Assembly (NCBI GenBank): GCA_016793095.1
Contig: JAEUJQ010000037.1
Span: 140,244-204,243 of the forward strand
From: Myxococcaceae bacterium
GTDB lineage: Bacteria > Myxococcota > Myxococcia > Myxococcales > Myxococcaceae
Direction of reading: 5' to 3'
Length of the DNA stretch: 64,000 bases
In this document: piece by piece, positions 1-64,000 of the stretch
How positions within the stretch are numbered: the first letter of the stretch is position 1
Layout of the letters: each line of letters opens with the position of its first letter
Translations under genes and position numbers: made by a program
The notes under the pieces: generated by a model
What the model was told of the DNA's origin: nothing
Database searches by the model: none
What the model saw: only the letters and a program-made list of their open reading frames with translations

Positions 1-1333
1 ACGAATCGAGGTCCACGCGCAAGCCCGGCACCACCATGAGCCGCGTGGTGCCGAAGGGCGCCCAGGTGTCCTGCAGGAAGGCCGAGACGCGGCCGCGCCG
101 CCGGGTGCCACCGAGGATGCGGGGCGACGCGAACTCCTCGCCCAGCACCTCGACGCCGGCGAGGGCCTTGTGCCGCTCGAAGAGCGTCACCTCGTACATC
201 GTCATCGCCTGCACGTTGCGGTCGGTCGAGTCCTGCAGCTGGTCGAGCGCCGACGAGTTGCGCTGGTCGAGCATGAAGCGCCGCCACCACAGGTTGAGGC
301 CAGCGGTGACGGACAGCCGGCCGGGGCCCAGCGGCAGCGCGACGTGCGCCGAGCCCTCTCCGAGGATGTCGTTGGCCCCGCGGTCGAACACGGCGCCGGT
401 GCTGTTGGCGTCGACGCCGCGCTGAATGCGCCACAGGCCCGCCGCGCGCAGGTCGGCGAAGACGCCCTCGCCCGTCATGCTCCCGTAGGTGCCGCGCACG
501 CTGCCCTGCGAGTTGCGGAAGCTCGAGCCGCTCGTCTGCACCGTCGAGGGGTCGAGGTCGAAGGCGTCGCGCTGGCGGTACGTGTACGAGCCGCGCACCC
601 CCCACTTCCCCCGCGACAGCTCGGTCGAGGCGCGCGCGTCGAGCTGGTTCAGCAGGCCGTACGACACGAGCCCGCTGGCGCCGAAAGGGCGCTGGGGCTG
701 GCGGGTGACGAGGTGTACGACGCCGGCGAGCGCGTCGGCGCCCCACAGCACCGACGACGGGCCCTTCACCACCTCGAGCTGCTCGATGTCCTCGACGGAG
801 TAGCGGCTGATGTCGAGCTGCCCGTTGACGCGCCCCACCGCGCGCTGCCCGTCGATGACGACGAGGTTGTACTCGGGCCCGAGGCCCTGCATGCGAATGG
901 TGGTGCCGCCGAGGCTGGGGAACAGCTCGACGCCGGCGCGGGCCTGGAGCGCCTCGGTGAGGTCGCGCGCGCCCGACTCGAGGATCTGCTTGCGGGTGAT
1001 GACCTCGGTCGGCACCGGCGCGTCGGACAACCGCGAGAGCGAGCGGGTCGCCGTCACGACCGTGGTGAGGCGCTCCTCGGCCGGCTCGACGCCAGGCTCG
1101 ACGCCAGCGTCCGGCACGGGTGGTGCGTCCGCAGCGAGCGGCGCGCCTGCATCAAGGAGCGCTTCAGGCGCCAGCCCGCCGACCCCGAGCGCCTGGGCGC
1201 CCGCCTCGCCCACCGGTGGCGTGGCGAGCCCTCCGTCGTCCTGTCGCAGCTCGAGGCCAGCGTCAGCCGCGTCGACGTCTCCGCCGTCGGCGAGCTGCGC
1301 GAGGCTGAGGGTGAGGACGAGGCTGGCGAGCAC
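1..1333 (-). CDS. TonB-dependent receptor, N-terminal part. The gene runs off the window start. It has a signal peptide, then a plug domain with VVTATRS..TPTLALL-like and DGQRAVGRVNGQ..VEVVKGPSSVLWGADALAGVV motifs.
   Basis: Minus-strand translation, read by eye, gives MLASLVLTLSLAQLADG... (GTG start near 1333). It is followed by a classic TonB-box/plug region (ITRKQILESGARDLTEALQ..GVEL, IRMQGLGPEY, VVIDGQRAV). No in-frame stop before position 1. The ORF track misses it because it is truncated. Confidence 0.7.
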   Translation of the reverse strand, partial: MLASLVLTLSLAQLADGGDVDAADAGLELRQDDGGLATPPVGEAGAQALGVGGLAPEALLDAGAPLAADAPPVPDAGVEPGVEPAEERLTTVVTATRSLSRLSDAPVPTEVITRKQILESGARDLTEALQARAGVELFPSLGGTTIRMQGLGPEYNLVVIDGQRAVGRVNGQLDISRYSVEDIEQLEVVKGPSSVLWGADALAGVVHLVTRQPQRPFGASGLVSYGLLNQLDARASTELSRGKWGVRGSYTYRQRDAFDLDPSTVQTSGSSFRNSQGSVRGTYGSMTGEGVFADLRAAGLWRIQRGVDANSTGAVFDRGANDILGEGSAHVALPLGPGRLSVTAGLNLWWRRFMLDQRNSSALDQLQDSTDRNVQAMTMYEVTLFERHKALAGVEVLGEEFASPRILGGTRRRGRVSAFLQDTWAPFGTTRLMVVPGLRVDLDS

Positions 1334-1336
1334 GGC

Positions 1337-2167
1337 TCACGGCCCGGGGATGTAGGCCCACTTGATGCGGAAGTTCGCGGCGCCCGAGGGCTGCGGCACG
1401 TTGCCCGTCGCGTTGCACGTCATCTGCGGGCCCGGGTCGTAGTAGCTGAGCACCTGGAACTTCACGTAGCGGCCGTCCTTCAGGTGCAGCACGAAGACGT
1501 TGCCGGTCATCTGCACGCAGCTCTGGTAGCTCCAGTAGCTGGTGAGGGCTGCGTTCGGGCCGCCGATGCCGCTCGGGTCAGGAACGAACTCGCACTGAAT
1601 GCCGCCGTCGGCGCCCGCGGCGGTGGTGAAGTACTCCTCGGTGCGCCACGACAGGCCGGCCGGCACCTGCGTGAGGCCGTCGAAGGTGGTGCCCGGGGCC
1701 GTGCGCGCGGCGGCGACGCACGAGGGACCGCCGACGCCGGAGTTGATGCGGATGACGAAGCGGCGGAACGCGAGGTCCCAGTCCATCGACCGCAGAGCGG
1801 CGTCGTCGTTGATGTCCACCTTCTGGAGCGCCTGCGGAGTGAAGCGGACATAGACGTACGCCTCGGTGGCCGCCATGCCGCCTGCGCGCGCGTCGATGTG
1901 CGTCGTCACCCCGGGCGTCGCGCCCTCTTCGGTGATGGTCCCGGTCGAGACGGCAGCGCGGAAGTTGAGGCGCTGAATCGACTGGTCCTCGCACAGCACC
2001 GTCGTCGGCATCGTGCAGCGCGGCATCGGCATCACGCCAGCGTCGACACCCGCGTCGACGCCAGCGTCGGGCGGCGCGCCCCCGTCCACCACCATCGGGG
2101 TGGGACCGCAGGCGACGAGCGCCGTGGTGAGCAGAGCAGGGAGGCGGGACCGGGAGAGCAGGTTCAT
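1337..2167 (-). CDS. Hypothetical lipoprotein. Lipobox LVAC follows MNLLSRSRLPALLTTALVAC. There is a Gly/Asp-rich linker with DAGV repeats.
   Basis: ORF 1337..2275 (-). An internal Met gives a canonical lipoprotein signal. The gene sits 3 bp upstream of the TonB-receptor start, so it is probably co-transcribed. No recognisable enzymatic motif. Confidence 0.55.
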   Translation of the reverse strand: MNLLSRSRLPALLTTALVACGPTPMVVDGGAPPDAGVDAGVDAGVMPMPRCTMPTTVLCEDQSIQRLNFRAAVSTGTITEEGATPGVTTHIDARAGGMAATEAYVYVRFTPQALQKVDINDDAALRSMDWDLAFRRFVIRINSGVGGPSCVAAARTAPGTTFDGLTQVPAGLSWRTEEYFTTAAGADGGIQCEFVPDPSGIGGPNAALTSYWSYQSCVQMTGNVFVLHLKDGRYVKFQVLSYYDPGPQMTCNATGNVPQPSGAANFRIKWAYIPGP

Positions 2168-2286
2168 GAGGCGTCGGCGGATAGCCGAAGACACCCCCTG
2201 CTGTGTCATCAAATCGTCGGGTGCACCCCGCGGTGAGGCGTCGCCGCGCGTGACAAGGCTGGCCCTCCGAAGCATGAGGAGCGCTG

Positions 2287-3822
2287 ATGCTCACCCCCCT
2301 CGCCCTCGCCCTGGCGCTGTCGCAGGTCCCCACCACGGCGTTGCTCATCGACGCCGAGCCCGCCGCGGCCGTCTCGTTCAAGGACGGCGACACGTGGCTG
2401 CGCGCGCGGCGACTCGGCACCGCCACCTCGGGGCGACGGCTGGTCGCGCTCGAGACCCCCACCGGCTCCTTCGACGCAGAGGTCGGAAGGAACGCGCTGG
2501 TGGTGCTGCGCCGGCCCCTGGCTGCGGGGGCGCGGGTCGAGGTGGTGCGCGAGCTGTGGCCCGAGCGGGGCCTGCTGCAGCTGCGCTCGACGGACCCGGC
2601 GGAGGACGGGCTGGCGCTCGCGGGCCGGCTCTCGGCGCACGCCGACGTCGACTGGGCGGCCCCCGACTTCTTCTTCGAGCACCGCCTGAGCGACTTCGCG
2701 GTGCCGCCGAACGACGCGCGCTACGTGGGCCAGTGGTACCTGCGCAAGCTGAACGTCGAGCCGGCGTGGCGCATCACCGTCGGCGACCCCTCGGTGACGG
2801 TGGCCGTCGTGGACAACGGGTGCGACCTGGCCCACCCCGACCTCGTCACCAACCTGCGGCCTGGCCGCGACGTGGTGGACGGCGACGACGACCCGTCTCC
2901 AGGCGGCGCCGCCGCGGGGGCGAACCACGGCACGGCCTGCGCCGGCATCATCGCCGCTGAAGGCAACAACGGCATCGGCATCTCAGGCGTGTGTCCGCGC
3001 TGCACCATCCGCTGCATCCGCATGCTGGCCGAGCGCGGGCAGATGGTGCCGGTCTCGGCCGACGTGGACGCGTTCCGCGCGGCGCTCGACTTCGACGTGG
3101 CGGTGGTGTCGAACAGCTGGGGGTTCGTGCAGTCGATTCCGGTGCCCGCCGCGCTCGCCATGGCCATCCGCGAAGTCGCGACACGGAACCGCGGAGGCCG
3201 GGGCGCGATGGTGCTGTTCGCGGCCGGCAACGACAACCGCGTGCTCGCGGCGAACGAGCTGTACACGCTGCCAGAGGTCATCACCGTCGGCGCCGTGAAC
3301 AACTTCGACGAGCTCGCGCCCTTCTCGAACCGGGGCGCCGCCGTGGACGTGGTGGCGCCGACCGGCACGTTCACCACCGACCTCTCGGGCCCGGCAGGCG
3401 AAGACCCGGGGGACTACACGAGCCTCTTCGGGGGCACCTCGGCCGCGTGTCCTGTCGCGGCGGGGCTGGCCGGCCTGCTCGTCTCGGCCCAGCCCGACGC
3501 CGGCCGCGCTGAGCTCGACCGCTGGCTCATCGGCACCACCCGCCGGGCCCCGTTCGCGCGGGCCACTGACGGAGGGCATGACGTCGAGTACGGCTACGGC
3601 ATCATCGAAGCGACCCGCGCGCTCGAGCGGGCGACGGGGCGGGAGGACGCGGGCGTGGTGGACGCGGGGGTCGATGCGGGGCCCGTCATGGTGACGCCGC
3701 TGCCGCCCTCGCTCGGGCCGGCGACCGGCTGCGGCTGTTCATCGACGGGCGCGGGCTGGCTGCTGGGGCTCGCGCTGGTGGCGCTGCGCTCGCGTCGGCG
3801 CCGCGCGGCCAACGAGCGCTGA
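2287..3822 (+). CDS. Secreted subtilisin-like serine protease (peptidase S8) with a C-terminal MYXO-CTERM-type sorting tail.
   Basis: The catalytic triad motifs are present: VVDNGCDLAHPDL (Asp), ANHGTACAGIIAA (His), FGGTSAACPVAAG (Ser). The C-terminus GCGCSSTGAGWLLGLALVALRSRRRR is Cys-rich, then a TM helix, then an Arg cluster, as in MYXO-CTERM. Confidence 0.9.
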   Translation: MLTPLALALALSQVPTTALLIDAEPAAAVSFKDGDTWLRARRLGTATSGRRLVALETPTGSFDAEVGRNALVVLRRPLAAGARVEVVRELWPERGLLQLRSTDPAEDGLALAGRLSAHADVDWAAPDFFFEHRLSDFAVPPNDARYVGQWYLRKLNVEPAWRITVGDPSVTVAVVDNGCDLAHPDLVTNLRPGRDVVDGDDDPSPGGAAAGANHGTACAGIIAAEGNNGIGISGVCPRCTIRCIRMLAERGQMVPVSADVDAFRAALDFDVAVVSNSWGFVQSIPVPAALAMAIREVATRNRGGRGAMVLFAAGNDNRVLAANELYTLPEVITVGAVNNFDELAPFSNRGAAVDVVAPTGTFTTDLSGPAGEDPGDYTSLFGGTSAACPVAAGLAGLLVSAQPDAGRAELDRWLIGTTRRAPFARATDGGHDVEYGYGIIEATRALERATGREDAGVVDAGVDAGPVMVTPLPPSLGPATGCGCSSTGAGWLLGLALVALRSRRRRAANER

Positions 3823-3963
3823 GCCGGCGTCGCCGCGCTCCCTCACCGCTCACCTGATCGGAGCTCCGTCGCCTCGCGACCGGCATGGACCACCTGCGCC
3901 CGCCACGGCTCGACGGCATCGAATCAAGTGAGGCCGGTGCCAGCGCCTGTGCTGTGCCGTACC

Positions 3964-4530
3964 ATGCGCCTCTTCACCCCTGGCCTCGTCGTCGGGCTGC
4001 TCGTCAGCCACGTCGCCCGCGCGGGCGACTGTCAGACGCATCCGCTCAACGTCTACGAGCTGCAGGTCACGAGGTGCGAAGCCCTCGACGTGAAGAACGC
4101 GCAGAAGGTGAGCTTCTCGAATTCGCAGCTCGAGGCCCGGGGCGTGAAGCCGGCCGACGTTCAGGCCGCCTTCGCCGTGCTGGTGCTGCGAGCCGGCGCG
4201 GCCTTCGTCCTCGAGGGCACGCTCACACGTTCGACCCGCATCACCTTCGAGAGCGGCCTCCGCCATCCAGCATCGGCCCCGACCCCGCCCCAGGTGAGCG
4301 CCTGGCGCGTCGAGGACCGACCGGTGGCCGTCCTTCTGCAGCCGACCCCGTCCGCGAAGCCGGGCGTCGATGCCTGCTCGCAGTACGCGCGGGGCCCGAC
4401 GGTGCTGGTCGAGTTCCCGACCAATTGCTCCTGCGACACCGGACCGCTCAACGGCCAGTGGTGCTGGCTGAACGAGCGCGCCCCGGTCCGCGAGGCGGCG
4501 GCGGCGACGAAGAAGCTGCTGAAGCTCTGA
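3964..4530 (+). CDS. Hypothetical secreted protein. The signal peptide is MRLFTPGLVVGLLVSHVARA.
   Basis: ORF 3928..4530 (+). An internal Met gives a good signal peptide. It is Cys-containing. The composition is non-artefactual (K, F, N, Y present). No recognised domain. Confidence 0.5.
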   Translation: MRLFTPGLVVGLLVSHVARAGDCQTHPLNVYELQVTRCEALDVKNAQKVSFSNSQLEARGVKPADVQAAFAVLVLRAGAAFVLEGTLTRSTRITFESGLRHPASAPTPPQVSAWRVEDRPVAVLLQPTPSAKPGVDACSQYARGPTVLVEFPTNCSCDTGPLNGQWCWLNERAPVREAAAATKKLLKL

Positions 4531-4550
4531 CCTGAGTGCTTACGACGCCG

Positions 4551-5246
4551 TCAGGGCGGGTCCTTGCGAAAGACGTAGCCGCGCGAGCGCACGGTGACGA
4601 AGCGCCGCGGGTTCTCGGCGTCCTTCTCGAAGAGGCGCCGCAGGCGCACGATGAAATTGTCCACCGTGCGGTCGGTCGGGAACTCGTCCTGCCCCCAGGC
4701 GGCGTCGAGCACGTCGTTGCGCGAGAGCACCTGCCCCTCCTTCGAGAGGAACAGCTGCATCACCTTGCGCTCCTTCTCGCTCAGCACGGTCTCGCCTTCG
4801 CTGGTGTGCGCGATGCCGGTGTCGAGGTCGAGCCACCAGGGGCTCAGGTCGACGCGCTTCGTCGAGGGACTGGCGCCCGCGCCCTTTCGACGAAGCAGCG
4901 CGCGGATGCGGGCGAGCAGCTCTTCCGTGTGGAACGGCTTGGTGAGGTAGTCGTCGGCGCCGCAGTCGAGCCCGTGCACCTTGGCGCCTACGTCGTCGCG
5001 CGCCGTCAGCATCACGATGGGCAGCTCGTGGCCGGCCTTGCGGGCGAGCCGCGCCAGCTCGAAGCCATCGCCACCCGGCAGCATCACGTCGAGAATGGCC
5101 AACTGGTACGCGCCCGACAGCAGCGCGTCGCGGCCCTCGTTGAACGTGCCGGCGCGGCGCACCTCGAGGCCCATCTGCGACAGGTTGAGCGCCAGCATCT
5201 CCGACAGCAGCACGTCGTCTTCCACCAGCAACACCGGGACACTCAT
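4551..5246 (-). CDS. OmpR/PhoB-family two-component response regulator (receiver + winged-helix).
   Basis: VLLVEDD..., the receiver Asp in LAILDVMLPGGDGF, and the conserved Lys in GADDYLTKPF are all present. The C-terminal winged helix reads TVDNFIVRLRRLF..VRSRGYVF. Confidence 0.9.
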   Translation of the reverse strand: MSVPVLLVEDDVLLSEMLALNLSQMGLEVRRAGTFNEGRDALLSGAYQLAILDVMLPGGDGFELARLARKAGHELPIVMLTARDDVGAKVHGLDCGADDYLTKPFHTEELLARIRALLRRKGAGASPSTKRVDLSPWWLDLDTGIAHTSEGETVLSEKERKVMQLFLSKEGQVLSRNDVLDAAWGQDEFPTDRTVDNFIVRLRRLFEKDAENPRRFVTVRSRGYVFRKDPP

Positions 5247-6271
5247 GACCTCACCTCAGCACGCTGGAGCCACAGGTGAAACGACGCGCCCTTGCCGGGG
5301 CCCGCGCTCTCGGCGACCAGGTCTCCACCCATCTGCCGCGCGAGCTGCCGCGACAGGTGCAGGCCCAGCCCGCTGCCATGGGTGACGCCCTCGTGACTGC
5401 CGGCGCGTTCGAGCTCGAACAGCCGCTCGGCGTCCTCCGGAGGAAAGCCGCGCCCCGAGTCGGCCACCGAGATGCGCACCCGCCCGTCCTCGAGCGCGCT
5501 CGACACCGTCGTCTTCGCGCCGCCGTACTTGCGCGCGTTGTCGAGCAGGTTCTCGAGCACCACACGCACCGCGTCGCGGTCGGCCTTCACCAGACAGCTC
5601 TCGAGCTCGCCGAGCCGCACCTCTTCGCCGACGTGCGCCGCCTTGCGGTGGTCCACGATGGTCAAGACGAGGCTCATCGCGTCCTCTCGGCCGAGCGTCT
5701 TCGGGTCCACCGCGCGGCTGCGCTGCATCACCAGCATCGAGTCGGTGAGGTGCTCCAGCGCGTCGCACGCCTCGAGGCCGTGGTCGAGCAGGCGCCCCTG
5801 GCTGTCGGGAGGCACGCGGCCGGCCTTGAGCGCCTCGAGCAGCGCCTTCAGGCCCGCGACCGGCGTCTTGAACTCGTGCCCGGTGAACTGCAGCAGGCGC
5901 GTCATCTGGTCGTTCCTCTTCTGCCGCTCCCGCGCCACCAGCCACAACCCGACGACGAGCGACGCCAGCGCCGTCGCCAGCACCACCGACTCGCCGACGA
6001 TCATCACGGTGAGCCGCTCGGCCCGCGCGATGGCCTCGGCGGACTGTGACGCGTCCACCACGATGGAGAGCGCCTGGTTCTCGCTGATGAGCCGCCGGCT
6101 GAAGACGTTCCACCAGCTCACCAGCGAGCCGATGATGGTCAACGCTCCAAGCAGGAGCGCCAGGTCACCCCACTGCACCGGACGTCGAGCGCGCACGCAA
6201 CGCTGGCTAGTGCGCCCTCGGCCGCCGGGTGTCACGTCTTCGTCAGGAGGCACGGTCCCTGCGTTGTTCAC
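5243..6271 (-). CDS. Sensor histidine kinase (HisKA + HATPase_c). It is the partner of the downstream response regulator, with an ATGA overlap.
   Basis: H-box HEFKTPVAGL, N-box LLDNARKYG, G-boxes DSGRGF and GSGLGL, and a TM segment near the N-terminus. The exact start is uncertain. Confidence 0.85.
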   Translation of the reverse strand: MNNAGTVPPDEDVTPGGRGRTSQRCVRARRPVQWGDLALLLGALTIIGSLVSWWNVFSRRLISENQALSIVVDASQSAEAIARAERLTVMIVGESVVLATALASLVVGLWLVARERQKRNDQMTRLLQFTGHEFKTPVAGLKALLEALKAGRVPPDSQGRLLDHGLEACDALEHLTDSMLVMQRSRAVDPKTLGREDAMSLVLTIVDHRKAAHVGEEVRLGELESCLVKADRDAVRVVLENLLDNARKYGGAKTTVSSALEDGRVRISVADSGRGFPPEDAERLFELERAGSHEGVTHGSGLGLHLSRQLARQMGGDLVAESAGPGKGASFHLWLQRAEVRS

Positions 6272-6364
6272 CCGCGCTGCACCGCAAGCCCTCAGAACCT
6301 CGAGTTTCCCTCCGCACGTTGCCAGTCAAACGCCAGTCACTTTTGACTATCAAAGGAGCCTGCC

Positions 6365-7786
6365 ATGCTAGACCTCGCGATGAGAACCCAGACGCAGAAG
6401 ATCCGTGTGTTGGAGCCGGAAGCCGAGCGCGAGCGCCTGGTGAGAGGGCTTCGCGTCATCCGCCACGGGCAACCGGTGCTCGAGCTGCCCTTGTACCCCG
6501 ACGTCGAGTACGTCTTCGGGCGCAGCGGTGAGTCGAGCGTCGTCTTCTCTGACGACGCGGTGTCACGGCAGCACGGCCGGCTGTGGTGTGACGCGAGCCT
6601 GCGTTGGGTGTACCGCGACCTCGCGTCGAGCAACGGCACCTACCGATGTCCGCACAGCCAGCCCGACGCGCGCCTCGAGCTGAAGGGCTCGACGCCGGTG
6701 CCGGTCCAGGTGGGGGACGAGCTCTGGTTGGGCACCGAGCGGGCGCGGCTCGTGTTGCTGGGTGAGCCTCCGCAGGGCACGCACGCGCGGACCGACGCGA
6801 GGGTGGTGTCGAAGGCGGCGCAGGTCCTCGAGCAACGGCTGGCCGCCGCCGCGTGCCACGAGCTTCCGGTCGTGCTCATCGGCCCCTCGGGCGCGGGCAA
6901 GACGTGGGCGGCGCGGCGCATTCACGAGCGCTCGGGCCGGAAGGGGCCCTTCATCCTCGTCAACTGCGGGGCGCTGCCACGCGACGCCTCGGCCCTGCAG
7001 AGCGAGCTGCTCGGCCACGTGCGAGGCGCGTACACCGGCGCGACCAGCGAGCGGCGCGGCAAGTTCTTCGCCGCCGACAACGGCACGCTCTTCCTCGACG
7101 AGGTGGAGTCGATGCCCCGCGAAGCGCAGGACTTCCTCCTCGACGTCCTCGAAGGCACGGGCGTGTTCTCGCCCCTCGGCGCCCCGGCCGACGCACGCCA
7201 TGAGGCGCCACGCTTCCGGCTCATCTCGGCTACCAAGACGCAGCTCGGCGCTTCGGCGCTCCGCAAGGACCTGGTGCAGCGGCTGTTGGGCGACCACCTC
7301 GTGCTGCCGACGCTGGCGGACCGGCGCGACGACATTCCCGGGCTGGTGCACCAGTTCCTCGCCGCGCTGCGCGCCGAGCGGAACCTCGACGCCGATCTCA
7401 CGCCCGAGGCGCTCGCGCTGTTGCTCTCGCGGCCCTGGCCCGGCCAGGTGCGTGAGCTCAAGCGTGTCATCGACGCCACCATCATCCAGCAGGCGGCGCA
7501 GCGGCAGGCCAGCGGCCTCGACACCGAGCGGCTCCTGCTGGGTGTGGAGGCGCTCGCCGCGTACTTCGCGGAGCAGGCGCAGGTGCTGGGTGAAGCGTCC
7601 TCGCCCGTCGCGCTGGCGCTCGAGGAGCCCCCTCCGACCCGACAACACGCCCGCAAGCGGCCGGCAGACATCACCCGCGAAGAGGTCGAGGCCGCGCTCG
7701 CTCAGCACGGCGGCAACAAGACGCACGCGGCGCGGGCGCTGGGCATGGCGCTCAACACGTTGAAGGCGAAGCTGAAGTCGCCGTGA
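6365..7786 (+). CDS. Sigma-54-dependent transcriptional activator (enhancer-binding protein) with an N-terminal FHA domain.
   Basis: The FHA region is FGRSGESSVVFSDDAVSRQHGRLW...DLASSNGTY. The AAA+ sigma-54 interaction domain has Walker A GPSGAGKT, the GAYTGA motif and FLDEVESMP. The C-terminal Fis-type HTH is HGGNKTHAARALGMALNTLKAKLK. Confidence 0.9.
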   Translation: MLDLAMRTQTQKIRVLEPEAERERLVRGLRVIRHGQPVLELPLYPDVEYVFGRSGESSVVFSDDAVSRQHGRLWCDASLRWVYRDLASSNGTYRCPHSQPDARLELKGSTPVPVQVGDELWLGTERARLVLLGEPPQGTHARTDARVVSKAAQVLEQRLAAAACHELPVVLIGPSGAGKTWAARRIHERSGRKGPFILVNCGALPRDASALQSELLGHVRGAYTGATSERRGKFFAADNGTLFLDEVESMPREAQDFLLDVLEGTGVFSPLGAPADARHEAPRFRLISATKTQLGASALRKDLVQRLLGDHLVLPTLADRRDDIPGLVHQFLAALRAERNLDADLTPEALALLLSRPWPGQVRELKRVIDATIIQQAAQRQASGLDTERLLLGVEALAAYFAEQAQVLGEASSPVALALEEPPPTRQHARKRPADITREEVEAALAQHGGNKTHAARALGMALNTLKAKLKSP

Positions 7787-8074
7787 GCCCGCCTCCCTCG
7801 GCCTCGATCCTCGACTCGACTCGCGCGGCCTCTTCTGCCTCGAGCGGGGGCAGGCTCTTCGAGCCGTTGCAGAAGCCGCCAGCGGGGCGCAGGTTCGTCG
7901 ACCCGATGCAGCAGTCGCCCGCCTGAGACGGAGCCCGACCTCGAGCTGCCCTTCGCCCTCACGGAGCCGCCCGCAGGCTGTGGCGTTGATTTCGCGCGGC
8001 CGTCGGCTCAACATCGCGCACCTCGCGGGAGGGCTCATGAACCACCAACACGTGCACGCGCCGGTGACGTCGTC

Positions 8075-8509
8075 ATGAGCGAGCTCGACCCGTCTGCCCT
8101 CGCGAAGGCGTCCCGGCTCTTCGAGGCCCTGGACGCCGAGGGCCGCAAGGAGCTGCTGTCGCGCGCGGGCCGCCAGAAGTTCCCGGCCGGTCACGTCCTG
8201 TGCCGCGAAGGTGACTCCGGCGACGTGCTCTACGTCCTCGCGAAGGGCGACGCGCGCGTCACCGTCGATGACCTCGGCGCCGAGAAGGAGATTGGCCGGC
8301 TGAGCTCGGGCCAGTTCTTCGGCGAGCAGGCGATGTTGTCGGGCTCGAAGCGACAGGCGACGGTGACGGCGCTCACCGAGCTCGAGGTCGTCGCGTTCCC
8401 GCGAGCAGCAGTGGACGCGGTGCTCGGGAAGAACCCTCGGGCGCGCACGGTGCTCGCGACCGCGGGGCTGCAGCGGTCGGAAGAGGCGGCCCAGAAGCTG
8501 TTGGAGTAG
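8075..8509 (+). CDS. Cyclic-nucleotide-binding (cNMP/CAP-effector) domain protein.
   Basis: Phosphate-binding cassette-like FGEQAML..., plus FPAGHVLCREGDSGDVLYVLAKGDARV. This matches the cNMP-binding domain pattern. Confidence 0.8.
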   Translation: MSELDPSALAKASRLFEALDAEGRKELLSRAGRQKFPAGHVLCREGDSGDVLYVLAKGDARVTVDDLGAEKEIGRLSSGQFFGEQAMLSGSKRQATVTALTELEVVAFPRAAVDAVLGKNPRARTVLATAGLQRSEEAAQKLLE

Positions 8510-8533
8510 CGCGCCCGGCCGCGCGACGACGAG

Positions 8534-9511
8534 TCAGCGCCAGCACTCGTCGTAGCCGATGGCCACCTCGCCGCCACCAGCTGGACAGAGGTCGAGCTCG
8601 AGGCTGCCCTGCGGGTACGTGCTGTCAGGCGGGGTCGCGCGGAAGGTGCTGGGCTGGCCATTCACCGTCACCCGCACGCGGCGGTTCCGGTCGATGGGCC
8701 GCTTGAGGGCGACGATGCAGCGCTGGTTCACCAGGCGCCCGGCGGTCGTCCGCAAGATGTTGGCGTAGTCGGTCGTGCAGAGCGCGAGCGTGCCGTCCTT
8801 CCCGAAGAGCGTCGGCAGCGTCGCCAGCCGCCACCCACGCACCAGCCCGGGGAAGAGGCACCCGTCCAGCCCGACGATGGAGGTCACCGAGACCCGCTGG
8901 TCGCCCGTCTTCAGGCCCCGCAGGAAGGGCGGAAAGTCGGACAAGGGGAAGCTGGACTGGTCGTCCTCGTCGCCGAGGATGATGAGCGCGAGGTCGGCGT
9001 TGCTGCGCAGGAAGTCCTTGTTGTCCGAGCTGAGCAGCGGCTCAGACAACGCGGCTCGCGCCGAGGCGAGCGCGCGCTCCTGGGCGCTGCCCTCGCTGCC
9101 GACGTTCACCAGGTTGGAGAAGGCGGCGTCGATGTTGGGCGTCTTGTCGGTGATGAGGGGGCCCGCGAAGCGCCCCTGCCGCGTCTCGTCGTCCATGTCC
9201 GTCGTCACTGCCGCGATGCGGAAGTCCACCTGGTTCGCGCGGAACGAGCCGAAGAAGGCCTGGAAGTTCGACGCCAGCGCCGACTGGTCGTCCTCCATCG
9301 AGCAGGAGTCGTCGATGACGAAGAGCACGTCGATGGGCTGTCGCTTGAAGGGCTCGAGCGGGTACGTCTCGGTCGCCGCGACCTTGCAGCCATCGGGCGG
9401 GACGAAGACGTTGGTGGAAGCCTCCACCACGTCCGGGACCGGTGGGGGCTCGAGCAGCTCGGTCCGGCCGCAGCCTGCGAGGACGACGATGATCAGAGCT
9501 CGAACGTTCAT
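8534..9511 (-). CDS. Lipoprotein with a vWA-like MIDAS motif (DxSxS).
   Basis: An internal Met gives MNVRALIIVVLAGCG (lipobox). The motif VLFVIDDSCSMEDD is MIDAS-like. The ORF track gives 8534..9568. Confidence 0.55.
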   Translation of the reverse strand: MNVRALIIVVLAGCGRTELLEPPPVPDVVEASTNVFVPPDGCKVAATETYPLEPFKRQPIDVLFVIDDSCSMEDDQSALASNFQAFFGSFRANQVDFRIAAVTTDMDDETRQGRFAGPLITDKTPNIDAAFSNLVNVGSEGSAQERALASARAALSEPLLSSDNKDFLRSNADLALIILGDEDDQSSFPLSDFPPFLRGLKTGDQRVSVTSIVGLDGCLFPGLVRGWRLATLPTLFGKDGTLALCTTDYANILRTTAGRLVNQRCIVALKRPIDRNRRVRVTVNGQPSTFRATPPDSTYPQGSLELDLCPAGGGEVAIGYDECWR

Positions 9512-9629
9512 GTGCGCGACAGTCGGTCGGCCACCAGGCCGTATTTCAACCACACCCCGGCCCGTCAACGCGAACGGGCCCGGTCGATTTCACGGGGCCC
9601 CCGGGAGCCGCAGGCGCTAGAGCCGCGCC

Positions 9630-12572
9630 ATGTCGGACGCGGTGGCACTGCTCGAGGCGGTCCGCGCTGAGGCGAAGCCCGGCGTCTGGTCGAACGGCGT
9701 GAAGCTCGCTCGCGCCGGCGCGGTCGTGCAGGAATCCGCGGACGGCGACGAGGTGGTGCTGCGCGTGAAGGCCGGCGGCCGCCCCGTGCCGTGGACGGTG
9801 GTGTTCTACCCGAAGGACGCGGCGTGGGAGTGCAACTGCCCGGCGCCGGTGGACCCGTGCGAGCACGCGGTGGCGGCCGCCATCACGCTGAAGGACGCGG
9901 CCGAGTCGGGCGTCGCGCTGGCCTCCGTCGAGGCGAAGTACGCGCGCGTCGTGTACCGCGTCGTGCGCCTGGAGAATGGCGTCCAGGTGCAGCGCTCCAT
10001 CGTGACGCCTGAGGGCGCCGAGACGCCCCTCGACTCGCTCGCCGCCGCCCTCGCGAACCCCGCGCTCGCGAAGCACCTGCAGGTGGAGCAGCACGACCTC
10101 CAGGCCGACCGGCTGCTCGAGAAGAAGACCCGGCTCGCGCTGCCGCCCGAACGCCTCGAGGCGCTGCTCGGCGTGCTCCAGCCCTGCCGCACGGTGCTGC
10201 TCGACGGCCGGCCGGTGGCCATCGCGGCCGAGCCCCTGCTGCCGAAGGTGACGGTGAAGGACGCCGGCGACGCCATCGTGGTGACGGTGGCGAAGGACGC
10301 GCGGGTGAGCGAGGTGCTGGCGCCGGGGGTCGCGCTGGCCGCCGACGCGCTCCACCGCCTCGGCGAGACGGCCTTCACGGGGCCCTGGCTCGAGCTCCTG
10401 CCGCAGGTGCGCAGCTTCCCCGCGAGCCAGGCCGGAGAGGTGAGCGCGAAGGTGGTGCCCGAGCTCGCCCAGCGCTTCCCCGTCGAGGTGTCCAGCACGC
10501 GCCTGCCCCGCATCGACCCGCGCCTCGAGCCGAGGGTGGTGCTCGAGGTGAACCAGCTCGAGCAGGGCCTCTCGGTGCTGCCCACGCTCGTCTACGGCGC
10601 GCCCGCCTGCGTGCGCATCGACAACGGCCGCATGGTGCACCTGCGCGGTCCGGTGCCCGTGCGCGACGAGGCGCAGGAGCAACGGCTCGTCCACCACCTG
10701 CGCGACACCTTGAACCTCGTGCCCGGCCGACGCACCACCGTGAGCGGCCCCGAGGCGGTGCGCTTCGCCGACTCGCTGCGTCGGTGGCGCGGCGGGCTCT
10801 CGGGCGACGCGGCGCGCAAGCTGTCCCCGGACATCACCCTGACGCCGAAGCTGCGCGTCGACGACCGGTCCTCCGCCGGCGCGCCATCGGTGGGCGTCAG
10901 CTTCGAGTTCGAGGTGCAGGGCGGCCCGCCCGACCTGCCGAAGACGGTCGACGGCGCCGCGGTGCTGCGCGCCTGGGAGGAGGGCTTCGGCCTCGTGCCC
11001 ATCGAGGGCGGCGGCTGGGCCCAACTGCCGACGGAGCTGCTCGAGGCCCAGGGCGCCCGCATCGCCGCGCTGCTCGCCGCCAGGCAGGAGAACGGCACCC
11101 TCGCCAACCACGCGCTGCCCCAGCTCGCGCAGCTCTGCGAGTCGCTCGACCAGCCGAAGCCTCCGGGCCTCGAGGCGCTGCGGCCCCTCGCCGAGGGCTT
11201 CGAGTCGCTGCCGCCGCCTGCGCTGCCGGTCGAGCTCACCGCGACGCTGCGGCCGTACCAGGCGCAGGGCGTGGCGTGGCTCCAGTTCCTCCAGCGCGCG
11301 GGGCTCGGCGGCGTGCTGGCCGACGACATGGGCCTCGGCAAGACGCTGCAGACGCTGTGCGTGCTGAAGAAGGGCGCGCTCGTGGTGTGCCCGACGAGCG
11401 TGCTGCCCACCTGGCTGGGCGAGCTGAAGCGCTTCCGGCCGTCCCTCTCCGTGAACGCCTACCACGGACCCGGCCGCGCGCTCGACGACGCCGACGTGAC
11501 GGTGACGACGTACGCCATCCTGCGGCTCGAGCTCACGAGCCTGTCCGCCCGCGAGTGGAGCGCCGTGGTGCTCGACGAGGCCCAGGCCATCAAGAACCCC
11601 GAGAGCCAGGCCGCGCGGGCCGCCTTCGCGTTGAGGTCCCCCTTCCGCCTCGCCCTCTCGGGCACGCCGGTGGAGAACCGCCTCGACGAGCTGTGGAGCC
11701 TGATGCACTTCACCAACCAGGGCCTGCTCGGCGGCCGCCGTGACTTCGACGAGAGGCTCGCGCGCCCCATCGCGGACGGCCGCCAGGACGCGGTCATCGA
11801 GCTGCGCAAGCGCCTCAAGCCCTTCGTGCTGCGCCGCCTGAAGAAGGACGTCGCGAAGGACCTGCCGCTGCGCACCGAGGTGGTCCGCCCCGTCACCCTC
11901 GACGAGCGCGAGCGCGCCACCTACGACGCGATTCACGCCGCCACGAAGGACGAGGTGGTGAAGCTGCTCGGCCAGGGCGGCAGCGTGCTCAAGGCGCTCG
12001 AGGCGCTGCTGCGGCTGCGGCAGGCCGCCTGTCACGTCGGGCTCGTGCCCGGCCAGCACGCGAAGACGTCGTCGAAGGTGCAGGTGCTCGTCGAGGCGCT
12101 CTCGACCGCGGTCGCCGACGGCCACAAGGCGCTGGTCTTCTCGCAGTGGACCTCTCTGCTCGACCTCATCGAGCCCGAGCTGACCGCCGCGGGCATCACC
12201 TTCTCGCGCCTCGACGGCTCCACGCCCGACCGCGGGGCCGTGACGAGCGCCTTCCAGGCCGAGGGCGGTCCCCCGGTGATGCTGCTGTCCCTCAAGGCGG
12301 GCGGCACGGGCCTCACGCTCACCGCCGCCGACCATGTCTTCCTCGTCGACCCGTGGTGGAACCCCGCCGTCGAGGCGCAGGCCGCCGACCGCGCCCACCG
12401 CATCGGCCAGGAGCGGCCGGTGCTCGTCTATCGCCTCGTCTCCCAGGGCACCGTCGAGGAGCGCATCCTCACCCTCCAGGACAAGAAGCGCGCGCTGTTC
12501 GAGGCGGCGCTCGGCGACGCACAGGCCGGCGGCGCCCTCACGAAGGACGACCTGCTCGAGCTGTTCTCCTGA
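9630..12572 (+). CDS. SNF2/RAD54-family DEAD-like helicase with an N-terminal SWIM-type zinc finger.
   Basis: The SWIM motif is [19 protein letters not shown]2_N motifs: [22 protein letters not shown]. Helicase C motifs: [40 protein letters not shown]. Confidence 0.9.
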
Positions 12573-12706
12573 CGTTCGCCGGTGGAAGGCGACGGCACGG
12601 GGTTGATCTGCTCGACCGGTCGGCCCCATGGTGCCGGGTGGTGGGGTGGATCTTTCGAGAGCCGGGCTTCGCAGACGCGGAGCTGCAGCGCCGCGCGGGC
12701 ATCGCG

Positions 12707-13996
12707 ATGGCCATCGTCCGTGCCGTCGCGGTGGCGGTGCTGCTCGTCGTCGGCCTGTCACTCGCCGAGCCGGCCAACGACGTGCGTCTCACCCTCGCGC
12801 TCTACGTGCCGGTGCTGCTGGTGTTGGCGGGCTGCGCGAGCTTGCTTCAGCGAGGGTACGTCACGCTCGTCGGGTGGGTGGTGTCACTCAGCATCTGGGC
12901 CATCGTGAGCGTGGTGCTCGCGCTGTTCGGCGGGCTGCAGGCCCACAACGCGACGCCCTTCGTCATCGCCGTCACCATCGCTGGCACCGTGGTGAGTGGG
13001 CGCGCGGCCGTGCTCGTCGGGCTGTTGTCGGTGCTCAGCGCCCTCGGCGCGTTCCTGCTCGAGCTGACGGGAAGGCTGCCGGCTCCGCTCGCCCCGCTGA
13101 CGTCCACGAACTCGCTCATCTCGGTCACGGTCTCGCTGCTGCTCGCCGGGACGCTGCTGGCCCTGTCGCTGTCGAGCCTGCAGCGGGCCCTGCGCCGAGA
13201 GCGCGAGGCGGCGGCCCAGCGCGACCTCGCACAGGCGGCAGCGGTGCGCGCGCAACAGCTCGAGTCGGTGGGGCGCCTCGCGGCCGGGGTCGCCCACGAC
13301 CTGAACAACCTGCTGGCCATCATCCAGCTCACCTCCGACGAGCTGTCTCAGCGTGCGAAGGCCGACCCGGCGCTCGGTCCGGTGGCGGACGACCTGCAGA
13401 AGGCCAGCGAGGCGGCGAGACTCCTGAGCCGGCGCATGGTGGGCATGAGCCGCGCCGAGGGCTCGAAGCCCGAGCCGCTCGAGCTGGGGGACGTGGTGAC
13501 GAAGTTCGAGCCGCTCCTGCGCCGCCTGCTGCCGCCAGAGTGCAGGCTCGGGGTGACGCTCGAGGCGAACCTGGAGCTCACCGCAAGCCGCAGCGCGCTC
13601 GAGCACGTGCTCCTCAACCTCGTGTTGAACGCGCGCGACGCGATGCCGAAGGGCGGCGCCATCGAGGTGGTGGTGACAGCGAGCGAGCTGTCGGTGAAGG
13701 ACACCGGCGTCGGCATGCCGCCCGAGGTGCGCGCGCAGCTCTTCAGGCCCTTCTTCACCACCCGGAAGACCGGCACCGGCCTGGGCCTGGTGAACGTCGC
13801 CGAGCTGGCGAGCGCGATGGGGGCGACGGTGGAGGTGGAGTCCGAGGTGGGGCGCGGCTCGACGTTCCGGCTGCGCTTCAGCCCGCGCGCCGAGGGAGCG
13901 GACACGCTCCGGACCGACGCTGTGCCGACGAAGGTCGCCACGGCCACGATTGGCGCCAGCCCTGTCTCCGCTGACGGGCGCCTCAGCGGAACGTGA
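12707..13996 (+). CDS. Membrane-bound sensor histidine kinase (multi-TM sensor + HisKA + HATPase_c).
   Basis: Three or four TM helices, then the H-box AAGVAHDLNNLL, N-box LLNLVLNARDAM, DTGVGM and GTGLGL. It uses the ATG at 12707. An in-frame GTG at 12638 is an alternative start. Confidence 0.8.
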   Translation: MAIVRAVAVAVLLVVGLSLAEPANDVRLTLALYVPVLLVLAGCASLLQRGYVTLVGWVVSLSIWAIVSVVLALFGGLQAHNATPFVIAVTIAGTVVSGRAAVLVGLLSVLSALGAFLLELTGRLPAPLAPLTSTNSLISVTVSLLLAGTLLALSLSSLQRALRREREAAAQRDLAQAAAVRAQQLESVGRLAAGVAHDLNNLLAIIQLTSDELSQRAKADPALGPVADDLQKASEAARLLSRRMVGMSRAEGSKPEPLELGDVVTKFEPLLRRLLPPECRLGVTLEANLELTASRSALEHVLLNLVLNARDAMPKGGAIEVVVTASELSVKDTGVGMPPEVRAQLFRPFFTTRKTGTGLGLVNVAELASAMGATVEVESEVGRGSTFRLRFSPRAEGADTLRTDAVPTKVATATIGASPVSADGRLSGT

Positions 13997-14396
13997 GGCT
14001 CGGGCCCTCGCCCGTCCACAACAGCTTGTCGGTGGACGACTCGCGGGCCTCGACGGAGATGGCGAAGGCGCCCTTCTCGTCATTCCGGGAGACGAAGCCC
14101 TGCGTGAGGTTCCACACCTCCTCGGGGTGGAACGTCACCTCGCGCCACACCTGCTCGTGCAGCACGGTGCCGTCGCTCCGCACGGCGCGCAGCACCACGT
14201 CCACCACGACGAGGGTGTTCGAGCGGCTCAGCAGCTCGAGGTTCAGGCTCACCGTGCGGCCCGGCACGGGCGTGGTGGGGTTCACCTTCACGTCGGCGAC
14301 GAACTCGTACTTCGCGAGCTCCTCGGGGGTTCCGGAGACCTCTCCCACGCAGCCGAGGCTGAGGAGCGCTGCGAGGGTGACGAGGGCGGACCGCAT
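13983..14396 (-). CDS. Small hypothetical lipoprotein (MRSALVTLAALLSLGC).
   Basis: ORF 13983..14462 (-). An internal Met yields a signal peptide plus lipobox. No domain recognised. Confidence 0.5.
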   Translation of the reverse strand: MRSALVTLAALLSLGCVGEVSGTPEELAKYEFVADVKVNPTTPVPGRTVSLNLELLSRSNTLVVVDVVLRAVRSDGTVLHEQVWREVTFHPEEVWNLTQGFVSRNDEKGAFAISVEARESSTDKLLWTGEGPSLTFR

Positions 14397-14591
14397 CGCG
14401 GCGAGGTCTTGCGAGGCGCTTGCCAACCAGGGGGGCAGATCCCGATTCCGGTGCGGATCCATCGGGTTGCGACGCCGGCCGCCGGGGTGGCTGTCAGGTG
14501 ACTTGGCGTTTCTGGAGCACCCGCTCGGCCTGCGCCCCGTTCACTCCGCCGGGCACCTGTGGACGGGGGTGCACACCGCGGCTCTCGATTC

Positions 14592-15377
14592 TCACTTCTT
14601 CTCCGGCTCGGGTTCCGGGCCCGTGGGCCGCGGCGCAGAGAGCTCGAGCGCGACGGCCTTGGTGGTGTTGCCGGCCGCGTCGAAGAGCTCGACGGACAGC
14701 TTGTAGGCGCGACCGTCGTCGAAGCCGAAGCTGCCCGAGCAGGCGTCGTGGCCGATGACGGCCCACTCGCCCTCCACGGGGACGAAGTACTGCTGCTTCG
14801 AGGCGACGCCGCGGGCGCGCTGCATCGAGATGAGGAGCCAGCTCGCGCTGAGGTCGTTGACCTGCGTGCGCAGCTTGAGCGTGCGGGTGAGGCCGTCGCG
14901 GGTGCGCTGGTAGAAGCCCTCGGACACGGCGGGGCGGGTGGTGAACTTCGGCGAGGTGGTGTCGGCGCCGGGCCCGGTTCGCCAGCGCGCCGAGTTGTCG
15001 CCCCAGGTGTCGTTGAGCAGCTTCACCCGCGGCAGCGCGCGGTCGAGGGTGAGCGTGTACTCGGTGTTCGGGTCGAGGGCGCGCTTCGGCTTCAGCTTCA
15101 CGGCCACCCGGTTCATCGTCGAGGACCAGCCGCGCGTGACGGTGACTCCGATGGCCTCGCCACCCCCGAGCAGCGTGAGCGCGGCTTCCGCCAGCAGCTT
15201 CGTCACCCGGTCCTGCTCGGCCAGCACGCCCTCGAGGATGAACTCGACGTTGGTGGGCACGGTGGCGCCCGGCGCGGGGAAGAGGCGCACGCCGTCGTCA
15301 CAGCTCTGCGCGGAGGCGCGCGTGGCGCCGACGCTCACGAGGAGCGCGAACACGAGCGAGAGCCGGACGAGGCGCAT
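14592..15377 (-). CDS. Hypothetical secreted protein.
   Basis: ORF 14592..15413 (-). The internal Met gives signal peptide MRLVRLSLVFALLVSVGATRASA. The composition is non-artefactual (K, N, W, Y, F). Confidence 0.55.
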   Translation of the reverse strand: MRLVRLSLVFALLVSVGATRASAQSCDDGVRLFPAPGATVPTNVEFILEGVLAEQDRVTKLLAEAALTLLGGGEAIGVTVTRGWSSTMNRVAVKLKPKRALDPNTEYTLTLDRALPRVKLLNDTWGDNSARWRTGPGADTTSPKFTTRPAVSEGFYQRTRDGLTRTLKLRTQVNDLSASWLLISMQRARGVASKQQYFVPVEGEWAVIGHDACSGSFGFDDGRAYKLSVELFDAAGNTTKAVALELSAPRPTGPEPEPEKK

Positions 15378-15477
15378 CGGCCGTTGCGACGGGGGCGCTG
15401 CGACGGCATTCATCGACAGCCATCATGGACGGCAGCGTGGCGAGCGTCGAGTTCGCCGCCCGTGCCCACCCGGTCCG

Positions 15478-15768
15478 TCAGTGTACGGGCGTGCCGGGGT
15501 CGATGATCTCCACCGGCCCGAAGCGCGCCTCGTACTTCGCGAGGTTCTCCTGAATCGCCATCAACAACCGCTTCATGTGCTTGGGGTTGGTGATGATGCG
15601 CGAGAGCACCTTCGCGCGCGGCTGCTGCGGCTGCACGTAGATGAAGTCGAGCGTGAACTCGGTCTCGGTGTGGTTCACCAGCGCCATGTTGGCGTAGCGG
15701 CCGTTGGCGACGTCGTCATCGAGCTGAATCTGGAGCTGCACCTCGGGCGGCTTGGGCTGGTCACTCAT
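15478..15768 (-). CDS. DUF3467-family small conserved protein.
   Basis: 96 aa. ...QLDDDVANGRYANMALVNHTETEFTLDFIYVQP...KHMKRLLMAIQENLAKYEARFG matches my memory of the DUF3467 signature (GxYSNxxxxxHTxxEFxLDF ... AKRLL.AL...Y). Confidence 0.75.
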   Translation of the reverse strand: MSDQPKPPEVQLQIQLDDDVANGRYANMALVNHTETEFTLDFIYVQPQQPRAKVLSRIITNPKHMKRLLMAIQENLAKYEARFGPVEIIDPGTPVH

Positions 15769-15849
15769 GGTGGCGACGACTTAGTCGACGACGCCGACGA
15801 GGTGAACCGTTGCGCTCGGGCGTGGGCCTGTCACCATCGGCGCTCCCGC

Positions 15850-16677
15850 GTGTCCTTCCCGCTCGACCCTGCCCGCACCAGCGCCTTCGACCTCGGCCCG
15901 CCCGACGCGGGCACCGCGGTGCTGCTGCTCCACGGCTTCACCGGCAGCCCGTGGGAGGTGCGGCCGCTCGCCGAGTCGCTCGCCGACCGCGGCTTCTTCG
16001 TGCGCGCGCCGCGCCTGCCTGGCCACGGCACCGTGCCCGAGGACCTGCTGTACGTCACCTGGCGCGACTGGCTCGAGGCCGCCGAGGCGAGCTTCGACTC
16101 CCTCGCGCGCTTCCCCCGCGTCTGCGTCGCCGGCCTCTCGATGGGCGGGCTGCTCGGGTTGCTGCTCGCCGAACGCCACGGCCTCAGGGTGTCGAAGCTG
16201 GTGCTGATGGCGCCGGTGATGCGCGTGCGTCAGCGCGGGGGCCGCGTGCTCGAGGCGCTCGGCCGCACGCCGCTGTCCGGGCTCACCTCGGGCTGGCTCG
16301 AGAAGAAGACGACGGACCTCGAAGACGACGAAGCCCGCGCACAGTCCCCGGTGCTGCCGCGGTACCCGCTCGCGCGCCTCTTCGACCTCTTCGAGCTGCA
16401 GCGCCTCGCCCGCCGGGCCGCCCCGCGCGTCGTCTCGCCCACCCTCATCGCCGCCGCGACCAACGACCACGTGGTGGAGCCGGGCAGCATCCAGGCGCTG
16501 CACGCCGCCATGCCGGGCTCACGGCTGCTCCTGCTCCAGCGCGGGTTTCACATTCTGCCGCACGACGTGGACCGCGCCCGCCTCGCCGCCGAGGTGGCGG
16601 AGTTCGTCGATGCCGAGCCTACGGCGCGCACACCTTCCGCGCGCGCAGCTGGTTCGCCTCGCGCCAGCCGACGATGA
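15850..16677 (+). CDS. Alpha/beta-hydrolase fold esterase/lipase (carboxylesterase-like).
   Basis: Oxyanion HGFTGSP, nucleophile elbow GLSMGG, later ND/H. It is embedded in the long ORF 14938..16677. GTG at 15850 is chosen as a plausible start, which is uncertain. An in-frame GTG at 15802 is an alternative. Confidence 0.75.
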   Translation: MSFPLDPARTSAFDLGPPDAGTAVLLLHGFTGSPWEVRPLAESLADRGFFVRAPRLPGHGTVPEDLLYVTWRDWLEAAEASFDSLARFPRVCVAGLSMGGLLGLLLAERHGLRVSKLVLMAPVMRVRQRGGRVLEALGRTPLSGLTSGWLEKKTTDLEDDEARAQSPVLPRYPLARLFDLFELQRLARRAAPRVVSPTLIAAATNDHVVEPGSIQALHAAMPGSRLLLLQRGFHILPHDVDRARLAAEVAEFVDAEPTARTPSARAAGSPRASRR

Positions 16678-18190
16678 GCCACGACTGGTCGGCCGACGGC
16701 ACGAGGCCCGGAGGCCCCGCTCCCCCATCGAGGTTGCGCAGGCGGAAGGTGAAGGTGGTGCCGACCGGCGCCGAGGTCCCCACGACGACGCGCTCTCCGC
16801 CGCCGGGCACGCGCTCCTGCATCGCCACCTGCAGGTCGCCGGCTGGAGTGCGGAAGGCCGACATCGCCGCCCACTGCTGCGCGAGGTTCGACGCGGCCGC
16901 CGCCACCTCGGTGATGCCCAGCGTGAGGTCGGGGAGGTAGTAGATGCCCGAGAGCGACGAGCTCGACTCCGAGTACGGGTAGGTGCACGACACGCCCGCG
17001 TCCCACTCGTTCAGCTCGGCCTCGACGCCGCCGTAGTAGGGAGGCGTCCACACCCCTCCATCACCGAGGCGAATCAGCTGGCGCACGGTGTCTCCGTTGG
17101 AGTCGTCGGCGCTGTAGATGACGTAGTGGCCCCGGTCGCTCACGTTGCACGAGTTGAGCGTCACTGTCGCCGGCACCCCCGGCCCCGCGTTGAGGTCCTT
17201 CACCAGCGACAGGCCGCCGTCGAGCTGCCAGACGAGCGTGCGGGCGCGGTCTTCGCCATCGGCGAGGTACGTCGACACGGCCTCCTCGCCGAGCCCCAGC
17301 CTCAGGCCAGAGGAGTAGCCGGCGTCGAGCAGCGGCGCGAAGCGCTCAGGGCCCCCGTCCGGCGGCGCGCTCGTCGTGTCCACCCGCGTCAACCACACGC
17401 CGCCGTCAACCGTCGTGGCCACGAAGACGGCGTCACCCAGCGCGCGCGCGTGGAAGGCGAGCGGCGCGGGCTTCCACACCAGCGCGTTTCGCTGGAACTG
17501 CATCGCGTCGTCGAAGCGGGCCACCAGCAGCTCGGTGGGCCCGTTCGAGGGCGTGCGCACGAAGACGAGCGCGAAGCCCTGCGGCAGCGCCAGCATCTGG
17601 AAGGGGGCGGTCATCGAGGCCTCGGCCGACAGCAGGGTGACGCCCCGCACGTCGGCGAAGCCGTCACAGTCGTTGTCCTCGCCGTCACAGCGCGTCTCAG
17701 CCGTCTGGTAGCGCGGGCCGTAGTCGCTCGCTTCGCAGGTGAGCTGACTGCCCGACTCGCAGCGGTTCCGCGCACCGGCGCAGACGCCGAGCGTCAGCGC
17801 GCACGCCTGCCGGTCGGTGACGTCGTCGTCCACCAGGCCGTCACAGTCGTCGTCCTTGTTGTTGCAGACCTCCATCGCGGGCTTGCCTTCGTTGACGCAG
17901 ATGCCGCTCCACACCCGCTCCGAGGTGCACACCTCGGTGCCCGGTTTGCACTCCCCACGCCCGCCACCGCAGGGCCGCGTGTCGCCCAGCTTGCACGCGC
18001 ACTCACCCTGCGCGGAGTCGAGGCGACAGAAGCCGTTGCGGCACGACGTCCCCCTCGGGCAGGGGCCGCTCTCGCCGCAGGTGATGCTGCAGTCCACGGC
18101 GGTGGGAGAATAGAACGAGCACCCGCTCGCGGCGCCCAGCGCGAGCCCGCCCACGAAGCCCGCCAGCGCTCTCAGAATCGGGTCACCCAT
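16619..18190 (-). CDS. Cys-rich repeat lipoprotein (MopE-like putative metal-binding repeats) with a C-terminal beta-rich domain.
   Basis: An internal Met gives MGDPILRALAGFVGGLALGAASGC (lipobox). The repeats are CxxGxCxxGxCxxxxxxC / C..DDDCDGLVDDD / CDGEDNDCDG. It overlaps the upstream TPR-PEGA gene by 19 bp, so they are probably an operon. Confidence 0.7.
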   Translation of the reverse strand: MGDPILRALAGFVGGLALGAASGCSFYSPTAVDCSITCGESGPCPRGTSCRNGFCRLDSAQGECACKLGDTRPCGGGRGECKPGTEVCTSERVWSGICVNEGKPAMEVCNNKDDDCDGLVDDDVTDRQACALTLGVCAGARNRCESGSQLTCEASDYGPRYQTAETRCDGEDNDCDGFADVRGVTLLSAEASMTAPFQMLALPQGFALVFVRTPSNGPTELLVARFDDAMQFQRNALVWKPAPLAFHARALGDAVFVATTVDGGVWLTRVDTTSAPPDGGPERFAPLLDAGYSSGLRLGLGEEAVSTYLADGEDRARTLVWQLDGGLSLVKDLNAGPGVPATVTLNSCNVSDRGHYVIYSADDSNGDTVRQLIRLGDGGVWTPPYYGGVEAELNEWDAGVSCTYPYSESSSSLSGIYYLPDLTLGITEVAAAASNLAQQWAAMSAFRTPAGDLQVAMQERVPGGGERVVVGTSAPVGTTFTFRLRNLDGGAGPPGLVPSADQSWLIVGWREANQLRARKVCAP

Positions 18191-19344
18191 GAGGCCGCCA
18201 CTCCGTTCGGGGAAGGCATGAAGAAGAAGCCCGACTCGGACTCGTCGGGAGAGCTCGCGAGGCTGACGATGGTCGCGACGACGCCGCCGGCCACCGCGAG
18301 CACGGAGGCGGTGATGAACACCCCGGCCAGCGTCTGGTCGCGCAGGCCGCCCTGCTCCACCGAGACGCGCATCGGGTCCCACGCGCCGCCCACGCGATAG
18401 AACTCGGAGACCTGCCGCGAGGCGTTGCCGGACTGCACGGCGAACAGCACGCCCAGGCCCGCCGAGACGACGCCGACGCCGAAGAGGATGACGCCCACGA
18501 CCGGGAAGCGCCCGCCGCCGCCTCCTCCTGCCGAGGCGCTGCCGCCCGGCACGAGCTTGAGCTTCACCGTGCGCGGCTTGCCCGCCTCGACGATGACGTC
18601 GGTGCGCGCCGACTGGAAGCCGTCGAGCTCGGCGATGAGCTCGTGGGAGCCGGGCGTGAGCTCCACCTTCGTCGGCGACAGGCCGGCCAGCTTGCCGTCC
18701 AGCATCAGCACCGCGTCCTTCGGGTCCGTCTCGATGGTGATCTCCACCGGGCCCGCCTTCTTCTTGAAGGACAGGGCGACGTCCTTCGTGGAGCCGGACG
18801 CCAGCTCGAAGGTCTCCTCTGCGGGCTCGCTCTCGCCGTCTCGCACGGCGCGAACGGTGTGCCTGCCCGGCCCCAGCAGCACGGGCTCGGCCAGCGGCGT
18901 CACGCCCACCTCTTCGCCGTCCACCAGGACCTTCGCGGGCGCCCCCTCGACCGTCACCGTCACCTTCGAGGTGAGCGCGCGGATCTGCGCCAGCTCGCTC
19001 TCGACGCTCTCGCGGCGGTCGGCCGGCACCTTCTTGCCGCCCTCCTCGAGGTAGCGGTTCAGGGTGCGCACGGCCTGGCCGTACTTGAAGAGGCGCCGCT
19101 CGGTGAGGCCGAGGTTGTAGAGCACCTCGAAGCTGGGCAGGGCCTGGTACGCGGCGCGGAACTCGGCGAGGGCCGACGCGAAGTCACCCTCTTTGAAGAG
19201 CGCGACGCCCTTCTTGTAGTGGTCCGCAGCCTCCTTCTTGGCGGCGGCTTCCTTCTTCGCGTCCTCCTTCTTCGCGGCCCCTTGCGCGAAGGCGACCGGT
19301 GCCGAGAGCAGCGTCAGCGCGAGCAACCAGCGGAGAGGAAACAC
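18172..19344 (-). CDS. Secreted TPR-repeat + tandem PEGA-domain protein with a C-terminal TM/Gly-rich region.
   Basis: Signal peptide MFPLRWLLALTLLSAPVAFA. TPR-like helices (YKKGVALFKEGDFASALAEFRAAY). Two PEGA-like modules (VDGEEVGVTPL..., LDGKLAGLSPTKVELTPGSHEL). Confidence 0.75.
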   Translation of the reverse strand: MFPLRWLLALTLLSAPVAFAQGAAKKEDAKKEAAAKKEAADHYKKGVALFKEGDFASALAEFRAAYQALPSFEVLYNLGLTERRLFKYGQAVRTLNRYLEEGGKKVPADRRESVESELAQIRALTSKVTVTVEGAPAKVLVDGEEVGVTPLAEPVLLGPGRHTVRAVRDGESEPAEETFELASGSTKDVALSFKKKAGPVEITIETDPKDAVLMLDGKLAGLSPTKVELTPGSHELIAELDGFQSARTDVIVEAGKPRTVKLKLVPGGSASAGGGGGGRFPVVGVILFGVGVVSAGLGVLFAVQSGNASRQVSEFYRVGGAWDPMRVSVEQGGLRDQTLAGVFITASVLAVAGGVVATIVSLASSPDESESGFFFMPSPNGVAASWVTRF

Positions 19345-19387
19345 GGCGCCGAGTGTAGTCCAGCCAGCCCGAAGTGCGACGCGCGCG

Positions 19388-21013
19388 TCACTCGTAGGGG
19401 TTCGTCTCGTCCACCGTCAGCTTGCCGCCCTTCTTGCCCGTGGGCGGGGGTCTGCCGGTCTTCGGCTCCTTCGGCTGCTTCACCCCGTCGGGCTGCGCGG
19501 GACCTCCGCCAGCGGCGGCGACGAGGCGCTCGAGCGTGAACGTCTCCTCGCGGGGGACGTCGAACGACACGTTCAGCGTGCGGGCCTCGTGCCCCTGCGC
19601 CGACGCGATGACGGAGAGCGAGGTGCCCTTCTCGCGCGTGACGGTGACCGGGTTGCCCTCGAGCTTCTCGCCGTCCACCTCGAAGCGCGTCGAGGGGGGC
19701 TCGGCCTTCAGCGTCACCGCGACGCTGACGGGGACGGCGGGCTTCGGCGGCTCGGGCGCCTTCGGGGTCCGGTCGGGAGGCTCTGACGCCTTCGCGGGGA
19801 GCTTCACCACCACGGGCTCGTCTTCGCTCTTGCCGAGCGCGAGGAAGAGGCCGGCGCCGACGATGAGGCCCACCGCAGCGATGGCGACGCCGATGACGAG
19901 GCCAGACCGGCTCGCGGGCGGCGCGTCATCGACCGACTCCAGCGAGGTCGCGGAGCGCTGCGAGGGCGGCGGAGTCTTCGCGCGGCGAGCCGGTGAGCGT
20001 GGGGCGGGCTCCTCGTCCATCGTCTGCGCGGCGGGCGTCTTCGCGACGGAGCTCCGACGTCCCGGGGAGGTGCCCGGCAGGCGGGCGGGGCCGGAAGGAG
20101 GCCTCGGCGTTCCGCCAGAGACGGTGCGTGCGCCGGCCTCCTGCGCGATGTCGTAGAGCGTGGAGAGGTCGCCCGGCTTCACCAGGGCCTGCAGCGACTC
20201 CTTCACCTTTGTCGCGTCTCTCGGGCGGCGCTCCGGCTCCTTCACCAGCAGCGAGTCGACGAAGGCGCAGAGCTTCGCGGGCAGGTCAGGGCGCACGGTG
20301 CCGAGCGGGTCGTGCTCTTCCTTGAGCAGCTTGGCGAGCGTGGCGATGTCGCTGTCGGCGTCGTACGGGGCGCGGCCGCCGAGCAGCTCATAGAGCACGG
20401 CGCCCACCGAGTAGAGGTCGGCGCCGGGTCCGAGCGTCTTCTGTCCGAGCACCTGCTCAGGCGCCATGTACTTGGGTGTGCCGACGGCCGTGCCCGAGTG
20501 CGTGAGGCCCGTGGACTGGCCGAAGCGGGAGATGCCGAAGTCGAGCAGCTTCACCAGCCGCTGCGGCCGGGTGCAGAGGAAGATGTTGGCGGGCTTGATG
20601 TCGCGGTGAATGACGTTGGCGGTGTGCGCGGCGGCGAGGGCGTCGAGCAGGGGGCTGATGATGCCGACCGCCTCGGCTGGCGCGAAGACGCCGTGCTTCT
20701 TGTAGACGGCCTTCAGCGTCGCGCCCTCGAGGTACTCCATGACGATGAAGGGCTCGCCGTCGTCCGTCTCGCCCATGTCGAGCACGTCGACGATGCCGGG
20801 GTGGTTGATGACGGCCGCGGCGCGGGCCTCGAGCTCGAAGCGCTTCAGCACGTCGTCCCGGTCCGCGAGGTCGGCGATGAGCACCTTGATGGCGACGCGC
20901 CGGCCGATGGCCCTGTTGGTCGCCGAGTACACGGCGCCCATGCCGCCTTTCCCGAGCACGCCATCGATGAGGTACTTGCCGGCGAACGTGGTGCCGGCCT
21001 CGAGGACTGTCAC
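19388..21013 (-). CDS. Ser/Thr protein kinase (Hanks type) with a Pro-rich linker, a TM helix and a C-terminal PEGA-like domain.
   Basis: GKGGMGAVY, VAIKVL, HRDIKPANIFL, DFGIS, GTPKYMAPE. Then a P/S/A-rich segment, a TM helix (LVIGVAIAAVGLIVGAGLFLAL) and a PEGA-like C-terminus. Confidence 0.9.
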   Translation of the reverse strand: MTVLEAGTTFAGKYLIDGVLGKGGMGAVYSATNRAIGRRVAIKVLIADLADRDDVLKRFELEARAAAVINHPGIVDVLDMGETDDGEPFIVMEYLEGATLKAVYKKHGVFAPAEAVGIISPLLDALAAAHTANVIHRDIKPANIFLCTRPQRLVKLLDFGISRFGQSTGLTHSGTAVGTPKYMAPEQVLGQKTLGPGADLYSVGAVLYELLGGRAPYDADSDIATLAKLLKEEHDPLGTVRPDLPAKLCAFVDSLLVKEPERRPRDATKVKESLQALVKPGDLSTLYDIAQEAGARTVSGGTPRPPSGPARLPGTSPGRRSSVAKTPAAQTMDEEPAPRSPARRAKTPPPSQRSATSLESVDDAPPASRSGLVIGVAIAAVGLIVGAGLFLALGKSEDEPVVVKLPAKASEPPDRTPKAPEPPKPAVPVSVAVTLKAEPPSTRFEVDGEKLEGNPVTVTREKGTSLSVIASAQGHEARTLNVSFDVPREETFTLERLVAAAGGGPAQPDGVKQPKEPKTGRPPPTGKKGGKLTVDETNPYE

Positions 21014-21450
21014 GACGAGGAGTGTACCCCACGAGGGGCGGCCGTCTCGTTCGGCGGTGGCTGATCACCGGGCGCATCCCACATTCGCGGCTCGCACGGG
21101 CGCGTCGTCTTCACGCCCGCAACTCGACGACGAAGCCCGCGTCCAGGTTGATCCCGCACGACCGTGGAGGTGGACCGAGTCGCGGGCCGAACCTGCCGAA
21201 TGGGCCGACCGGCGCGCCGGCCACGTCGTCAATGGTTCGGAGTACCCGGACGAGGGCCGCACCGCAGCAGTCCACGCGAGCTGGCGAAGCTGACTGCCGA
21301 GAAGGCGGCTCCAGGCGAGGGACCAGGTGTTCCAGGACTGGAACCCGCTCGAGACCGCGCGGCAGAAGGCCGCCCCCGGGGGACACCCCATGCCCTCCGC
21401 AGGAGACACGGCTCCTGTCGGGCTCACCTCGAGGAGCCCCCACGCGGCTG

Positions 21451-21688
21451 GAGGGTGGGCTGCGGAGCTCGTGAGGGTGGGTTGCGGAGCTCGTGAGGGT
21501 GGGTTGCGGGGCTCGTGAGGGTGGGCTGCGGAGCTCGTGAGGGTGGGTTGCGGAGCTCGTGAGGGTGGGTTGCGGAGCTCGTGAGGGTGGGTTGCGGAGC
21601 TCGCGAGGGTGGGTTGCGGAGCTCGTGAGGGTGGGCTGCGGAGCTCGTGAGGGTGGGTTGCGGAGCTCGTGAGAGTGGGTTGCGGAGC
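21451..21688. repeat. Perfect or near-perfect tandem array of a 22-bp unit GAGGGTGGG(T/C)TGCGGAGCTCGT, about 10.8 copies, in a 1.3-kb divergent intergenic region.
   Basis: Read directly. Units differ only by C/T at position 10 and rare single substitutions. The array is followed by the 12-bp perfect palindrome GTGCACGTGCAC (about 21696..21707). No spacers are present, so this is not CRISPR. Confidence 0.9.
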
Positions 21689-21778
21689 GTGGGGGTGCAC
21701 GTGCACCGCGCCCTCAACTGATGTGAGCGGAAGCGCCCGAACGCACGGTCGGCGGCGCGTGCCCGGGCCGCGAGTCCT

Positions 21779-21815
21779 GCAATTCGTTGCGCCCGCCAAC
21801 ATTGTGCAGGACTCG
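21779..21815. repeat. Copy 1 of a dispersed 36-bp direct repeat pair (ATTCGTTGCGCCCGCCAACATTGTGCAGGACTCG).
   Basis: A second copy with 4 mismatches (GATTCGTTGCCGCCTCCAACATTCTGCAGGACTCG) lies about 124 bp downstream. Both are intergenic. Confidence 0.8.
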
Positions 21816-21902
21816 TGACGCCCGATCACCGCAGGCGCTCGCGCCCGCCGCACCACGCGACGCCTTCCGCAGGAGGAGCGGCTGTGGTCGTCGGGAGCCC
21901 GG

Positions 21903-21940
21903 CGATTCGTTGCCGCCTCCAACATTCTGCAGGACTCGCG
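21903..21940. repeat. Copy 2 of the 36-bp direct repeat pair.
   Basis: See copy 1. The sequences were compared by eye. Confidence 0.8.
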
Positions 21941-22340
21941 GTGGGCTCAGCCCGCCACCTGTGACGTACCGCGGTCGACAGTGGGAGAGGGCGTCACCCG
22001 ACGAGGTGGCGCGGCTGACAGGGTACGCCACGGGGCGGGAGATGCTGCAGGCCAACGCCGCGTTGCCCAGGCGGGATGAGTGGGTGGAGAAGCGGGCCAA
22101 GGCCCTCGTCGAGGAGCTGGGAGGGCGCAGGGAAGTGGTTCCAGAATCCGGTAGGCGCCTCGCAGCACTGAGCAGCGCGTGCGGACGGGTGCAGTCTCCT
22201 ATGGCTCTTCTGCCGGGCGAGGGCCCTGAGCGTCGCGTCGAGGGGCCTGACGTGACAGGGGGCGCTGGCCCGCGACGAGCGCTTCCGGGAACCAACGCAT
22301 GCCTGCAAGTGAGCGCGGGTTGCGGCATAAGGCGCGCGTC

Positions 22341-23270
22341 ATGCGTGGCTTCGCTGTCCTCTGCTTGCTCCTCACGGCCTGCGCCGCGAGCGACATCCGC
22401 GTTCCCGACGAGCACGTGGTCGCCGGATCGCGCGCGAAGGGTCGCGGCGTCGAGGTCTGTGTGCTGATGCAGGAGCGCTGGCCCCGCGCGCGCTTCGAAG
22501 GTGTCGCTGAGCTCTCGTTCGCGCGGTGGGACTACGGCATCGCCTCGGTCCTCGTGAAGCACCCCGACGGCCTCGTCGTCATCGACCCGGCGTTCGGCCG
22601 CGACGTGGTGCGGGACCTCGCGCGCGCGCCGATGCTGTTCCGCCTGGCCATGGGGCCGACACGGCTCAAGCGCCCCCTGCGAGACGTGATGGAGGAGGCC
22701 GGCCTCGACCCTGAGGCGGTGACGGTCGCGCTGCCGACGCACGTGCACTGGGACCACGTGGGCGCGCTGGGCGACCTGCCGAACGCCCGCGTGCTCCTGC
22801 CGCGCGCCGAGCTCGAGTGGGCCAACACCCTGAAGGGCTATCTGGACGGCGGCGCGATGCCGCACCACCTCGCCCGCGCGAAGGAGCGGCTGCGCCTGTA
22901 CGAGTTCGACGGCCCGGCGCGTGACGGCTTCCCGTCGTCCTTCGACGTCTTCAACGACGGCTCGATCGTCGCCGTCCCCCTGCCGGGCCACACGCCCGGG
23001 CACACTGCGTTCCTCGTGAAGCTCGTGGACGGCCGCTCCGCCCTCTTCGTGGGTGACGCCTCCTGGGCAATGCGCGGCGTCGAGGCGCCGGTGCACAAGC
23101 TGATTCCCCTCGACCACGACCACGCCCAGACGGGGGAGTCGCTCGGGCTCCTGCACGCCCTGTGGCAGCACCGGAAGGACGTGCTCGTCATCCCCGCGCA
23201 CGACGCTGCCGCCCACGACCAGCTGCCCTCGTGCGTCCCGCCGCCGGCGCCCGGCACGGTGACGCGATGA
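22341..23270 (+). CDS. Metallo-beta-lactamase-fold hydrolase lipoprotein (lactonase/MBL superfamily).
   Basis: Lipoprotein signal MRGFAVLCLLLTAC. MBL motifs HVHWDHVG (HxHxDH), ...LPGHTPGHTAF..., FVGDASW. ORF 22299..23270, with an internal ATG at 22341. Confidence 0.85.
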   Translation: MRGFAVLCLLLTACAASDIRVPDEHVVAGSRAKGRGVEVCVLMQERWPRARFEGVAELSFARWDYGIASVLVKHPDGLVVIDPAFGRDVVRDLARAPMLFRLAMGPTRLKRPLRDVMEEAGLDPEAVTVALPTHVHWDHVGALGDLPNARVLLPRAELEWANTLKGYLDGGAMPHHLARAKERLRLYEFDGPARDGFPSSFDVFNDGSIVAVPLPGHTPGHTAFLVKLVDGRSALFVGDASWAMRGVEAPVHKLIPLDHDHAQTGESLGLLHALWQHRKDVLVIPAHDAAAHDQLPSCVPPPAPGTVTR

Positions 23271-23540
23271 CCACACTCGCCCACGAGCCGACGTCGACCG
23301 TGACTGCCCGCCTGAACGGTGACGCAATGACGGTACTCGCCAGGCAGAAGCCGACATCGACCGTGACTCCCGCCCCCACGGTGACGCGATGACGACACCC
23401 GCCGCCCACGAGCCGACGGCGACCGTGACTGCCCGCCGGCACGGTGACGGCGCCTGGCTCGCGCCGCTCGCAGGACACGACCATCGGGAACGGGCGCGCC
23501 TCCTCCGACGGGCGGCACGGTGACGCGATGACGACGCTCG
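23254..23540. repeat. About 62-bp tandem repeat (3 full + 1 degenerate copies). Each copy is a miniature gene junction (…ACGGTGACGCG-ATGA-CGAC…), ending at the real start of the metal-binding protein gene.
   Basis: The units begin CACGGTGACGCGATGAC(C/G)AC(A/G)C.CGCC...GAGCCGAC.TCGACCGTGACTGCCCGCC. The first copy overlaps the stop of the MBL gene. The last copy is the true ATG (MTTLACLALL...). Confidence 0.85.
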
Positions 23541-24364
23541 CCTGCCTCGCGCTCCTCACCGCCGCGCCGCTCAAGGTGGGCGTCACCCTGCACCCGTACT
23601 TCTCGTGGACCTCGCAGGTGACGAAGGGGCTGCCCGTCGAGGTGGTGCCGGTGGTGCCGGGCGACGTCGACGTCGGCAGCTACCAGCCGCGCCCGCAGGA
23701 CGTGGCCGTGCTCACGACGCTCGACGTGCTGGTGGAGAACGGCCTGGGCCACGACGCGTTCCTCGACGAAATGGTGCGCGCGGCCGGCAACCCCCGCCTC
23801 GTGCGGGTGCGGCTCAACGAGGCCACGCCGCGGCTGGTGACGAAGGACGGCGACGGGCCGAACTCGCACACGTTCCTCTCGCTCGGCAACGCGATGGCCC
23901 AGTCGTACACGCTGGCGCGCGCGCTCGCCGAGGTGCGACCCGACTGGCGGCGGCAGCTCGAGGCCAACGCCGCGACGTATGCGAAGCGGCTCCGGACGCT
24001 GCGGGCGGGCGCGGTGCGGGCCCTCGCGCCGGTGAAGGAGCGCCGCGTCGTCACCGTGCATGACGGCTACTCGTACCTGCTTCAGGAGCTGGGCCTCGAG
24101 CTGGCCGCAGTCGTAGAGCCTGCGCACGGGCTCTTGCCGTCGGCCGGCGAGCTGGCCGAGGTGGTGAGGCTGCTCCAGGCGAAGCAGGCCCGGGTGGTGT
24201 TCTCGGAAGAGTCGTTCCCGCCGGCGATGGCCGAGGTGCTGCGCGAGGCGGGCGCGCAGGTGGTGGTGGTGAGCCACATCGCGACCGGCGACTTCACGCC
24301 CGAGCGCTTCGAGGTGGAGCTGCAGCAGAACCTCGACGCCATCATCGGAGCGATGACGCGATGA
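23527..24364 (+). CDS. Metal (Zn/Mn) ABC transporter periplasmic substrate-binding protein, ZnuA/TroA (cluster A-I) family.
   Basis: Signal MTTLACLALLTAAPL. LHPYFSW, DVGSYQPRPQDVAVL, DVLVENGLGHD, HTFLS, VVTVHDGYSYLLQELGLE, AKQARVVFSEE. These are typical of the ZnuA/TroA family. The Zn-versus-Mn specificity cannot be decided. Confidence 0.8.
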
Positions 24365-24690
24365 CGACCGTGCTGTCGGCGCAGCAGGTGGCGGTGGCCG
24401 ACTCCACGCCCGAGCGCTGCGGAAGTGGAGCTGCAGCAGAACCTCGACGCCATCATCGGAGCGATGACGCGATGACGACCGCGCTGTCGGCGCAGCAGGT
24501 GGTCGGCGCCTCCACGCCCGAGCGCTTCGAGGTGGAGTTGCAGCAGAACCTCGACGCCATCATCGGAGCGATGACGCGATGACGACCGCGCTGTCGGCGC
24601 AGCAGGTGGTCGGCGCCTCCACGCCCGAGCGCTTCGAGATGGAGCTGCAGCAGAACCTCGACGCCGTCATCGGAGCGATGACGCGATGAC
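24290..24690. repeat. Tandem array (111 + 107 + 107 bp, then the authentic copy) duplicating the junction between the substrate-binding-protein gene 3' end and the ABC ATPase gene 5' end.
   Basis: Unit: ACGACCGCGCTGTCGGCGCAGCAGGTGGTCGGCGCCTCCACGCCCGAGCGCTTCGAGGTGGAGTTGCAGCAGAACCTCGACGCCATCATCGGAGCGATGACGCGATG. Each unit encodes a 36-aa chimeric mini-ORF (MTTALSAQQVVGAS+TPERFEVELQQNLDAIIGAMTR) whose TGA overlaps the next ATG (ATGA). Confidence 0.85.
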
Positions 24691-25294
24691 GACCGTGCTG
24701 TCGGCGCAGCGGGTGGCGGTGGCGGGCCGGCTCGCGCCGCTGTCCCTCACGCTGTCGCCCGGCGACGTGCACGCGCTGGTCGGGCCGAACGGGTGCGGCA
24801 AGTCGACGTTCCTGGACTGCGTCCTGGGGCTGCAGCCCTTCGACGGAACGCTCTCGCTCCTCGACGGGATGACGGTGGCCATGGTGCCGCAGGCCTTCAC
24901 GGGCTCCTCGACCTCGGCCGTTACCGTGCTCGAGCTCCTCGCTGCCTCGCGCACCACCCGGCCCTCGTGGCTCGGCCTGTCCGCCCGGGTCCGCCAGCAG
25001 TGCCTCGACGCCCTGGCGTTGACGAACGCGGCCGGTCTGGCCCCGGCGCGGCTGGCGACGCTCTCAGGTGGGGAGCTTCGCCGGGTCCTCCTGGCCGACG
25101 CGCTGGCGAAGCGGCCGGGCCTGCTGCTGCTGGACGAGCCCGAGGCCGGCCTCGATGACGCCTCTCGCGTGACGCTCGAGCGGGCGCTGACGGACGCCCG
25201 CGCATCGGGAGTGACGACCCTGTGGGTCTCGCACGACGCTGCCGCCGTGCAGCGGCTCGCGACGCACACCACGCGGGTGGGAGCGCCGGCATGA
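24686..25294 (+). CDS. ABC transporter ATP-binding protein (ZnuC-like).
   Basis: Walker A GPNGCGKST, signature LSGGELRR, Walker B LLLLDEPEAGLD, H-loop VSHD. ATGA overlap with the permease gene. Confidence 0.8.
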   Translation: MTTVLSAQRVAVAGRLAPLSLTLSPGDVHALVGPNGCGKSTFLDCVLGLQPFDGTLSLLDGMTVAMVPQAFTGSSTSAVTVLELLAASRTTRPSWLGLSARVRQQCLDALALTNAAGLAPARLATLSGGELRRVLLADALAKRPGLLLLDEPEAGLDDASRVTLERALTDARASGVTTLWVSHDAAAVQRLATHTTRVGAPA

Positions 25295-26115
25295 ACGAGT
25301 TGTTGGCGCTCGACTTCGTGAAGCGCGCGCTCCTCGCGGTGCTGCTGGCGGCGCCGATGCTGGGGTTGTTGTCTCCGCTCGTCCTCTCGCGGCGGCTCGC
25401 CTTCTTCTCGGCTGCGCTGGGGCAGGCCGTGCTCACTGGAGTGTCTCTGGGCATCCTCCTCGGAGAGCCCGCCGACGCGCCCTGGGCCAGCGTCTTCGGC
25501 TTCTCGCTGCTGTGCGGCGTGGGCCTCGTCTTCGTGCGCCGCCGCTCGTCGCTGCCGCCGGACACGCTGGTCGGCGTGCTGCTCGCCTTCACGCTCGGCC
25601 TCGGCGTGCTGCTGCTGGTGGTGGTGACGAAGCGCTTCAACGTGCACCAGCTCGAGGCGGTGATGTTCGGCTCGGTGCTGACGGTGACGCGGGCCGACCT
25701 CGTGGTGCTCGCGGTCGCGCTGGTGGTGGTGCTGGCGGGCCTCGTGCGCTTCCACAACGCCCTGCTGCTCGACGCCCTCGACGCCCGGGTGGCCGCCGCG
25801 GCGAAGCTGCCTTCGGCGGCGCTGGAGTACGGGCTGGTGGTGCTGCTCACCGTCGTCATCGTCGCCTCGGTGAAGGTGCTGGGCGCGTTGATGGTCGAGG
25901 CGATGCTGCTGGTGCCAGCGGCCGCGGGCCGGAACGTCGCCCGGAGCGTCGCGGGCCTCACCCTGGCGAGCGTGGTGGTGGCGTGCGTGAGCGCCGTCGG
26001 AGGCGTGCTCGTCTCTGCGCGCCTCAACGCGCCATCGGGCGCCGCCATCGTGCTGCTCCTCGCGGCGGCCTTCGTGCTGACGCTGCCGTTCTCGCGCCGA
26101 CATGAGTCGCGCTGA
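25291..26115 (+). CDS. ABC transporter permease (ZnuB/ABC-3 family).
   Basis: About 8 hydrophobic helices. The start MNELLALDFVKRALLAVLLAAPMLGLLSP is typical of ZnuB/MntB-type permeases. It uses an internal ATG of ORF 25222..26115. Confidence 0.8.
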   Translation: MNELLALDFVKRALLAVLLAAPMLGLLSPLVLSRRLAFFSAALGQAVLTGVSLGILLGEPADAPWASVFGFSLLCGVGLVFVRRRSSLPPDTLVGVLLAFTLGLGVLLLVVVTKRFNVHQLEAVMFGSVLTVTRADLVVLAVALVVVLAGLVRFHNALLLDALDARVAAAAKLPSAALEYGLVVLLTVVIVASVKVLGALMVEAMLLVPAAAGRNVARSVAGLTLASVVVACVSAVGGVLVSARLNAPSGAAIVLLLAAAFVLTLPFSRRHESR

Positions 26116-26389
26116 GCCGTCGAGCATGAGGTGGCTCGTCCACGCCGCAGTCGAACGGAGGGCCGTGGCGTTCCAGGCCCTCGCGTGAGGAGCGCAGCGG
26201 ACCGTGCGGGAGCTCCCGGCGCGGCCTGGGCGGCGGTCCGGCCCGGAAGCAGAAGCAAGACGCCGACGCAGGGCTGCGACGATGAGGCCGTGGACCGTGA
26301 GCAAGACATGCGGGAGCCGAGGCCCACGGGGATGGCTGGTGGGTGGTGCGCACGCCGGGACACGACGCCCCGCCCGGAGCGTGCACGGC

Positions 26390-26836
26390 TCAAGGAGCGA
26401 GGGCGGCGCCCGCCTCACTCCGCCACCACCCCAGCGCTGCGTCGAGGTTCTGCCTCGCCCGCTCGCTGAGCTGCTCGCCGAGGCCGAACTGCCACCCGCG
26501 AATCGCCAGCAGGCGCGCCCGCGGCGGCGGCTTGCCCGTCACCCGCTGGTAGACGGCCAGCAGCCCTCCCGGCGAGAGGTGGTGCGTCGAGACGGTGACG
26601 TGAGGCCCCGGCGTCAGCTCGAAGACCTCGAAGGGCTCCTTCCCCGAGGTGCTGGCGTCGACGAAGAGCACCTCGTCGCGGCCGACGAGGTCGAGCGCGT
26701 GCTCGGGCTGCAACTGGTAGTCGACGAGCATCTCGACGTCCGACCGCCGCGCCGCCTCTCCGACGAAGGCGGCCCCCAGGCCGTCGTCACCGCGCGAGGG
26801 GTTGCCCCAGCCGAACACGAGCACGCGCGCCTTCAT
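26390..26836 (-). CDS. hoxW: [NiFe]-hydrogenase maturation endopeptidase (HoxW/HybD family).
   Basis: VLVFGWGNPSRGDDGLGAAF (GNxxxxDDGxG metal-binding motif), ...HHLSP.... Size 148 aa. Immediately downstream of the large subunit, with an ATGA overlap. Confidence 0.8.
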   Translation of the reverse strand: MKARVLVFGWGNPSRGDDGLGAAFVGEAARRSDVEMLVDYQLQPEHALDLVGRDEVLFVDASTSGKEPFEVFELTPGPHVTVSTHHLSPGGLLAVYQRVTGKPPPRARLLAIRGWQFGLGEQLSERARQNLDAALGWWRSEAGAALAP

Positions 26837-28269
26837 GCATCGCCCCGCCTCAGGGAGCTCACCACCTCACCCCGGGCGTCCACCAGCGACACCTCGAGCG
26901 GCATCTTCCCCATCGCGTGCGTGGCGCAGGACAGGCAGGGGTCGAACGCGCGCACCGCGACCTCGACGTGGTTGAGCAGCCCCTCGGTGATGCGGTGGCC
27001 CTCGATGTACTGCCGGGCGACGGAGCGGATGGCCTCGTTCATCGCCTGGTTGTTGTTGGTGGTGGAGACGATGAGGTTGCAGCGCGTGATGAGGTCGTCT
27101 TCGCCCACCTCGTAGTGGTGAATGAGGGTGCCGCGCGGCGCCTCGATGATGCCGACGCCTTCCCGCTGCCGCTCACCCGTCGAGACGAGCTCGCCCATCA
27201 CCAGCGCCTCGTCGTGCAGCAAGTGCTCGATGTCCTCGGCGCAGTGGAGCAGCTCCACCATGCGCGCCCAGTGGAACGCCAGCGGCGCGTGGTTGATGCC
27301 CGTCGTGCTGGCCAGGAAGTCCCTGCGGGCGGCCTCGGCCAGCGGCGTCGAGAGGCGGTCGCAGACCTGCAGCCGCGCGAGCGGGCCCACCTTGTACCAA
27401 CCCGACTCCGGGCCCATCGCCGCGAGGTACGGGAACTTCATGTACGACCAGGGCCGCACCTCCTCCTTGATGAGGTGGCGGTACGAGGAGGCGTCGAGGC
27501 CGTCGAACAGCACACGCCCGTCGGCGTCCTTCGCGCGCAGGCCACCGTCGTAGAGGTCGAGGGAGCCGTCCGCGGCCACGAGGCTGAGCAGCGCCGAGGG
27601 CACGGTGCCGAAGCCCTTGTGTCGCTCGACGTTCTTCAAGGTGAGCTCGCGCGCGAGCGCCACCGCGTCGAGCGACCACGCCTTGATGTCGGGGAGCTGC
27701 TTCAGGAAGGCGTCGCGCGCGTCGATGGCCAGGTGCCTGTTGACGCCGCCCGGAATCGCCCCGGTGCCGTGAATGCGCTTGCCGTACACGGCCTCGAGCA
27801 CCTGCTGCCCGAACTTGCGCAGCAGCACGCCCTTCTTCGCCAGTTCCGGGTGCTTCTCGACGAGGCCGATGAGGTTGCGCTTCGAGACGTCGCTGTCGAA
27901 GCCGAAGAGCAGGTCCGGCGAGGCGAGGTGGAAGAAGTGCAGCGCGTGCGACTGCAGCAGCTGGCCGGCGTGCATCAGCCGCCGCAGCTTGACGGCGGAC
28001 GGCGGGGGCACCGCGCCCACCACGGCGTCGAGCGCCTTCGCGGCGCAGAGGTTGTGCGAGACGGGGCAGATGCCGCAGAGGCGCTGCACCACCACCGGCA
28101 CTTCCCAGTACGGCCGGCCGACGATGAAGGCCTCGAAGCCGCGGAACTCGACGATGTGCAGCCGCGCCTCGTGCACGTGGCCGGCGTCGTCGAGCAGCAG
28201 CGTCACCTTGCCGTGCCCCTCGACGCGGGAGAGGGGGTCGATGGCGATGCGGCGCAGGGTCTCAGTCAT
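26833..28269 (-). CDS. hoxH: [NiFe]-hydrogenase large subunit, NAD-reducing/bidirectional type (group 3d-like HoxH).
   Basis: N-terminal RLCGICPVSH (L1 Ni-binding CxxC) and C-terminal DPCLSCATHAMG (L2 CxxC + His, the cleavage site for the maturation protease). Confidence 0.9.
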   Translation of the reverse strand: MTETLRRIAIDPLSRVEGHGKVTLLLDDAGHVHEARLHIVEFRGFEAFIVGRPYWEVPVVVQRLCGICPVSHNLCAAKALDAVVGAVPPPSAVKLRRLMHAGQLLQSHALHFFHLASPDLLFGFDSDVSKRNLIGLVEKHPELAKKGVLLRKFGQQVLEAVYGKRIHGTGAIPGGVNRHLAIDARDAFLKQLPDIKAWSLDAVALARELTLKNVERHKGFGTVPSALLSLVAADGSLDLYDGGLRAKDADGRVLFDGLDASSYRHLIKEEVRPWSYMKFPYLAAMGPESGWYKVGPLARLQVCDRLSTPLAEAARRDFLASTTGINHAPLAFHWARMVELLHCAEDIEHLLHDEALVMGELVSTGERQREGVGIIEAPRGTLIHHYEVGEDDLITRCNLIVSTTNNNQAMNEAIRSVARQYIEGHRITEGLLNHVEVAVRAFDPCLSCATHAMGKMPLEVSLVDARGEVVSSLRRGDA

Positions 28270-28801
28270 AACGAATGGCTCCCGGGGGCAGGCGGGGGTC
28301 GCGCCCCTCGAGCAGGTCGGACAAGAAGGCCCAGAAGGCGTCCGCCGGTGGCGGGCAGCCGGGCAGGAAGTAATCGACCTTCACCAGCTCGTGAATCGGC
28401 CGCACCTTGTCGAAGAGCGCGGGCAGCTCGGGGTCGTCCGGCACCACGCGGCGGGTGAGGCCGGGCTCCTCGAAGTACACGTGGCGCAGGAGGTCGCCGA
28501 CGTCGAACTGGTTGCGCTGCGCGGGCAGCCCCCCGTTGATGGCGCAGGCCCCCACGGCCACCAGCACCTTGCACTGCTTCCGGAACTCGCGGAGCACGTG
28601 CAGGTTGTCCTCGTTGCAGACGCCGCCCTCGACGAGGCCCACGTCACACGGGCCCGCGTGCTTGAGGTCGGTGAGCGGTGAACGGTCGAACGTCACCTTG
28701 TCGAGCAACGGCAGAATGCGCTCGTCGATGTCGAGGAACGACATGTGGCAGCCGAAGCAGCCGGCGAGCGACGTCGTGGCCACTCTCACCTTCGCCGTCA
28801 T
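28262..28801 (-). CDS. hoxY: [NiFe]-hydrogenase small subunit (HoxY, proximal 4Fe-4S).
   Basis: An internal Met of ORF 28262..29059 gives MTAKVRVATTSLAGCFGCHMSFLD ... GACAINGG ... YFLPGCPP. The Cys pattern matches short group-3 small subunits. The upstream 86 codons are Arg-rich artefact. Confidence 0.8.
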   Translation of the reverse strand: MTAKVRVATTSLAGCFGCHMSFLDIDERILPLLDKVTFDRSPLTDLKHAGPCDVGLVEGGVCNEDNLHVLREFRKQCKVLVAVGACAINGGLPAQRNQFDVGDLLRHVYFEEPGLTRRVVPDDPELPALFDKVRPIHELVKVDYFLPGCPPPADAFWAFLSDLLEGRDPRLPPGAIRYD

Positions 28802-29511
28802 GACGTCTTCCCCTTCCCCTCCACGCGCTGCCGGGGCGACTCCACGTCGTGCGGGCGCTTGCCGATGGGGTCGGCGAAGCCGCGACGCTTCCAGAGGATG
28901 ACGCCCACCGGGCAGACGCTCATCGCCTTGTCGGTGGTGGCCATGCCCGTGTCGGCGAGGCGCCCCGACTCGGCGTTGACGATGAGGTGCTTGTCGAGGC
29001 CGCGGCCCGAGAGGGCGAACACGTCTTTCTTGTCCACGTCCGACGAGGCGCGCACGCACAGCTCGCAGAGGATGCAGCGGTTGAAGTCGAGCAGAATGTC
29101 GGGGTGCGACGCGTCCACCGGCCGCGTGGGTGACTCGTGCGCGAAGCCGGCCGAGGTGACGGCCAGGTCCTTCCCGAGTGACTGCAGAGTGCAGGCTCCG
29201 GACTTCTCGCAGCCCGGGCAGAAGTGGTTGCCCTCGACGAAGAGCATCTGCACCAGCGCCTGCCGGTCACGCGTGAGGGCCGCCGTGTTGCTCTCCACCA
29301 CCTGCCCGTCGGCGGCCTTCGTGGTGCACGAGGCCATCGCGCGGCCGTTCACCAGCACCGTGCAGACCCGGCATGAGCCGTGGGCGGGGAACTCGGGGTG
29401 CGCGCAGAGGAAGGGAATGAAGACGCCCGCCTTGCGCGCCGCCTCGATGATGGTCTGCCCCTCGTCGAAGGAGATGGCCACGCCGTCGAGGGTGAAGGTG
29501 GGGCGCGTCAT
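28798..29511 (-). CDS. hoxU: NAD-reducing hydrogenase diaphorase iron-sulfur subunit (HoxU; NuoG-N-terminal-like 2Fe-2S + 4Fe-4S).
   Basis: 2Fe-2S ferredoxin motif FLCAHPEFPAHGSCRVCTV. Then HFCPGCEKSGACTLQ and CILCELC 4Fe-4S motifs. Confidence 0.85.
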   Translation of the reverse strand: MTRPTFTLDGVAISFDEGQTIIEAARKAGVFIPFLCAHPEFPAHGSCRVCTVLVNGRAMASCTTKAADGQVVESNTAALTRDRQALVQMLFVEGNHFCPGCEKSGACTLQSLGKDLAVTSAGFAHESPTRPVDASHPDILLDFNRCILCELCVRASSDVDKKDVFALSGRGLDKHLIVNAESGRLADTGMATTDKAMSVCPVGVILWKRRGFADPIGKRPHDVESPRQRVEGKGKTS

Positions 29512-31253
29512 GGCTCGTCTCCCCGCGCGACGCGCGCCGCCGCGAGCGCCTTCTCGACGTCGAAGGCCGGTTGGAACTCGACGGACAGGCGGCGCTGGAG
29601 GTCGTCCTGGAACCGGTCGAGGTAGTGCCGCCAGCCGTTGGGCGCCGTCGCGCCGAGCCCGCAGTGCGACGTGTCACGCAACAGGCGCGTGAGCGTGTTG
29701 AGCTCGTTCAGCTCTGACTGCGAGCCCTGGCCGCGGCGCAGCTTGTCGAGGCTGCGGGTGGCGACGTGCGTGCCCACCCGGCACGGCGTGCAGAAGCCGC
29801 AGGACTCGTGCGCGAAGAAGTGGGCGTAGTTCACCACCACGTCGAGCAGGTCGCGCGAGTCGTTGAAGACGGCGATGGCTCCTGCGCAGGGCAGGTCTTC
29901 GAAGGCGAGGCGGCGGTCGAACATCGAGGGCGGCACCAGCTCGGCCGAGGGCCCGCCGACCTGCACGGCCTTCGTCCGCTCGGCCCCCGCGAGCGTCAGG
30001 ACCTCACGCAGCGTGGTGCCCCAGGGGACCTCGTAGATGCCGGGGCGCTCGACGTCGCCCGCCACCGAGAGCAGCTTGGTGCCCGACGACTGCGGCGTGC
30101 CCAGCGCGCCCCACGCGTCGAGGCCATTGGCGAACAGCCAGGCCGCGTCGGCGAACGTCTCGACGTTGTTCACGACGGTGGGCCGGCCGAGGTAGCCATG
30201 GGTGACGGGGAACGGCGGCTTGTGGCGCGGCACGCCGCGTTTGCCTTCCAGGGACTCGAGCAGGGCCGTCTCTTCGCCGCACACGTACGCGCCGGCGCCG
30301 AGGTGCACGTCGATGTCGAAGTCGAACCCACGTTCACCGGCGATGCTGGTGCCGAGCAGCTTCGCCGCCCGGCGCTGGTGCAGCACCTCGCGCAGGTGGG
30401 GGGCGAGGAACTCGTATTCTCCGCGCAGGTAGACGAAGCCTGCCGTCGCCCCCGTGAAGCGCGCCGCGATGGTCATGCCCTCGAACACGTGGTCCGCGTG
30501 GCGCATGAGCAGCAGCCGGTCCTTGAAGGTGCCCGGCTCGCCCTCGTCGGCGTTGCACACCACCACGCAGTCGTTGGGGGCGAGGCGACAGGTGTTCCAC
30601 TTGGTGGCGACCGAGAAGCCGGCGCCGCCGCGGCCGCGCAGCTTCGAGCCCTCGAGGACCGCGAGCACCCGCTCTGCCGGCTCGTGGAGCATCTTCTTCA
30701 GCGCCTCCCCCGGCGCGAGCGTCGCGCTCAACACCGGCCCCGCCTGGCGCACGCCGTCGTCCACCCGCAGCAGGTCCTGCGGCCACTCCTCGAGCGGGAG
30801 GTTCGCCTCGATGCAGCGCACCACCGCGTCGAGCCGCATGCCGGTGACGCGCGGCACGGCCTGGCCGTTCACGAGGATGGCGGGCGCCTGGTCGCACAGC
30901 CCCGTGCACGAGGTGAAGTCCACCGAGACGCGCCCGTCGCTCCGCACGCGGCCGCGCTTCACGCCGAGCCGGCGGCAGAGCGCACCCGCGACCTCACGGC
31001 TGCCCGCGAACTGGTCGGTGATGTTGTCGGACACCAGCACGCGGAAGCGGCCGACGGGAGAGAGGTGGAGGAAGGCGTAGAAGCCAGCGACGCCTTCCAC
31101 TCGCGCCCGGGGCAGGCCCAGACCGGCGGCGATCTCGGTGATGACGCGCGCGGGCAGCCAGTTGCCGCACTCCCGCTGCGCGTCCCTGAGAATCTGCACC
31201 AACCGGGTCGGGTCCCCCCGGTGCGCATCCAGGATGTCGGAGGTTGAGCGCAC
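29508..31253 (-). CDS. hoxF: NAD(H)-binding diaphorase subunit HoxF: a NuoE-like thioredoxin-fold 2Fe-2S domain fused to a NuoF-like FMN/NADH/4Fe-4S domain.
   Basis: NuoE-like C..C...C..C (TSCTGLCDQAP). NuoF-like GRGGAGFSVATKW, CNADEGEPGTFKDR, GAGAYVCGEETALLESLEG, ESCGFCTPCRVG. The longest ORF extends to 31397. I chose an in-frame GTG because the first about 48 codons are Arg-rich, but the start is uncertain. Confidence 0.8.
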   Translation of the reverse strand: MRSTSDILDAHRGDPTRLVQILRDAQRECGNWLPARVITEIAAGLGLPRARVEGVAGFYAFLHLSPVGRFRVLVSDNITDQFAGSREVAGALCRRLGVKRGRVRSDGRVSVDFTSCTGLCDQAPAILVNGQAVPRVTGMRLDAVVRCIEANLPLEEWPQDLLRVDDGVRQAGPVLSATLAPGEALKKMLHEPAERVLAVLEGSKLRGRGGAGFSVATKWNTCRLAPNDCVVVCNADEGEPGTFKDRLLLMRHADHVFEGMTIAARFTGATAGFVYLRGEYEFLAPHLREVLHQRRAAKLLGTSIAGERGFDFDIDVHLGAGAYVCGEETALLESLEGKRGVPRHKPPFPVTHGYLGRPTVVNNVETFADAAWLFANGLDAWGALGTPQSSGTKLLSVAGDVERPGIYEVPWGTTLREVLTLAGAERTKAVQVGGPSAELVPPSMFDRRLAFEDLPCAGAIAVFNDSRDLLDVVVNYAHFFAHESCGFCTPCRVGTHVATRSLDKLRRGQGSQSELNELNTLTRLLRDTSHCGLGATAPNGWRHYLDRFQDDLQRRLSVEFQPAFDVEKALAAARVARGDEP

Positions 31254-31423
31254 GCCGGGGCTGTCTGCACGCACCGCGCCGGAGGCTCGCCGGGGAACGT
31301 CGCGGAGATCAGCGCAACCCTTGCGTGCGACGCGGCAACCCGTTGGTTCTCTGCGCACAAACCTCGACCGTCCGAGGCCTTCTGGGAATAGGCTCACCGC
31401 TTCTTCCCTGGGGGTCTTGTCAC

Positions 31424-32587
31424 ATGCTCCTCATCGCGACGCTGGCTGCTGTGCTGGCACAGTCACCGGCTCCGACGTTGGCCGATCAAGCTCGCAAGGC
31501 CGACGGCGACACGAACCCGAAGATGGCCGTGCCTGACTTCACTACCACCGCCGGCAACGAGTCGCTCGCCGCGATGCTGGCGGGGTCGGTGGCGACGGAG
31601 ATCGATCGAACGGGCCTCTTCCAGGTCACCACGTCGGATCAGGTGCGCTCGCTCCTCTCGCTCGAGCGCCAGCGCCAGCTGCTCGGGTGCAACGACGACA
31701 GCTGCACGTCGAACATCGCCGGCCAGCTCGGGGTGGACTTCCTGGTGAACGGGCGCCTCACGCGGCTCACCGACCCGAAGAAGGCCACCACCGGGCTCAC
31801 GCTCGACCTGTCCATCGTCGAGGTGAAGTCGGGCAAGCGCGTCAGCTCGCGGGAGGTGAGCGGTACCAGCGAGGCCGATCTCGTGGGCAGGCTGACCGAG
31901 AACGTGGCGGCGCTCATCGCCCCGCTGCTGTCGGGCCGACAGGGCTTCATCGTCGTCATCGCGTCCGAAGACGGCTCCGTGGTGAAGGTCGATGGCACCC
32001 AGCTCGGGACGACGCCGATGACGCAGCGCCTCGCCGTGGCGGGCGGCCCTCACGTGCTGCGCATCGAGAAAGCCGGCTTCACGTCGGTGCAGAAGCAGGT
32101 TCGCGTCGCCCCGGACCAGGTCACCGAAGAGTCGATTCGCCTGGTGCCGAGCCCCGACTTCATCGACGCCTATGAGAAGAAGCAGTGGGGGCTGCGCATC
32201 GGCGCCTTCATCGCCACCGGGCTCGCCGTCGCGGGCATCGCGACCTTCGCCGTGATGCAGGGGCAGGCGCAGGCCTCGTACGGAGACCCCTCGTGCCCCG
32301 CCGGCGCAGGCGGCCTGCCCACCTGCTTCGCCGGGCTGCGCGCCTCGCTCGTCAGCATGGAGGACGCGTCGGTTCGCCAGGCTGCCGAGGCGATGAGGAA
32401 CCGCATCAACAGCCAGCTCGCCATCTCGTACGTGGCCGGGGGCGTCGGGCTCGCGTCGGCGGTGGCGGCGACAGTGCTGTTCCTCATCGGCGACGACCCG
32501 AACCGCTACCAGTCGTACCGGGGCCCGAAGACGTCGGCCTGGCTGCTCCCCTCGGGAGCCGGCGGCGTGTTCGCCTGGGACTTCTGA
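31424..32587 (+). CDS. PEGA-domain membrane/secreted protein. It has a signal peptide, a TolB-N/CsgG-like N-terminal domain, a PEGA domain and a C-terminal TM region.
   Basis: An internal Met gives MLLIATLAAVLAQSPA. The PEGA module is VKVDGTQLGTTPMTQRLAVAGGPHVLRIEKAGF. The C-terminal hydrophobic segments are GAFIATGLAVAGIATFAV and GVGLASAVAATVLFLIG. Confidence 0.65.
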   Translation: MLLIATLAAVLAQSPAPTLADQARKADGDTNPKMAVPDFTTTAGNESLAAMLAGSVATEIDRTGLFQVTTSDQVRSLLSLERQRQLLGCNDDSCTSNIAGQLGVDFLVNGRLTRLTDPKKATTGLTLDLSIVEVKSGKRVSSREVSGTSEADLVGRLTENVAALIAPLLSGRQGFIVVIASEDGSVVKVDGTQLGTTPMTQRLAVAGGPHVLRIEKAGFTSVQKQVRVAPDQVTEESIRLVPSPDFIDAYEKKQWGLRIGAFIATGLAVAGIATFAVMQGQAQASYGDPSCPAGAGGLPTCFAGLRASLVSMEDASVRQAAEAMRNRINSQLAISYVAGGVGLASAVAATVLFLIGDDPNRYQSYRGPKTSAWLLPSGAGGVFAWDF

Positions 32588-32719
32588 CTCCCTTCGCGAG
32601 CGGCGCGGCGGAGAGCCACCCGCGTCGTGGGCCGCTCCGGAGCCGACAGGCAGCGTCGATGGCAACGCCAGCTTGCCGACAGCCGCGCCAGCGCGTCGAT
32701 GACGGAATAGGGTAGGCCC

Positions 32720-34117
32720 ATGGCCAGGAACACGACCTACGACGAGCTCACCGTCGGCGCGAAGGCGTCGGTGCAGCGGCAGGTGACGGCGAACGATCTC
32801 TGGGCCTTCGCCCACGCGAGCGGCAACCTGAACCCGAAGGTGCTGCCCTCGTTCGACTCGGACGGCGACGGGAAGAGCGACGCGGTGGCGCCTTCGCTCT
32901 GGGCCGGCGCGCAGGTCTCTGCGGTGCTGAGCACGCGGCTGCCGGGCCCGGGCACGAAGTACGTCGCCCAGACCTACCGCTTCCCCGACCGCGCCCGCAT
33001 CGGCGAGACCGTCACCTCGACCGTCACCGTGAAGAAGAAGCTCCCCGACTGCCACGTCCTCCTCGAGACCGAGGTGCGGACGGCCGACGGCCGGGTCATC
33101 GCCATCGGAGAGGCCGAGGTCATCGCGCCTGCCCAGCGCATCGAGGTGCCCGACGAAGACCTGCCGCCGATGACGGTGGCGCGCCACCAGCACATCGAGC
33201 GCCTGATGCGCGCGTGTGAGCCGCTCGAGCCGCTCGCCACCGCCGTGGTGTGCCCGGAAGATGAGCCGTCCCTCGCCGGCGCGCTGCTGGGCATGAGGCA
33301 CGAGCTCATCCGTCCCGTGTTGATCGGCAACGTCGAGAAGATCCGCGCGGTGGCGAAGACGCTCGGTGCGTCGCTCGACGGCCTCGAGCTGCTCGAGGCC
33401 AACGGCGCGTTCCCAGCAGCCGACAAGGCAGTGCAGCTCGCGAACCAGGGCACCGTCCAGGCGGTGATGAAGGGCAGGCTGCACACCGACGAGCTGCTCA
33501 AGCCCATCGTCCGCAAGGAGGGCGGGCTCCGCGGCGTCCGGCGCATCAGCCACGTCTTCGTGATGGACGTGCCGGGCCTGCCCGAGCTGCTGCTCGTCAC
33601 CGACGCGGCCATCAACATCTCGCCGACGCTCGAGGAGAAGGTGGACATCGTGCAGAACGCCATCTTCCTCGCGCAGGCGCTGGGCTACGCGCAGCCGAAG
33701 GTGGGCGTGCTGTCGGCGGTCGAGGTGGTGAACCCGGCCATGCCCTCGACGCTCGACGCCGCCATCCTCTCGAAGATGGCGGAGCGCGGGCAGATCACCG
33801 GCGGCATCGTCGACGGCCCGCTCGCGATGGACAACGCGCTCTCGCTGCAGGCGGCGCGCACGAAGGGCATCACCTCGCTCGTGGCGGGGCGCGCGAACGT
33901 GCTGATGGTGCCCAACATCGAGGCTGGCAACATGCTCGCCAAGGAGCTCGCCTTCGTGGCGCACGCGGAAGGGCCGGGCCTCGTGGTGGGCGCGAAGGTG
34001 CCCATCATGCTGACGAGCCGGGCCGACGACGACAGCACCAGGCTCGCGAGCTGCGCGGTGGCCGTGCTCGAGGCCCACTTCCGCCGCACCGGGAAGTCCG
34101 CGGTCCCAGCGAGCTGA
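32720..34117 (+). CDS. Bifunctional MaoC-like (hotdog) dehydratase / phosphate acetyl- or butyryl-transferase (Pta/Ptb family).
   Basis: The N-terminal 140 aa has a hotdog/MaoC pattern. The C-terminal 320 aa is PTA_PTB-like (GRLHTDELL, ISHVFVMDVPG..LLLVTDAAINISP, VVNPAMPST, SRADD). Confidence 0.85.
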   Translation: MARNTTYDELTVGAKASVQRQVTANDLWAFAHASGNLNPKVLPSFDSDGDGKSDAVAPSLWAGAQVSAVLSTRLPGPGTKYVAQTYRFPDRARIGETVTSTVTVKKKLPDCHVLLETEVRTADGRVIAIGEAEVIAPAQRIEVPDEDLPPMTVARHQHIERLMRACEPLEPLATAVVCPEDEPSLAGALLGMRHELIRPVLIGNVEKIRAVAKTLGASLDGLELLEANGAFPAADKAVQLANQGTVQAVMKGRLHTDELLKPIVRKEGGLRGVRRISHVFVMDVPGLPELLLVTDAAINISPTLEEKVDIVQNAIFLAQALGYAQPKVGVLSAVEVVNPAMPSTLDAAILSKMAERGQITGGIVDGPLAMDNALSLQAARTKGITSLVAGRANVLMVPNIEAGNMLAKELAFVAHAEGPGLVVGAKVPIMLTSRADDDSTRLASCAVAVLEAHFRRTGKSAVPAS

Positions 34118-34189
34118 GCGAACCACGCAGCGGGGCGCGACGGGCAGGGGCGCCTCGCACCCGCTGTCCGCCCCGGAGACGGAGACGCC

Positions 34190-35272
34190 ATGCAACCCGC
34201 CATCCTCACGCTCAACGCCGGCAGCTCGACGGTGAAGTACGGCCTCTTCGCGCGCGACGGCGTGACCGAGCTCGCCCGCGGCACGCTCGAGCAGACCGGA
34301 GCGGCGGCGATGGCGAAGGCGCTCGAGGTGACACGCGACGCGAAGGTCCAGGTGGTGGGTGTGGGACACCGCGTGGTGCACGGCGGCCCGCGCTACGCGG
34401 CGCCCGCGCTCATCGACGAGGTGGTCGTGGAGGCGCTGCGGTCCTTCATTCCGCTGGCGCCGCTCCACCAGCCCCACAACGTCGCGGGCATCGAGGCCGC
34501 GCGCGCGGCCTTCTCAGCGGTGCCGCAGGTGGCGTGCTTCGACACCGCCTTTCATCGGGGCCACGCGCTGGTGGAGGAGGCGTACGCCCTGCCCCGACGC
34601 TTCTTCGACGAGGGCGTGCGCTCCTTCGGCTTCCACGGCCTGTCGTACCAGTTCATCGCCGGGCGGCTGTCAGACGTGGCGCCCGAGGTCCCGCGTGGCC
34701 GCGTGGTGGTGGCGCACCTGGGCAGCGGCGCGTCGATGTGCGCCATGGTCGGCGGCCGCAGCGTCGCCACCTCGATGGGCTTCTCGACGCTCGATGGGAT
34801 TCCGATGGGCACACGCACCGGCAGCCTCGACCCGGGCGTGCTGCTGTACCTGCTCGACCACCACAAGCTGTCCCTGAAGGACGTCGAGACGCTGCTGTAC
34901 AAGGAGTCGGGCCTCAAGGGGCTCTCGGGCGTGTCCAACGACATGCGCACGCTGCTCGCGAGCGACGCGCCGCACGCGAAGGAGGCCGTCGAGTACTTCG
35001 TGCACCACTGCGCGCGCATGGTGGCGTCGCTGGCCACCGCCGCCCAGGGCCTCGACGCGCTCGTCTTCACGGCCGGCATCGGCGAGCGCTCTGCCGTCGT
35101 TCGCGCGCGCATCGTCGCGAAGCTCGGGTGGCTCGGGCTCGCCGTGGACGCGGCGGCGAACGAACGAAACGCGACCGTCATCTCGACGCCCGCTTCACGC
35201 GCGAAGGTGCTGGTGGTGCCGACGAACGAAGAGCGCTGCATCGCCGAGGCCGTCGCCGCTCAGCTCGGCTGA
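34190..35272 (+). CDS. ackA: Acetate/propionate kinase (short form, 360 aa).
   Basis: ILTLNAGSSTVKYGLF, VGHRVVHGG, CFDTAFH, FHGLSYQ, VVAHLGSGASMCA, GTRTGSLDPG. It lies downstream of the phosphotransacylase gene. Confidence 0.85.
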   Translation: MQPAILTLNAGSSTVKYGLFARDGVTELARGTLEQTGAAAMAKALEVTRDAKVQVVGVGHRVVHGGPRYAAPALIDEVVVEALRSFIPLAPLHQPHNVAGIEAARAAFSAVPQVACFDTAFHRGHALVEEAYALPRRFFDEGVRSFGFHGLSYQFIAGRLSDVAPEVPRGRVVVAHLGSGASMCAMVGGRSVATSMGFSTLDGIPMGTRTGSLDPGVLLYLLDHHKLSLKDVETLLYKESGLKGLSGVSNDMRTLLASDAPHAKEAVEYFVHHCARMVASLATAAQGLDALVFTAGIGERSAVVRARIVAKLGWLGLAVDAAANERNATVISTPASRAKVLVVPTNEERCIAEAVAAQLG

Positions 35273-35298
35273 CGGGGCTCTCCTCGCCAACCGGCGGG

Positions 35299-36819
35299 TC
35301 AGGCGTCGTAGAGCGCGTCGACGTACGCGCACAGCAGGTCGCTCACCATGCCCTTGAAGGGCAGCGACGAGGCGAGCCCGTACACCGGCGCCATGCCGTC
35401 CTTCGCGGGCGGGCTGTCGCGCACGGCGTCCACCGAGGCGCGCAGGTCGGCGAGGAAGCGCTGCGCGACGCCCGGCTGGGTGTGGCGCAGCGTCACGCAC
35501 AGGTGCACCGCGGCCGGGTGCTGCAGGCCGTTGAGGCTCCAGCCGCGCTTCGCCATCTCGTCCAGCACCCGGTACACGTCTACGACGTCCGAGCGGAAGG
35601 CGATGACCCACAGCGGGTCTCCGATGACGCGCAGCTCGGGCATCGCCTCGATGCCCTTGCGGATCTCCCGCGCGGACTCCAGCACCGCGCGGGTGTGCGT
35701 GACGTAGCCCTCCCTGCCCAGCGACATCATGGTCGCCCAGGCAGCCGCGATGAGCGCGCCCGGGCGGCTGCCCGCGAAGCCCGGCGTCACGTACAGGCCA
35801 CCCGGCCACTCGGGCGTCGTGAAGTACTGCGCCCGGCGCAGCGCCCGGCCGCGGTAGAGCACCACCGAGCTGCCCTTCGCCGCGTAGCCGAACTTGTGCG
35901 TGTCGGCCGACATCGACGTCACGCCACGGAGCGAGAAGTCGAAGCGCGGCACCCGAAAGCCGGCGTCGGGCGCAAACGCGAGGATGAAGCCGCCCAGGCA
36001 CGCGTCGGTGTGGAAGCCGACGTGTCTCGCGTGCGCGTACTCCGAGAGCTCCTCGATGGGGTCGATGACTCCGTGCGGGAAGGAGACCGCCGAGCCCACC
36101 ATCACCAGCGTCGAGGAGTCGACCGCGGCCTTCATCGCCTCGACGTTCGCGCGCCCGTCGGCGTCCACCGGCACGCGCCGCATCTCGACGTCCATCGTGT
36201 GCGCGGCCTTGTCGAACGCAGGGTGCGCCGACACGGGCGCGACGATGTTGCCGTGGCGGACGCCGCGGTGGGCGCGCGCGAAGTCCCGGTACGCCTTCAT
36301 CGCCAGCATGATGCTCTCGGTGCCACCAGACGAGAGCGTGCCGCACACCACCTGCTCATCGACCTCGAGCCGTGGGTCGCCCCCCATCAACCTCGCGGTG
36401 AAGGCGACGAGGTCGGCCTCGAAGCGGGCCACGCTCGGCCAGACGTCGGCGTGCAGCGGGTTGGACTGGGAGTAGAGCGAGTAGACCTGGTCGAGGAAGC
36501 CGAGGTGCGCCGCGTCACCGTGGTACACGCCGCCCGAGACGCGGCCTTCGCGCCACTGCCCCTCTTCGCGTCGCGCGAACGTGCGGAGGACGTCGAGCAC
36601 CGCGTCCTGCGGCAGCCCCTTCTCTGGCAGCGCGTCGAAGGCGAGCTCGGTCGGCCGGTGCTTGCGGACGGACTCCTTCAACGAGTCGGCCACCTTCTTC
36701 TTCTCGGCGCGCACGAGGTTGCCCACCACCGGCAGCTTGTCGAGCACCACCTCGAGGCGGCGGGCGACGCCCTTCGGCAACCGGGAGAGGACGGCCTGCG
36801 CTGCGTCTGGAATCTGCAT
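35299..36819 (-). CDS. PLP-dependent group II decarboxylase-fold enzyme of the sphingosine-1-phosphate lyase family.
   Basis: LSSGGTESIMLAMKAYRDFA is nearly identical to the eukaryotic SPL TSGGTESILMACKAYRD motif. The PLP-Lys region is SADTHKFGYAAKGSS. I chose Met13 as the start so that it abuts the upstream gene's stop. Confidence 0.85.
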   Translation of the reverse strand: MQIPDAAQAVLSRLPKGVARRLEVVLDKLPVVGNLVRAEKKKVADSLKESVRKHRPTELAFDALPEKGLPQDAVLDVLRTFARREEGQWREGRVSGGVYHGDAAHLGFLDQVYSLYSQSNPLHADVWPSVARFEADLVAFTARLMGGDPRLEVDEQVVCGTLSSGGTESIMLAMKAYRDFARAHRGVRHGNIVAPVSAHPAFDKAAHTMDVEMRRVPVDADGRANVEAMKAAVDSSTLVMVGSAVSFPHGVIDPIEELSEYAHARHVGFHTDACLGGFILAFAPDAGFRVPRFDFSLRGVTSMSADTHKFGYAAKGSSVVLYRGRALRRAQYFTTPEWPGGLYVTPGFAGSRPGALIAAAWATMMSLGREGYVTHTRAVLESAREIRKGIEAMPELRVIGDPLWVIAFRSDVVDVYRVLDEMAKRGWSLNGLQHPAAVHLCVTLRHTQPGVAQRFLADLRASVDAVRDSPPAKDGMAPVYGLASSLPFKGMVSDLLCAYVDALYDA

Positions 36820-36820
36820 G

Positions 36821-38365
36821 TCAGTGACCACCGGGGAAGCGGCGCGCCATGGCACGCCGGTGCTTGAACTCGAGGAGGAACTGCTCGAAGCGCTCGTCGT
36901 AGAGGGCCTTGTGCGTCGCGCGCGGCTCGAACGTCTTCGTCATGGGGACCAGCGCGTTGACGTCGCGCCACTCGAGCAGCCTGAGCGCGACGAGGCCCAG
37001 CACGCCGGCGCCGCGCGCGTTCGTCATCTGCGGGGCCTCGGCCTGGCGCACCGGGCGGCCCAGCACGTCGGCGTGAAGCTGGCACCACAGCGCCGAGCGG
37101 GCGCCGCCGCCCACCACCGTCACGGCCTTCAGCGGCCGGCCGAGGTTCTCCTCGAGGTGCGTCTGCAGCCAGCGGGTGTTGAGCGCGACGCCTTCGAGCA
37201 CCGCGCGCACGAGGTGCCGCCGGTCATGGCTCAGGGAGAGGCCCGCGAAGCCGCCGCGTACGTGCGGGTCATCGACGGGCGAGCGCTCGCCGTGCAGCCA
37301 GGGCAGCCAGGTGAGGCCGTCGCAGCCGGGCGGCGCCTGCTCGGCGTCGGCGAAGAGCGCCTCGTAGTCCGTCACCCCGAGCAGCTTCTCGGCCACGTGC
37401 TTGAGACCACCGGCGGCGGACTCCTGCTCGTTGCAGAAGAGGTAGCGCCCGGGAATGGCCGCCGGCAGCGACGCCATGTTGTGCGAGAGGTCGGCCTTCT
37501 TGAAGGGCACGTGCGCCAGCAGCCACGACGAGGTGCCGAGGCAGAGGTGCGCGTCGTAGTCGTCCACCGTGCCCGCGCCGATGGCGGCCGTGTGCATGTC
37601 GGCGCCGCCGCTGGCCACCTGCACCTTCGTCGAGACGCCGAGCGCCGCCGCTGACGCCGGGGTGAGCGCTCCGACGATGGAGGACGACGGAACGAGCTCG
37701 GGCAGCTTCTCGCGGTCGAGGCCCGACAGCCTCAGCATCGCGTCGTCGTAGCGGACGGCGTCGATGTCGCGGTTGTCGGTGGCCCAGTGCACGGTGATGG
37801 AGTCGAAGCTCGCGGCGGCGCGGCCCGTCAGCTTCAGGTTCACCCAGTCCTTCGGCTCGAGCAGACAGTGGGCCGCGTCATACGTCGCGCGCTCGTGCTT
37901 CTTGAGCCAGGCGATGTGGCCGACCGGGTCCTTCCCCGACAGGCTGGGCACGCCGCCCGTCTTGCGGAGCCAGGCGAGCGCCTTGAGCGCGCCGTAGCCG
38001 TCCACCGAGGGGAAGCCGCCCGCGAGCCGGCGCACCTCGTCCCGGCCGCGTGAGTCCATCCAGATGAGCGCGGGGCGCAGCGGAGTGCCGGCCTTGTCGA
38101 CGGCCACGGTGCCGCCCCACTGCGAGGAGAGCGAGATGCCGACGACGTCCGACGCGTTCGCGACGCCGCGGGCCCACAGCGCCGTCGCGGCCTTCACCAT
38201 CGCCGCCCACCAGTCCTCTGGGCGCTGCTCGGCCCCACCGCCCGGGAGGAGGTTCACCTCGAGCGGCACCACCTCGCTGTCCACCACCTGCGCGCGAGAC
38301 GAGATGACCGCGGCCTTGAGCCCCGAGGTGCCGAGGTCGAACGCGAGGACGGTTTCGAGGGCCAT
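36821..38365 (-). CDS. FGGY-family carbohydrate kinase (xylulokinase/glycerol-kinase-like).
   Basis: N-terminal LAFDLGTSGLKAAV. FGGY_N and FGGY_C patterns (GTSSW, VVGGGARSALWCQLHADVLGRPV). Confidence 0.85.
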   Translation of the reverse strand: MALETVLAFDLGTSGLKAAVISSRAQVVDSEVVPLEVNLLPGGGAEQRPEDWWAAMVKAATALWARGVANASDVVGISLSSQWGGTVAVDKAGTPLRPALIWMDSRGRDEVRRLAGGFPSVDGYGALKALAWLRKTGGVPSLSGKDPVGHIAWLKKHERATYDAAHCLLEPKDWVNLKLTGRAAASFDSITVHWATDNRDIDAVRYDDAMLRLSGLDREKLPELVPSSSIVGALTPASAAALGVSTKVQVASGGADMHTAAIGAGTVDDYDAHLCLGTSSWLLAHVPFKKADLSHNMASLPAAIPGRYLFCNEQESAAGGLKHVAEKLLGVTDYEALFADAEQAPPGCDGLTWLPWLHGERSPVDDPHVRGGFAGLSLSHDRRHLVRAVLEGVALNTRWLQTHLEENLGRPLKAVTVVGGGARSALWCQLHADVLGRPVRQAEAPQMTNARGAGVLGLVALRLLEWRDVNALVPMTKTFEPRATHKALYDERFEQFLLEFKHRRAMARRFPGGH

Positions 38366-38459
38366 GTGCGGCCGTGCTCTACACGCGGCGTCGTGCTCCT
38401 CGCCACGTTCCTTCCGCCACCATCCTGAACGCTGGGTTTCGGTTCAGCAGGCTCAGCGC

Positions 38460-40394
38460 TCAGCGCTCTGGACGCAGGGCGACGGTGTACGTCCGGTGCG
38501 AGACGAACTCGCTCCCGAGGCGCAGAGCCCAGGCGGCCTCGGTGAGGCAGGCACCCATCGATGAAGAGGTCTCCGTCACCTCGACCTCCACCACCTCGTC
38601 ACCGGTCGCCTCGAGCGTGAGGGTCGACGCCGCGGGCTCGCCGAGCCGCGCCACACAGGCGGCCACGCCCGGCGCCAACAGGGCCCGCAGGAGCCCCTCG
38701 AAGTCCACCGCGCGCCGCACGACTCCGATTCCGCAGCGCGAGCTGGTGCCGCAGCCGCTGCAGCCGATGCCGTGCATGCTGAGCCCGCGCATGGTGCCCT
38801 CCGCGAGCCCAGCGGTGGAGGGAGCAGCCGTCGGCGGCGCTGCGAGCAGGGACGTCTCTGGTGACACCGCCTGAGCGAGGAAGGCGGCGGAGCGAAGCTC
38901 GTCGCTGCTCAACTGCCCGCGCAGGTCATCGAAGCCCACCGCGAGGCCGGGCAGGCGCTTCAACAGCGCGCGGTCGAGCGTCACGTCACGCCGGAACTCC
39001 CGTGCCCAGATGCGCCCGGTGAGCGTCACCTGCTCGGGGGGCTCCGCGTCGACGCCGTGCAGCCGCACCATCGTCCCTTCGTCGAGCTGCGGGTCCAGGC
39101 CGAGGTCGGGCAGCCGCTCGCCGCTCACGGTGAGGCCATCGATGCGCACCGGCCGCACGAGCCCGAGCAAGGTGCGCGCGGCTCTGGCGACATCGGCGGG
39201 AGCTCCGGCCACGCGCACGAAGATGCCACCCGTCGCCTCGGCGACGTCCGCGAGCGGCGCGTCGTCGTCCCGGCGCTCGATGAGGGTTCCGCGGACCTCG
39301 CCGGTGCGTCGCACGACGTGCGCCACGGTGCCGGCGGGCGCCTTCGCGAGCGCGTCGATGGCGGCCTGCGCAGAGAAGCCGTCGCGGAGCAGCTCGTCGG
39401 TGAAGAGCACCACCCGGCCGGCGCCACCCGCCTCCGCGAGCGCCCCTGCTGCCAGCGCAGCGCCCACGTCGAGGTTCGAGCCATTGCCCGGGGCGAGGCG
39501 CTCGGGCGGCGTGGCTGCGAGCAGGCCCGGCACGTCGACGGCGGGCACGAAGCGGCCGAAGAGGCGCTCGGCGAAGCGGCGCGTGAGGACGAGCTCGACC
39601 CGCGCATCGGGCACGTTGGCGAGGTACGGGGCCAGCAGCTCGAGCTGCGCAGCGATGCCGGCCGGTCCCTCGCTGTGGGAGGCGTCGACGACGAAGACGA
39701 CGTTCGGCGCGACGGGCGCCGTCCCCAGCAGCGGCGCGGCGTCGACCTCGAGGCGCCACAGCGTGCGGTCGGTGTCGAGCTGCGCGACGGCCCAGCGCAC
39801 GTCGGCGATGGGCTGCGTCTGGTGCTGCCGCCGCACCACGTAGCCGTCCACTGTCTCCTCGGCGGTCGCGCGGTCGAAGCGCGGCGGCAGCGCGCCGTCT
39901 TCGCGGGGAAGGTCGAACACCAGGACGCCCGCCTCGTAGCGGGGTGCGACGTGGAGCTCGTACGCGACGGTGACGGTCTCCCGCGGCGGCAGGCCGAACA
40001 GCTCGAGGTCGAGCCCTCCCGAGAAGCTCCACTCGAGCTTCCCGATGGGGTCTGGCTGCGCCTCACCCGGGCTGGTGAGGAAACCCCACTGGTCGGCGAC
40101 CTGCTCCTGCGTCGAGAGGCGGGCTGGCACCAGCACGTCGGCGCGGCGCAGGCTCAGCGAGGTGGCCACCACGCCGTCAGGGAGCGGCAGGTGTCTGGTG
40201 AGCGACTGCACCACGTCGTCGTCGTTGCGGAACTGCCGCTGCACCTCGAGCCGCGCGCCGCCCTCCTCGAAGTGCACCTCGACGATGTGGCTCACCTCGG
40301 TGACGCCTGCGCCGCGTCGCTGGAGGCCGGTGAGGTCGTCGGGGCCGCAGGCGACGAGGGCAGGCACCGCGAGGGCGAGGGCGAGCGTGCGCAT
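38460..40394 (-). CDS. Large lipoprotein with a vWA-like domain.
   Basis: An internal Met gives MRTLALALAVPALVACG (lipobox). VVFVVDASHSEG is a MIDAS-like motif. The ORF track gives 38460..40598. Confidence 0.6.
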   Translation of the reverse strand: MRTLALALAVPALVACGPDDLTGLQRRGAGVTEVSHIVEVHFEEGGARLEVQRQFRNDDDVVQSLTRHLPLPDGVVATSLSLRRADVLVPARLSTQEQVADQWGFLTSPGEAQPDPIGKLEWSFSGGLDLELFGLPPRETVTVAYELHVAPRYEAGVLVFDLPREDGALPPRFDRATAEETVDGYVVRRQHQTQPIADVRWAVAQLDTDRTLWRLEVDAAPLLGTAPVAPNVVFVVDASHSEGPAGIAAQLELLAPYLANVPDARVELVLTRRFAERLFGRFVPAVDVPGLLAATPPERLAPGNGSNLDVGAALAAGALAEAGGAGRVVLFTDELLRDGFSAQAAIDALAKAPAGTVAHVVRRTGEVRGTLIERRDDDAPLADVAEATGGIFVRVAGAPADVARAARTLLGLVRPVRIDGLTVSGERLPDLGLDPQLDEGTMVRLHGVDAEPPEQVTLTGRIWAREFRRDVTLDRALLKRLPGLAVGFDDLRGQLSSDELRSAAFLAQAVSPETSLLAAPPTAAPSTAGLAEGTMRGLSMHGIGCSGCGTSSRCGIGVVRRAVDFEGLLRALLAPGVAACVARLGEPAASTLTLEATGDEVVEVEVTETSSSMGACLTEAAWALRLGSEFVSHRTYTVALRPER

Positions 40395-40682
40395 GAACGC
40401 CGGGACACCACGAACGTCCCCGGTGTTCCGGGAATCGGCACGGGTCGTCTGCGGGCTTCCCCAGACGCCCAGCAAGCCGCGGGGTCGGCGAGCCCCACAC
40501 CGGGCGGAGCGCAGCAGGCGCCACACTCCGGGCAAAGGCCACCTTCCGTGCGGGAGGCTGAGACAACGCAGCTCCTCGCGCAGCGCTGCGGAACTCAACC
40601 CCAGCCTCGCGGCTTTCGTGTAGACGACGCCGCGCTCGCGCCCCTCGGGCCCCTCATCGAGCTCACCTCCCAGCTGGGCCTC

Positions 40683-40802
40683 GGCGGACGTCTCGGTGCC
40701 AGCGGCAAGGTGAAGTCGACCGCGCAGCGACGCGCGGCCTCGGCGGACGTCCCGGCGCCAGCGGCAAGGTGAAGTCCACCGCGCAGCGACGCGCGGCCTC
40801 GG
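40683..40802. repeat. 60-bp tandem duplication (2 copies, 4 mismatches) in the 5' region upstream of the vWA lipoprotein gene.
   Basis: CGGCGGACGTC(T/C)CGG(T/C)GCCAGCGGCAAGGTGAAGTC(G/C)ACCGCGCAGCGACGCGCGGCCT occurs twice back to back. Confidence 0.85.
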
Positions 40803-40816
40803 CGGGCGCGGCGAGC

Positions 40817-41263
40817 TCAGCCGGGCAGCGGGAGCTTCAGGAACATGAGGGCGCGGGTGAGGCGCTCGAGGGCCGCCAGCGCAGCGGGCTCGAGGGCGTT
40901 GGCCTTCGCGAGCGCGCGGGCCTCACGCAACGCCCCGGCGTCATCGGTCAGCCCCATCGCGTCAGCGAGGGCGCGCCGGCGCGTGAGCACCTCGTCGATG
41001 AAGGCGCGCGCCTCCTCCTCGGTGATGCGCCCCGCCGCGAGCTCGGCGAGGACGAGGCAGTTGAACTCACGGCAGATCCGCGGACGGTCGTCGTAGATGG
41101 TGCAGCGAACGCCGTCGAGCGCGCGGCAGGGGAACTCCATGGTGTCGGCGTCCAGCACGCTGACGCGCTCTGCGAGGCGTGCGGCCTCGCCTGGCGCGAG
41201 GGGCGCCGTGGCGAACAGCGTCCCGTCACAGCACACGCCGCAAGACAGACAGAGCGCGCTCAT
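40817..41263 (-). CDS. YkgJ-family putative Fe-S/zinc-chelating protein (CxxCxxCC motif).
   Basis: MSALCLSCGVCCDGTLF... matches the CxxCxxCC signature of the UPF0153/YkgJ family. The start was chosen at an internal Met of ORF 40817..41425. Confidence 0.6.
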   Translation of the reverse strand: MSALCLSCGVCCDGTLFATAPLAPGEAARLAERVSVLDADTMEFPCRALDGVRCTIYDDRPRICREFNCLVLAELAAGRITEEEARAFIDEVLTRRRALADAMGLTDDAGALREARALAKANALEPAALAALERLTRALMFLKLPLPG

Positions 41264-41389
41264 CGAGTCACCACCTGCAGGGCCTGCCAGCGCCCTGGCG
41301 TGGTCCAGCATGCCCCGGCGCGGCGCAGAAGGCTGCCCTGAACCGGCGCACCGCGCGGCAGCAGCACGTGGAACCGCCCGGCTTCCCGA

Positions 41390-41405
41390 TGGCACCGGAC
41401 TCGCA
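41390..41405 (+). promoter_or_regulatory. Candidate sigma-54 (-24/-12) promoter TGGCACcggacTCGCA about 35 bp upstream of the MVP-like gene.
   Basis: TGGCAC is perfect, with GG/GC spacing as in the TGGCACG-N4-TTGCW consensus and one mismatch in the -12 element. The GGAGC Shine-Dalgarno lies about 10 nt before the ATG at 41440. Confidence 0.3.
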
Positions 41406-41439
41406 CACCCCCGCCTCGTCCCCAACCTGGAGCTCCGCC

Positions 41440-43593
41440 ATGGCCGACCGCGACGTCCGCGAACGCGACATCCTCATCGCCTCGAACGAGTACGCCTACG
41501 TGCAGGACCTGACCAAGGGCGACATCGTGCTCTACGTCGGGCCCACGAAGATCTCCCTGTCGAACACGGAGCGCCTCGTCGACTTCAAGAACGACCGCTT
41601 CCTGCCGGTGCGCGGTGAAGAGGGCGCCTCGGGCGTGTGCCCCTTCGTGGCCGCGTCGAGCACGCAGTACGTGGTGCTCGAGAACCCCGCGAAGGACCCG
41701 GCGACGAAGCCGGTGAAAGGCAGCAACTCGGCCATCGAGCTGCTCAGCGGGCGGCGCGTCGTGGTGCCCGGGCCGGCGTCGTTTCCGCTGTGGCCGGGAC
41801 AGAAGGCGCGCGTCGTCCCCGGCCACGAGCTGTACGAGGACCAGTACCTGCGCGTGCGCGTGTACGAGCGCATCGAGGGCGACCCGGCGCCCATCGGCAG
41901 CGAGCGCATCGTGAAGGGCAGCGAGGTGAGCTTCTACCTGCCGAAGACGGGGCTCGAGGTGCTGCCCGACGGCGGCGGCTCGTACGTGCGCAACGCGGTG
42001 TCGCTGCTCGACGGGCAGTACTGCGTGCTGCGCGGCCCACGGGGACAACGCCGCTTCGTTCGCGGGCCGGGCGTCGTCTTTCCCGAGGCGTGGGAGGAGT
42101 TCGTCACCGGGGCCGGCGGCGTGCGCGCGTTCCCGGCATACGCGATGCGGCGCGACAAGGGTCTGCACGTGCGCGTGGTGAAGGCGTTCGAAGCGAAGAC
42201 TGGCGACCAGGTGCCGGCGGGCACGTACCAGGCGGGCCAGGAGCTCTTCCTCTCGGGACGCGAGGGCTTCTTCTTCCCCACCGAGTCGCTCGAGGTGCTG
42301 GGCGAGGTGTCGTCGATTCCGCTCGCCGAGAAGGAAGCCATCTACGTGCGCGAGCTCGCGACCGGCCAGCTGCGCACCGTCGCCGGTCCCGCGGCCCACC
42401 TGCCCGACCCGACGAAGGTGCAGGTGGTGCAGCGGCCGCTCGACGCCGAGACCATCAAGCGCTGGGGCCTCAAGGGCTACGACGGCAAGCGCGCGCCGGC
42501 CATCACCATTCCGCCCAGCTACGCGGTGCTGGTGACGGGCAAGACACGGCGCGAGGTGGTGAAGGGCCCGCAGGTGCGCATCCTCGACTTCGAGGAGGAG
42601 CTCGGCGTGCTCGCGCTCTCGACCGGGACGCCCAAGACCGACGCGGCGCCGCTGCCGACCTGCTTCCTCCTGGTGGACGGCAACAAGGTGTCTGACCGCC
42701 TCGAGGTGCGCACGAGCGACCACGTGCAGCTCGAGGTGCGCCTGTCGTACCGCGTGAGCTTCGCGAGCTCACCGGGCGGGGACGACGCGCGCTGGTTCAA
42801 CGTGAGCAACTACGTCGCGTTGCTCTGCGACCACCTGGGCAGCATCGTGCGCGCGGCGGTGCGGTCGACGTCCATCGAGCGGTTCCACGCGGCGAGCACC
42901 GAGATCCTGCGCAGCGCCGTGCTGGGCGAGAAGAAGGGCGACAAGCGCACGGGGCGCGAGTTCGAAGAGAACGGCATGCTCGTGTACGACGTCGAGGTGC
43001 TCGAGGTGAACATCCTCGACGGCGACGTGGACGAGCTGCTCACCGACGCGCAGCGGGCGGCCATCAACTCCGAGGTGACGCGGCGGAAGGAGGAGCTGCG
43101 GCTGCTCACCGAGCAGGCGCGCCACGCGGTGGACCGGGCGGTGTTCGAGGCGCAGCGGCAGACGCAGGAAGCCGAGCTGGTGCTCGAGGCGGCGCGGCGA
43201 CAGCTCACCGCGGCGAAGGCCGAGGGCAAGGTGGAGGCGACGCGCATCGAGGCGCTCGGCAAGGCGAAGACCGACGCCGAGGCGCTCGAGCTGTCGAGCA
43301 AGGCGCAGGTCGAGGCGAAGGCGCGGCTGGCCGAGGTCGAGGCGCGGGCGCTCGAGGTGCAGGTGGCGGCGTTCAAGGCGCAGATGGAGTCGCTGCAGCC
43401 CGAGCTCATCGCGACGCTCAAGACGCTGGGGCACCAGCAGCTCGCCGCGACGCTCACGCAGCACCTGGGGCCGCTCGCCATCCTCGGCGGCGAGAGCGTG
43501 GCCGACGTCGCGAGCCGGTTGCTCTCGGCGCTCCCCGTCGGCGCGAGCGGGACCGACCTCGCCGCGGCGGCGCTCAAGCGGAAGAGCGCGTGA
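41440..43593 (+). CDS. Major vault protein (MVP) homolog: N-terminal vault repeats, shoulder (SPFH-like) domain, cap-helix coiled coil.
   Basis: Colinear matches to human MVP: [25 protein letters not shown] vs [41 protein letters not shown] vs [36 protein letters not shown] vs [37 protein letters not shown] vs FDDFHKNSARIIRTAVFG. Then a long Ala/Glu/Lys coiled coil. Confidence 0.85.
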   Translation: [717 protein letters not shown]

Positions 43594-43672
43594 AGCCATG
43601 AGAGGATGAGGCTGCCCCGGAGGGAGTCATGCCTCGAGACAGTCCAGCACGCCGCTGCTCTGGAGGCCGCCG

Positions 43673-44635
43673 GTGAGCAGGCCGGTGCGCCTCGTCCCGG
43701 GTGACGTCTTCGCACGCTTCGCGAGCCCGACGTGCCGCGGCTCGCTCTCGCGAGACGGCAACCGCTTCGTGGTGGGAGACGACTCGGGCCAGCTCACGAC
43801 ATGGGAGCGCGGCGCGAACGGCCGCTTCGCGCTGCGGGCGCGCATCGTGGTGCCTCCAGCGGGCGCGCACTCGAGGCCGGCCGTGCGCAACACGGCGTGC
43901 GCTCCGGCGGGCGACGTCATCGCGAGCGAGGAGTACGTCTGGGTCCGCCTGCGGCGCTTCGACGACCTGAGCGTCCTCTCCGAGCGGCTGTGCGGTGGGG
44001 CGCAGCGCGTGCTCGACCTCGGCGCGCCGGGCTTCCTCGTCGCGGGCAACTGGATGCTGAAGACGCCGGACCTGAAGGAGGGCGCGCTGCACTCCGGGGA
44101 GGTGTGCGGCGCGGCCGTGCTGCCCTGGAGCAACCAGGTCGTGACGACGGTGGAGCGGCCCTCCGAGGAGACGGCCATGGCGATGCGCACCTGGCAGGGG
44201 ACTGCACCCGTTCAGCTCGTCGACCTCGCCACCGGGAGGCCCGTGCGCACGCTGCTCGACGACACGGTGCTGGCGGCGCTCGCGGTCGATGAGGCCCGGC
44301 GGCGCGTTCTCTTCGCCACGTACGGCGACGCCCCCATCGCGGTGTACGACGAGTCCGGTGCGCAGCTTCCCTCGCTCGGGCAGCGCTCGGGCAGAACCGA
44401 GCTGCTCCTCGTGCGCGACGACTGGATCCTCAGCGTGCCGAACGCCGTCGGCAGAGAGGTCTCCGTCGACTGCTGGGACGCTGCGAGCCTCGAGCCGCTG
44501 GGCAAGGCGAGCTTGCAGCGTCAGTTCAGTCCGCCGTGGATCGCCGCGAGTGCCCGCACGCTCGTCATTCCCGACCTGCCGGCGGGCGAGCCCGGGGCGC
44601 GGTTCGCGGTGCGCGAGTGGTCCATCGACCGCTGA
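43673..44635 (+). CDS. Hypothetical protein with WD40/beta-propeller-like repeats, downstream of the MVP homolog.
   Basis: GTG start. FVVGDDSGQLTTWE is a WD-like strand. The composition is non-artefactual. No catalytic motif. Confidence 0.5.
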   Translation: MSRPVRLVPGDVFARFASPTCRGSLSRDGNRFVVGDDSGQLTTWERGANGRFALRARIVVPPAGAHSRPAVRNTACAPAGDVIASEEYVWVRLRRFDDLSVLSERLCGGAQRVLDLGAPGFLVAGNWMLKTPDLKEGALHSGEVCGAAVLPWSNQVVTTVERPSEETAMAMRTWQGTAPVQLVDLATGRPVRTLLDDTVLAALAVDEARRRVLFATYGDAPIAVYDESGAQLPSLGQRSGRTELLLVRDDWILSVPNAVGREVSVDCWDAASLEPLGKASLQRQFSPPWIAASARTLVIPDLPAGEPGARFAVREWSIDR

Positions 44636-44638
44636 GCG

Positions 44639-45418
44639 TCAGCGCCTCGACTTCGGCGGCAGCGGCACGAACGCGCTCGTTGACGCGACGTACTCGGCGT
44701 AGCCGGGCCGCGCGCCCATCGCCGACTCGAGCAGCGCCACGCCCGACACGCGCACCAGCAGGAACGTCATCAGCGCCGCGCTCGCCACCGTCGGCCAGGC
44801 GCCGCTCGCGACGCCGAAGCACGCGAGGCCCCACCAGGTGACGGCGTCGCCGAAGTAGTTCGGGTGGCGCGTGTACCGCCACAGCCCCTGGTCCATCACG
44901 CGGCCCTTGTTGGCCGGGTTCGCCTTGAAGCGCGCGAGCTGCAGGTCTCCGAGGGACTCGAACGCGACCCCGACCGTCACGAGCGCGGCGCCGACGGCAT
45001 CGAGCCACGTCAGCTCACCGCGCGCGCGAACGGCGAACTGCACCGGCAGCGAGATGAGCCACAGCAGGACACCCTGCAGCGCGAAGACGACGACGAGGCT
45101 CCGGAGCGGCCACGAGGTTCCCGCCCGCGCCCGCATCGCCGCGTAGCGCGGGTCTTCCCCGCGGCCGTGGTTGCGCCAGGTGAGGTACACGCTCAGCCGC
45201 AGGCCCCAGACGCTCACCAGCGCGGCCACCAGCCACCCGCGCGGCGACGGGCCGTTGAGCCAGAGCGACAGCCAGGCCACGAGCACGAAGCCGGTGCCCC
45301 AGAAGAGGTCGACGATGCTCGAGTCACGCAACCGCAGCGACACGAGCCACAGCACGCCCATGCACGTCGCGAGCAGCAGGGCGGTGGCGGCGAGGTCGTT
45401 CACGGCGGCGGGCAGCAT
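44639..45418 (-). CDS. DUF1295 / steroid-5-alpha-reductase / ICMT-like family integral membrane protein.
   Basis: Multi-TM. GLWRYTRHPNYFGD is the hallmark of this family. Confidence 0.8.
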   Translation of the reverse strand: MLPAAVNDLAATALLLATCMGVLWLVSLRLRDSSIVDLFWGTGFVLVAWLSLWLNGPSPRGWLVAALVSVWGLRLSVYLTWRNHGRGEDPRYAAMRARAGTSWPLRSLVVVFALQGVLLWLISLPVQFAVRARGELTWLDAVGAALVTVGVAFESLGDLQLARFKANPANKGRVMDQGLWRYTRHPNYFGDAVTWWGLACFGVASGAWPTVASAALMTFLLVRVSGVALLESAMGARPGYAEYVASTSAFVPLPPKSRR

Positions 45419-45478
45419 GCTCCGATTCGAGCGGAATGGGAGCTTCCGCTCAGCTGGTCGTTCGACGAGAGTTTCGAG

Positions 45479-46198
45479 ATGCCCTTCCTGCTCGCCCTCG
45501 CGCTCACCGCGTCCTCACCACCGCAACCGCTCGACCAGGCCGAGCGCATTCAGCCCGTCGGCTGGAGCGCGGACCAGAAGCGTGTGGCCCTGCGGGTCTT
45601 CTTCGGCGCCGAAGCTTCAGAGGCCGAGGACTGCGCCGGCTACGTCGACGGAGAGGGAAAGAAGTTTCGCACCGGGCTCGCGCTCGTGGTGCTGAACGAG
45701 GGCGCCGTCGAACACACCTTCGTCATCCAGCGGCCCCCGATGGACTCCTGCACGTCGGTGGTCGACGCGAAGGCCGAGCTCGGAGCCGCCAAAGCGAAGC
45801 TCGACGAGCTGGGCATCGACCGCGCCGCGCCGGGCCGAAGCCTCGCGGTGAAGCGCGAGCGCGCGAAGAAGGGCTCGACGGAGCTCTTCCGCGCCACCGA
45901 CGGGAACCGGACCGTGCTCGAGTTCTCGCTGTCGGTCAGCGAGTCGGATGACGGGGTCGATGGGCGTCGGGTCACGACGAAGGGCTCGTGGAAGCGCCTC
46001 CCACCCGCGGGCGTGCCGACGTCGGGCACCCTCACGCTCCCCCCCACCAGCTACTCCCTCATCATGGCCGGCTCGTTCCGCTACGACTTCACCGTGCTCG
46101 CGTCTCCGGCCGGTGACCGGCTGCTCGTCTTCTCGCACGAGCGCCACTCGAACATGCGGGGGAGCTGGAACGTCTCGCGGCTGCTCGACCTGAAGTGA
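45479..46198 (+). CDS. Hypothetical secreted protein.
   Basis: An internal ATG of ORF 44864..46198 gives MPFLLALALTASSP (signal-like). Normal residue composition. Its stop overlaps the next gene's start (ATGA). Confidence 0.5.
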   Translation: MPFLLALALTASSPPQPLDQAERIQPVGWSADQKRVALRVFFGAEASEAEDCAGYVDGEGKKFRTGLALVVLNEGAVEHTFVIQRPPMDSCTSVVDAKAELGAAKAKLDELGIDRAAPGRSLAVKRERAKKGSTELFRATDGNRTVLEFSLSVSESDDGVDGRRVTTKGSWKRLPPAGVPTSGTLTLPPTSYSLIMAGSFRYDFTVLASPAGDRLLVFSHERHSNMRGSWNVSRLLDLK

Positions 46199-47031
46199 TG
46201 ACGCTCCTCGCCCTCGTGCTCGCCGCTGGCCCGTGCGCCGGCTGCCACCTCGAGGTCCACGAGCGCTTCGCGAAGACGCGTCACGCTCGCGCCCACGACG
46301 AGCCGTTGTTCCTGGCCTCGTGGCAGCGCGTCTCACGCCGGCCCTGGTGCGCCAGCTGCCATGACCCTCTCGGAGGTGGCCGCGGGTTGACCTGCGAGCT
46401 GTGCCATGACGACGTCGCCCGGCAGCTCGAGGGGCACGAGCAGCGTCGGTCCGAAGCGGTGTCGCCAGACCTCTGCGCGCATTGCCACCAGTTCGCGGCC
46501 CCCGAGCCCGAGCTCGCCGCCGTGCCCATGCAGAACACCGTCGCCGAGTGGCGCCGCGCCCGGGCCGCCGGAGAGCGCCGGAGCTGCGCCGACTGTCACT
46601 TCGCGAACGCCGAACACGGAGAACATGGCGGCCACGGCCCGACGGCGGTCGAGGTGCGGGTGGGCGACGACGGGTGCTTCCGGCTCGCGACGCCCGACGT
46701 CGGCCATTCGACCCCGACGGGCGATCCGTTTCACCGGCTGCGGCTCAGGCTGTGCGCCGACGAGGCGTGCGCGACGCCGGTCGCGACGCGGTGGTTCCGG
46801 CGCACCTTCGCGCGGACGGACGCGGGGGTCGTCGAGCTGGAAGACACCCGTCTTCCCGCCGGCGTCCTGGGTGCGCGCGTCGAGTGCTTCACGCCGTCAG
46901 CCAACGTCACGAGCTGGCGGCTCGAGGCGCTGCACGCCGAGCACGGGCTTGGAGAGGTGCCCGAGGAGGAGCTCGTGCGCGTCCTCGCGAAGGGCCCGGT
47001 GTCGTGGCGTCGTGGGACGCAGCGCCGTTGA
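46195..47031 (+). CDS. Multiheme c-type cytochrome (five CxxCH motifs).
   Basis: CAGCH, CASCH, CELCH, CAHCH, CADCH. Signal-like N-terminus MMTLLALVLAAGPCAG. Confidence 0.75.
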   Translation: MMTLLALVLAAGPCAGCHLEVHERFAKTRHARAHDEPLFLASWQRVSRRPWCASCHDPLGGGRGLTCELCHDDVARQLEGHEQRRSEAVSPDLCAHCHQFAAPEPELAAVPMQNTVAEWRRARAAGERRSCADCHFANAEHGEHGGHGPTAVEVRVGDDGCFRLATPDVGHSTPTGDPFHRLRLRLCADEACATPVATRWFRRTFARTDAGVVELEDTRLPAGVLGARVECFTPSANVTSWRLEALHAEHGLGEVPEEELVRVLAKGPVSWRRGTQRR

Positions 47032-47040
47032 CGCCCTCGA

Positions 47041-48066
47041 CTACGGCTTCGCATGCGCCAGCAGCCACGTGTACACGCGCTCGGCAAACTGGTCGTTGAG
47101 CAACGGCAGGTGTCCGGCTGCGCGAATCGTCCACAACTCGGCCGCCGAGTTGCCCGGGCACCCGGTGAAGCCCTCGCGTTCGGTCTCGTCCCCCAGCAGC
47201 GCGGTGACGAGGTCGAGGTCCCCCGAGATGGGGGAGAGGTTGGCGCCGGTGCAGCCGTTCTTCGCGCCCCACGTGCGCACCGAGTCCTTCGCCGACGGGT
47301 AGGGTGGCTGACCGACGGTCGCGCCGCCGTTGTAGGCGATGACGGGGTCGAGCGTGCCGTGCACCTGCAGCACCGCGACCCCCTCGCTCGGAGTGCACTT
47401 CGTCGGGTCCGCCCAGACGTTGCCGGCGAGCGCGACGATGCCGGCGATGAGGCCCGCGCGGTCGCAGGCCATGCGGTGCGACATGAAGCCGCCGTTCGAG
47501 TGGCCAATGAGGAAGACGCGCTTCGGGTCCACCGAGTAGCGCGCCTGCACGTCGCGGATGACGGCGGTGAGGTACGCGACGTCGTCGTTCGTCTTGCCGA
47601 AGGCGCAGCACGCGTCGGTCGCGTTCCAGTACTGCTGCAGGGTGTCGTCGCGCAGGCCGTTCGGGAGCGCCACCAGGAAGCCGCGGGTCTGCGCGAGGCG
47701 CGAGATGCCGAAGTACATGTCCTGCACCTGGGCGGTGGCGGTGTAGCCGTGCAGTACGACGACGAGCGGCACCGGGGTTCCAGCGCGGTAGCCCACGGGC
47801 ACCGTCACGTCGAACGGGCGCGCCAGCACCAGTGGGTCGCGCCCGCCGTCGCTCACGCCCGCGTCCGACAGGGCGCCAGCGTCCGTCACGCCGCCACCGT
47901 CAACGCCCGCATCGAGGCCGGCGCCAGCGTCGCCGGGATCTGCGTCCACGGAGGCACCGCCGGCGTCCGCCAGCAGAGCGCCCGAGTCCATCGGCTCGAC
48001 GCGCGGGATGACGGGTGAGCAGGCGCTGATCAACGACACGCTGAGCGCGACGAGGGTCGACTTCAT
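47041..48066 (-). CDS. Secreted esterase of the PHB-depolymerase/LpqC-like alpha/beta-hydrolase family (lipoprotein).
   Basis: Lipobox LISAC. D/G/A-rich linker. VVVLHGYTATAQ, LIGHSNGGFM (nucleophile elbow), and a Cys-containing cap. Confidence 0.7.
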   Translation of the reverse strand: MKSTLVALSVSLISACSPVIPRVEPMDSGALLADAGGASVDADPGDAGAGLDAGVDGGGVTDAGALSDAGVSDGGRDPLVLARPFDVTVPVGYRAGTPVPLVVVLHGYTATAQVQDMYFGISRLAQTRGFLVALPNGLRDDTLQQYWNATDACCAFGKTNDDVAYLTAVIRDVQARYSVDPKRVFLIGHSNGGFMSHRMACDRAGLIAGIVALAGNVWADPTKCTPSEGVAVLQVHGTLDPVIAYNGGATVGQPPYPSAKDSVRTWGAKNGCTGANLSPISGDLDLVTALLGDETEREGFTGCPGNSAAELWTIRAAGHLPLLNDQFAERVYTWLLAHAKP

Positions 48067-48187
48067 GGCGGCGCGTCATGCCACGCCTCGCCCCGCCCGA
48101 CGAGGCCCCGGCGCGCTCCGTCACGCCGAGGCGTCAGGGCACGAGTCCCTCTTTCCTCCGCGCGTGATTCCGTCCAGAGTGCCCACC

Positions 48188-48994
48188 ATGAACGAGAACG
48201 AGCGCAAGCCGGCCCCTGTCGGCCAGGAAGTTCCGAAGTCCCCTGCCGACCGCGTGCGCCTCATTCAGGAGATGCAGCGCGCCGCCGAGGCCGCGCCGAT
48301 GCAGCAGGCCCAGCAGGCGCAGGTGCACCAGGCCGAGGCGCCGCTGTCTCCGGCCATCTCGCAGCCCATCAGCGTGCCCGACGCGTTCGCGGTGAAGCAG
48401 GTGAACGCCGTCGCCCAGGCGCTCGCGAACAAGACGACGCCCACCGAGGCCAACGCCTACGCGAAGCTGCAGAAGTCCACCCAGGCCCTCTTTGGCGGCT
48501 CCAACGACATCGAGGTGCTGGGCAACCCGTGGAAGGTGATTCCCTTCGGCGACGCGCTGCCGGCGCTCTTCGACGACGTGAAGGACGCGAAGGCGACGGT
48601 GCCCGAGAAGGCCGTCAAGCACGACGACGGCGCGCTGTTCGAGCTGGGCCTGACGCCGAAGGGCGCCGAGAAGCCGACGCAGAAGCGCGCGGTGCTGGTG
48701 AACGCGCAGGGCAAGCTGGCAGGCGCCGAGTGCAGGACGCCGCAGGACGCGACGCGGCTGCTCGCGACCGCGAAGTGGCTGTTGCCCGAGTCGGCGACCC
48801 GCAAGGACACCTCGTGGCGCGTCTCGGCCGGCACCGACTCGGCGTTCACGCTCGAGATTGACCGTGGCGTGGGCAAGGCGAAGGGCACCGAGCGGCTCGC
48901 GCTCGACAACTTCGGCCGCGTCACCACGCAGGGCCGCAAGTCGGACATCATCGTCGCGAACTACTTCCTCGACCGCTTCGACGCGGGCCTCTGA
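48188..48994 (+). CDS. Hypothetical protein (Gln/Ala-rich N-terminus, no signal peptide).
   Basis: An internal ATG of ORF 48008..48994 gives MNENERKPAPVG.... Normal composition. No domain recognised. Confidence 0.5.
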   Translation: MNENERKPAPVGQEVPKSPADRVRLIQEMQRAAEAAPMQQAQQAQVHQAEAPLSPAISQPISVPDAFAVKQVNAVAQALANKTTPTEANAYAKLQKSTQALFGGSNDIEVLGNPWKVIPFGDALPALFDDVKDAKATVPEKAVKHDDGALFELGLTPKGAEKPTQKRAVLVNAQGKLAGAECRTPQDATRLLATAKWLLPESATRKDTSWRVSAGTDSAFTLEIDRGVGKAKGTERLALDNFGRVTTQGRKSDIIVANYFLDRFDAGL

Positions 48995-49135
48995 CGCTCC
49001 GCTCCGTGGGTGAGGCGCGACAGGGCTGACCGGCTCCGGCGGGCCGGCCTGTGCCGTACCTGGAGCGTGATTCGCCTCGTCCTCGCGCTGCGTGGGCCCG
49101 CCGGAGACGCGCTTCCTCCGGCGGCCACGCCACCT

Positions 49136-51115
49136 TCACTTCACGGGCTCGAAGCCGGCGTGCGCGAGCGACACGCTGCCGCGGCCCTCGGTGCGACTGC
49201 GCAGCGCCGTCACGAACCCGAACGTCTTCGCGACGGGCACCTTCGCGTCGATGACGGCGATGGGCCCCGCCGTCGTCACGCCCAGCACGACGCCCCGGCG
49301 CGCCGACAGCTCACCGAGCGCTGCCCCGAGGAACGACTCCGGCACCGTCACCTGCGCCTTCGCGACCGGCTCGAGTCTGCGGAGCCCCGCCCGCTCGACG
49401 GCCTGCTGCACCGCGAGCGAGCCGGCCACCTCGAACGCCATCGCGCTCGAGTCCACCGGGTGGGTGAGCCCGTCGAGCAAGGTGACCTCGACATCGACGA
49501 CTGGCACGCCCTCTCGAACGCCACGAGAGAGCGCCGCGCGCGCACCCCGCTCCACCGCCGGGATGAACTCGGCCGGAATGGCGCCGCCCTGCACGCCATC
49601 GACGAACGACACGCCAGCGCCCGCGGGTGAGGGCGCGACCTTCACCGTCACGACCGCGAACTGCCCCGGGCCGCTGTTCTGACGGACGTGGCGGACCGTG
49701 ACGCTCGCCTCGCCCAGAGCGGTGTCCCGGTTTGACACCGCCGGCGCCGACGCTCTGATGACGAGGCTGTCTCGGCGCGCGAGCTTCTCGAGCCAGATGG
49801 CCAGGTGCAGCTCACCGACGCCGCACAGCACCGTCTGCCCCGTCTCGGCGTCCACGCGGACGCGGAGGGAGGGGTCCTCGATGCACGCACGACGCAGCGC
49901 CTCGGCCAGCTTCGACCGGTCTTCACCCGACTTGACGGTGAGCGCGAGCTCGACGACCGGCTCGGTGGTGGCGAGCGACTCCAGCACGACGTCGAGCGCC
50001 TCGGCGGTCACGGTGTCGCCGGTGCGCGCGGACTTGAGCCCGACGAGCGCGGCGATGCCGCCCGGCCCGAGCTCGGCCATCGGCTCGAACTGGCCTCCGT
50101 GCAGGCCGAGGACGCGGGCCACGCGCTCGCGGCGCCGCGAAGGACGCACCACGAGCGTCGCTCCGGGGCGAATGACGCCCTGGAACACGCGCACCCACGC
50201 GAGGCTGCCCACGTGCGGGTCGACGTCGGTCTTGAAGACGAAGCCACACGACGGCGCGTCTTCGCGTGCCGACAAACCTGACGGCAGCGAGCGGTCCAAC
50301 GGCGATGGCAGGTACCGCACCACCGCGTCGAGGACCGCAGGAACGCCCTTGTTCCTGAGCGCGGCGCCGCACAGCACCGGCACCACCTGCAGCGACACGG
50401 TGAGCCGACGCACGGCCTCGTGCAGCACCGCGGAGGGCACCTCCTCGTCACGCGACCAGGCCTCCCCGACCTCGGGGTCGAGCTCGGCGAGCGTCTGGAC
50501 GAGCACCTCGCGCCGCTGCCCCTCCTCGGCGGGCGTGCGTGTCACCGCACCATCGGCGCCGAACGACAGCGCCTGCTGCTCGATGACGTCGATGAGGGTT
50601 CCGTCCTCGCGCACCCACTGCAGGAAGACGGGCCGCGCGCCGAGCCGCTCGCGCAGGTCACCGAGGCACCGCTCCACCGACGCGCCTGGCGCATCGAGCT
50701 TGTTCACGAAGACGACGCGCGGCACGCCGTGCCGGTCGGCCTGGCGCCACACGCTCTCGGTCTGCGGCTCCACCCCGCGCCCGGCGTCCAGCACGACGAC
50801 GGCGCCGTCGAGCACGCGCAGGGACCGCTCGACCTCGATGGCGAAGTCCACGTGGCCGGGTGTGTCGATGAGCGTGAGCTGGTGTTCCGGCAGGCCCAGA
50901 GGCTGCCAGCGGAACGACGAGGCCGCCGCGGAGATGGTGATGCCGTGCTTCCGCTCTTCGACGTCGTGGTCGAGCGTGGTGTCGCCGTGGTGCACCTCGC
51001 CGATGCGGTGGATGCGCCCGCTCAGGAAGAGCATGCGCTCCGAGACGGTGGTCTTGCCTGCGTCGACGTGCGCCAGCACGCCGAACAAACGGGTTCTCTT
51101 CAGGGTGGTGAGCAT
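49136..51115 (-). CDS. Elongation factor G paralog (EF-G2-like translational GTPase).
   Basis: G1 AHVDAGKTT, G2 GITI, G3 DTPGHVDF, G4 NKLD. RIGEVHHGDTTLDHDVEERKHGITI is closest to EF-G. 659 aa, with domains II-V present. Confidence 0.9.
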   Translation of the reverse strand: MLTTLKRTRLFGVLAHVDAGKTTVSERMLFLSGRIHRIGEVHHGDTTLDHDVEERKHGITISAAASSFRWQPLGLPEHQLTLIDTPGHVDFAIEVERSLRVLDGAVVVLDAGRGVEPQTESVWRQADRHGVPRVVFVNKLDAPGASVERCLGDLRERLGARPVFLQWVREDGTLIDVIEQQALSFGADGAVTRTPAEEGQRREVLVQTLAELDPEVGEAWSRDEEVPSAVLHEAVRRLTVSLQVVPVLCGAALRNKGVPAVLDAVVRYLPSPLDRSLPSGLSAREDAPSCGFVFKTDVDPHVGSLAWVRVFQGVIRPGATLVVRPSRRRERVARVLGLHGGQFEPMAELGPGGIAALVGLKSARTGDTVTAEALDVVLESLATTEPVVELALTVKSGEDRSKLAEALRRACIEDPSLRVRVDAETGQTVLCGVGELHLAIWLEKLARRDSLVIRASAPAVSNRDTALGEASVTVRHVRQNSGPGQFAVVTVKVAPSPAGAGVSFVDGVQGGAIPAEFIPAVERGARAALSRGVREGVPVVDVEVTLLDGLTHPVDSSAMAFEVAGSLAVQQAVERAGLRRLEPVAKAQVTVPESFLGAALGELSARRGVVLGVTTAGPIAVIDAKVPVAKTFGFVTALRSRTEGRGSVSLAHAGFEPVK

Positions 51116-51451
51116 GGAAGGTCCTTCGCGTCAGCGCTGTCGCGCCGCGCGTTCGAAGCCGGTCGGACAGACCGGAAGGTGGAGCCAGCGCGAACGCTGG
51201 CGTGGAGGAAGGGTGAGGTGAGTGGAGTGACGACCGGCGCGCGAGGCAGGCGCTCAGCGCGCCCGCACCAGGGCTGCGAGCAGCACCGGAGTGCGCTGAA
51301 CGGCCAGGACGCTGACGCCAACGGGTGTCATGTCAGGCGTGACGAGGGCTGACGGCGACTCTGACGAAGCGTGCGGACTGCGCGCACCGACGTCGGGTGA
51401 AGCGCTGACGCTCCGCGGCCCTCCGATTCGCGCGGCCCTTCCTCGTCGCCC

Positions 51452-53419
51452 TCACGGAGCGCCGGCGTCGACCTCTTCAGGAAGCGCCTCATCCCCTTCG
51501 ACGAGCGCGCCGCCGTCACTGAAGTCGAAGGTCTCCTCGGGCAGCGGCTCCTCCGCGGCCTTCGGCTCCCACGGCGCTGCGCTGGACAGGGGCAGACAGG
51601 CCCACGGCTCGAAGAGCGTCGCCTTCCGCGACAGCCTCAGCCCGGCCTGGAAACACAGCTGGCGGCGTCGGATGAGCTCGAGCTCGCGCCACGCGACCTC
51701 ACCGTTGCGCACCCAGACCCGGTCGTACTCGTTGAGGGGGCTGGCCGGGCCGGGGCGGAAGCGGAGGACGACCGTTGGCCAGCCCTCGGCCGGCTCGGTG
51801 CTGGCCTCGATGCCGTACCACCCGTCGTGAGTCACCAGCATCGTGCGCGGCCGCGGGAGCGCGTCGATGGCAGCGCGCTGCTCGGTGAGGGTCTTCTCGA
51901 CCGCCCCGAAGAAGTCGTCGGCGACCAGCGCGAGGTCCATGCCCGCGAGCTGGAAGGTGGCCTGCCACAGCGCGGGGCCGTCGAGCTTCGGGGGCAGCTT
52001 CTCGTCCCCGAAGGCGCGGATGAGCCGGTGGATCGACCCGGCGCCGTAGCGCTTCACCATCGCGTCGATGAGGCCCCGCCCGATGACGTACTTGAGGTCG
52101 TCGTCGCCGCTCAGGGTGAAGCGCTCGAAGTCGATGATGTCGGTGAGCTGCAGCGCGTTGCGGTCGAGCAGCGCGGCGAGCACGAGCTGCTCGTCGGCTG
52201 GGTGCACCAGGAAGTGGCCCTCGACCCACGACGCGAGGCCTTCGTCGAGCACGCGCGCGGCAGACCAGCGCTCGAAGCCCTCCTCTCCGACGAGGCGCCT
52301 GGCGATGACATGCGTCGTCTCGTGCGCGAGCGTCGCGACGGCCTCGTCATCGGCCACCATGCGAATGCGGTCCCTGAAGGCGGTGCCGAGGGTGTTCCGC
52401 ATCGAGCCCGAGAGGTCGACGAAGATGGGCGCACCGCCATCGACTCCGAGGAGCCCCGCCACCTTCGTGTACGCCTCGTCCGCCTGGTCGGCGAGCGCGA
52501 GCGCGGGCTTCGACTCGATGCTGGGGTAGCTCAGCTCGTAGAACGTCGTCGCGGTGACGGCGGGCGCAGAGTCGGGCACTGACTCGAGGTCCGGCTCGCC
52601 TGACCCCGGCCGGTCATCCTCCCGTTCGTCCTGCCAAACCCAGACGGCTCCCACGAGCGCGGTGAGGGTCAGCAGCGTCACCAGCGCGCCCACCACCGGC
52701 CTCGGGTTCACCACCACCGTGCGGCTCCGGCCCGCCCGCACGAAGAGCGCCCACGCGACGAGCGTGCACACCGAAGCCACGGTCGCCTGAGCGGCGATGA
52801 GCTCGACGTCGTAGCGCCAGCGAACGCCTTCAGCGCCCGACTCCACGAGGCGGAGCGGGTCGAGCATCGCCGCGCGCGGCACGAAGTGGATGAGGCGCTG
52901 CAGCGCAGCCGCGACGACGCCCACGAGCATCCACGTCAGGCTGCGCGCGAAGCCGAGGAGCGTGCCGACGACGAGGAACGTCGTCATCAACTGCAGCTGC
53001 GAGAGGAGCGCGCCGAGCACCAGGCCCCAGTGAAACGGCTCATCGAGGCTCCCGCGCGCGGCGGCGTGGCCGACGAGGGCCCAGGCGAGCTGGAACCCGG
53101 GGAACGTCATCAACACCACGAGCGCGGCGAGCAGCTTGGTGAAGAAGACCTGCGTGCGCGTCACAGGCAGGGCGTCGAGGAAGGCGAGCGTGCCGTCGTC
53201 GCGCTCCTTCACCGAGATGCCCGTCCCCAGCGCGAGGGCGATGAGCCCGTAGATGAGCGGCAGCGGCGGCGCCATGAGGCTGAAGAACGTCGAGCCGAGC
53301 GCTCGGAACGACGACTTCGTCACCAGGTCATCGACGACGGTGAGGAGGATGAGCACGGCGGCCAACGCGACGTAGGGCCGCAGCGCCCGCAGCTCCTTGC
53401 TCAAGAGCGTGCCGTTCAC
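51452..53419 (-). CDS. ABC-2-type permease-like polytopic membrane domain fused to a C-terminal HEXXH (M1/gluzincin-like) metallopeptidase-like domain.
   Basis: Six to seven TM helices follow LLSKELRALRPYV. The C-terminal soluble domain has AHETTHVIARRL (HExxH) and a downstream Glu. GTG at 53419 is chosen to abut the upstream paralog. The longest ORF starts at 53458. Confidence 0.7.
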   Translation of the reverse strand: MNGTLLSKELRALRPYVALAAVLILLTVVDDLVTKSSFRALGSTFFSLMAPPLPLIYGLIALALGTGISVKERDDGTLAFLDALPVTRTQVFFTKLLAALVVLMTFPGFQLAWALVGHAAARGSLDEPFHWGLVLGALLSQLQLMTTFLVVGTLLGFARSLTWMLVGVVAAALQRLIHFVPRAAMLDPLRLVESGAEGVRWRYDVELIAAQATVASVCTLVAWALFVRAGRSRTVVVNPRPVVGALVTLLTLTALVGAVWVWQDEREDDRPGSGEPDLESVPDSAPAVTATTFYELSYPSIESKPALALADQADEAYTKVAGLLGVDGGAPIFVDLSGSMRNTLGTAFRDRIRMVADDEAVATLAHETTHVIARRLVGEEGFERWSAARVLDEGLASWVEGHFLVHPADEQLVLAALLDRNALQLTDIIDFERFTLSGDDDLKYVIGRGLIDAMVKRYGAGSIHRLIRAFGDEKLPPKLDGPALWQATFQLAGMDLALVADDFFGAVEKTLTEQRAAIDALPRPRTMLVTHDGWYGIEASTEPAEGWPTVVLRFRPGPASPLNEYDRVWVRNGEVAWRELELIRRRQLCFQAGLRLSRKATLFEPWACLPLSSAAPWEPKAAEEPLPEETFDFSDGGALVEGDEALPEEVDAGAP

Positions 53420-55230
53420 GGCAGCACCTCCCACGCCTGCAGCACCCGCGCGCTGCACTTCAGCTCGTCATCATCGACCTCGATGGCGACGAAGAGCCGC
53501 TCGCCCGAGGTGAACGTCGCCGGGGCGAGGGCGTCGCCTGCGCGCGCGTCGACCCGCGTGGGCTCGGTGTCCGAGATGCCTGCCTGCCAGGGCGCAGTCG
53601 ATGCGGTCAGCCCGCGCCACCGCGTCACCGGCTGGCCGTGCCTCGACAACCGGAACCTCACCTGCGTCTGGCCGCCACCCCGGGGCACCAGCTCGTACGC
53701 GCCCTGGTAGCCGAGCGGGCCGCCAGCGTTGCGCCGCGCTGCCTCCGCGCGCTCGATCAGCCTGGCGAAGTCCACCTTCTTCTCGGTGAGCAGCGCCGGC
53801 AGCTTCTCTTCGAAGAGCACGTCGCGGAAGCTCTCGTGCGGCTTCACGAAGGTGCGGCGCGCGAGCTCGATGACGGCGCCCTCTCCGAGCTCGTCGACGA
53901 GCGCGTCCACGAGGGTGAAGCTGATGCCCATGCCGAAGCAGTCTCCAGCCCGCTCGAAGGTCTCGTCCCACCGGGCGATGGCCTGCGGCGACAAGCTCAC
54001 GGGAGAGGCCGCCGCGCGACGTCGCAGCAGCGCGCGCGCCTCTGCGTCGCCGCGCGTGTTCCAGTAGGAGGCGAAGCCGTCGAGCAGCCAGTGGCGGTCC
54101 TCCTCGAGGGCGCGGTGGTCGGTGTGGTCGCCGACGATGGAGTGGAGGATGCGGTAGCGCAGCATCAGCGGGTCGAAGCGGGGGTCAGCGACGTTCGCCC
54201 GGAAGACGTGCCCGTCTTTCTCGCCGAGGGGTACGCGCAAGACGATGTCGGGGTCGAGGCCACGCTGCGAGACGACGTAGACGCCAGCGAGCTTCGGGTA
54301 CTCCATCGCCTGCACGAAGGTGACGACGTCGATGGCGATGGCCTCGACGAGGGCCTGGGCCTGCGCGTCGCTGACGCCCTCGCCGGGGAGGACGCCGATG
54401 GGGCCGACGGGTGAGTCCTTCGGGATCACGGACTCGAGCGCGAAGGCCGGCCGGTCGCGGTCCCGGGTGAGGACACTGAAGAGCATGAAGCCCACGAGCA
54501 ACGTGCTCGCCGAGAAGATGCGCTCCCGCGACGTCATGCGCCCCGAGAGCGTGGTGGCGATGGAGCCCTCGCCCACGACCGGCAGCACGAGGCCCACCAG
54601 CAGGCCCACCCCGATGACGAGCGAGCCCACCACCACGTCGATGGCCTCGGGCCAGGCGTTCGCGACGGCGAGCGACTCGGAGGCGAGGCGGAACGGAGGC
54701 GTCTGCATCACCACGAGCTGGCCGACGGTGTCGAGGCCGTAGACGAAGAGGCCAGAGACGACCCAGAAGAGCAGCCGGTAGCGGCCGAGCAGGCCCGCGA
54801 CGAAGCACACGGCCCAGAAGCACGTCATCCACAACACCGCGGGCACCAGGGCGTAGAGCGCGTCGAGGGGCGGCACCGGCGTCGTCTTCGCCTGCCACCA
54901 CCACGTCGCGGCCCAGGCGGACGTCACGGAGAACGTCACCCAGGCCCAGCCGACGAGCCACTTGGTGACGACGACCCGCAGGCGGCTGATGGGCAGGGTC
55001 TCGAGGAAGAGCTGCGTCTTGCCGGTGTACTCGCGAACGACGAGGCGGTTGCCGGCGACCAGCGCGGCGACGAGGCCGTAGGTGAGGACGAAGGCCTTGA
55101 GCGCCGCGAAGCGCCCACCCTCCTCGTCTCCGCGGCTCAGCGACACCGCGAGCCCGAGGCCGAACAGCACGAAGAGGACGGCGAACACCCAGCCGTGCTC
55201 CCGCAGCTCCTTGAAGACGATTCGCCTCAT
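53416..55230 (-). CDS. ABC-2-type permease-like membrane protein, a paralog of the downstream gene with a degenerate C-terminal domain lacking HEXXH.
   Basis: It starts MRRIVFKELREHGWVFAVLFVLFGL, parallel to the VNGTLLSKELRALRPYV start of the next gene, followed by multiple TM helices. The C-terminal about 300 aa is soluble. ATGA-type overlaps link the three genes. Confidence 0.7.
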   Translation of the reverse strand: MRRIVFKELREHGWVFAVLFVLFGLGLAVSLSRGDEEGGRFAALKAFVLTYGLVAALVAGNRLVVREYTGKTQLFLETLPISRLRVVVTKWLVGWAWVTFSVTSAWAATWWWQAKTTPVPPLDALYALVPAVLWMTCFWAVCFVAGLLGRYRLLFWVVSGLFVYGLDTVGQLVVMQTPPFRLASESLAVANAWPEAIDVVVGSLVIGVGLLVGLVLPVVGEGSIATTLSGRMTSRERIFSASTLLVGFMLFSVLTRDRDRPAFALESVIPKDSPVGPIGVLPGEGVSDAQAQALVEAIAIDVVTFVQAMEYPKLAGVYVVSQRGLDPDIVLRVPLGEKDGHVFRANVADPRFDPLMLRYRILHSIVGDHTDHRALEEDRHWLLDGFASYWNTRGDAEARALLRRRAAASPVSLSPQAIARWDETFERAGDCFGMGISFTLVDALVDELGEGAVIELARRTFVKPHESFRDVLFEEKLPALLTEKKVDFARLIERAEAARRNAGGPLGYQGAYELVPRGGGQTQVRFRLSRHGQPVTRWRGLTASTAPWQAGISDTEPTRVDARAGDALAPATFTSGERLFVAIEVDDDELKCSARVLQAWEVLP

Positions 55231-56738
55231 GCCGCGGGTTGCAGGGCGTCGGTGCGGGCGAACGCGAGGAAGACGTCTTCGAGGGAGAGGGACTCGATGA
55301 CGGTGCCCTCGGGCCAGACGGTGGACCGCCAGAGCTCCGGCGGCGCGCGCACGACGTCCCCACGAACGATCTCGAAGCCGGGCGGGAGCACGTGGGGCGC
55401 CACCAGCCCGGGAGCGGCGGACACGAGCCGCGGCTCGCCAGGAACCGGCGGGACGGCGGCGGCGGCAGGCTCCCCGGGGGCAATGCCGGTCTCGACGGCG
55501 GACGAGCCGATAGCGGACGACCCGCGCCCCGCCGGCTCACGTGCGGCCGACTCACGTGCGGCCGACTCACGTGCGGCCGGCTCACGTGCGGCCGACTCAC
55601 GTGCGGCCGACTCACGTGCGGCCGGCTCACGTGCGGCCGGCTCACCTGCGGCCGACTCACTAGCGACCGACTCACCTGCGGCCGACTCACCTGCGGCCGA
55701 CTCACCTGCGGCCGACTCACGTGCGGCCGACTCACCTGCGGCCGACTCACCTGCGGCCGACTCACGTGCGGCCGACTCACCTGCGGCCGACTCACCTGCG
55801 GCCGACTCACCTGCGGCCGACTCACGTGCGGCCGACTCACGTGCGGCCGGCTCACCTGCGGCCGACTCACGTGCGGCCGGCTCACCTTCGGCCGACTCAC
55901 CAGCGACCGACTCACGTGCGTCCGGCTCACCTTCGGCCGACTCGCTCATGGCCGACTCATTTGCAGCCGACCCGACCGCACCCGGGGCGACGGCGCGCGG
56001 CGCCACGGAAGCGGCTCGGGCATCGGGCGCCGGCCACCTCACGCGCCGCACCGACTCGAGCAGCCACGGCACCTCGCCCTCGATGCGCATCTTCCCCGAG
56101 TGGATGATGCCGACGCGGTGCGCGACCTGCTGCACCTCGTCCACCAGGTGCGACGAGAGGAACGCCGTGCAGCCGCGCTCCTTCACGATGACCGAGACGA
56201 GGTCATTGAACTCGCGGCGCGCGACCGGGTCGAGGCCGGTGGTGGGCTCGTCGAGCAGCAGCAGCTCGGGGCGCGGCGCCAGGGCGAGCGCGAGGCCCAG
56301 CTTGGTGCGCGTGCCGCCGGACAGCTCCATCGCGCGCTTGTCGAGCGGCACGTCGAGCAGCTTGCAGAGGCGCTCGAACTCCGGCCCGTCCCACGTCGGG
56401 TAGAAGCCCGCGACGAAGCGGCCCAGCTCGCGCCCGCTCATCCACGGGTAGAAGTGCTGCTCCTGCGAGACGGAGCCGATGCGCCGCTTCAGCTCGACCG
56501 GCACCTTCTTCACCTGCTGGCCGAGCACCTCGACCGTGCCCGCGTCCGCGTGCAGCACGCCGGTGAGGATGCGCAGCGTCGTCGTCTTGCCCGCGCCGTT
56601 GCGGCCGAGGAAGCCGTAGATCTCTCCGCGCTTCACCGCGAGCGAGAGGCCGTCGAGGGCGATGGCGCGCCCGAAGCGGCGCTTCACGTCGGTCAGCTTC
56701 AGGGCGTCGGTCACGCGCCGGAGTATGGGGGAGCCCAC
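55227..56738 (-). CDS. ABC transporter ATP-binding protein with a roughly 145-aa (A/G)ESA(A/R) pentapeptide-repeat insertion before the C-terminal EDVFL segment.
   Basis: Walker A GRNGAGKTT, Q-loop, signature LSGGTRTKL, Walker B LLLLDEPTTGLD, H-loop SSHL. The start is GTG near 56738 or 56713, which is uncertain. The ORF track merges it with upstream antisense artefact (55227..57911). Confidence 0.8.
   Translation of the reverse strand: MGSPILRRVTDALKLTDVKRRFGRAIALDGLSLAVKRGEIYGFLGRNGAGKTTTLRILTGVLHADAGTVEVLGQQVKKVPVELKRRIGSVSQEQHFYPWMSGRELGRFVAGFYPTWDGPEFERLCKLLDVPLDKRAMELSGGTRTKLGLALALAPRPELLLLDEPTTGLDPVARREFNDLVSVIVKERGCTAFLSSHLVDEVQQVAHRVGIIHSGKMRIEGEVPWLLESVRRVRWPAPDARAASVAPRAVAPGAVGSAANESAMSESAEGEPDARESVAGESAEGEPAARESAAGEPAARESAARESAAGESAAGESAAGESAARESAAGESAAGESAARESAAGESAAGESAAGESVASESAAGEPAAREPAARESAARESAAREPAARESAARESAAREPAGRGSSAIGSSAVETGIAPGEPAAAAVPPVPGEPRLVSAAPGLVAPHVLPPGFEIVRGDVVRAPPELWRSTVWPEGTVIESLSLEDVFLAFARTDALQPAA
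55531..55975. repeat. In-frame 15-bp tandem repeat (GCCGACTCAC(G/C)TGCG, about 29 copies) inside the ABC ATPase gene.
   Basis: Read directly. On the coding (minus) strand it encodes ...AGESAARESAAGESAAGESA.... Units vary at 1-2 positions (G/C and ggc/gac). Confidence 0.9.
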
Positions 56739-56780
56739 GACGGGCAGGAAGCAATGGCGCAGGTCTGATGAAGTGGCCCC

Positions 56781-57761
56781 ATGCTCTGGATGACGCTCAT
56801 CGCGCTGGCCGCTGTGCCGCCCTCGGGCCTGCTGTTCGGCTCGCGCTACCTCGTCGCCGACGGAGACGGCACCGTGCGGGCGTGGTCTGTGAAGGACCTG
56901 CAGCCCGACGCGGCCTTCACGAAGAAGCTGAACGGCGACGGGCTGCTCGGCATCGCGTCCGGCGACGACGGCATGCTGTGGGGCTTCGACGGCACGCGCG
57001 CCTTCACCTGGGACGGCGTCTCGGAGCGGTGGGACCTGGTGCCCTCGAAGCCGCCGCCGAAGCCGTGCACGCACTTCGCGGTGGTGGCGAACGCGCCGGT
57101 CGGCCTCTGCGGCCCGGGCGTCCACCGCTTCACCGACGGCCGGTACTTCGAGGGGCCCGAGTTCAAGGACCAGGTGAGCGGGCGCGGCTTCGGCGACCAC
57201 CCGCACCTCGCGGCGCACGGCTCCACGCTCGCCATCGGCACCGGCTTCGGCGAGTGGGGCGGGCACCTCTGGCTGCTCGACGTCGGCGCCGGCTCGTGGC
57301 GCAAGCACTACGACGCGCTCGGCAACGCGGTGGGGCTGGCGTGGACGGGCAGCGCCTGGGCCGTCGCCTGGTCGATGAGCCACATGATGGCGACGACGCG
57401 TGCGCGCCTGCATGACTCCGGCGCGAAGCCCACCGTGCAGGGCAAGGACCTGCGCGACCGCTACCTCCGCGCGCTCGCCTGGGACGACGAGGCGAAAGCC
57501 CTCTTCGGCCTCGAGCAGAACGAGCTCGTGCGCTTCGACGGGGCGCTCGGCTTCAAGAAGGTGCAGTCCATCGCGCCGGTGAAGTACGGCCCCGAGCGCG
57601 ACGCCGTGGGCGTCTCGTCGGGCATCGCGGCGTTCGTCGCCGTAGGCCGGGGCCAGTTCCTCGTCGTGCCCGAGTCCGGAGAGCCGCTCGTCGTCGGTGG
57701 CGGCAAGAGCGAGCGGCTGCGCATGCCGGCGGTCGAGCGGCGTGACGCGGGCGCACGCTGA
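56781..57761 (+). CDS. Hypothetical protein (possible beta-propeller/secreted), divergent from the ABC operon.
   Basis: Realistic composition (W, F, K, D-rich; GDGTVRAWSVKDL, LLGIASGDDGMLWGFDG). The opposite-strand frame is Arg-rich artefact. The start is ambiguous (TTG 56781 or ATG 56790). Confidence 0.5.
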   Translation: MLWMTLIALAAVPPSGLLFGSRYLVADGDGTVRAWSVKDLQPDAAFTKKLNGDGLLGIASGDDGMLWGFDGTRAFTWDGVSERWDLVPSKPPPKPCTHFAVVANAPVGLCGPGVHRFTDGRYFEGPEFKDQVSGRGFGDHPHLAAHGSTLAIGTGFGEWGGHLWLLDVGAGSWRKHYDALGNAVGLAWTGSAWAVAWSMSHMMATTRARLHDSGAKPTVQGKDLRDRYLRALAWDDEAKALFGLEQNELVRFDGALGFKKVQSIAPVKYGPERDAVGVSSGIAAFVAVGRGQFLVVPESGEPLVVGGGKSERLRMPAVERRDAGAR

Positions 57762-57988
57762 CCGCGCAGCACCAGACCTCGCGCGCGGTTTCACTCGCGA
57801 CGAGGCGCTCGATGAGCAACCGGATTCGCCGCGAGCCTGCGGCCGGTCCTTCGCCTGCGCGACGACGCCGCTGACATTGCACGCTGGCGATTCACGGCGA
57901 CAGCCATGCACGAGTTGAATAGGGACCGGAGTTCGTCGGAACGCCGCGGAAGCAGGTCACGCTCGCGGCGAGAGCGAACGGGAGACTG

Positions 57989-59128
57989 ATGAAGAAGAGA
58001 CAGGACCCAGAGCCCCTGCCTGATCTCTCGTCGGTGGCGGCGATCAGAAGCGCGTTCGAGCGACGCCGCCCGATGAGCAAGCCGGCAGGTAGCGACGGCT
58101 TCCCCGAGGAGCCCACGCCGGAGGAGTACGCGAAGCTCGAAGCCTTCGCGCGCTTCGTGCGGGGAGCGATACCGCTCGTCCTCGGCACCGAGACGGCGGA
58201 CGCGCCGCGCGCGCTGTCCACCTGGTCCGTCGAGCAGCGGACGTTCCTGGAGGAACTCACGAAGGTGCCGGAAGAGGCCCACCTCGACGTGCACTCGCTG
58301 AGCGCGACGCTGTCGAAGCTTGGCGCGATCGACGTCGGTCCGAATGGCGACGACCGCTACCTGCGCCGGTACGTGGGGTTGGCCGAGCCTTCTGGTCTGG
58401 AGCACGAGGTGGATGGCCGCCCGCTCTGGCTCACGCTCCGGCTCTGTTTGATGGGCCGGCTGGCTCGCAGCGAGTGGCTGAGGAGCGTCGCCGCGCTCGA
58501 TGGGCCTGCACGCATCGACCTCGCCAGGCGGGCGACGGACGACGCCTACCAGCTCATGCGGCGCTGGCCGCGTCCTCTCGACCTCACGCCCGAGATCGAA
58601 CGGGAAGACGCCACGCAGCTGTACGATCTCCTGCTTCCCGCGCTCGAGATGATCTCGACCGCCGAGCGGCGCGCGGCCATCGCGAAGGAGGAAGCGGCCG
58701 AGAGACCGAACGAGTCACTGCTGCTGTTGCTCTCGCTCGGTCAGGCGAACCAGGGCGAGCCCGTCACCGCCCGGCCTGAGTCGCTGATCTCGGCGCTGAC
58801 CCTCTTCACGAACACGACGATCGGCGTCCGCTTCGCGCGCTCGTTGCCAGCCGATGGTCGCCGTGCGCTGATCAGCGCCATCGAGCTCGTTCCGAACAAC
58901 CTCGTCGGCTGGGAGTACCTCGAGTTACTCGAGCCACAGGACAGGCAGCGCACCGTCATCGGCGCGTTGGCGGGCTTCAAGCGCGCGGCCAGGCCCGGGG
59001 TGGTCGCCCGCGTCAGCCGGCTCATCCAGACCTTCGACGACGCAGGGCGCGCCGAGCTGCGCACGTTGGTCGCGAAGGGCGGTCCCAACGCGAAGGCCAT
59101 CGACGCCGCGCTGAACGGGCAGAGCTGA
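57989..59128 (+). CDS. Hypothetical alpha-helical protein.
   Basis: ORF with balanced composition and an MKKRQDPEPLPD start. No recognisable motif. Confidence 0.5.
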   Translation: MKKRQDPEPLPDLSSVAAIRSAFERRRPMSKPAGSDGFPEEPTPEEYAKLEAFARFVRGAIPLVLGTETADAPRALSTWSVEQRTFLEELTKVPEEAHLDVHSLSATLSKLGAIDVGPNGDDRYLRRYVGLAEPSGLEHEVDGRPLWLTLRLCLMGRLARSEWLRSVAALDGPARIDLARRATDDAYQLMRRWPRPLDLTPEIEREDATQLYDLLLPALEMISTAERRAAIAKEEAAERPNESLLLLLSLGQANQGEPVTARPESLISALTLFTNTTIGVRFARSLPADGRRALISAIELVPNNLVGWEYLELLEPQDRQRTVIGALAGFKRAARPGVVARVSRLIQTFDDAGRAELRTLVAKGGPNAKAIDAALNGQS

Positions 59129-59240
59129 CGCGCGGAGGGACTCGCTCACACGCCAGGCTGCATGTCGCGCCTGCCCACGAGGCCCCGCCGCCAGAGGACG
59201 CGACTGTCACCCGGGGACCCGCGCCGTCGGTCGCCCTTCC

Positions 59241-63578
<4,338 letters not shown>

Positions 63579-63941
63579 TCAGGGCGTCATACACGGTGAG
63601 GCTGACATCGCGGCAGGGCGTGTCAGGGTTGGGGCGTACACACCGCGCCGGTGGGGACGGAGCGACGACGGGAGCCAGCGAAGTCGGTGCTGCGGGAGGC
63701 CAGCCCTTCACGCTGACTGCACAGGCCCTGGTGAAGCGCCTCGTCTCCCTGGTGCCTCCGCCCAACCTTCACCTCACGTCCTTCCACGGCGTCTTCGCCC
63801 CGCACGCGGCCTTGCGCCCCACGGTGACGGCGGCTCCACCGGCAGCGCCTGGGCCGTCACTGTAGGCGGTCACGCAGATCCGCAGAAATCTGGACCGTCG
63901 ACCGCGCTGAGCTGAGCCGCGGTCGACGAGCCCATCGTGCG

Positions 63942-64000
63942 GCTACTTCTTCGTCTTGGCCTTCTTCGCCTCCTCAGCGGTCCTCCGGCGGTACGACTTG
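63942..64000 (-). CDS. 3' end of a gene running off the window; only a Lys-rich C-terminus (…KSYRRRTAEEAKKAKTKK*) is visible.
   Basis: Minus-strand reading of the last 59 nt gives an in-frame TAG at 63942..63944 preceded by a basic tail. It cannot be identified from this fragment. Confidence 0.25.

Follow-up and report, generated by a model that had tools for sequence, protein, structure and literature searches.

The 64,000-nucleotide stretch of Myxococcaceae DNA that we analysed (hereafter, the window) contains a gap of 1,327 bp (21014-22340), which separates a Ser/Thr kinase gene on the minus strand from an MBL-hydrolase/znuACB operon on the plus strand. The flanking genes are:

19388..21013, minus strand: Ser/Thr protein kinase gene, left flank (Pfam PF00069, E 1.6e-48)
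22341..23270, plus strand: MBL-fold hydrolase gene, right flank (Pfam PF00753), heading an MBL-znuA-znuC-znuB operon

The sequence-only reading had placed the gap between a kinase gene and an MBL/znu cluster of these orientations, and the matches to PF00069, PF00753 and ZnuA agree. Downstream of the MBL gene, Pfam identifies ZnuA and then an ABC ATPase and ABC-3. The MBL protein has 100% identity to an NCBI protein from a metagenome-assembled genome labelled ‘Myxococcaceae bacterium’. Exact-match look-ups with the window's MBL and kinase proteins returned no match, and a contig scan for the orthologous locus found none, only distant MBL relatives. On a crude gene map, the window has other gaps of at least 0.75 kb, and at least one of these is partly coding. 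The window's kinase gene is collinear with the kinase genes of two relatives, L017 and L019.

Aligning the locus with those of its relatives shows that most of the gap is specific to this lineage. In L017, the closest sampled relative, the gene order is identical and the nucleotide identity is 87-89%, and ~200 bp lie between the kinase and MBL genes. The more distant relative L019 (77% identity) has ~135 bp at the orthologous site. By blastn, the window matches L017 at 17001-21103 and at 22301-23281, with no match between the two, and the 68-88 bp of L017 that lie between the matching flanks are unrelated to the window's sequence. Because L017 has only ~200 bp here and its flanks align, 21104-22300 is a lineage-specific insertion. 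The gap had been called unusually long from its sequence, and with only ~135-200 bp at orthologous loci, that description is borne out. The gap thus divides as follows:

21014..21103, no strand assigned: ancestral kinase-proximal intergenic part, 84% identity to L017 7800-7891, solid to 21084
21104..22300, no strand assigned: lineage-specific non-coding insertion of ~1.2 kb, replacing ~68-88 bp of the closest relative L017
22301..22340, plus strand: ~40 nt conserved before the MBL ATG, from an alignment of 7 orthologous upstream regions

The insertion ends just upstream of a ~40-nt stretch that precedes the MBL start codon, is conserved in relatives and presumably comprises the core promoter/operator and the ribosome-binding region. 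No part of the insert is conserved at the relatives' loci. When the left and right parts of the gap are aligned locally with each other, the score is at chance level (25 vs 22.5 +/- 2.8) and reveals no larger hidden duplication. Six-frame translations of the gap, compared by tblastn with all fetched loci and the remainder of the window, give no paralogous fragment. In L022, a different, unrelated insert occupies this intergenic site and includes a 59-bp x 3.8 array of its own. Our searches found no second genome of this species, and the nearest relative (89% identity) has none of the insert at 21104-22300.

An origin is known for only ~10% of the insert. The recognisable piece is of phage descent:

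21993..22117, plus strand: phage gene fragment of 41-42 codons (phrog_9880, Bbp10 / internal virion protein D family)

This 125-nt fragment is a piece of the giant internal-virion-protein gene of BPP-1-like podophages. A phmmer search of 1.84 billion proteins matches it to P0121 (E 3.3e-9), and by BLASTP 30 of 41 residues are identical (73% amino-acid identity). The three matched proteins belong to phrog_9880, with E values of 1e-186 to 1e-209 (best 1.6e-209), and their genes lie in BPP-1-like gene neighbourhoods on phage contigs. At the DNA level, the fragment is 72-75% identical to L026 and L027 and 67% identical to L028. Phage relatives of the full-length giant protein include the bbp10 gene, which belongs to BPP-1 (PMC4819975 Table 2). 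Only the search with the full-length protein tied the family to named phages; the GenBank phage collection, searched with the insert DNA and a 60-aa peptide, gave no match.

The boundaries of the fragment are sharp, and its differences are biased towards the third codon position (9/6/20 by codon position), a substitution pattern that shows the signature of past selection at the protein level. The ~8 kb remainder of the giant gene is absent, so that the fragment amounts to ~1.5% of the gene. The match shows that at least part of the insert is decayed foreign phage DNA. Neither the insertion nor this phage fragment was visible to the sequence-only reading. Like decayed prophage and phage remnants in other bacterial chromosomes, the fragment is short, in frame and derived from a phage structural gene, and it now lies isolated in non-coding DNA. 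Unlike them, it has only 125 nt that can be recognised, and the insert retains neither an integrase or attachment site nor any further phage gene. Second and third candidate phage fragments (21203-21273 against L026 and 21804-21895 against L027) were rejected, as 14-22% of shuffled inserts score equally.

The most conspicuous feature of the insert is a tandem array:

21451..21688, plus strand: 22-bp x 10.8 head-to-tail minisatellite with unit GAGGGTGGGTTGCGGAGCTCGT (TRF score 434)

The array had been described from the sequence as about 11 high-fidelity copies of a 22-bp unit. TRF concurs, with a period of 22, 95% matches, 0% indels, the consensus GAGGGTGGGTTGCGGAGCTCGT and 10.8 copies, a number that could be an assembly estimate, as the sequence comes from a metagenome-assembled genome. 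With one mismatch allowed, ten units match the 22-mer (0.00 expected in shuffles), and the units abut without spacers. In an in-register listing, the units show a C/T variant at unit position 10 plus three singleton variants. Variants are common to non-adjacent units, and blocks of several units share 95-97% identity. The units at the ends are degenerate, and a decayed further unit reaches ~21706. The plus strand of the array is G-rich, with a GC skew of +0.5 to +0.6, and the array forms one long relaxed-loop G4 region (21453-21657), which is not distinctive, the window having 24 such regions.

All three minus-strand frames are open across the array. The sequence-only reading had noticed one of them, correctly, and had raised the prospect of a hidden gene for a low-complexity protein. 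Such an unannotated minus-strand gene would correspond to an ATG-initiated ORF of 286 aa (21065-21925) that spans the array and encodes a 22-aa-periodic protein. We regard this gene as highly improbable. The minus-strand frames are open because the reverse complement of the unit has no stop triplet, and long open frames are expected by chance in 72% GC DNA. Codon-usage scores in the insert do not exceed 0.2 bit per codon in any of the six frames, compared with 0.4-1.1 in the flanking genes, and across the array they are negative in all six frames, with flat GC3. The period of 22 bp is not a multiple of 3, so gain or loss of one or two units would shift the frame. Among 5.8 billion proteins, the ORF has no homologue, and it contains no Pfam domain; the same holds for the remainder of the insert, where a search with all six frames finds no homologue and Pfam no domain. 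Finally, the DNA of the ORF is missing in the closest relatives, including L017.

Three smaller elements follow the array:

21695..21706, no strand assigned: 12-bp perfect palindrome GTGCACGTGCAC, overlapping the decayed last array unit
21769..21815, no strand assigned: 47-nt repeat copy 1, with a perfect 11-bp inverted repeat CGAGTCCTGCA...TGCAGGACTCG
21892..21938, no strand assigned: 47-nt repeat copy 2, with its left arm decayed and its hairpin lost

The palindrome, to which the earlier reading had also pointed, is present and starts 6 nt past the array end, but it occurs at chance frequency: the window has 57 perfect 12-nt palindromes (0.89 per kb), and the gap has 2 where ~1.2 are predicted. 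Similarly, the repeat pair reported as two 36-bp copies ~200 bp further on is real, with an alignment score of 54 vs 18.3 +/- 2.9 in shuffles, but its length is 47 nt and its copies begin 81 and 204 nt past the array. The two copies are 83% identical and 123 nt apart, with a 76-nt gap. Inspection by hand rejected an integron attC site for the 47-mer, as the GTTRRRY and RYYYAAC cores are missing. A CRISPR array was also rejected, given that no spacers separate the 22-bp units and that the 47-nt repeat occurs just twice, at 83% identity and with 76 nt between the copies.

Copy 1 of the 47-mer forms a strong hairpin on either strand (-28.4 / -29.4 kcal/mol, z = -3.8 / -4.7). This much better fold than in shuffles would suit an insert whose transcript is a functional non-coding RNA or a long structured 5' leader, with the array and the 47-nt hairpin as RNA elements. 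The fold of the array region, too, is somewhat better than that of its shuffles (z = -2.7), but good folding is a trivial consequence of tandem repetition. In copy 2 the hairpin is gone and no compensatory changes are seen (z = -0.8 and -0.2), and relatives conserve nothing of the insert. Rfam 15 gives no family, its best matches reaching 18-21 bits against thresholds of 36-78 (E about 0.5), and a consensus scan finds neither promoter-like nor terminator-like sites. We therefore give an RNA function, including the small RNA suggested from the sequence alone, only a slim chance. A Guanidine-III candidate at 21230-21314 was rejected: its 18.3 bits fall short of the threshold of 36 (E 0.58), and the alignment needs an insertion of 35 nt at a place where the model has 8.

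The layout of the insert invites comparison with non-autonomous mobile elements that carry an internal minisatellite. The BrickBuilt MITE of Porphyromonas gingivalis is intergenic and has a spacerless 23-nt tandem array between leader and tail subunits (PMC4596501). Our insert is superficially similar as an intergenic insertion with a spacerless array, of 22 nt instead of 23, between non-repeat sequences that take the place of ‘leader’ and ‘tail’, and with palindromic repeats near the array; the 47-nt hairpin repeats would then be structured subunits. This likeness concerns layout, and no similarity of sequence is implied. No terminal inverted repeats pair the ends of 21104-22300, and the junction alignment shows no clean target-site duplication. 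We detected no multiplicity either: neither a second copy of the 22-mer nor a second locus of the 47-mer was found in the 64-kb window, the JGI metagenome contigs or IMG/VR. The phage gene scrap inside the insert is also unexpected for a MITE. On balance, a BrickBuilt-like origin seems quite unlikely.

The array unit does have one near match close by, in the conserved region before the MBL gene:

22309-22325, plus strand: 17-mer GTGAGCGCGGGTTGCGG in the conserved region, matching the array unit at 15 of 17 positions

Matches to the 17-mer with at most 2 mismatches are expected 0.01 times per 64-kb window, and the unit lies 640 bp away. Pure neutrality does not predict this match. The resemblance hints at shared ancestry with the promoter-region site or at a factor that may bind at both. 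However, unit and promoter motif have only GGGTTGCGG in common; the unit lacks GCGGCATAA, where the motif is most conserved. Candidate promoter assignments in this region were rejected. By hand, the sigma-54 candidate TGGCAC..TTGC in the L017 promoter region has a GG-to-GC spacing one base short, and this sigma-54-like sequence is not conserved in L019 or L022. For a -35/-10 assignment of CTGCAA-17-CATAAG in the conserved 40 nt, a consensus scan found no site.

A period of 22 bp is about two helical turns, as is typical of iteron and centromere arrays, and the R6K plasmid has seven 22-bp iterons. We therefore considered whether the array is a protein-binding platform, either an iteron- or centromere-like array of phage or plasmid origin, or a decoy or cooperative array for a factor at the promoter site that contains GGGTTGCGG. 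The decoy or cooperative variant could modulate how strongly the zinc-uptake operon or the kinase is expressed. A 22-bp period sets successive sites on one face of the helix, the unit resembles the conserved promoter-region 17-mer (15/17), and at least some of the insert comes from phage. In L026, a related phage contig, a 21-bp x 4.2 array even lies ~1 kb away from a ParB-like gene, although the 22-mer finds no match there when up to 3 mismatches are allowed. Weighing against a platform, the insert neither contains nor adjoins a Rep, ParB or regulator gene, DnaA boxes and an AT-rich unwinding region are both missing, and GCGGCATAA is not part of the unit. The array is missing in all relatives, which means that the operon works without it. 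We consider a binding platform unlikely.

The sequence-only reading had also proposed two specialised functions, an origin-like and a parS-like element, and neither is supported. No DnaA box (TTWTCCACA-like) occurs in the region, GC stays at 0.68 or above in all 100-nt segments of the gap, with no AT-rich stretch, and there is no Rep gene. The abutting ~22-bp repeats, here in ~10 copies and with phage-derived DNA near, do recall iteron origins and tandem-repeat centromeres. They differ from these in having no Rep or ParB partner, AT-rich unwinding element or DnaA boxes, and in lying in a chromosomal intergenic region between conserved core genes. As for parS, the pattern TGTTNCACGTGNAACA, allowing up to 3 mismatches, does not match 21692-21709. 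Compared by hand, the palindrome region has 5 mismatches to the M. xanthus parS consensus TGTTCCACGTGGAACG, a 16-bp palindrome (PMC3899335).

A more far-reaching possibility is that the 22-bp units bind or titrate the factor of the promoter motif, and that changes in copy number tune MBL-znuACB in a contingency-type manner, alongside other clade-specific tandem expansions. For the contingency element and the transcription-factor array suggested by the sequence-only reading, the 15/17 match is the one supporting observation. We think such a tuning role improbable. If it were true, with the resemblance and the clustering of repeats reflecting selection, it would mean repeat-number tuning of metal uptake in a myxobacterium.

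The lineage is prone to tandem duplication. Operon gene junctions in the window carry a 62-bp x 3.3 array and a 107-bp x 4 array, and L017 has two different tandem duplications at junctions; L019, L020 and L025 have none. Copy-number variation between strains is the defining property of a VNTR, which was among the earlier proposals for the array. The evidence favours it, as the array is non-coding, private to one lineage and homogeneous, has decayed edges and lies near other tandem duplications; it stands as a candidate only. Like the intergenic minisatellites and VNTR loci used in MLVA typing, it has a head-to-tail unit within 10-100 bp, is non-coding and lacks spacers, and it shares with VNTR loci a high unit identity, decayed edge units and restriction to one lineage. 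Unlike them, it lies in recently acquired DNA rather than in an old intergenic region.

Taken together, these observations lead us to favour, with some confidence, a recently expanded non-coding minisatellite, a candidate VNTR, within ~1.2 kb of lineage-specific functionless DNA. The array is most likely an ordinary slippage-born minisatellite, not a gene, an origin, a partition site or a known RNA, and it probably has no dedicated function. In this model, a 22-bp unit would first have been duplicated within unconstrained DNA and then amplified and homogenised via replication slippage or unequal recombination, which would have left the central units near-identical and the edge units decayed. 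Two side effects are conceivable. The array may space the divergent promoters more widely, and its G-rich strand, with GGGTGGG every 22 nt, may fold into G-quadruplexes and thereby promote additional changes in copy number.

For now, the finding is of minor importance beyond illustrating that unconstrained, partly phage-derived intergenic DNA can spawn a minisatellite. For annotators, it is a warning that the 286-aa ORF across the array is spurious, and for users of metagenome assemblies, a caution that array copy number may be unreliable in them. For this uncultured Myxococcaceae lineage, the array is a candidate strain-typing marker.

The 22-bp repeat array between the Ser/Thr kinase and MBL-fold hydrolase genes is, in our preferred reading and with moderate confidence, a young, neutral minisatellite, born by slippage in unconstrained, partly phage-derived DNA that was inserted between two conserved genes. 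The gap that holds it is 1,327 bp long; beyond the MBL hydrolase gene come znuA, an ABC ATPase gene and an ABC-3 permease gene. NCBI has a protein with 100% identity to the MBL product, from a metagenome-assembled 'Myxococcaceae bacterium'.

Features of the gap and its flanks (window positions)
19388-21013, minus: Ser/Thr kinase gene, left flank of the gap
21065-21925, minus: 286-aa ORF crossing the array
21451-21688: 22-bp array, consensus GAGGGTGGGTTGCGGAGCTCGT (Tandem Repeats Finder)
21769-21815: 47-nt repeat, copy 1
21892-21938: 47-nt repeat, copy 2
22341-23270, plus: MBL-fold hydrolase gene, right flank of the gap

Tandem Repeats Finder reports one strong array in the gap (period 22, 10.8 copies, 95% matches, 0 indels, score 434), and 10 units lie within one mismatch of the consensus against none in shuffled sequence, which bears out the 22-bp tandem array of the sequence-only reading. 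In register, units 1, 4 and 9 carry a C/T variant at position 10, and there are three singleton changes besides. At the end of the array the last full unit is decayed, as is a further partial unit, and the two merge into the palindrome GTGCACGTGCAC (21695-21706). This 12-bp palindrome is present as described but unremarkable, because the window's 57 perfect 12-nt palindromes (0.89 per kb) predict one or two in a gap of this size, and two are there. The repeat pair described as 36 bp long is real (83% identity; alignment score 54 versus 18 ± 3 by chance) but spans 47 nt. Copy 1 contains a perfect 11-bp inverted repeat, with a strong hairpin on both strands (z = -3.8 and -4.7); in copy 2 the left arm is gone, and folding is no better than that of shuffled sequence. 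Apart from the standing of the palindrome and the length of the pair, the original observation was confirmed.

In the nearest relative with DNA to compare (L017, taken from a Logan assembly), gene order is unchanged on either side, the MBL protein is 89% identical to that of the window, and the kinase-MBL gap measures only ~200 bp. By blastn, 17001-21103 and 22301-23281 align to it at 87-89% identity with nothing between, and window 21104-22300 replaces 68-88 unrelated bases. In L019, which is more distant (77% identity), the site spans ~135 bp. The 1.2 kb is therefore an insertion in the window's lineage, gained after its separation from L017. An unrelated insert of ~480 bp occupies the same site in L022, so the site tolerates insertions. 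The latter locus (L022 2386-3000) comes from the more distant Myxococcus sp. MAG GCA_014879945.1; its insert holds an 89-aa lysine/alanine-rich basic ORF (2445-2714), whose 3' end is repeated beyond the stop codon in a tandem array of 59 bp x 3.8 (2658-2880). Another indel separates the window from L017 3' of znuB (window 26091-26390 versus L017 11370-12779), where the window lacks two features of L017, a glycosyl-hydrolase family 1 gene and a small ORF.

Part of the insert has a recognizable relative. In the right part of the gap, only ~21960-22100 (plus frame 1) looks weakly coding, and a phmmer search of this segment against 1.84 billion representative proteins matched three giant proteins of 1,458-2,806 aa (best E 3.3e-9); BLASTP against the best match, P0121, gave 30/41 identical residues. 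The giant proteins match PHROG 9880 (E 1e-186 to 1e-209), and a tblastn search of GenBank phages links them to the large genes of Bordetella phage BPP-1 (bbp10), Pseudomonas phage AF, and Xanthomonas and Caulobacter podophages. Published work (PMC4819975, Table 2) gives Bbp10 as the homologue of T7-type internal virion protein D. On the contig encoding P0121, the giant gene has BPP-1-type capsid genes (Pfam Phage_Bbp19, GP7 and Bbp16) upstream of it. As DNA, 21993-22117 matches with sharp boundaries, aligning to three BPP-1-like phage contigs at 72% (L026, ungapped), 75% (L027, ungapped) and 67% identity (L028, few gaps). Among 41 codons compared, 17 are identical, 13 differ synonymously only and 11 non-synonymously, with 9/6/20 differences at codon positions 1/2/3; the fragment therefore diverged while part of a working gene. 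Today it is an orphan scrap, ~1.5% of an 8-kb gene. The rest of the 64-kb window has no match to these contigs, and the rest of the insert, as a concatenated six-frame query, has no protein homologue. Since homology is confined to 21993-22117, ~90% of the insert is without a match to a known origin. Two weaker phage matches inside it were rejected as being at the level of shuffled controls. L026, the contig with the fragment's closest relative, also bears a tandem array, of 21 bp x 4.2 (24747-24835), within a small gene on the minus strand and ~1 kb away from a ParB_N/HTH_ParB gene (25878-27434); the 22-mer has no hit in that array at ≤3 mismatches.

Insertion of such partly phage-derived DNA between the kinase and MBL genes would have supplied unconstrained sequence, in which slippage would have produced the 22-bp minisatellite. 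Second among four rivals is the proposal that the insert is a MITE-like element. In form, the nearest published parallel is the BrickBuilt MITE of Porphyromonas gingivalis, likewise with a spacerless array, of 23 nt (PMC4596501), but neither its defining ends nor its multiplicity was seen in this region. The two ends of the insert are not paired by inverted repeats, which speaks against a mobile element, and neither the 22-mer nor the 47-mer core has another copy in the 64-kb window, JGI metagenome contigs or IMG/VR.

The least favored rival is that the array is a coding repeat, the hidden low-complexity protein gene named in the sequence-only reading as its refutation. The genome has 71.7% GC, with GC3 of its genes at or above 0.9, and all three codon-position GC curves are flat across the gap. 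A codon-usage log-odds score, trained on 25 long ORFs from the window, stands at 0.4-1.1 bit/codon for the flanking genes, is negative in all six frames of the array and reaches at most 0.2 bit/codon anywhere in the gap. The 286-aa ORF has no Pfam domain and no homologue among 5.8 billion proteins, and, the period being 22 bp, a copy-number change of one or two units would put the sequence out of frame. A hidden protein gene is thus unsupported. For a non-coding RNA, the third-ranked rival, Rfam returned only noise in the region. The suggested origin-like element also failed to find support (no DnaA-box-like site, no Rep-like gene, no 100-nt stretch with GC below 0.68), as did a parS-like one: the parS pattern at ≤3 mismatches misses the palindrome, which differs from the M. 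xanthus consensus TGTTCCACGTGGAACG (PMC3899335) at 5/16 positions.

Conservation among relatives upstream of the MBL gene is limited to the ~40 nt next to the start codon (...GGTTGCGGCATAAGGCG...ATG), at window 22301-22340 and at the corresponding sites in L017, L019, L022, L023 and L025; the core, GGTTGCGGCATAA(G/C)GC, lies ~10 nt 5' of the ATG. The insertion edge coincides exactly with the end of this block, which presumably contains the operon's core promoter/operator, left intact by the insertion. A compact promoter/operator is one possible identity of the block, a Zur-type site for the znu operon another; a sigma-70 consensus scan found no site. The repeat finder places a twelfth family member here, outside the array: GTGAGCGCGGGTTGCGG (22309-22325), which matches the 22-bp unit at 15/17 positions, when only 0.01 matches per 64 kb are expected for a 17-mer at ≤2 mismatches. 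The L017 orthologue of this 17-mer, GTGGCACCGGGTTGCGG, matches the unit less well (12/17, by hand). Either the native 17-mer, copied in the window's lineage, may have seeded the unit, or one putative binding factor may have shaped both, as in the first-ranked rival, a protein-binding array. The binding idea is weakened because the unit lacks GCGGCATAA, where the native motif is best conserved.

Further lineage-specific tandem duplications lie less than 3 kb from the 22-bp array.

Tandem duplications at operon junctions (window positions)
23248-23449: 62-bp x 3.3 array, MBL/znuA junction, 76% identity
24286-24716: 107-bp x 4.0 array, znuA 3' end to znuC 5' start, 93% identity

The 62-bp array is built around the stop/start overlap GTGACGCGATGACG. 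Each 107-bp unit holds the overlap GCGATGACGCGATGACG; ~320 bp of duplicated junction separate the znuA stop (24364) from the likely znuC start (24686), and the duplication yields chimeric mini-ORFs. L017 has a single copy in place of the 107-bp array, a different duplication at the MBL/znuA junction (95-bp x 2.1; L017 8864-9061) and another at znuC/znuB (110-bp x 1.9; 10397-10608), and L019, L020 and L025 have no such junction duplications. This one operon has thus gained junction duplications independently in two sister lineages, and, with L022 added, the clade generates tandem repeats easily. Elsewhere in the window, a 15-bp x 27.5 array (55531-55943, 90% identity, unit GCCGACTCACCTGCG) reads on the minus strand as (E-S-A-A-G/R)n, a pentapeptide repeat with a methionine ahead of it near 55950; the array probably encodes the repetitive N-terminus of the gene ending at 53416, which would make it a coding repeat.

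The 22-bp array is a fresh example of an already known kind of feature, and its general interest is low; only its likeness to the promoter motif and the way duplications cluster around the zinc-uptake operon could raise it.

Follow-up and report, generated by a model that had tools for sequence, protein, structure and literature searches.

How does a compact operon come to hold miniature copies of its own gene junctions, and what lets them persist there? The locus that raises this question lies within a 64-kb window (the whole stretch of 64,000 nucleotides that was analysed) of a Myxococcaceae genome assembled from a metagenome (MAG). The operon runs on the plus strand and starts with an MBL-fold hydrolase gene (22299..23270; Pfam Lactamase_B, E=7.4e-18; GC3 0.92), followed by genes for a ZnuA-like substrate-binding protein (23528..24364; Pfam ZnuA, E=1.4e-40; GC3 0.96), a ZnuC-like ABC ATPase (24686..25294; Pfam ABC_tran, E=5.7e-21), whose translation shows the Walker A, signature, Walker B and H-loop motifs, and a ZnuB-like ABC-3 permease (25291..26115; Pfam ABC-3, E=6.2e-46). 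With matches to PF01297, PF00005 and PF00950 far above the cut-offs, the operon is predicted to encode a ZnuABC-type (cluster A-I / ABC-3) metal importer of putative metal specificity. The answer that I consider probable is that minisatellite duplications spanning the stop/start junctions have survived here by leaving both flanking genes intact and by preserving translational coupling.

An earlier note on this DNA described tandem mini gene-junction repeats upstream of znuA, with the real MBL stop in the first copy and the true znuA start in the last, and this description holds. TRF reports a 62-bp unit in 3.3 copies (23248-23449, 76% matches, score 243), and the repeat search places 29-nt junction copies at 23251, 23311, 23373 and 23512, at spacings of 60, 62 and 139. 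Together with a degenerate copy at about 23436-23460 (CGGCACGGTGACGGCGCC...), which has lost its ATG, array 1 (23248-23540) thus holds five copies of the MBL|znuA junction, all on the plus strand. Its units consist of the last ~18 MBL codons and the first ~5-13 znuA codons, and they align, beginning at CACGAC, with the 3' end of MBL and also with ATGACGAC(G/A)CTCGCC of znuA; they are indeed gene junctions in miniature, derived from the ends of the flanking genes. The first copy (23251..23279, CCGGCACGGTGACGCGATGACCACACTCG; repeat search and frame map) carries the MBL stop, TGA 23268-23270, which overlaps an ATG at 23267, and the MBL C-terminus is alignable with its orthologues in the homologous loci L161, L164 and L166. 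The fifth and functional copy (23512..23540) carries the znuA start, ATG 23528, in agreement with the NCBI protein P0001 (278 aa, 100% identity) and with the starts of all close homologues. An N-terminally extended ZnuA beginning at GTG 23444 was ruled out, as the closest homologues are 277-278 aa long (matches down to ~74% identity); the conserved gene start in the lineages that were walked, an M(T/S)(T/S)L(A/V)C site or its counterpart, also counts against it.

Between these two ends lie short open reading frames, which I refer to as relay ORFs. Relay ORF 1 (23267..23392, plus strand, 41 aa, MTTLAHEPTSTVTARLNGDAMTVLARQKPTSTVTPAPTVTR) overlaps both of its neighbours by ATGA and is without a Pfam match. 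It reads through the in-frame second ATG at 23327, in junction copy 2 (23311-23339), where the junction is mutated to GCAATGACGG, and ends at TGA 23390, which overlaps the ATG at 23389. Relay ORF 2 (23389..23523, plus strand, 44 aa) starts there, within junction copy 3 (23373-23401; repeat search), crosses the degenerate copy 4 and a long-form unit, and stops at TGA 23521-23523, 4 nt before the znuA ATG, which makes this a hand-off without overlap. Of the chain of coupled mini-ORFs that the note had proposed, the linkage of stops to starts therefore stands, but the chain consists of two relay ORFs and not of three, and the overlap is not found at every hand-off. The long-form unit (23444-23530) aligns with a 92-nt duplicate in L161 and with the MBL 3' end. 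The odd spacer at 23444-23511 was also compared with spacers in L007 and L008; a 17-nt match was found with a score that 0 of 300 shuffles reached, the best shuffle being one point lower. This homology is marginal and was rejected, as a degenerate long-form unit explains the spacer better.

At the next junction, znuA|znuC, the plus strand holds a second array (24286..24716; TRF, 107 bp x 4.0 copies, 93% matches, score 735), with junction copies at 24345, 24456, 24563 and 24670 and spacings of 111, 107 and 107. This array was absent from the earlier note. Its unit consists of the last 23 znuA codons and the first 13 znuC codons, and, aligned with L164 and L161, where this junction is single, its copies show a mean column identity of 92%. 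The longest exact repeat measures 100 nt, and each copy has private variants, including a 4-nt insertion that fuses two units into one frame, relay ORF 3 (24361..24582, 73 aa), annotated at NCBI as hypothetical protein JNJ54_14990. Relay ORF 4 (24579..24689, 36 aa, MTTALSAQQVVGA + STPERFEMELQQNLDAVIGAMTR) is the ZnuC N-terminus fused in frame to the ZnuA C-terminus; both of these ORFs are on the plus strand and have ATGA overlaps at both ends. Array 2 is, judging from its copies, younger and better preserved than array 1. It may still be variable, and its copy number is to be taken as uncertain.

The two arrays differ accordingly in what may be said of their stability and of their reality. It had been suggested that the repeats upstream of znuA form a slippage-prone contingency locus. 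Array 1 is no longer slippage-prone, because its longest exact repeat measures 20 nt and its copies are only ~76% alike, differing by substitutions and indels; 20 nt of homology probably falls below what homologous unequal exchange needs to be efficient, given the minimal homology lengths. Array 1 is probably an old and largely frozen repeat. Nor are the arrays simple-sequence contingency tracts, which are homogeneous and have units of 1-9 nt; the units here, of 60-107 bp, are minisatellite-sized. It had alternatively been proposed that the array is an artefact of assembly or replication, absent from the organism, where it would collapse to a single junction. The window's arrays are known from a single contig of a metagenome-assembled genome, and the 100-nt exact repeat could have given a mis-assembled copy number in array 2. 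However, array 1 offers nothing for an assembler to confuse, the copies of array 2 each carry private variants, and analogous duplications in a sister lineage were recovered again and again, from three samples independent of each other. Exact repeats as long as reads or k-mers, in copies devoid of private variants, are not what is seen, and for array 1 the claim falls. An artefact is highly improbable as an explanation of the arrays, and doubt is confined to the copy number of array 2.

Read from end to end, the operon forms an unbroken chain, MBL>41 aa>44 aa>ZnuA>73 aa>36 aa>ZnuC>ZnuB, in which each start either overlaps the preceding stop or follows it by 4 nt. The hand-offs comprise six ATGA overlaps, those of the array relays and genes being at 23267, 23389, 24361, 24579 and 24686, and one TGA-N4-ATG; the znuC|znuB junction is a single ATGA overlap. 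When the relay was walked in 16 lineages, every start lay -5 to +2 nt from the preceding stop, except at the TGA-N4-ATG of the window, a hand-off that the walk bridged via a 3-codon GTG ORF. Overlapping or near-adjacent stops and starts of co-oriented ORFs are the geometry of coupled gene pairs, and the same ATGA/GTGA (or TGATG) arrangement at operon junctions, here including mini-ORFs, is known from termination-reinitiation coupling (PMC6728339; PMC12548453). The known cases join two real genes, whereas here up to two non-functional ORFs intervene per junction, in a multi-step relay. The arrangement likewise recalls ribosome-delivery ORFs and synthetic bicistronic designs (mentioned in PMC12548453, with its refs 75 and 78), where a short ORF serves only to bring a terminating ribosome to the next start. 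In contrast to these, the relay ORFs are natural duplication products in tandem, and their delivery of ribosomes is putative.

The signals around the starts are compatible with such a relay. The znuA-type copies have next to no Shine-Dalgarno pairing, with values between -3.0 and -3.8 kcal/mol in the upstream three and -5.8 kcal/mol at the true start, which fits with a dependence on coupling. Each unit of array 2 has a GGAG 9 nt upstream of its ATG. The junction motif TGAcgcgATGA places TGA in two frames beside the ATG, the third frame being in frame with the gene; a change of frame thus leaves the operon on. On/off switching by frame or by promoter spacing is not indicated either, spacings of 60, 111 and 139 being tolerated. 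Explanations at other levels were dropped. For an RNA-level explanation, no Rfam match to the arrays was found at E<=1, and folding is not unusual (array 1 has a z-score of -0.13, array 2 one of -1.79). For an internal promoter or terminator, a scan limited to sigma-70-type sites found no promoter-like site in 21000-26500, and terminator-like matches were found only inside znuB and none in the arrays.

In order to place the arrays in time, about 170 homologous loci serve as the comparison set, and 4-nt overlaps prevail in the close relatives. Only overlapping junctions, wherever a junction is present, are seen in L164/L165 (93% ZnuA identity), L169/L170, L001-L006 and L009; the short contigs of L172 (91%) and L168 show one or two of the junctions, and these are single. 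The ancestral MBL-znuA-znuC-znuB operon, as reconstructed from these loci, was compact, with 4-nt overlaps (ATGA or GTGA) at all three junctions. Several lineages of the Myxococcaceae carry duplications or spacers of their own, at different junctions. L161/L162 have the 92-nt duplicate at MBL|znuA, with a 31-aa ORF made of the ZnuA N-terminus and the MBL C-terminus, and a 110-nt duplicate at znuC|znuB, where L166/L167 have an ORF of 119 nt (40 aa). Spacers are present at MBL|znuA and znuA|znuC in L007 and L008, and at znuC|znuB in L010, L013 and L014. Although L161 and L162 were sampled separately, their sequences agree at all of 3195 nt; L163, with differences at 6 of 1604 sites, still has the znuC|znuB duplicate. 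Lineages of 88-95% ZnuA identity thus differ in their junction copies, with 0, 1 or 3 extra ones at different junctions; a second strain of the window's own species was not found. Junction arrays were not detected by TRF in 160 homologous loci. Two TRF matches were set aside, a weak 45-nt repeat inside znuC, detected near znuA in L042, and a 79-nt intergenic repeat after the terminal znuA of L149, which contains no gene junction.

The spacers that consist of a single ORF show a bias in length. Their start-to-start spacings (92, 110, 119, 173, 44, 188, 128, 140, 179 and 284) are 2 mod 3 in 10/10 cases, and each is spanned by an ORF that overlaps both neighbours. Taking these as 6-10 independent events, the probability of this by chance is at most (1/3)^6 = 0.0014. 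A spacing of 2 mod 3 is the sole class that preserves stop/start coupling. The constraint is not absolute, because the spacings 60, 111 and 139, which arose from later indels, are tolerated.

These observations suggest the following course of events. Short tandem duplications would have arisen across a junction and then have been re-amplified, at MBL|znuA and later also at znuA|znuC, likely by microhomology-mediated duplication or replication slippage and then by unequal exchange. In a compact operon, a duplication spanning the junction is the only small type that spares both genes, since the first copy still completes the upstream gene at its 3' end and the last copy still supplies the 5' end of the downstream gene. 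Given a period of 2 mod 3, an extra copy would become a mini-ORF in which the first codons of the downstream gene are fused in frame to the last codons of the upstream gene, beginning on the upstream stop and finishing on the next start. Ribosomes ending at MBL would then pass by termination-reinitiation via relay ORF 1, relay ORF 2, znuA, relay ORF 3, relay ORF 4 and znuC to znuB. The mini-ORFs are therewith predicted to be translated, and the downstream genes to depend on them. The arrays would persist because translational coupling is kept, and not because the peptides matter; coupling may thus have been the selective filter, and overall the output of ZnuA and ZnuC/B is presumably little changed, the effect being neutral to mildly attenuating.

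Alternatively, the mini-ORFs could encode functional small proteins, for example metal-responsive leader or membrane peptides. The annotation of the 73-aa ORF as a hypothetical protein and the codon usage, which the mini-ORFs inherited from the parent genes, would agree with this. However, neither copies nor lineages share conserved peptide sequences, the frame in which homologous DNA is read varies from copy to copy, array 2 has one frameshifted unit, and no Pfam match was found among the mini-ORFs. I regard functional peptides as exceedingly improbable. As a warning for annotation, short 'hypothetical proteins' within operons, such as JNJ54_14990, can be fusions of duplicated gene ends and not genes.

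The arrays share a 15-mer, TGACGCGATGACGAC; with <=1 mismatch allowed, they contain it 7 times, and an exact 15-mer is common to two different junction types. The whole window contains 8 matches at <=2 mismatches, against 0.47 expected, a number reached by 0 of 100 shuffles. Ancestral similarity (GCGATGACGAC) accounts only in part for its presence at both junction types, a point that counts against the explanation by coupling. An identical motif at two different junctions could point to a mobile element, a dispersed repeat family that entered the operon at the znuA and znuC start codons together with a coupled ORF of its own. Such an architecture is described for MIRUs, in which an ORF at -4 spacing is coupled to the gene that was targeted (PMC12548453). 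Against this, the units consist of the 3' and 5' ends of the flanking genes themselves, and the units of sister lineages differ, each matching its own junction. Outside the arrays, the 15-mer has a single 1-mismatch match within the 64-kb window, inside a coding region, and in relatives it is found only at the junctions of the metal-importer operon. Moreover, the single ancestral znuA|znuC junction of L164 already holds most of it (ATGACGCGATGACGAC). Insertion of such an element is extremely doubtful, and duplication in place is preferred.

MIRUs, which are dispersed over many loci, are among the closest known relatives of the arrays in architecture. They form a family of short repeats in many mycobacteria, apparently mobile and inserting at start codons (PMC12548453), with a copy number that varies between strains (PMC4213456); an example is that of the 77/53-bp units between senX3 and regX3 in M. 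tuberculosis (Supply et al. 1997, cited in PMC12548453; PMC4213456). Both are tandem units of tens of bp between the genes of an operon, and the 62-bp and 107-bp units at MBL|znuA and znuA|znuC agree with the size (~40-100 bp) and the site, between co-oriented genes, of MIRUs. In both, the ORF of the unit overlaps the flanking stop and start at -4 spacing, which in MIRUs has little polar effect (PMC12548453), and in both the copy number differs, here between lineages. However, the arrays are not a dispersed mobile family; they are built in place from the ends of their own flanking genes, and their units occur nowhere else in the 64-kb window. The host is one of the Myxococcaceae and not a mycobacterium, and a likeness to the MIRU consensus sequence is not expected. 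Membership of the MIRU family by descent is very unlikely, and the best reading is that the arrays work like MIRUs, outside that family. To my knowledge, the origin of MIRU-type intercistronic repeats is unsettled, and the arrays suggest a plausible origin in situ. A literature search of incomplete coverage returned nothing specific on junction-derived intercistronic repeats outside mycobacteria, which is weak evidence of novelty.

A further possibility is that the arrays are an adaptive translational rheostat of the VNTR type, in which the number of relay units is positively selected, is still variable, and sets the MBL : ZnuA : ZnuC/ZnuB ratios. Each hand-off would pass on part of the ribosome flux, or units with a GGAG may add ribosomes instead, and a change of copy number would be a heritable tuning of the metal importer. 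The GGAG sites in the units of array 2 agree with this, and through its 100-nt exact repeat unequal exchange can still alter that array. In several lineages, duplications have come up repeatedly in this single operon, at each of its three junctions, and no recognisable duplicates were found at other junctions of the 64-kb window or of the flanks of the fetched loci; a crude scan of 193 compact junctions between long ORFs, in the GC-rich sequence that was fetched, recognised none outside the metal-importer operon. This recurrence counts against the explanation by coupling, as it hints at more than neutral survival, either positive selection or a local mutational hot spot. There are precedents in M. 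tuberculosis, where MIRU and tandem-repeat loci inside or adjoining operons differ in copy number between strains (PMC4213456, PMC12817950), and where tandem repeats in promoters are bacterial minisatellites, or VNTRs, with a copy-number effect on expression (PMC12817950). The arrays resemble VNTRs in their units of tens to ~100 bp and in the homogeneity of array 2, which is sufficient for expansion and contraction. However, those VNTRs lie in promoters or coding sequences, whereas the arrays here span stop/start junctions and would act, if at all, on translation. Furthermore, array 1 is too diverged to vary now, the near-identical L161 and L163, the sole such pair compared, share the same structure without any polymorphism within the species, and the spacers of the older lineages (L010, L013, L014) have decayed to non-repetitive relay ORFs, which resembles neutral ageing more than maintained tuning. 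A rheostat is therefore unlikely. A broader combination, an evolvable rheostat together with the birth of MIRU-like elements, in which recurrent duplications are positively selected because ribosomes relayed in several steps set the subunit ratios, and later lose their repeats and persist as relay ORFs and intergenic spacers, is about as unlikely. If this were general in the Myxococcota, compact operons would have a way, so far unrecognised, to acquire spacers and small ORFs and to make their translation tunable by copy number.

Survival by preserved coupling, the explanation I prefer, would make this operon a comparative case, read from sequence, of translational coupling that limits operon change, as the small duplications seen are only those that span the stop/start overlap and keep a period of 2 mod 3. 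With 0, 1 or 3 relay units at three junctions, the lineages provide a natural set of constructs that could be used to gauge the efficiency with which ribosomes are handed on via serial ATGA overlaps.

Minisatellites are abundant in this genome, which agrees with the preferred explanation. A 59-bp repeat at 40677-40805, with GTGA and a period of 2 mod 3, was rejected as a further case, since it is not a plus-strand junction; the gene beside it is on the minus strand, and the repeat is located either upstream of this gene or within its 5' end.

The operon occupies the plus strand of the window (71.7% G+C) and comprises, by Pfam match, genes for a metallo-beta-lactamase-fold hydrolase (MBL, 22299-23270), a ZnuA-family binding protein with a very short N-terminus (23528-24364), an ABC ATPase (znuC, 24686-25294) and an ABC-3 permease (znuB, 25291-26115), with a GC3 of 0.92-0.96. 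Tandem gene-junction repeats upstream of znuA, as described in the earlier note, are borne out. In this array 1, at the MBL/znuA junction, TRF detects a 62-bp unit in 3.3 copies (23248-23449, 76% matches), a repeat search of the window places 29-nt junction copies starting at 23251, 23311, 23373 and 23512, and a fifth copy at approximately 23436-23460 has lost its ATG. Only half of the feature had been seen, as a second array, absent from that note, is located at the znuA/znuC junction (array 2, 24286-24716; 107 bp in 4.0 copies, 93% matches, spacing 111, 107 and 107) and is much better preserved. The window thus has three extra copies and a degenerate one at MBL/znuA, three extra copies at znuA/znuC, two relay ORFs, the short ORFs linking one gene's stop to the next start, at each of these, and a single znuC/znuB junction. 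With at most one mismatch, the operon contains seven occurrences of the core 15-mer TGACGCGATGACGAC; with at most two, the whole window contains eight, against 0.47 expected, and none of 100 shuffles reached eight. Chance thus does not account for the junction repeats, which are real.

The array 1 units align with the 3' end of MBL from CACGAC onwards, joined to ATGACGAC(G/A)CTCGCC of znuA, while in the array 2 unit the final 23 codons of znuA precede the initial 13 of znuC; the array 2 joint, read directly from the sequence, sits at a GGC/GGCG-type microhomology. Aligned with the single znuA/znuC junctions of two relatives, L164 and L161, the array 2 copies show 92% mean column identity. These alignments indicate that the units were formed on the spot out of the ends of the two adjoining genes; an imported, mobile element of the kind of the mycobacterial interspersed repetitive unit (MIRU) is contradicted by this local origin. 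The window arrays are known from one metagenome-assembled contig only, and an assembly artefact had been considered from the start. For array 1 this is excluded, as its longest exact repeat is 20 nt; array 2 contains an exact repeat of 100 nt, and its true copy number may for this reason differ from the assembly.

From MBL to znuB, eight ORFs on the plus strand form an unbroken chain. The MBL stop (TGA 23268) overlaps the ATG at 23267 of a 41-aa ORF, which reads in frame through a second ATG (23327) and ends (TGA 23390) in overlap with the ATG at 23389 of a 44-aa ORF, whose TGA (23521) lies 4 nt ahead of the znuA ATG (23528). The stop of znuA (TGA 24362) overlaps the ATG at 24361 of a 73-aa ORF made of two units joined by a 4-nt insertion; its TGA (24580) overlaps the ATG at 24579 of a 36-aa ORF, which in turn (TGA 24687) overlaps the znuC ATG (24686), and znuC (TGA 25292) overlaps the ATG (25291) of znuB, where the chain ends. 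The hand-offs are thus six ATGA overlaps and one TGA-N4-ATG. The chain of short coupled ORFs proposed previously for array 1 was correct in kind, but it has two relay ORFs instead of three, and its last hand-off is made without overlap. In the junction motif TGAcgcgATGA, stops in two frames stand beside the ATG and the third frame holds the ATG itself, and because of this layout the spacings of 60, 111 and 139 left by later indels keep the chain intact.

Closer relatives show where such structures occur. None of 160 loci fetched from genome and metagenome collections with the ZnuA protein as query carries a junction array, and the closest of them show single ATGA/GTGA junctions. A protein search yielded relatives with ZnuA identities of 95, 93, 91 and 88%, whose contigs I retrieved. 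The 95% relative (L161/L162) has a 92-nt duplicate at MBL/znuA, with a 31-aa ORF joining the ZnuA N-terminus to the MBL C-terminus, a single znuA/znuC junction, and a 110-nt duplicate at znuC/znuB, with a 37-aa ORF joining the ZnuB N-terminus to the ZnuC C-terminus. The last, longer unit of array 1 (23444-23530) has the architecture of this 92-nt duplicate, and the variant GGTGACGCGATGA, confined to the second copy in L161, is present in every copy in the window. All three junctions are single at 93% (L164/L165) and 76% (L169/L170); at 91% (L172) the first two are single and znuC/znuB lies outside the contig, and at 88% (L166/L167) the first two are single and znuC/znuB holds a 119-nt spacer with a 40-aa ORF. 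L161 and L162, from different sequencing runs, are identical over 3195 nt, and L163, which a third run supplied, has the same znuC/znuB duplicate with 6 differences over 1604 sites; this recovery in separate runs shows that the structures are real DNA.

More distant Myxococcaceae have spacers at MBL/znuA and znuA/znuC (L007, L008) or at znuC/znuB (L010, L013, L014). The spacers in L010 (5242-5529), L013 (7214-7396), L014 (7433-7576) and L086 (2786-3016, known from a crude junction scan only) are non-repetitive, each bridged by one ORF of 47-95 aa that overlaps both neighbours. Those of L013 and L014 retain, by eye and unscored, a residual likeness to the 3' end of the upstream gene, which suggests aged junction duplications. 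A 79-nt unit in 3.8 copies (99% identity) in L149, an unrelated metagenome contig, begins exactly at the stop codon of a znuA homologue (3807-4104), and was rejected as a junction duplicate, being an intergenic repeat.

When the relay was walked mechanically through 16 lineages, all operon ORFs, including the inserted ones, started within a few nucleotides of the preceding stop, mostly with an NTGA overlap. The start-to-start distances of the single-ORF spacers (92, 110, 119, 173, 44, 188, 128, 140, 179 and 284 nt) are 2 mod 3 in 10 of 10 cases, with a chance probability of (1/3)^6 = 0.0014 when six independent events only are counted. This is the sole class in which an ORF begun on the upstream stop finishes on the downstream start; with a period of 0 mod 3 the downstream protein would gain residues by fusion, and with one of 1 mod 3 ribosomes would pass the start in the wrong frame. 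The pattern points to a selective filter for kept translational coupling, from which I infer that the mini-ORFs are translated. Functional peptides are contradicted as an explanation, as neither sequence nor frame is conserved: homologous DNA is read in differing frames among copies, one array 2 unit is frameshifted, and the mini-ORFs have no Pfam match. Shine-Dalgarno pairing is almost absent from the znuA-type copies, the three upstream ones reaching -3.0 to -3.8 kcal/mol and the one with the true start -5.8, and GGAG is present in each znuC-type copy. Promoter-like sites (of the sigma-70 type) and terminator-like sites are absent from the arrays, the terminator-like matches of 21000-26500 all falling within znuB, as are any Rfam family and notable RNA structure. 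The unconserved peptides, the weak znuA-type pairing and the lack of such signals fit the coupling reading.

The arrays could have arisen by tandem duplication across a junction, via microhomology or slippage, followed by amplification with partial homogenisation, as the GGTGACGCGATGA variant in the window would exemplify, and then by in-frame internal deletions and decay. Among small duplications, a compact operon may tolerate only those that span a junction, since each gene end is then left with one intact copy, and they would persist where termination-reinitiation still relays ribosomes. I judge the net effect on expression most likely to be neutral to mildly attenuating. Neutral survival does not fully explain three observations: duplications recur at this one operon, the fetched sequences yielded no recognisable duplicates outside this operon when their 193 compact junctions were scanned crudely, and two different junctions share an exact 15-mer. 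Adaptive tuning of subunit ratios is a less likely alternative. Both arrays carry TGACGCGATGACGAC at the stop/start overlap (23260-23535 and 24354-24693); ectopic gene conversion is one possible cause, as are chance and selection for the context of re-initiation. In L164 (5827-5841), both junctions already have an ancestral 11-mer, GCGATGACGAC, in common. Window ZnuC is only about 80% identical to that of L161 and L164, against 93-95% for ZnuA and ZnuB, and the gene trees conflict, with znuA placing the window with L161 and MBL, znuC and znuB placing L161 with L164, which suggests recombination inside the operon.

The closest analogue is the MIRU, a short repeat whose ORF is coupled to the target gene through a 4-nt stop/start overlap (Supply et al. 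1997, cited in PMC12548453); its 77/53-bp units lie between senX3 and regX3 in numbers that vary among strains (PMC4213456). The present arrays work alike; however, they lack the defining feature of the MIRU, a dispersed, apparently mobile consensus element, and occur in a Myxococcaceae genome instead of a mycobacterial one. Every hand-off has the same geometry as ordinary gene pairs coupled through ATGA/TGATG (PMC6728339). The arrays are not of the simple-sequence contingency kind, and the idea that the array at 23254-23540 is a contingency locus is not supported. Literature searches, of incomplete coverage, returned no account of junction-derived relay arrays. The window arrays are a real, non-artefactual and locally generated new form of intercistronic tandem repeats with coupled ORFs, and the mod-3 signal, together with loci that naturally have 0, 1 and 3 units, makes the efficiency of translational coupling and its evolutionary weight directly testable.

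The window contains further repeats. A 22-bp minisatellite, GAGGGTGGGTTGCGGAGCTCGT, in about 11 copies (21451-21688, wider 21407-21736; 95% identical) lies in the gap of about 1.2 kb between a divergent Ser/Thr kinase gene and MBL, a gap of only about 200 nt in L161. Upstream of MBL, two 47-nt direct repeats (21769-21815 and 21892-21938; 123 nt apart, 83% identical) contain ...ATTCGTTGC...CCAACATT.TGCAGGACTCG. A 59-bp repeat in 2.2 copies (40677-40805, 95% identical) contains GGTGAAGTC; it was rejected as a plus-strand gene junction, as the gene that it precedes, or whose 5' end it occupies, is on the minus strand. Finally, an intergenic 15-bp tandem array, GGCCGACTCAC(G/C)TGC in 27.5 copies (55531-55943, 90% identical), lies next to a gene on the minus strand, at its 5' end.

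Follow-up and report, generated by a model that had tools for sequence, protein, structure and literature searches.

In a metal-uptake operon of an uncultured myxobacterium, the boundary between the znuA-like and znuC-like genes carries four head-to-tail copies of the gene junction itself. We consider it probable (roughly 70%) that this array is a lineage-specific tandem segmental duplication across an overlapping stop/start boundary, of a kind that is recurrent and tolerated and that leaves decoy ORFs relaying ribosomes to the next gene. The window, by which we mean the whole 64,000-nucleotide stretch of DNA that was analysed, contains on its plus strand, in this order, an MBL-fold gene and znuA-like, znuC-like and znuB-like genes (Table 1). 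The adjacent and co-oriented PF01297, PF00005 and PF00950 genes predict a cluster-9 (ZnuABC-type) ABC importer; their synteny is kept in relatives, in which the MBL gene also lies upstream of znuA. The dN/dS ratios of the four genes (0.08–0.28 overall, 0.08–0.15 for znuA and 0.27 for znuC) indicate purifying selection on each of them. The Pfam match of ZnuA reaches residue 272 of 278 and covers profile positions 2–260 of 263, the protein matches an NCBI MAG protein at 100%, and ZnuC orthologues are equal in length to the protein of the window. The probable start of the MBL gene is the ATG at 22341, and its 3' end reads ACGCGATGA.

Table 1. Operon genes, junction arrays and mini-ORFs, in coordinates of the window.
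Feature	Position	Strand	Basis
Metallo-beta-lactamase-fold (MBL) gene, operon gene 1	22299–23270	+	Pfam PF00753, E=7e-18
Degenerate tandem array, MBL-end/znuA-start junction	23248–23527	+	TRF, three repeat families (D6, D19, D20), alignment A1
Mini-ORF, 41 codons (MTTLAHEPTSTVTARLNGDAMTVLARQKPTSTVTPAPTVTR)	23267–23392	+	Sequence, frame of ORF 23162–23392; ATGA overlap with MBL stop and next mini-ORF
Mini-ORF, 44 codons	23389–23523	+	ORF listing, sequence; stop 4 nt before znuA ATG at 23528
znuA-like substrate-binding protein gene, 278 aa, intact	23528–24364	+	Pfam PF01297, E=1e-40, residues 18–272
znuA-end/znuC-start junction array, 4 head-to-tail copies	24286–24723	+	TRF, repeat search, alignment
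Junction module GGAGCGATGACGCGATGA	24347–24364	+	Shine-Dalgarno-like GGAG 10 nt before ATG, TGA codons in two frames
Junction module repeats	24458–24475, 24565–24582, 24672–24689	+	GCGATGACGCGATGAC at 24350, 24461, 24568, 24675
Mini-ORF, 73 codons, two units fused by copy-2 frameshift	24361–24582	+	ORF listing; ATGA overlap at both ends
Mini-ORF, 36 codons (MTTALSAQQVVGASTPERFEMELQQNLDAVIGAMTR), znuC head in frame with znuA tail	24579–24689	+	ORF listing; ATGA overlap at both ends
znuC-like ABC ATPase gene, 202 aa, intact	24686–25294	+	Pfam PF00005, E=6e-21
znuB-like permease gene	25291–26115	+	Pfam PF00950, E=5e-46

The repeated unit is 107 bp long and consists of the last 23 codons of znuA and approximately the first 13 codons of znuC. 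As the initial annotation had proposed, the junction is repeated with three extra copies: a repeat search returned n=4 with start-to-start distances of 111, 107 and 107 bp, and TRF reported a period of 107 bp, 4.0 copies and 93% matches at 24286–24716. The copies extend approximately over 24286–24396, 24397–24507, 24508–24614 and 24615–24723, with junction start codons at 24361, 24472, 24579 and 24686. In alignment, copy 1 supplies the authentic 3' end of znuA in its left half and copy 4 the authentic 5' end of znuC in its right half, with 322 nt inserted between the two genes; the znuC-to-znuA joins are novel, and the outermost copies run into unique flanks, which are the authentic genes. A novel head-to-tail join with unique flanks, together with a single copy at the orthologous site, is what defines a simple tandem segmental duplication. 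Because the part of ZnuA that was duplicated belongs to the conserved PF01297 domain and the gene ends are the same in orthologues, the unit derives from the genes and not the reverse. The repeat search found no further copies of the 107-bp unit in the 64-kb window, and a dispersed element was rejected for lack of window copies beyond the array.

The copies differ pairwise by 3–6 substitutions per 100 nt. Copy 2 is set apart by a clustered change from GCTTCGAGGTGG to GCTGCGGAAGTGG (net +1 nt) and by a 3-nt indel. The joins between copies 2 and 3 and between copies 3 and 4 are identical, which implies stepwise amplification. Candidates for the breakpoint homology are of the GGC/CCGGC type and at most 5 nt long; as copy 2, and with it the first join, has mutated since, the exact original homology is not reconstructable.

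The chimeric ORFs that had been described earlier, in which a znuC head is fused to a znuA tail and which are chained by ATGA overlaps, are seen in the sequence. It had also been claimed that every copy is a complete coupled ORF of 36 codons; the stop/start chain is indeed unbroken, but copy 2 has a +1 frameshift, and this leaves two extra ORFs, with 73 and 36 codons. The ORF from 24361 stops only at 24582 because this frameshift puts the second ZnuA tail out of frame; it reads through the ATG at 24472 in frame and is annotated at NCBI as hypothetical protein JNJ54_14990. The ATGA overlaps at 24361, 24579 and 24686 link znuA to znuC without a gap, and a GGAG lies inside the upstream ORF (the znuA tail) 10 nt 5' of each ATGA. 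The architecture for termination-reinitiation coupling is kept in every copy, and the coupling itself is predicted. No Rfam family reached its gathering score in the window, the znuA/znuC array folds no better than its shuffles (z = -1.65), no sigma-70-like sites that might form an internal promoter were found in the arrays, and a search for terminators in the arrays gave terminator-like sites inside znuB only.

A second array, absent from the initial annotation, occupies the MBL/znuA boundary. Its units of 60, 62, 63 and approximately 76 bp each begin ACGGTGACG, TRF reported a period of 62, 3.3 copies and 76% matches at 23248–23449, and the last 67 nt of the spacer are similar to the MBL 3' end, with a score reached by 9 of 1000 shuffles. 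This array is older than the one at znuA/znuC. The znuC/znuB junction of the same genome is an ATGA overlap in single copy.

Both expanded boundaries share the motif ACGCGATGACGAC, which, when up to one mismatch is allowed, has 8 matches in the window where 0.35 would be expected. The observation that it recurs at gene boundaries was borne out by seven of the eight matches, which lie at the MBL/znuA and znuA/znuC boundaries and in the repeat copies; the eighth (31952–31964, minus strand) is seemingly antisense within a plus-strand ORF, on a rough gene map. The motif is not the breakpoint, and the suggestion that the arrays originated by recombination among similar junction motifs at the three boundaries did not hold: the unit boundaries lie approximately 40–75 nt away from the motif, the units of each array come solely from the gene ends next to it, and the motif is present in relatives that have no arrays. 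Locus L164, which has no duplication, reads GCTGCGATGACGACG at MBL/znuA and GACGCGATGACGACG at znuA/znuC; L168 also has GACGCGATGACGACG at znuA/znuC, and its MBL/znuA boundary differs (GGCCCCGTGACGTCG). ACGCGATGACGAC is a reflection of ancestral ...Arg-stop / Met-Thr-Thr gene ends.

The znuA/znuC junction was single-copy in every relative sampled, including those with 95, 93, 91 and 88% ZnuA identity, and the divergence among the copies (3–6%) is small against a dS of 0.28–0.52 to the nearest relatives; for both reasons we regard the array as young. Among the loci with at least 59% ZnuA identity from the first two scans, the junction is tight (-3 to +9 nt, extrapolated) in 19 of 21, the exceptions being L007 (41 nt) and L008 (125 nt). 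Longer spacers occur in several of the more distant relatives. The znuA/znuC and MBL/znuA spacers of these two loci, and the znuC/znuB spacer of L013, have weak similarity to flanking gene ends (p ~0.02–0.03). The znuC/znuB spacer of L010 matches the znuB start more strongly (0 of 500 shuffles) and does not match the znuC end, and shuffle tests of the L014 znuC/znuB and L066 znuA/znuC spacers detected no similarity to flanking gene ends.

Junction duplications were found at the other two boundaries in the 95% relative (L161/L162). The one at MBL/znuA encodes a 31-aa chimera, MTTLACLALLAAA|HDLLPSCVPPSAPAMVTR (TRF period 95, 2.1 copies), and at znuC/znuB TRF reported a period of 110 and 1.9 copies; for both arrays of L161 the similarity to the flanking gene ends was reached by 0 of 1000 shuffles. 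These duplications are independent of the znuA/znuC array of the window, and the MBL/znuA arrays of L161 and the window may share common ancestry. In the 88% relative (L166/L167), the znuC/znuB boundary holds a decayed junction duplication, a 40-aa ORF (p = 0.003 and 0.03), and the spacer of L167 looks like two decayed units. In total, five expansions occur in three closely related lineages and at all three boundaries of one operon. Neither the window nor 1.27 Mb of related loci yielded any other young junction duplicate; the other tandem repeats in 160 related loci are coding repeats, 3'-end duplications and end-of-operon repeats.

We compared this recurrence with what neutrality would produce. 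In all five arrays, the stop of each mini-ORF either falls on the next start codon or precedes it by 4 nt. In simulations of random junction duplication, the probability that the chain closed was 0.66, 0.66 and 0.33 for the three boundaries, so that closure is weakly informative, and the chance that all chains are closed was ~0.05. Every start-to-start distance (single units: 107, 92, 110 and 62 nt; whole L167 spacer: 119 nt) equals 2 mod 3, and distances of this class restore the native in-frame stop (p ~0.04–0.01 for three or four independent events). Two of the three operon junctions in the window are expanded, and none of the ~12 further tight junctions between same-strand genes is; a Fisher test worked out by hand from a rough gene map gives p of roughly 0.03. 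Recurrence at this operon exceeds the expectation under pure neutrality, although the statistics are marginal and the events are perhaps not all independent. This excess leaves room for a hotspot or for selection, and we read the recurrence at three boundaries as the sign of a local hotspot of duplication or else of a type of change that selection tolerates here.

We consider an adaptive alternative unlikely, although it is the strongest competitor of the duplication model. It would make junction copy number a selected and possibly reversible expression rheostat, in which each extra stop/restart step lowers or otherwise sets how much of the downstream transporter subunits is translated compared with the binding protein, and maybe guards against Rho-type polarity. 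The spread of the expansions over three lineages and all three boundaries, with no other young duplicates nearby, the uniform 2 mod 3 spacing and the closure of every chain would all be consistent with such selection. However, the copies gather frameshifts and substitutions and are not homogenised, the 93% and 91% relatives thrive without any expansion, and the statistics that favour it are those just described as marginal.

That the array is an assembly artefact, made by concatenating strain variants or mis-assembled reads in a MAG, is very improbable. It is true that the znuA/znuC array is known from one assembly, a MAG, and that a polishing error could account for the clustered change of copy 2. 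However, the join of znuC head to znuA tail is absent from the single-copy locus and could not be created by collapse or concatenation of alleles, and the copies have diverged from one another. Moreover, the analogous arrays of relatives are identical across independent sequencing runs: L161 and L162 come from different runs and are identical across 5183 bp, and the same znuC/znuB duplicate is present, as far as its beginning, in L163, a slightly different strain sequenced in a third run.

The closest analogue is the mycobacterial MIRU. As described by Supply et al. (1997) and summarised in PMC12548453, MIRUs are tandem units of tens of bp that lie between operon cistrons in the orientation of the genes; each unit has a small ORF that shares 4 nt with the stop before it and with the start after it, an arrangement thought to limit the effect on downstream expression. 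The family is dispersed, seemingly mobile and unrelated in sequence to the flanking genes. The window array is likewise intercistronic, tandem and in one orientation, with -4 stop/start overlaps. An actual MIRU-like mobile or dispersed element that inserts at start codons with its own coupled ORF would account for tandem 60–110-bp units of this design, and yet we give this reading hardly any weight. Its units here are local copies of two flanking gene ends (a segment of the ZnuA C-terminal domain and the ZnuC N-terminus) that are conserved in orthologues of a myxobacterial host, so the 107-bp unit does not belong to a dispersed family unrelated to its flanks; it has no other copies in the 64-kb window; and the arrays at different boundaries have unrelated units save for the ancestral 13-nt motif.

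It is just as improbable that the mini-ORFs encode functional micro-proteins, such as a free C-terminal helix of ZnuA acting as a modulator of the transporter: the frames are open, a Shine-Dalgarno-like sequence is present and one of them is annotated as a gene, but at 72% G+C open frames would be expected to arise by chance, copy 2 is frameshifted, copy 4 has two non-synonymous changes among its 23 tail codons, and the chimeras of relatives come from other gene ends and are unrelated in sequence. Neither mini-ORF has a Pfam match, and a search of 5.8 billion proteins returned no homologue of the 73-codon one other than itself. The copies are decaying as non-functional sequence does, and the peptides, which are not conserved, appear to have no role of their own.

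Under the tandem duplication model, an illegitimate event at very short homology would have joined znuC codon ~13 back to znuA codon -23, after which unequal recombination or slippage between the copies would have raised their number to four. A unit that straddles the boundary would leave a full znuA on the left and a full znuC on the right, and each extra copy would bring its own GGAG in the znuA tail and its own ATGA stop/start overlap. A ribosome that ends znuA could then restart on a decoy ORF and end exactly at the next start, so that coupling would be relayed across the insert to znuC and the insert would stay covered by ribosomes. We suggest that such duplications survive because the unit keeps both genes whole and supplies both the ribosome-binding site and the stop/start overlap.

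The array resembles ordinary minisatellite/VNTR-type tandem duplications, which form by illegitimate recombination and then unequal crossing-over, in its head-to-tail order, novel join, unique flanks, absence from orthologous loci, stepwise growth and decay. It differs from them in that the unit straddles an overlapping stop/start and yields chained chimeric ORFs, and in that sister lineages show such events again at every boundary of one operon. It is also similar to leader-ORF or bicistronic-design coupling, in which a short upstream ORF overlaps the start of the gene of interest (PMC12548453): here, too, a short ORF whose product appears to have no role ends in an ATGA on the real start and is predicted to deliver ribosomes, although the window case is natural, arose from junction duplication and has two to three such ORFs in series. 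A literature search for a described class of junction-spanning duplications returned nothing beyond the MIRU analogy. We regard as doubtful the broader proposal that junction-spanning tandem duplication is a distinct, recurrent and possibly selected mode of operon remodelling, in which module copy number would set subunit stoichiometry and shield inserts from polarity, and which might be a source of MIRU-type elements.

Tandem duplications inside compact operons are usually destructive. The arrays would represent a non-destructive class, since a unit placed over the stop/start overlap regenerates both genes and the coupling signal, and they offer a concrete route of origin for coupled intercistronic repeat ORFs such as those of MIRUs. 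For annotation, small hypothetical proteins such as JNJ54_14990 may be explained as junction-duplicate decoys. The five expansions form a natural series, with 0–3 extra modules, in which the efficiency of the termination-reinitiation relay could be measured, and the same series could show whether long inserts between cistrons escape polarity when they are translated without interruption.

The array between znuA and znuC was recovered by a repeat search of the window as four copies spaced 111, 107 and 107 bp apart, with junction start codons, all within GCGATGACGCGATGAC, at 24361, 24472, 24579 and 24686. As the initial annotation had described, the unit joins the last 23 codons of znuA to the first 13 or so codons of znuC. 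Because the Pfam match of ZnuA reaches residue 272 of 278 and orthologues have both gene ends in common with it, the repeat derives from the genes and not the reverse. The array's structure holds up as real and has a clear explanation; its exact copy number and its copy-2 frameshift rest on a single MAG. The surrounding operon, identified by Pfam search in DNA of 72% G+C, consists of four co-oriented genes (22299-26115) and is syntenic across 160 related loci, and its flanking genes are intact and under purifying selection (dN/dS 0.08-0.28). The window's ZnuA is a MAG protein at NCBI (Myxococcaceae bacterium). Its N-terminus (MTTLACLALLTAAPLK; window 23528-23570) has a hydrophobic segment unusually short for a periplasmic binding protein and lacks a positively charged n-region, a feature kept in relatives.

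In copy 2, a clustered change turns GCTTCGAGGTGG into GCTGCGGAAGTGG, a net gain of 1 nt, and there is also a 3-nt indel; the ORF starting at 24361 therefore passes through the second ZnuA tail in another frame. The earlier claim that every copy encodes a complete 36-codon ORF was thus not borne out, since the array holds one ORF of 73 codons and one of 36, while the proposed chain stood: it runs unbroken from znuA through the 73-aa and 36-aa ORFs to znuC and znuB, with an ATGA overlap at each step. The 73-aa ORF is annotated at NCBI as JNJ54_14990 (MAG protein). A GGAG 10 nt upstream of the ATG is kept in each junction copy, and the module of ribosome-binding site and stop/start is retained throughout this array. 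The mini-ORF peptides are not conserved, as seen from the copy-2 frameshift and two non-synonymous changes in copy 4; a Pfam search gave no match, and a homologue search with the 73-aa ORF found nothing besides itself.

Features of the operon, its junction arrays and other repeats (window positions unless a related locus, L, is named)
Feature	Position	Remarks
Metallo-beta-lactamase-fold gene (MBL)	22299-23270	PF00753
znuA-like binding protein	23528-24364	PF01297
znuC-like ATPase	24686-25294	PF00005
znuB-like permease	25291-26115	PF00950
znuA/znuC array	24286-24716	TRF: 107-bp period, 4.0 copies, 93% matches
Mini-ORF, 73 codons	24361-24582	reads in frame through ATG at 24472
Mini-ORF, 36-codon chimera	24579-24689	sole 36-codon one in znuA/znuC array
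Mini-ORF, 41 codons	23267-23392	MBL/znuA array
Mini-ORF, 44 codons	23389-23523	MBL/znuA array
L161/L162 MBL/znuA duplicate	L161 4843-5040	one extra copy; TRF period 95, 2.1 copies
L161/L162 znuC/znuB duplicate	L161 6376-6587	one extra copy, 110 nt
L166/L167 znuC/znuB decayed ORF, 40 codons	L167 1508-1630; L166 3471-3593	ATGA overlaps at both ends
Spacers in L007 and L008	L007 6817-6856; L008 6811-6934, 5784-5973	repeat-free
Palindromic motif copies	about 21770-21815; about 21895-21940	
22-bp array	21451-21688	x10.8, 95% identity
59-bp array of L004	L004 4732-4954	x3.8
Duplication in L014	L014 10915-11287	184 bp x2.0, 97%
Array in L149	L149 3871-4168	79 bp x3.8, 99%
59-bp duplication	40677-40805	x2.2, 95% identity
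15-bp coding repeat	55531-55943	x27.5

The comparison set of 160 related loci was extended by protein search with closer relatives (L161-L168). Alignment with these, a check that the initial annotation had named, found the znuA/znuC junction in single copy in all of L161-L168, and the reported array therefore arose in the window's lineage. Across the 21 loci with ZnuA identity to the window of at least 59%, znuA and znuC lie close together (-3 to +9 nt, extrapolated) in all but L007 and L008. Divergence between the copies amounts to 3-6 substitutions per 100 nt, against a dS of 0.28-0.52 between the window and its nearest relatives, which makes the array roughly ten-fold younger than those splits. 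Identical joins between copies 2 and 3 and between copies 3 and 4 indicate stepwise amplification.

A second array, absent from the initial description, occupies the MBL/znuA boundary. The 257 nt from the MBL stop to the znuA start are built of copies of the MBL-end/znuA-start junction, in an array that is older and degenerate (TRF: period 62, 3.3 copies, 76% matches) and that the repeat search and self-alignment also show. The similarity of the final 67 nt to the MBL 3' end has a score reached by 9/1000 shuffles. The two mini-ORFs of this array are linked through ATGA overlaps, the second ending 4 nt short of the znuA start codon. At MBL/znuA, the array of the window and that of L161 have a common left boundary (CACGA...) and a common variant GGTGACGCGATGA, and may therefore descend from one event; by synonymous distances, the two lineages are not clearly sisters.

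Junction duplications recur in the relatives. In L161-L163 (95% ZnuA identity) both MBL/znuA (not covered in L163) and znuC/znuB (where the L163 contig ends inside) are duplicated. Both boundaries are single in L164/L165 (93%); in L168 (91%) MBL/znuA is single and the contig is too short for znuC/znuB; and in L166/L167 (88%) MBL/znuA is single and znuC/znuB holds a decayed duplicate. The two MBL/znuA start codons of L161/L162 lie 92 nt apart, the resulting 31-aa chimera (MTTLACLALLAAA followed by HDLLPSCVPPSAPAMVTR) fusing the znuA head in frame to the MBL tail, and at znuC/znuB a chimera of about 36 aa (VNELLALDVMKRAMRQR, then SHDANALKRATNTPRLGGPP) fuses the znuB head to the znuC tail. For each of these L161 arrays, 0/1000 shuffles reached the score of the match to its own flanking gene ends, and the L161 duplications appear to be independent events. 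Similarity to the znuB head, followed by similarity to the znuC tail, persists in the L166/L167 ORF (p = 0.003 and 0.03, shuffles), which, judged by eye, resembles a fusion of two decayed junction copies. Without exception, the mini-ORFs of the arrays terminate at the following start codon or 4 nt short of it. L161 and L162 were sequenced in different runs and agree at every position over 5183 bp; L163, sequenced in a third, differs at 6 sites and includes the beginning of their znuC/znuB duplicate; and L166 and L167 are identical over their overlap. This reproduction across sequencing runs speaks strongly against an assembly artefact behind structures of this kind.

Six more distant relatives (L007, L008, L010, L013, L014 and L066) have longer spacers free of repeats at these operon boundaries, and these spacers could be fully decayed junction duplicates. 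Those of L007 and L008, which are sister lineages (~72% ZnuA identity), measure 40-190 nt and lie at both boundaries expanded in the window; their znuA/znuC spacers contain coupled mini-ORFs and weakly resemble the end of the upstream gene (p ~0.02-0.03). Comparison of the six loci's spacers with flanking gene ends was weak or negative apart from that of L010, whose similarity to the znuB start was reached by 0/500 shuffles. Elsewhere in L014, a duplication crosses the stop codon of a + strand gene, fatty-acid-desaturase-like as judged by eye, and leaves it intact. L149, from an unrelated metagenomic bacterium, has a non-coding array directly after the znuA stop, facing a convergent gene.

Such arrays would originate by illegitimate duplication at homology of at most 5 nt, followed by unequal recombination. 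They would be tolerated because a unit straddling the boundary restores both genes and provides decoy ORFs, and terminating ribosomes would be relayed across the 322-nt insert to znuC, keeping the insert translated. When every junction-spanning duplication was simulated on the L164 sequence, which has no array, the chain closed with a probability of 0.66 at MBL/znuA, 0.66 at znuA/znuC and 0.33 at znuC/znuB, so that four independent closed arrays would be expected by chance with a probability of ~0.05. Start-to-start distances are all 2 mod 3 (107, 92, 110 and 62 nt for single units, 119 nt for the whole L167 spacer), the only spacing class that reuses the native in-frame stop (chance p ~0.04-0.01, given three or four independent events). 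The closed chains and these distances hint at a filter that preserves coupling but do not prove one, and an effect of the junction array on coupling or polarity is plausible as a hypothesis.

In the window, expansion affects two of the operon's three junctions but none of the dozen or so tight same-strand junctions elsewhere (roughly p = 0.03, hand-calculated Fisher test on a rough gene map), and TRF found no other junction duplicate in 1.27 Mb of related loci. These results make a local hotspot, or selection on subunit stoichiometry or polarity, possible; we consider this adaptive reading unlikely. By TRF, the window is rich in tandem repeats (eight with a period of at least 25 bp in 64 kb). 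The 1.3-kb intergenic region that separates MBL from a divergent minus-strand Ser/Thr kinase-like ORF, whose orthologue in relatives has a Pkinase domain, contains the tandem repeat of a 22-bp unit (GAGGGTGGGTTGCGGAGCTCGT) and is likely the operon control region. L004 has a different array, of 59 bp, in the equivalent place. Also upstream of the operon are two copies, ~125 nt apart, of a partly palindromic motif (ATTCGTTGC...CAACATT[G/C]TGCAGGACTCG), a candidate operator or small REP-like element. Further along the window, a tandem duplication whose 59-bp unit is not a multiple of 3 lies inside minus-strand ORF 38460-40922, and repeats of a 15-bp unit, read as SAAGE/SAARE pentapeptides, lie in the C-terminal portion of the long minus-strand ORF 55227-57911, which has an ABC-ATPase-like segment (Walker A-type GRNGAGKTT).

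Recombination among three junction motifs, as originally proposed, does not fit, as array-less relatives carry ACGCGATGACGAC at matching boundaries (L164 at MBL/znuA and znuA/znuC, L168 at znuA/znuC) and the unit boundaries lie 40-75 nt distant. The enrichment of ACGCGATGACGAC in the window (8 matches vs 0.35 expected) arises only because it is present in the repeat copies and in ancestral Arg-stop/Met-Thr-Thr gene ends. An assembly artefact was rejected on the novel join, the diverged copies and the analogous arrays in relatives, and a MIRU-like dispersed element because the unit is local gene sequence with no further copies in the window. Two further readings were likewise rejected: an RNA element (no Rfam match, fold z-score -1.65) and a promoter or terminator inside the arrays, where none was found.

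Mycobacterial MIRUs, which insert at start codons and whose internal ORF is coupled to the gene with a -4 spacing that minimises impact on expression (PMC12548453), are the closest functional analogue, as the junction arrays would share this coupled-ORF behaviour. MIRUs differ in being a dispersed family unrelated to its flanks, their defining feature, which the junction arrays lack. The latter are best filed as minisatellite-type tandem duplications with an unusual, self-healing placement, and literature searches did not find junction-spanning duplications described as a class. Their chief interest lies in their recurrence across sister lineages and in the natural copy-number series that this provides for work on translational coupling.

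Follow-up and report, generated by a model that had tools for sequence, protein, structure and literature searches.

The window analysed here (the whole 64,000-nucleotide stretch of DNA) carries, at 41440..43593 on the forward strand, a gene (ATG at 41440, stop codon at 43591-43593) whose 717-aa product, MBL8920185.1, was identified through Pfam, PDB and BLASTP searches and a structural model as a Major Vault Protein (MVP) homolog; at NCBI the same 717-aa protein, from a Myxococcaceae MAG, is annotated as a "hypothetical protein". On the reverse strand at 40817..41260 lies a divergent gene for a 147-aa CxxCxxCC/YkgJ-family protein (PF03692, E=6.4e-8, 33.6 bits against a gathering cut-off of 23), as a preliminary description of this DNA had proposed. 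That description had set the start of the MVP locus at 41264, just past the point where the divergent gene begins to be translated; the genes themselves were confirmed, with the MVP start placed at 41440. By the ORF coordinates, 179 bp of divergent intergenic DNA (41261..41439) separate the two genes and are presumed to hold their promoters, and a scan of this region found no match to the sigma-70 consensus. The MVP stop codon is followed on the forward strand by a 79-bp spacer (43594..43672), in which a scan found no terminator-like hairpin, and by an orphan gene for a 320-aa, all-beta protein (MBL8920186.1; 43673..44635, forward strand), which has a GTG start with GGAGG 6 nt upstream and is the neighbour previously described as lying about 80 bp downstream.

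Identity and architecture of the MVP homolog

The 717-aa protein is a true MVP homolog of the bacterial branch. The MVP_shoulder model (PF11978) matched residues 415-527 at 105 bits against a cut-off of 25 (E=3.2e-30), and a phmmer search of the PDB returned MVP chains only (human, rat and rabbit; E~2e-32), with residues 198-702 of the query colinear with MVP 293-853. In BLASTP the protein shared 28% identity with human MVP over 636 columns (query 153-707, human 246-858), the human sequence used being identical to PDB chain 11dr_A at 892 of 893 residues, with residue 882 corrected before comparison; hhalign of the bacterial family profile against human MVP gave a probability of 99.9 over 495 columns at 31% identity. 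The preliminary identification as a bacterial MVP is supported by the Pfam shoulder, the PDB matches and the fold, but its "near-identical blocks" against the human protein were overstated, the conserved motifs being short. Neither a signal peptide nor a TM segment was found in the 717-aa protein (maximum 19-residue hydropathy 1.36), which is predicted to be cytoplasmic and soluble.

All four domains of the protein are encoded on the forward strand. An N-terminal beta-rich region of about seven vault-type repeats (aa 1-412; from 41440 to 42675), delimited by the model, Foldseek and family-level Pfam matches, leads into an SPFH-like shoulder (PF11978; aa 413-527; 42676..43020) with an alpha/beta fold modelled at pLDDT 80-91. 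A cap-helix domain follows (aa 528-676; 43021..43467), assigned by DSSP (H528-676) and by alignment to human MVP as a single unbroken helix some 149 residues long, and a C-terminal cap-ring-like tail (aa 677-717; 43468..43590), recognised from alignments and the model, carries a conserved 13-residue motif. Helix and tail both align to their human counterparts in phmmer, hhalign and BLASTP. The AlphaFold model (pLDDT 77) is all-beta over residues 1-410, and its best Foldseek matches in the PDB were full-length MVP (E~5e-35, TM 0.55), followed by crystal structures of murine MVP R1-R7 over about 410 columns (E 1e-13 to 5e-12). SPFH proteins matched at only ~1e-6 to 1e-7, over the shoulder and helix alone, so that the resemblance extends well beyond SPFH similarity. 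The domain order is that of eukaryotic MVP (human Q14764; rat; PDB 4V60, 9BW5, 9R86, 9Z4W), namely beta repeats, SPFH-like shoulder, cap helix of about 150 residues and short tail, as the preliminary description had read it.

The repeats themselves were less readily detected by profile. The Pfam vault-repeat models (PF17794/5/6) stayed below their gathering scores in this copy (Vault_3, 23.3 against 28.8 bits; Vault_4, 17.8 against 22.9 bits). Among 62 family members, MVP_shoulder was matched in all 62, and at E<=0.01 so were Vault_3 in all 62 (best value 1.6e-10) and Vault_4 in 45; the vault repeats of the 717-aa protein are established by the fold together with these family-level matches. 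At 717 aa the protein falls short of the 861-893 aa of eukaryotic MVP, with some 108-110 residues fewer ahead of the shoulder. Because the shoulder begins at residue ~413, preceding its start in human and rat MVP by about 108 residues (~520 in mammals), the sequence suggests some seven repeats in place of the nine (R1-R9) of the eukaryotic protein.

A second difference concerns ligand binding. In human MVP a basic NAD+/ADP-ribose pocket between adjacent shoulders is formed by R504, K506, R507, H509, R511, D521 and F522 (PMC12280208). In the alignment of the "keyhole loop", human R504, K506, R507, P508, H509 and R511 correspond to T397, K399, T400, D401, A402 and P404 of the 717-aa protein, and D521 and F522 to N415 and K416; D401, opposite human P508, is nearly invariant in the family. 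With only K506 and the adjacent P505 kept, the pocket is, as judged from this alignment, not conserved.

A probable stand-alone cage

Eukaryotic MVP self-assembles into cages, building a 39-fold, two-halved hollow barrel. We consider it probable (roughly 75%) that the 717-aa protein is a soluble, stand-alone MVP of the bacterial branch, most likely self-assembling, and that the 320-aa protein is an orphan and no conserved vault component. Homology and architecture make cage formation most likely: the 717-aa protein would assemble by itself, as eukaryotic MVP does alone, with repeats and shoulders packing laterally and the long helices bundling into a hollow dome of high order or a barrel made of two halves, and it could do so with no partner of its own. 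Lacking about two repeats, such a barrel would not reach the length of the eukaryotic vault. The N-terminal 60 residues, which are the most conserved region of the bacterial family, would form the waist contact between the two halves, and a specific contact between proteins, such as a waist, would lead one to expect conservation of this kind.

Shoulder and long helix also resemble the SPFH domain and coiled coil of SPFH/Band-7 cage proteins (HflK/C, flotillin, prohibitin, stomatin), where this pair of elements builds closed domes; HflK/C, flotillin and prohibitin cap membrane patches or surfaces. The 717-aa protein might likewise act as an SPFH-like scaffold, a single ring or dome over a membrane patch or other surface instead of a free two-halved barrel. 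The Foldseek matches to SPFH cage proteins would fit such a structure, as would the two missing repeats and the low-confidence modelling of the first 60 residues (pLDDT 37-55), and a 2026 report describes an association of eukaryotic vaults with membranes in situ (PMC13100048). We nevertheless regard this reading as unlikely, given that the 717-aa protein has no hydrophobic anchor and no match to Band_7 (PF01145), a model matched by 1 of 62 family members, that a 410-residue repeat array takes the place of the TM/hairpin region, that no other structure matches nearly as well as full-length MVP, and that the strongly conserved N-terminus suits a waist-type contact.

The bacterial MVP family

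Attention was first drawn to bacterial MVPs in 2012-2013, and, contrary to what the preliminary description had supposed, they are not rare: a database clustered at 90% contained at least 474 close relatives of the 717-aa protein, and clusters formed at 50% identity that matched it at E<=1e-30 numbered 539. These hundreds of bacterial relatives are spread across Myxococcota, Planctomycetota and Acidobacteriota, and the branch is centred on Myxococcota. The mean column identity of 55% among 62 aligned homologs, with many invariant columns, and a dN/dS of 0.10-0.17 for the MVP gene against close relatives show strong purifying selection on the family. Members of the window's clade are 672-765 aa long, with one of 832 aa, and this clade of about seven repeats is nearer to human MVP than are the bacterial MVPs of greater length.

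Descriptions of bacterial MVPs go back to 2013 (Daly 2013, PMC3762200), and earlier examples include those of Corallococcus coralloides (H8MNI3), Melittangium boletus, Hyalangium (A0A085WQF1), Plesiocystis, Enhygromyxa, Saprospira and Microscilla (PMC3762200; Sokolskyi 2019, bioRxiv 10.1101/872010; Santos 2023, bioRxiv 10.1101/2023.11.10.566534). The 717-aa protein adds one member to this already-known kind. With the earlier proteins, as published, it shares an origin in Myxococcota that glide and prey and study in silico only, and the earlier label "functionally uncharacterised" holds; it differs in its source, the MAG of an uncultured member of the Myxococcaceae. The window's clade has no Pfam Band_7 match, which is also what was reported for the Hyalangium protein. 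It stands nearer to eukaryotic MVP, too, than the MVPs of other chemotrophs do, in agreement with the "sister group" placement of Corallococcus and Melittangium. The words "operon" and "neighbor" are absent from the Sokolskyi 2019 preprint (bioRxiv 10.1101/872010), and the analysis of gene neighbourhoods of bacterial MVPs seems to be new here.

Gene neighbourhood and the downstream gene

Bacterial MVP genes have no conserved gene neighbour and stand alone. Close relatives keep the gene in a shared bacterial synteny with an FGGY kinase, the CxxCxxCC gene and an esterase, the CxxCxxCC/YkgJ gene adjoining MVP only where the MVPs are at least 88% identical; across 58 genome loci no family of neighbouring genes recurred, other than Ser/Thr kinases in random positions. 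Genes directly downstream of MVP homologs, 54 in all, fell into 83 Pfam families, and none of the 25 most frequent was a beta-propeller family. A complete eukaryotic vault consists of MVP, TEP1 (TROVE-NACHT-WD40), PARP4 and vault RNA. TROVE, PARP and NACHT were not found among the genes scanned around MVP in the window, and no Rfam RNA family was matched within the 64 kb.

The 320-aa ORF is a real gene on which some purifying selection acts (GC3 0.925; dN/dS 0.31-0.42), evolving faster than both flanking genes, and it is a lineage-restricted orphan: its family numbers four, the window's copy and three other homologs, in 5.8e9 proteins, profile search included. Its relation to the beta-propellers is less firm than had been proposed. 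Pfam returned no family at E<=0.01 and no WD40 match, the nearest model being Beta-prop_IFT140_1st (E=0.37; at best 0.0029 among the four homologs), and a PDB profile search found only the TRIM2 NHL domain (E=0.22). The structural model is all-beta with blade-like groups of four strands, at a pLDDT of only 49.5; the best 50 Foldseek matches of this low-confidence model in the PDB were all beta-propellers, mostly of the WD40-repeat type, with TM scores of only 0.24-0.41. The 320-aa protein is possibly a beta-propeller; this reading, and the earlier WD label with it, comes from that low-confidence model.

Wherever it occurs, the 320-aa gene lies on the same strand as its upstream gene and 25-80 bp behind it. 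The upstream gene is MVP in two of the four known contexts, the window and one further organism (L066/L067) with the same order of MVP, 320-aa gene and DUF1295. In that organism the 320-aa protein is 71% identical to the window's, and the flanking MVP C-terminus and DUF1295 are 93% identical each. In another organism (L063/L064) the upstream gene is not MVP, and in a further context (L065) no MVP lies upstream. Strand, spacing and the two MVP contexts mean that the genes may be co-transcribed and may have a lineage-specific link in a small clade. One could go further and suppose that the 320-aa protein serves the MVP particle as cargo or regulator, recruited recently and only in a narrow sub-clade of Myxococcaceae. 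The same-strand adjacency in two organisms and the evidence of selection on a real gene are compatible with such a role; we think it improbable, since in the closest relative (L059/L060), whose MVP is 96% identical, the gene has decayed to a frameshifted remnant with about 710 bp deleted, and since DUF1295 (three of four contexts) is a more constant neighbour than MVP (two of four).

The preliminary description had gone further still, asking whether MVP and a downstream WD-like protein form a minimal bacterial vault module, a two-component particle with the propeller in the role of TEP1. Adjacency on one strand without an intervening terminator-like hairpin, the recurrence of the gene order in a second organism and the low-confidence model, which matches WD40-type propellers only, would all suit a module of this sort. 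TEP1 combines TROVE, a TIR-like DUF4062, NACHT and many WD40 repeats (bioRxiv 10.64898/2026.05.01.722283); the 320-aa protein shares with it at most a generic beta-propeller-like fold and has no TROVE, TIR-like or NACHT domain and no Pfam WD40 match. Nor does it co-occur with MVP: the gene was found at 0 of 58 MVP loci of other genomes, and next to an MVP of 91% identity its position is occupied by an unrelated ORF. Four family members set against at least 474 MVP relatives, the remnant beside the 96%-identical MVP, the contexts with no MVP upstream, the faster evolution of the gene and the lack of any recurrent propeller family downstream of MVP make the proposal very improbable. It is largely refuted as a conserved system, and we conclude that the site which the 320-aa gene occupies downstream of MVP is variable, and that in no conserved sense does the gene belong to the vault.

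Eukaryotic contamination and a recent transfer of the gene from a eukaryote into the MAG, which could be entertained because MVP is best known from eukaryotes and because eukaryote-to-bacterium transfer was considered earlier for some bacterial MVPs (PMC3762200), are both refuted by a GC3 of 0.96, the same as in the flanking genes, by the bacterial synteny kept in relatives, by the mere 28% identity to human MVP and by the hundreds of bacterial relatives. An ancient transfer of MVP, in either direction, is possible.

Implications for vault biology

Bacterial MVPs were already known, but the opportunity they offer is real. Added here are the large size of the family in metagenomes, a shorter clade of about seven repeats that is closer to human MVP, the lack of a conserved gene partner and, at the level of sequence, the apparent absence of the human NAD+ pocket; a module of MVP and WD partner does not exist as a conserved system. 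Returning to the stand-alone reading, we tentatively extend it to the whole Myxococcota clade of about seven repeats, whose members might be the bacterial MVPs nearest to those of eukaryotes after the cyanobacterial ones that others have reported, and might build partner-less, cytoplasmic, vault-like cages; we hold this to be possible, at less than even odds. If so, the clade would provide a minimal, genetically tractable model of vault assembly and function, and one piece of evidence that myxobacteria contributed to the ancestor of eukaryotes. To our knowledge, the question of what vaults do is still without an answer some forty years after their discovery, and a bacterial MVP needing neither TEP1, PARP4 nor vault RNA for its assembly would be a simple system in which to approach the role and origin of the shell.

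Identity of the 717-aa protein

The 717-aa product of the gene at window positions 41440–43593 (+; MBL8920185.1) is homologous to the Major Vault Protein (MVP), as a preliminary description of the stretch had proposed; Pfam, phmmer, BLASTP, hhalign, an AlphaFold2 model and structural matches in the PDB all bear this out. The Pfam MVP_shoulder model matched residues 415–527 (105 bits, cut-off 25; E = 3e-30), and a phmmer search of all PDB sequences returned MVP chains only (human, rat and rabbit; E ~2e-32), pairing MVP 293–853 with query 198–702 in a single colinear stretch. Against human MVP, using a reference checked against PDB chain 11dr_A (892 of 893 residues equal; residue 882 corrected), BLASTP aligned 636 columns at 28% identity (E = 5e-35; human 246–858 with query 153–707), and hhalign with a profile of 62 aligned homologues of the same clade (the 62-member family) aligned 495 columns with a probability of 99.9%. 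The near-identical blocks originally noted by eye did not hold up at this overall identity, and likeness to the human protein at that scale is confined to conserved motifs.

The AlphaFold2 model, built on the 62-member alignment (mean pLDDT 77), comprises an all-beta region (residues 1 to ~410), an alpha/beta domain (413–527), one unbroken helix (528–676) and a short tail. Its best PDB matches were full-length MVP chains (E 5e-35 to 1e-29; TM ~0.55), followed by crystal structures of murine MVP repeats R1–R7 (E ~1e-13 over ~410 columns). SPFH cage proteins (flotillin, HflK/C, prohibitin and stomatin) matched at E 1e-6 to 1e-7, over the shoulder and helix only, so that the similarity is not one to SPFH proteins alone without vault repeats: full-length MVP and R1–R7 both match better. 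Within the 717-aa protein itself the Pfam repeat models scored below their gathering thresholds (Vault_3, 23.3 vs 28.8 bits; Vault_4, 17.8 vs 22.9 bits); across the family, Vault_3 was matched in 62 of 62 members, Vault_4 in 45 and Band_7 in one. We therefore assign vault repeats to the protein on the fold match together with these family-level matches. The shoulder starts ~108 residues earlier than in eukaryotic MVP and the total protein is shorter, suggesting about two repeats fewer, that is, ~7 as judged from shoulder position, compared with nine in eukaryotes.

Gene layout and genomic surroundings

The source is an uncultured Myxococcaceae metagenome-assembled genome (MAG; locus tags JNJ54_15055 to JNJ54_15070), with a G+C content of 70–74% throughout the window. 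The MVP gene starts at an ATG (41440) and stops at 43591–43593, giving the same length as MBL8920185.1; a mechanical ORF list extends it to an 804-codon GTG ORF from 41179, and the gene start proper is the ATG at 41440. The conserved N-terminus also stands at the start of nearly all close MVP homologues. A gene for a 320-aa protein (43673–44635, +; MBL8920186.1) begins 79 bp past the MVP stop, with a GTG start and GGAGG 6 nt before it, and a divergent gene (40817–41260, −) encodes a 147-aa YkgJ-like protein with a Pfam CxxCxxCC/YkgJ match above threshold. GC3 values of 0.96 (MVP), 0.925 (320-aa gene) and 0.905 (YkgJ-like gene) are as expected for real genes in this genome. Coordinates, Pfam match and GC3 thus confirm the layout first described, an MVP homologue with an ORF ~80 bp downstream and a divergent YkgJ-like gene. 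The YkgJ-like gene is kept beside MVP only in relatives whose MVP is ≥88% identical.

Elsewhere the window carries ordinary metabolic and housekeeping genes, among them a NiFe hydrogenase, a NuoF-like protein, Pta-AckA, a PLP decarboxylase, an FGGY kinase, an EF-G paralogue, ABC-2 permeases and a TopoIII-RecQ fusion. The last is a single 1445-aa ORF (59241–63578, −) that joins a type IA topoisomerase (Toprim and Topoisom_bac; residues 4–594) to a RecQ helicase (DEAD, Helicase_C, RecQ_Zn_bind and HRDC; residues 794–1441) in one polypeptide. PADLOC gave no meaningful match (one coiled-coil match, E = 0.009) and PHROG none, which, with such neighbours, disposes of a defence-island or phage origin. 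An Rfam scan of the 64-kb window returned zero matches, with no vault-RNA-like or Y-RNA-like gene, and a promoter and terminator scan over 40700–44800 was uninformative. There is no sign of a mobile element, defence island or vault accessory around MVP in the window.

Two genes from MVP lies a lipoprotein-like gene of 644 aa (38460–40394, −; MBL8920183.1) with the lipobox MRTLALALAVPALVAC and sub-threshold Pfam matches to VIT (E = 0.2; residues 36–101) and then VWA_2 (E = 0.009; residues 232–334), an order also found in PARP4 and ITIH. We discarded it as a PARP4-like partner: the matches are weak and a PDB sequence search with the protein found none; the lipobox signal implies export; the gene adjoins the MVP region only in relatives with MVP ≥91% identical; and it is the MINT domain, not VIT-vWA, by which PARP4 attaches to MVP.

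The downstream gene and the proposed vault module

The 320-aa ORF was originally put forward as a WD/beta-propeller-like partner which, by analogy with TEP1, might form a minimal bacterial vault module with MVP. It is a real gene, given its in-frame GC3, three homologues, 68–76% identical, across which many Gly, Trp and Asp residues are invariant, and a dN/dS of 0.31–0.42 (vs 0.10–0.17 for MVP). Pfam, NCBIfam, PADLOC and PHROG gave no match to its product at usual thresholds. An AlphaFold model, poor because only four sequences were available, is all-beta with four-strand groups (pLDDT 49.5), and all 50 of its best PDB matches are beta-propellers, mostly of WD40 repeats, at TM 0.24–0.41. The propeller part of the proposal is thus plausible but, at this pLDDT and these TM scores, unproven. 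There is no support for a specific resemblance to TEP1, which is a multi-domain giant with TROVE, TIR-like, NACHT and WD40 domains (bioRxiv 10.64898/2026.05.01.722283), whereas the 320-aa protein has a single domain.

The distribution of the gene is at odds with partnership. The same four clusters of the 320-aa family, and nothing more, came out of a first search of 5.8 billion proteins and of a second one run with a profile, compared with MVP relatives in the hundreds, and tblastn found the gene at none of 58 MVP loci taken from genomes other than that of the window. In the closest relative (the loci L059 and L060; MVP 96% identical), gene order on both sides is unchanged, and the interval from MVP to the convergent DUF1295 gene is only 294 bp (L059:7146–7439 and L060:3357–3650, vs window 43594–44638). 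In this gap the 5′ end of the 320-aa gene survives as ~250 nt disrupted by frameshifting indels, and a ~710 bp deletion comes after it; the gene is thus a pseudogene remnant here. A second pair of loci (L061/L062; MVP 91% identical) has an unrelated 284-aa ORF in its place, and relatives with MVP 88–89% identical have an esterase gene directly after MVP. The spot downstream of MVP is therefore variable.

The three other homologues of the 320-aa gene sit in three different contexts. One pair of loci keeps the order of the window, with the MVP C-terminus (93%), a 33-bp gap, the homologue (71%; L066:185–1144 and L067:554–1513) and DUF1295 (93%); here the homologue is far more diverged than either flank, reflecting either relaxed constraint or diversification. 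In a second pair (L063/L064), from another organism, a non-MVP ORF of 734 aa is followed after 25 bp by the homologue (76%), then by DUF1295 and the esterase. This partial ORF (L063:2–2206, +) has a Gly/Ala-rich start with AGGS/AGGA repeats and matches DUF1565 weakly (E = 0.0055), and no counterpart of it was found in the window. In the single locus L065 there is no MVP in the 394 bp available upstream of the homologue, and no DUF1295. MVP thus lies upstream in two of the four contexts of the family, and DUF1295 downstream in three.

When every ORF of the 58 loci was clustered de novo, no recurrent MVP neighbour emerged; the clustering gave nothing but MVP shadow frames and Ser/Thr kinases, the latter scattered over arbitrary positions. 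The 54 genes directly downstream of MVP spanned 83 Pfam families, with no beta-propeller among the 25 most frequent. The gene fails to co-occur with MVP homologues, being absent from all 58 loci and confined to four clusters, and on distribution, synteny, decay in L059/L060 and domain content together we reject a TEP1-like partner and, as a conserved system, the module built on it. In its genomic setting MVP stands alone, without conserved neighbours across these loci.

Bacterial MVPs in metagenomes and the literature

MVP homologues had been described as rare in bacteria, which does not hold for metagenomes. Among the candidates that it scored, a word-indexed search found at least 474 relatives at E ≤ 1e-5; the best 120 of these are 55–96% identical and mostly 672–765 aa long, and those that are named belong to Myxococcota (Archangium, Myxococcaceae and Polyangiales), Planctomycetota and Acidobacteriota. 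The 58 loci, from a scan of species-representative genomes, all come from MAGs. When 1.84 billion representatives (50% identity) were searched exhaustively with HMMER, 1147 proteins scored E ≤ 1e-3, 539 of them E ≤ 1e-30; at this clustering the whole clade of the window's protein is one representative, and most others are 35–45% identical and 800–950 aa long. Members of the window-type clade (P0001–P0120) scored a median of 109 bits against human MVP, compared with 58 for the 800–950-aa representatives (P0125–P0273). This higher score agrees with a 2023 preprint in which the MVPs of Corallococcus and Melittangium form the sister group of a cluster of eukaryotes plus cyanobacteria (bioRxiv 10.1101/2023.11.10.566534).

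Bacterial MVP homologues, myxobacterial ones included, have been published since 2013 (PMC3762200), with further reports in 2019 (bioRxiv 10.1101/872010) and 2023; that work is entirely in silico, and our literature search found no experimental work on any bacterial MVP. The gene is therefore a further member of an already described, experimentally untouched family. The MVP assignment is supported; a minimal vault module that includes a WD protein is not. The single novel claim made for the locus is thereby refuted, and beyond this literature the locus offers no fresh handle on the attractive wider question of vault function and of whether vaults are made in bacteria. The modestly new findings are that the family is large in metagenomes, that this form is shorter (~7 repeats) and comparatively close to eukaryotic MVP, that it lacks conserved neighbours altogether, and that the NAD+ pocket is not conserved.

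Predicted assembly and molecular features

Eukaryotic MVP alone forms the whole vault shell, through laterally packing repeats, the shoulder and a ~150-residue helix, bundles of which make up the cap. The bacterial protein has every one of these elements at comparable length, and by this analogy it would most likely self-assemble; the product would be hollow and of high order, either a dome or a two-halved barrel, and shorter than the vault of eukaryotes (67 nm). The main rival is a single SPFH-like dome on a surface, of the kind built by proteins that share the shoulder and helix; we rate it lower because no hydrophobic anchor was found in the MVP homologue and full-length MVP is by far its best structural match. 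A structure search of BFVD with the MVP model returned SPFH proteins only, plus one 802-aa protein of a giant virus (Harvfovirus sp., A0A3G5A4K1, annotated as a prohibitin domain-containing protein; 825 columns, Foldseek E = 2.6e-12, TM ~0.3), which may be an MVP-like or an extended SPFH protein.

The basic ‘keyhole loop’ pocket with which human MVP binds NAD+ and ADP-ribose includes R504, K506, R507, H509 and R511 (PMC12280208). These residues align with T397, K399, T400, A402 and P404 of the bacterial protein, and human P508 with its nearly invariant Asp401, so that the pocket appears from the alignment not to be conserved.

The MVP homologue is under strong purifying selection, as its dN/dS indicates, with a mean column identity of 55% across the 62 homologues. 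Its most conserved part in the bacterial clade is residues 1–60 (window 41440–41619; mean column identity 0.88, vs 0.61–0.78 elsewhere), which the model places with low confidence (pLDDT 37–55). Such conservation is as predicted for a specific contact, and the segment may be where subunits of an oligomer meet, for instance at the waist. By eye, a motif within it, Y-x-x-V-x-D...VGP...ER[LV], is similar to the beginning of R1 in human MVP, and to that of R8 as well.
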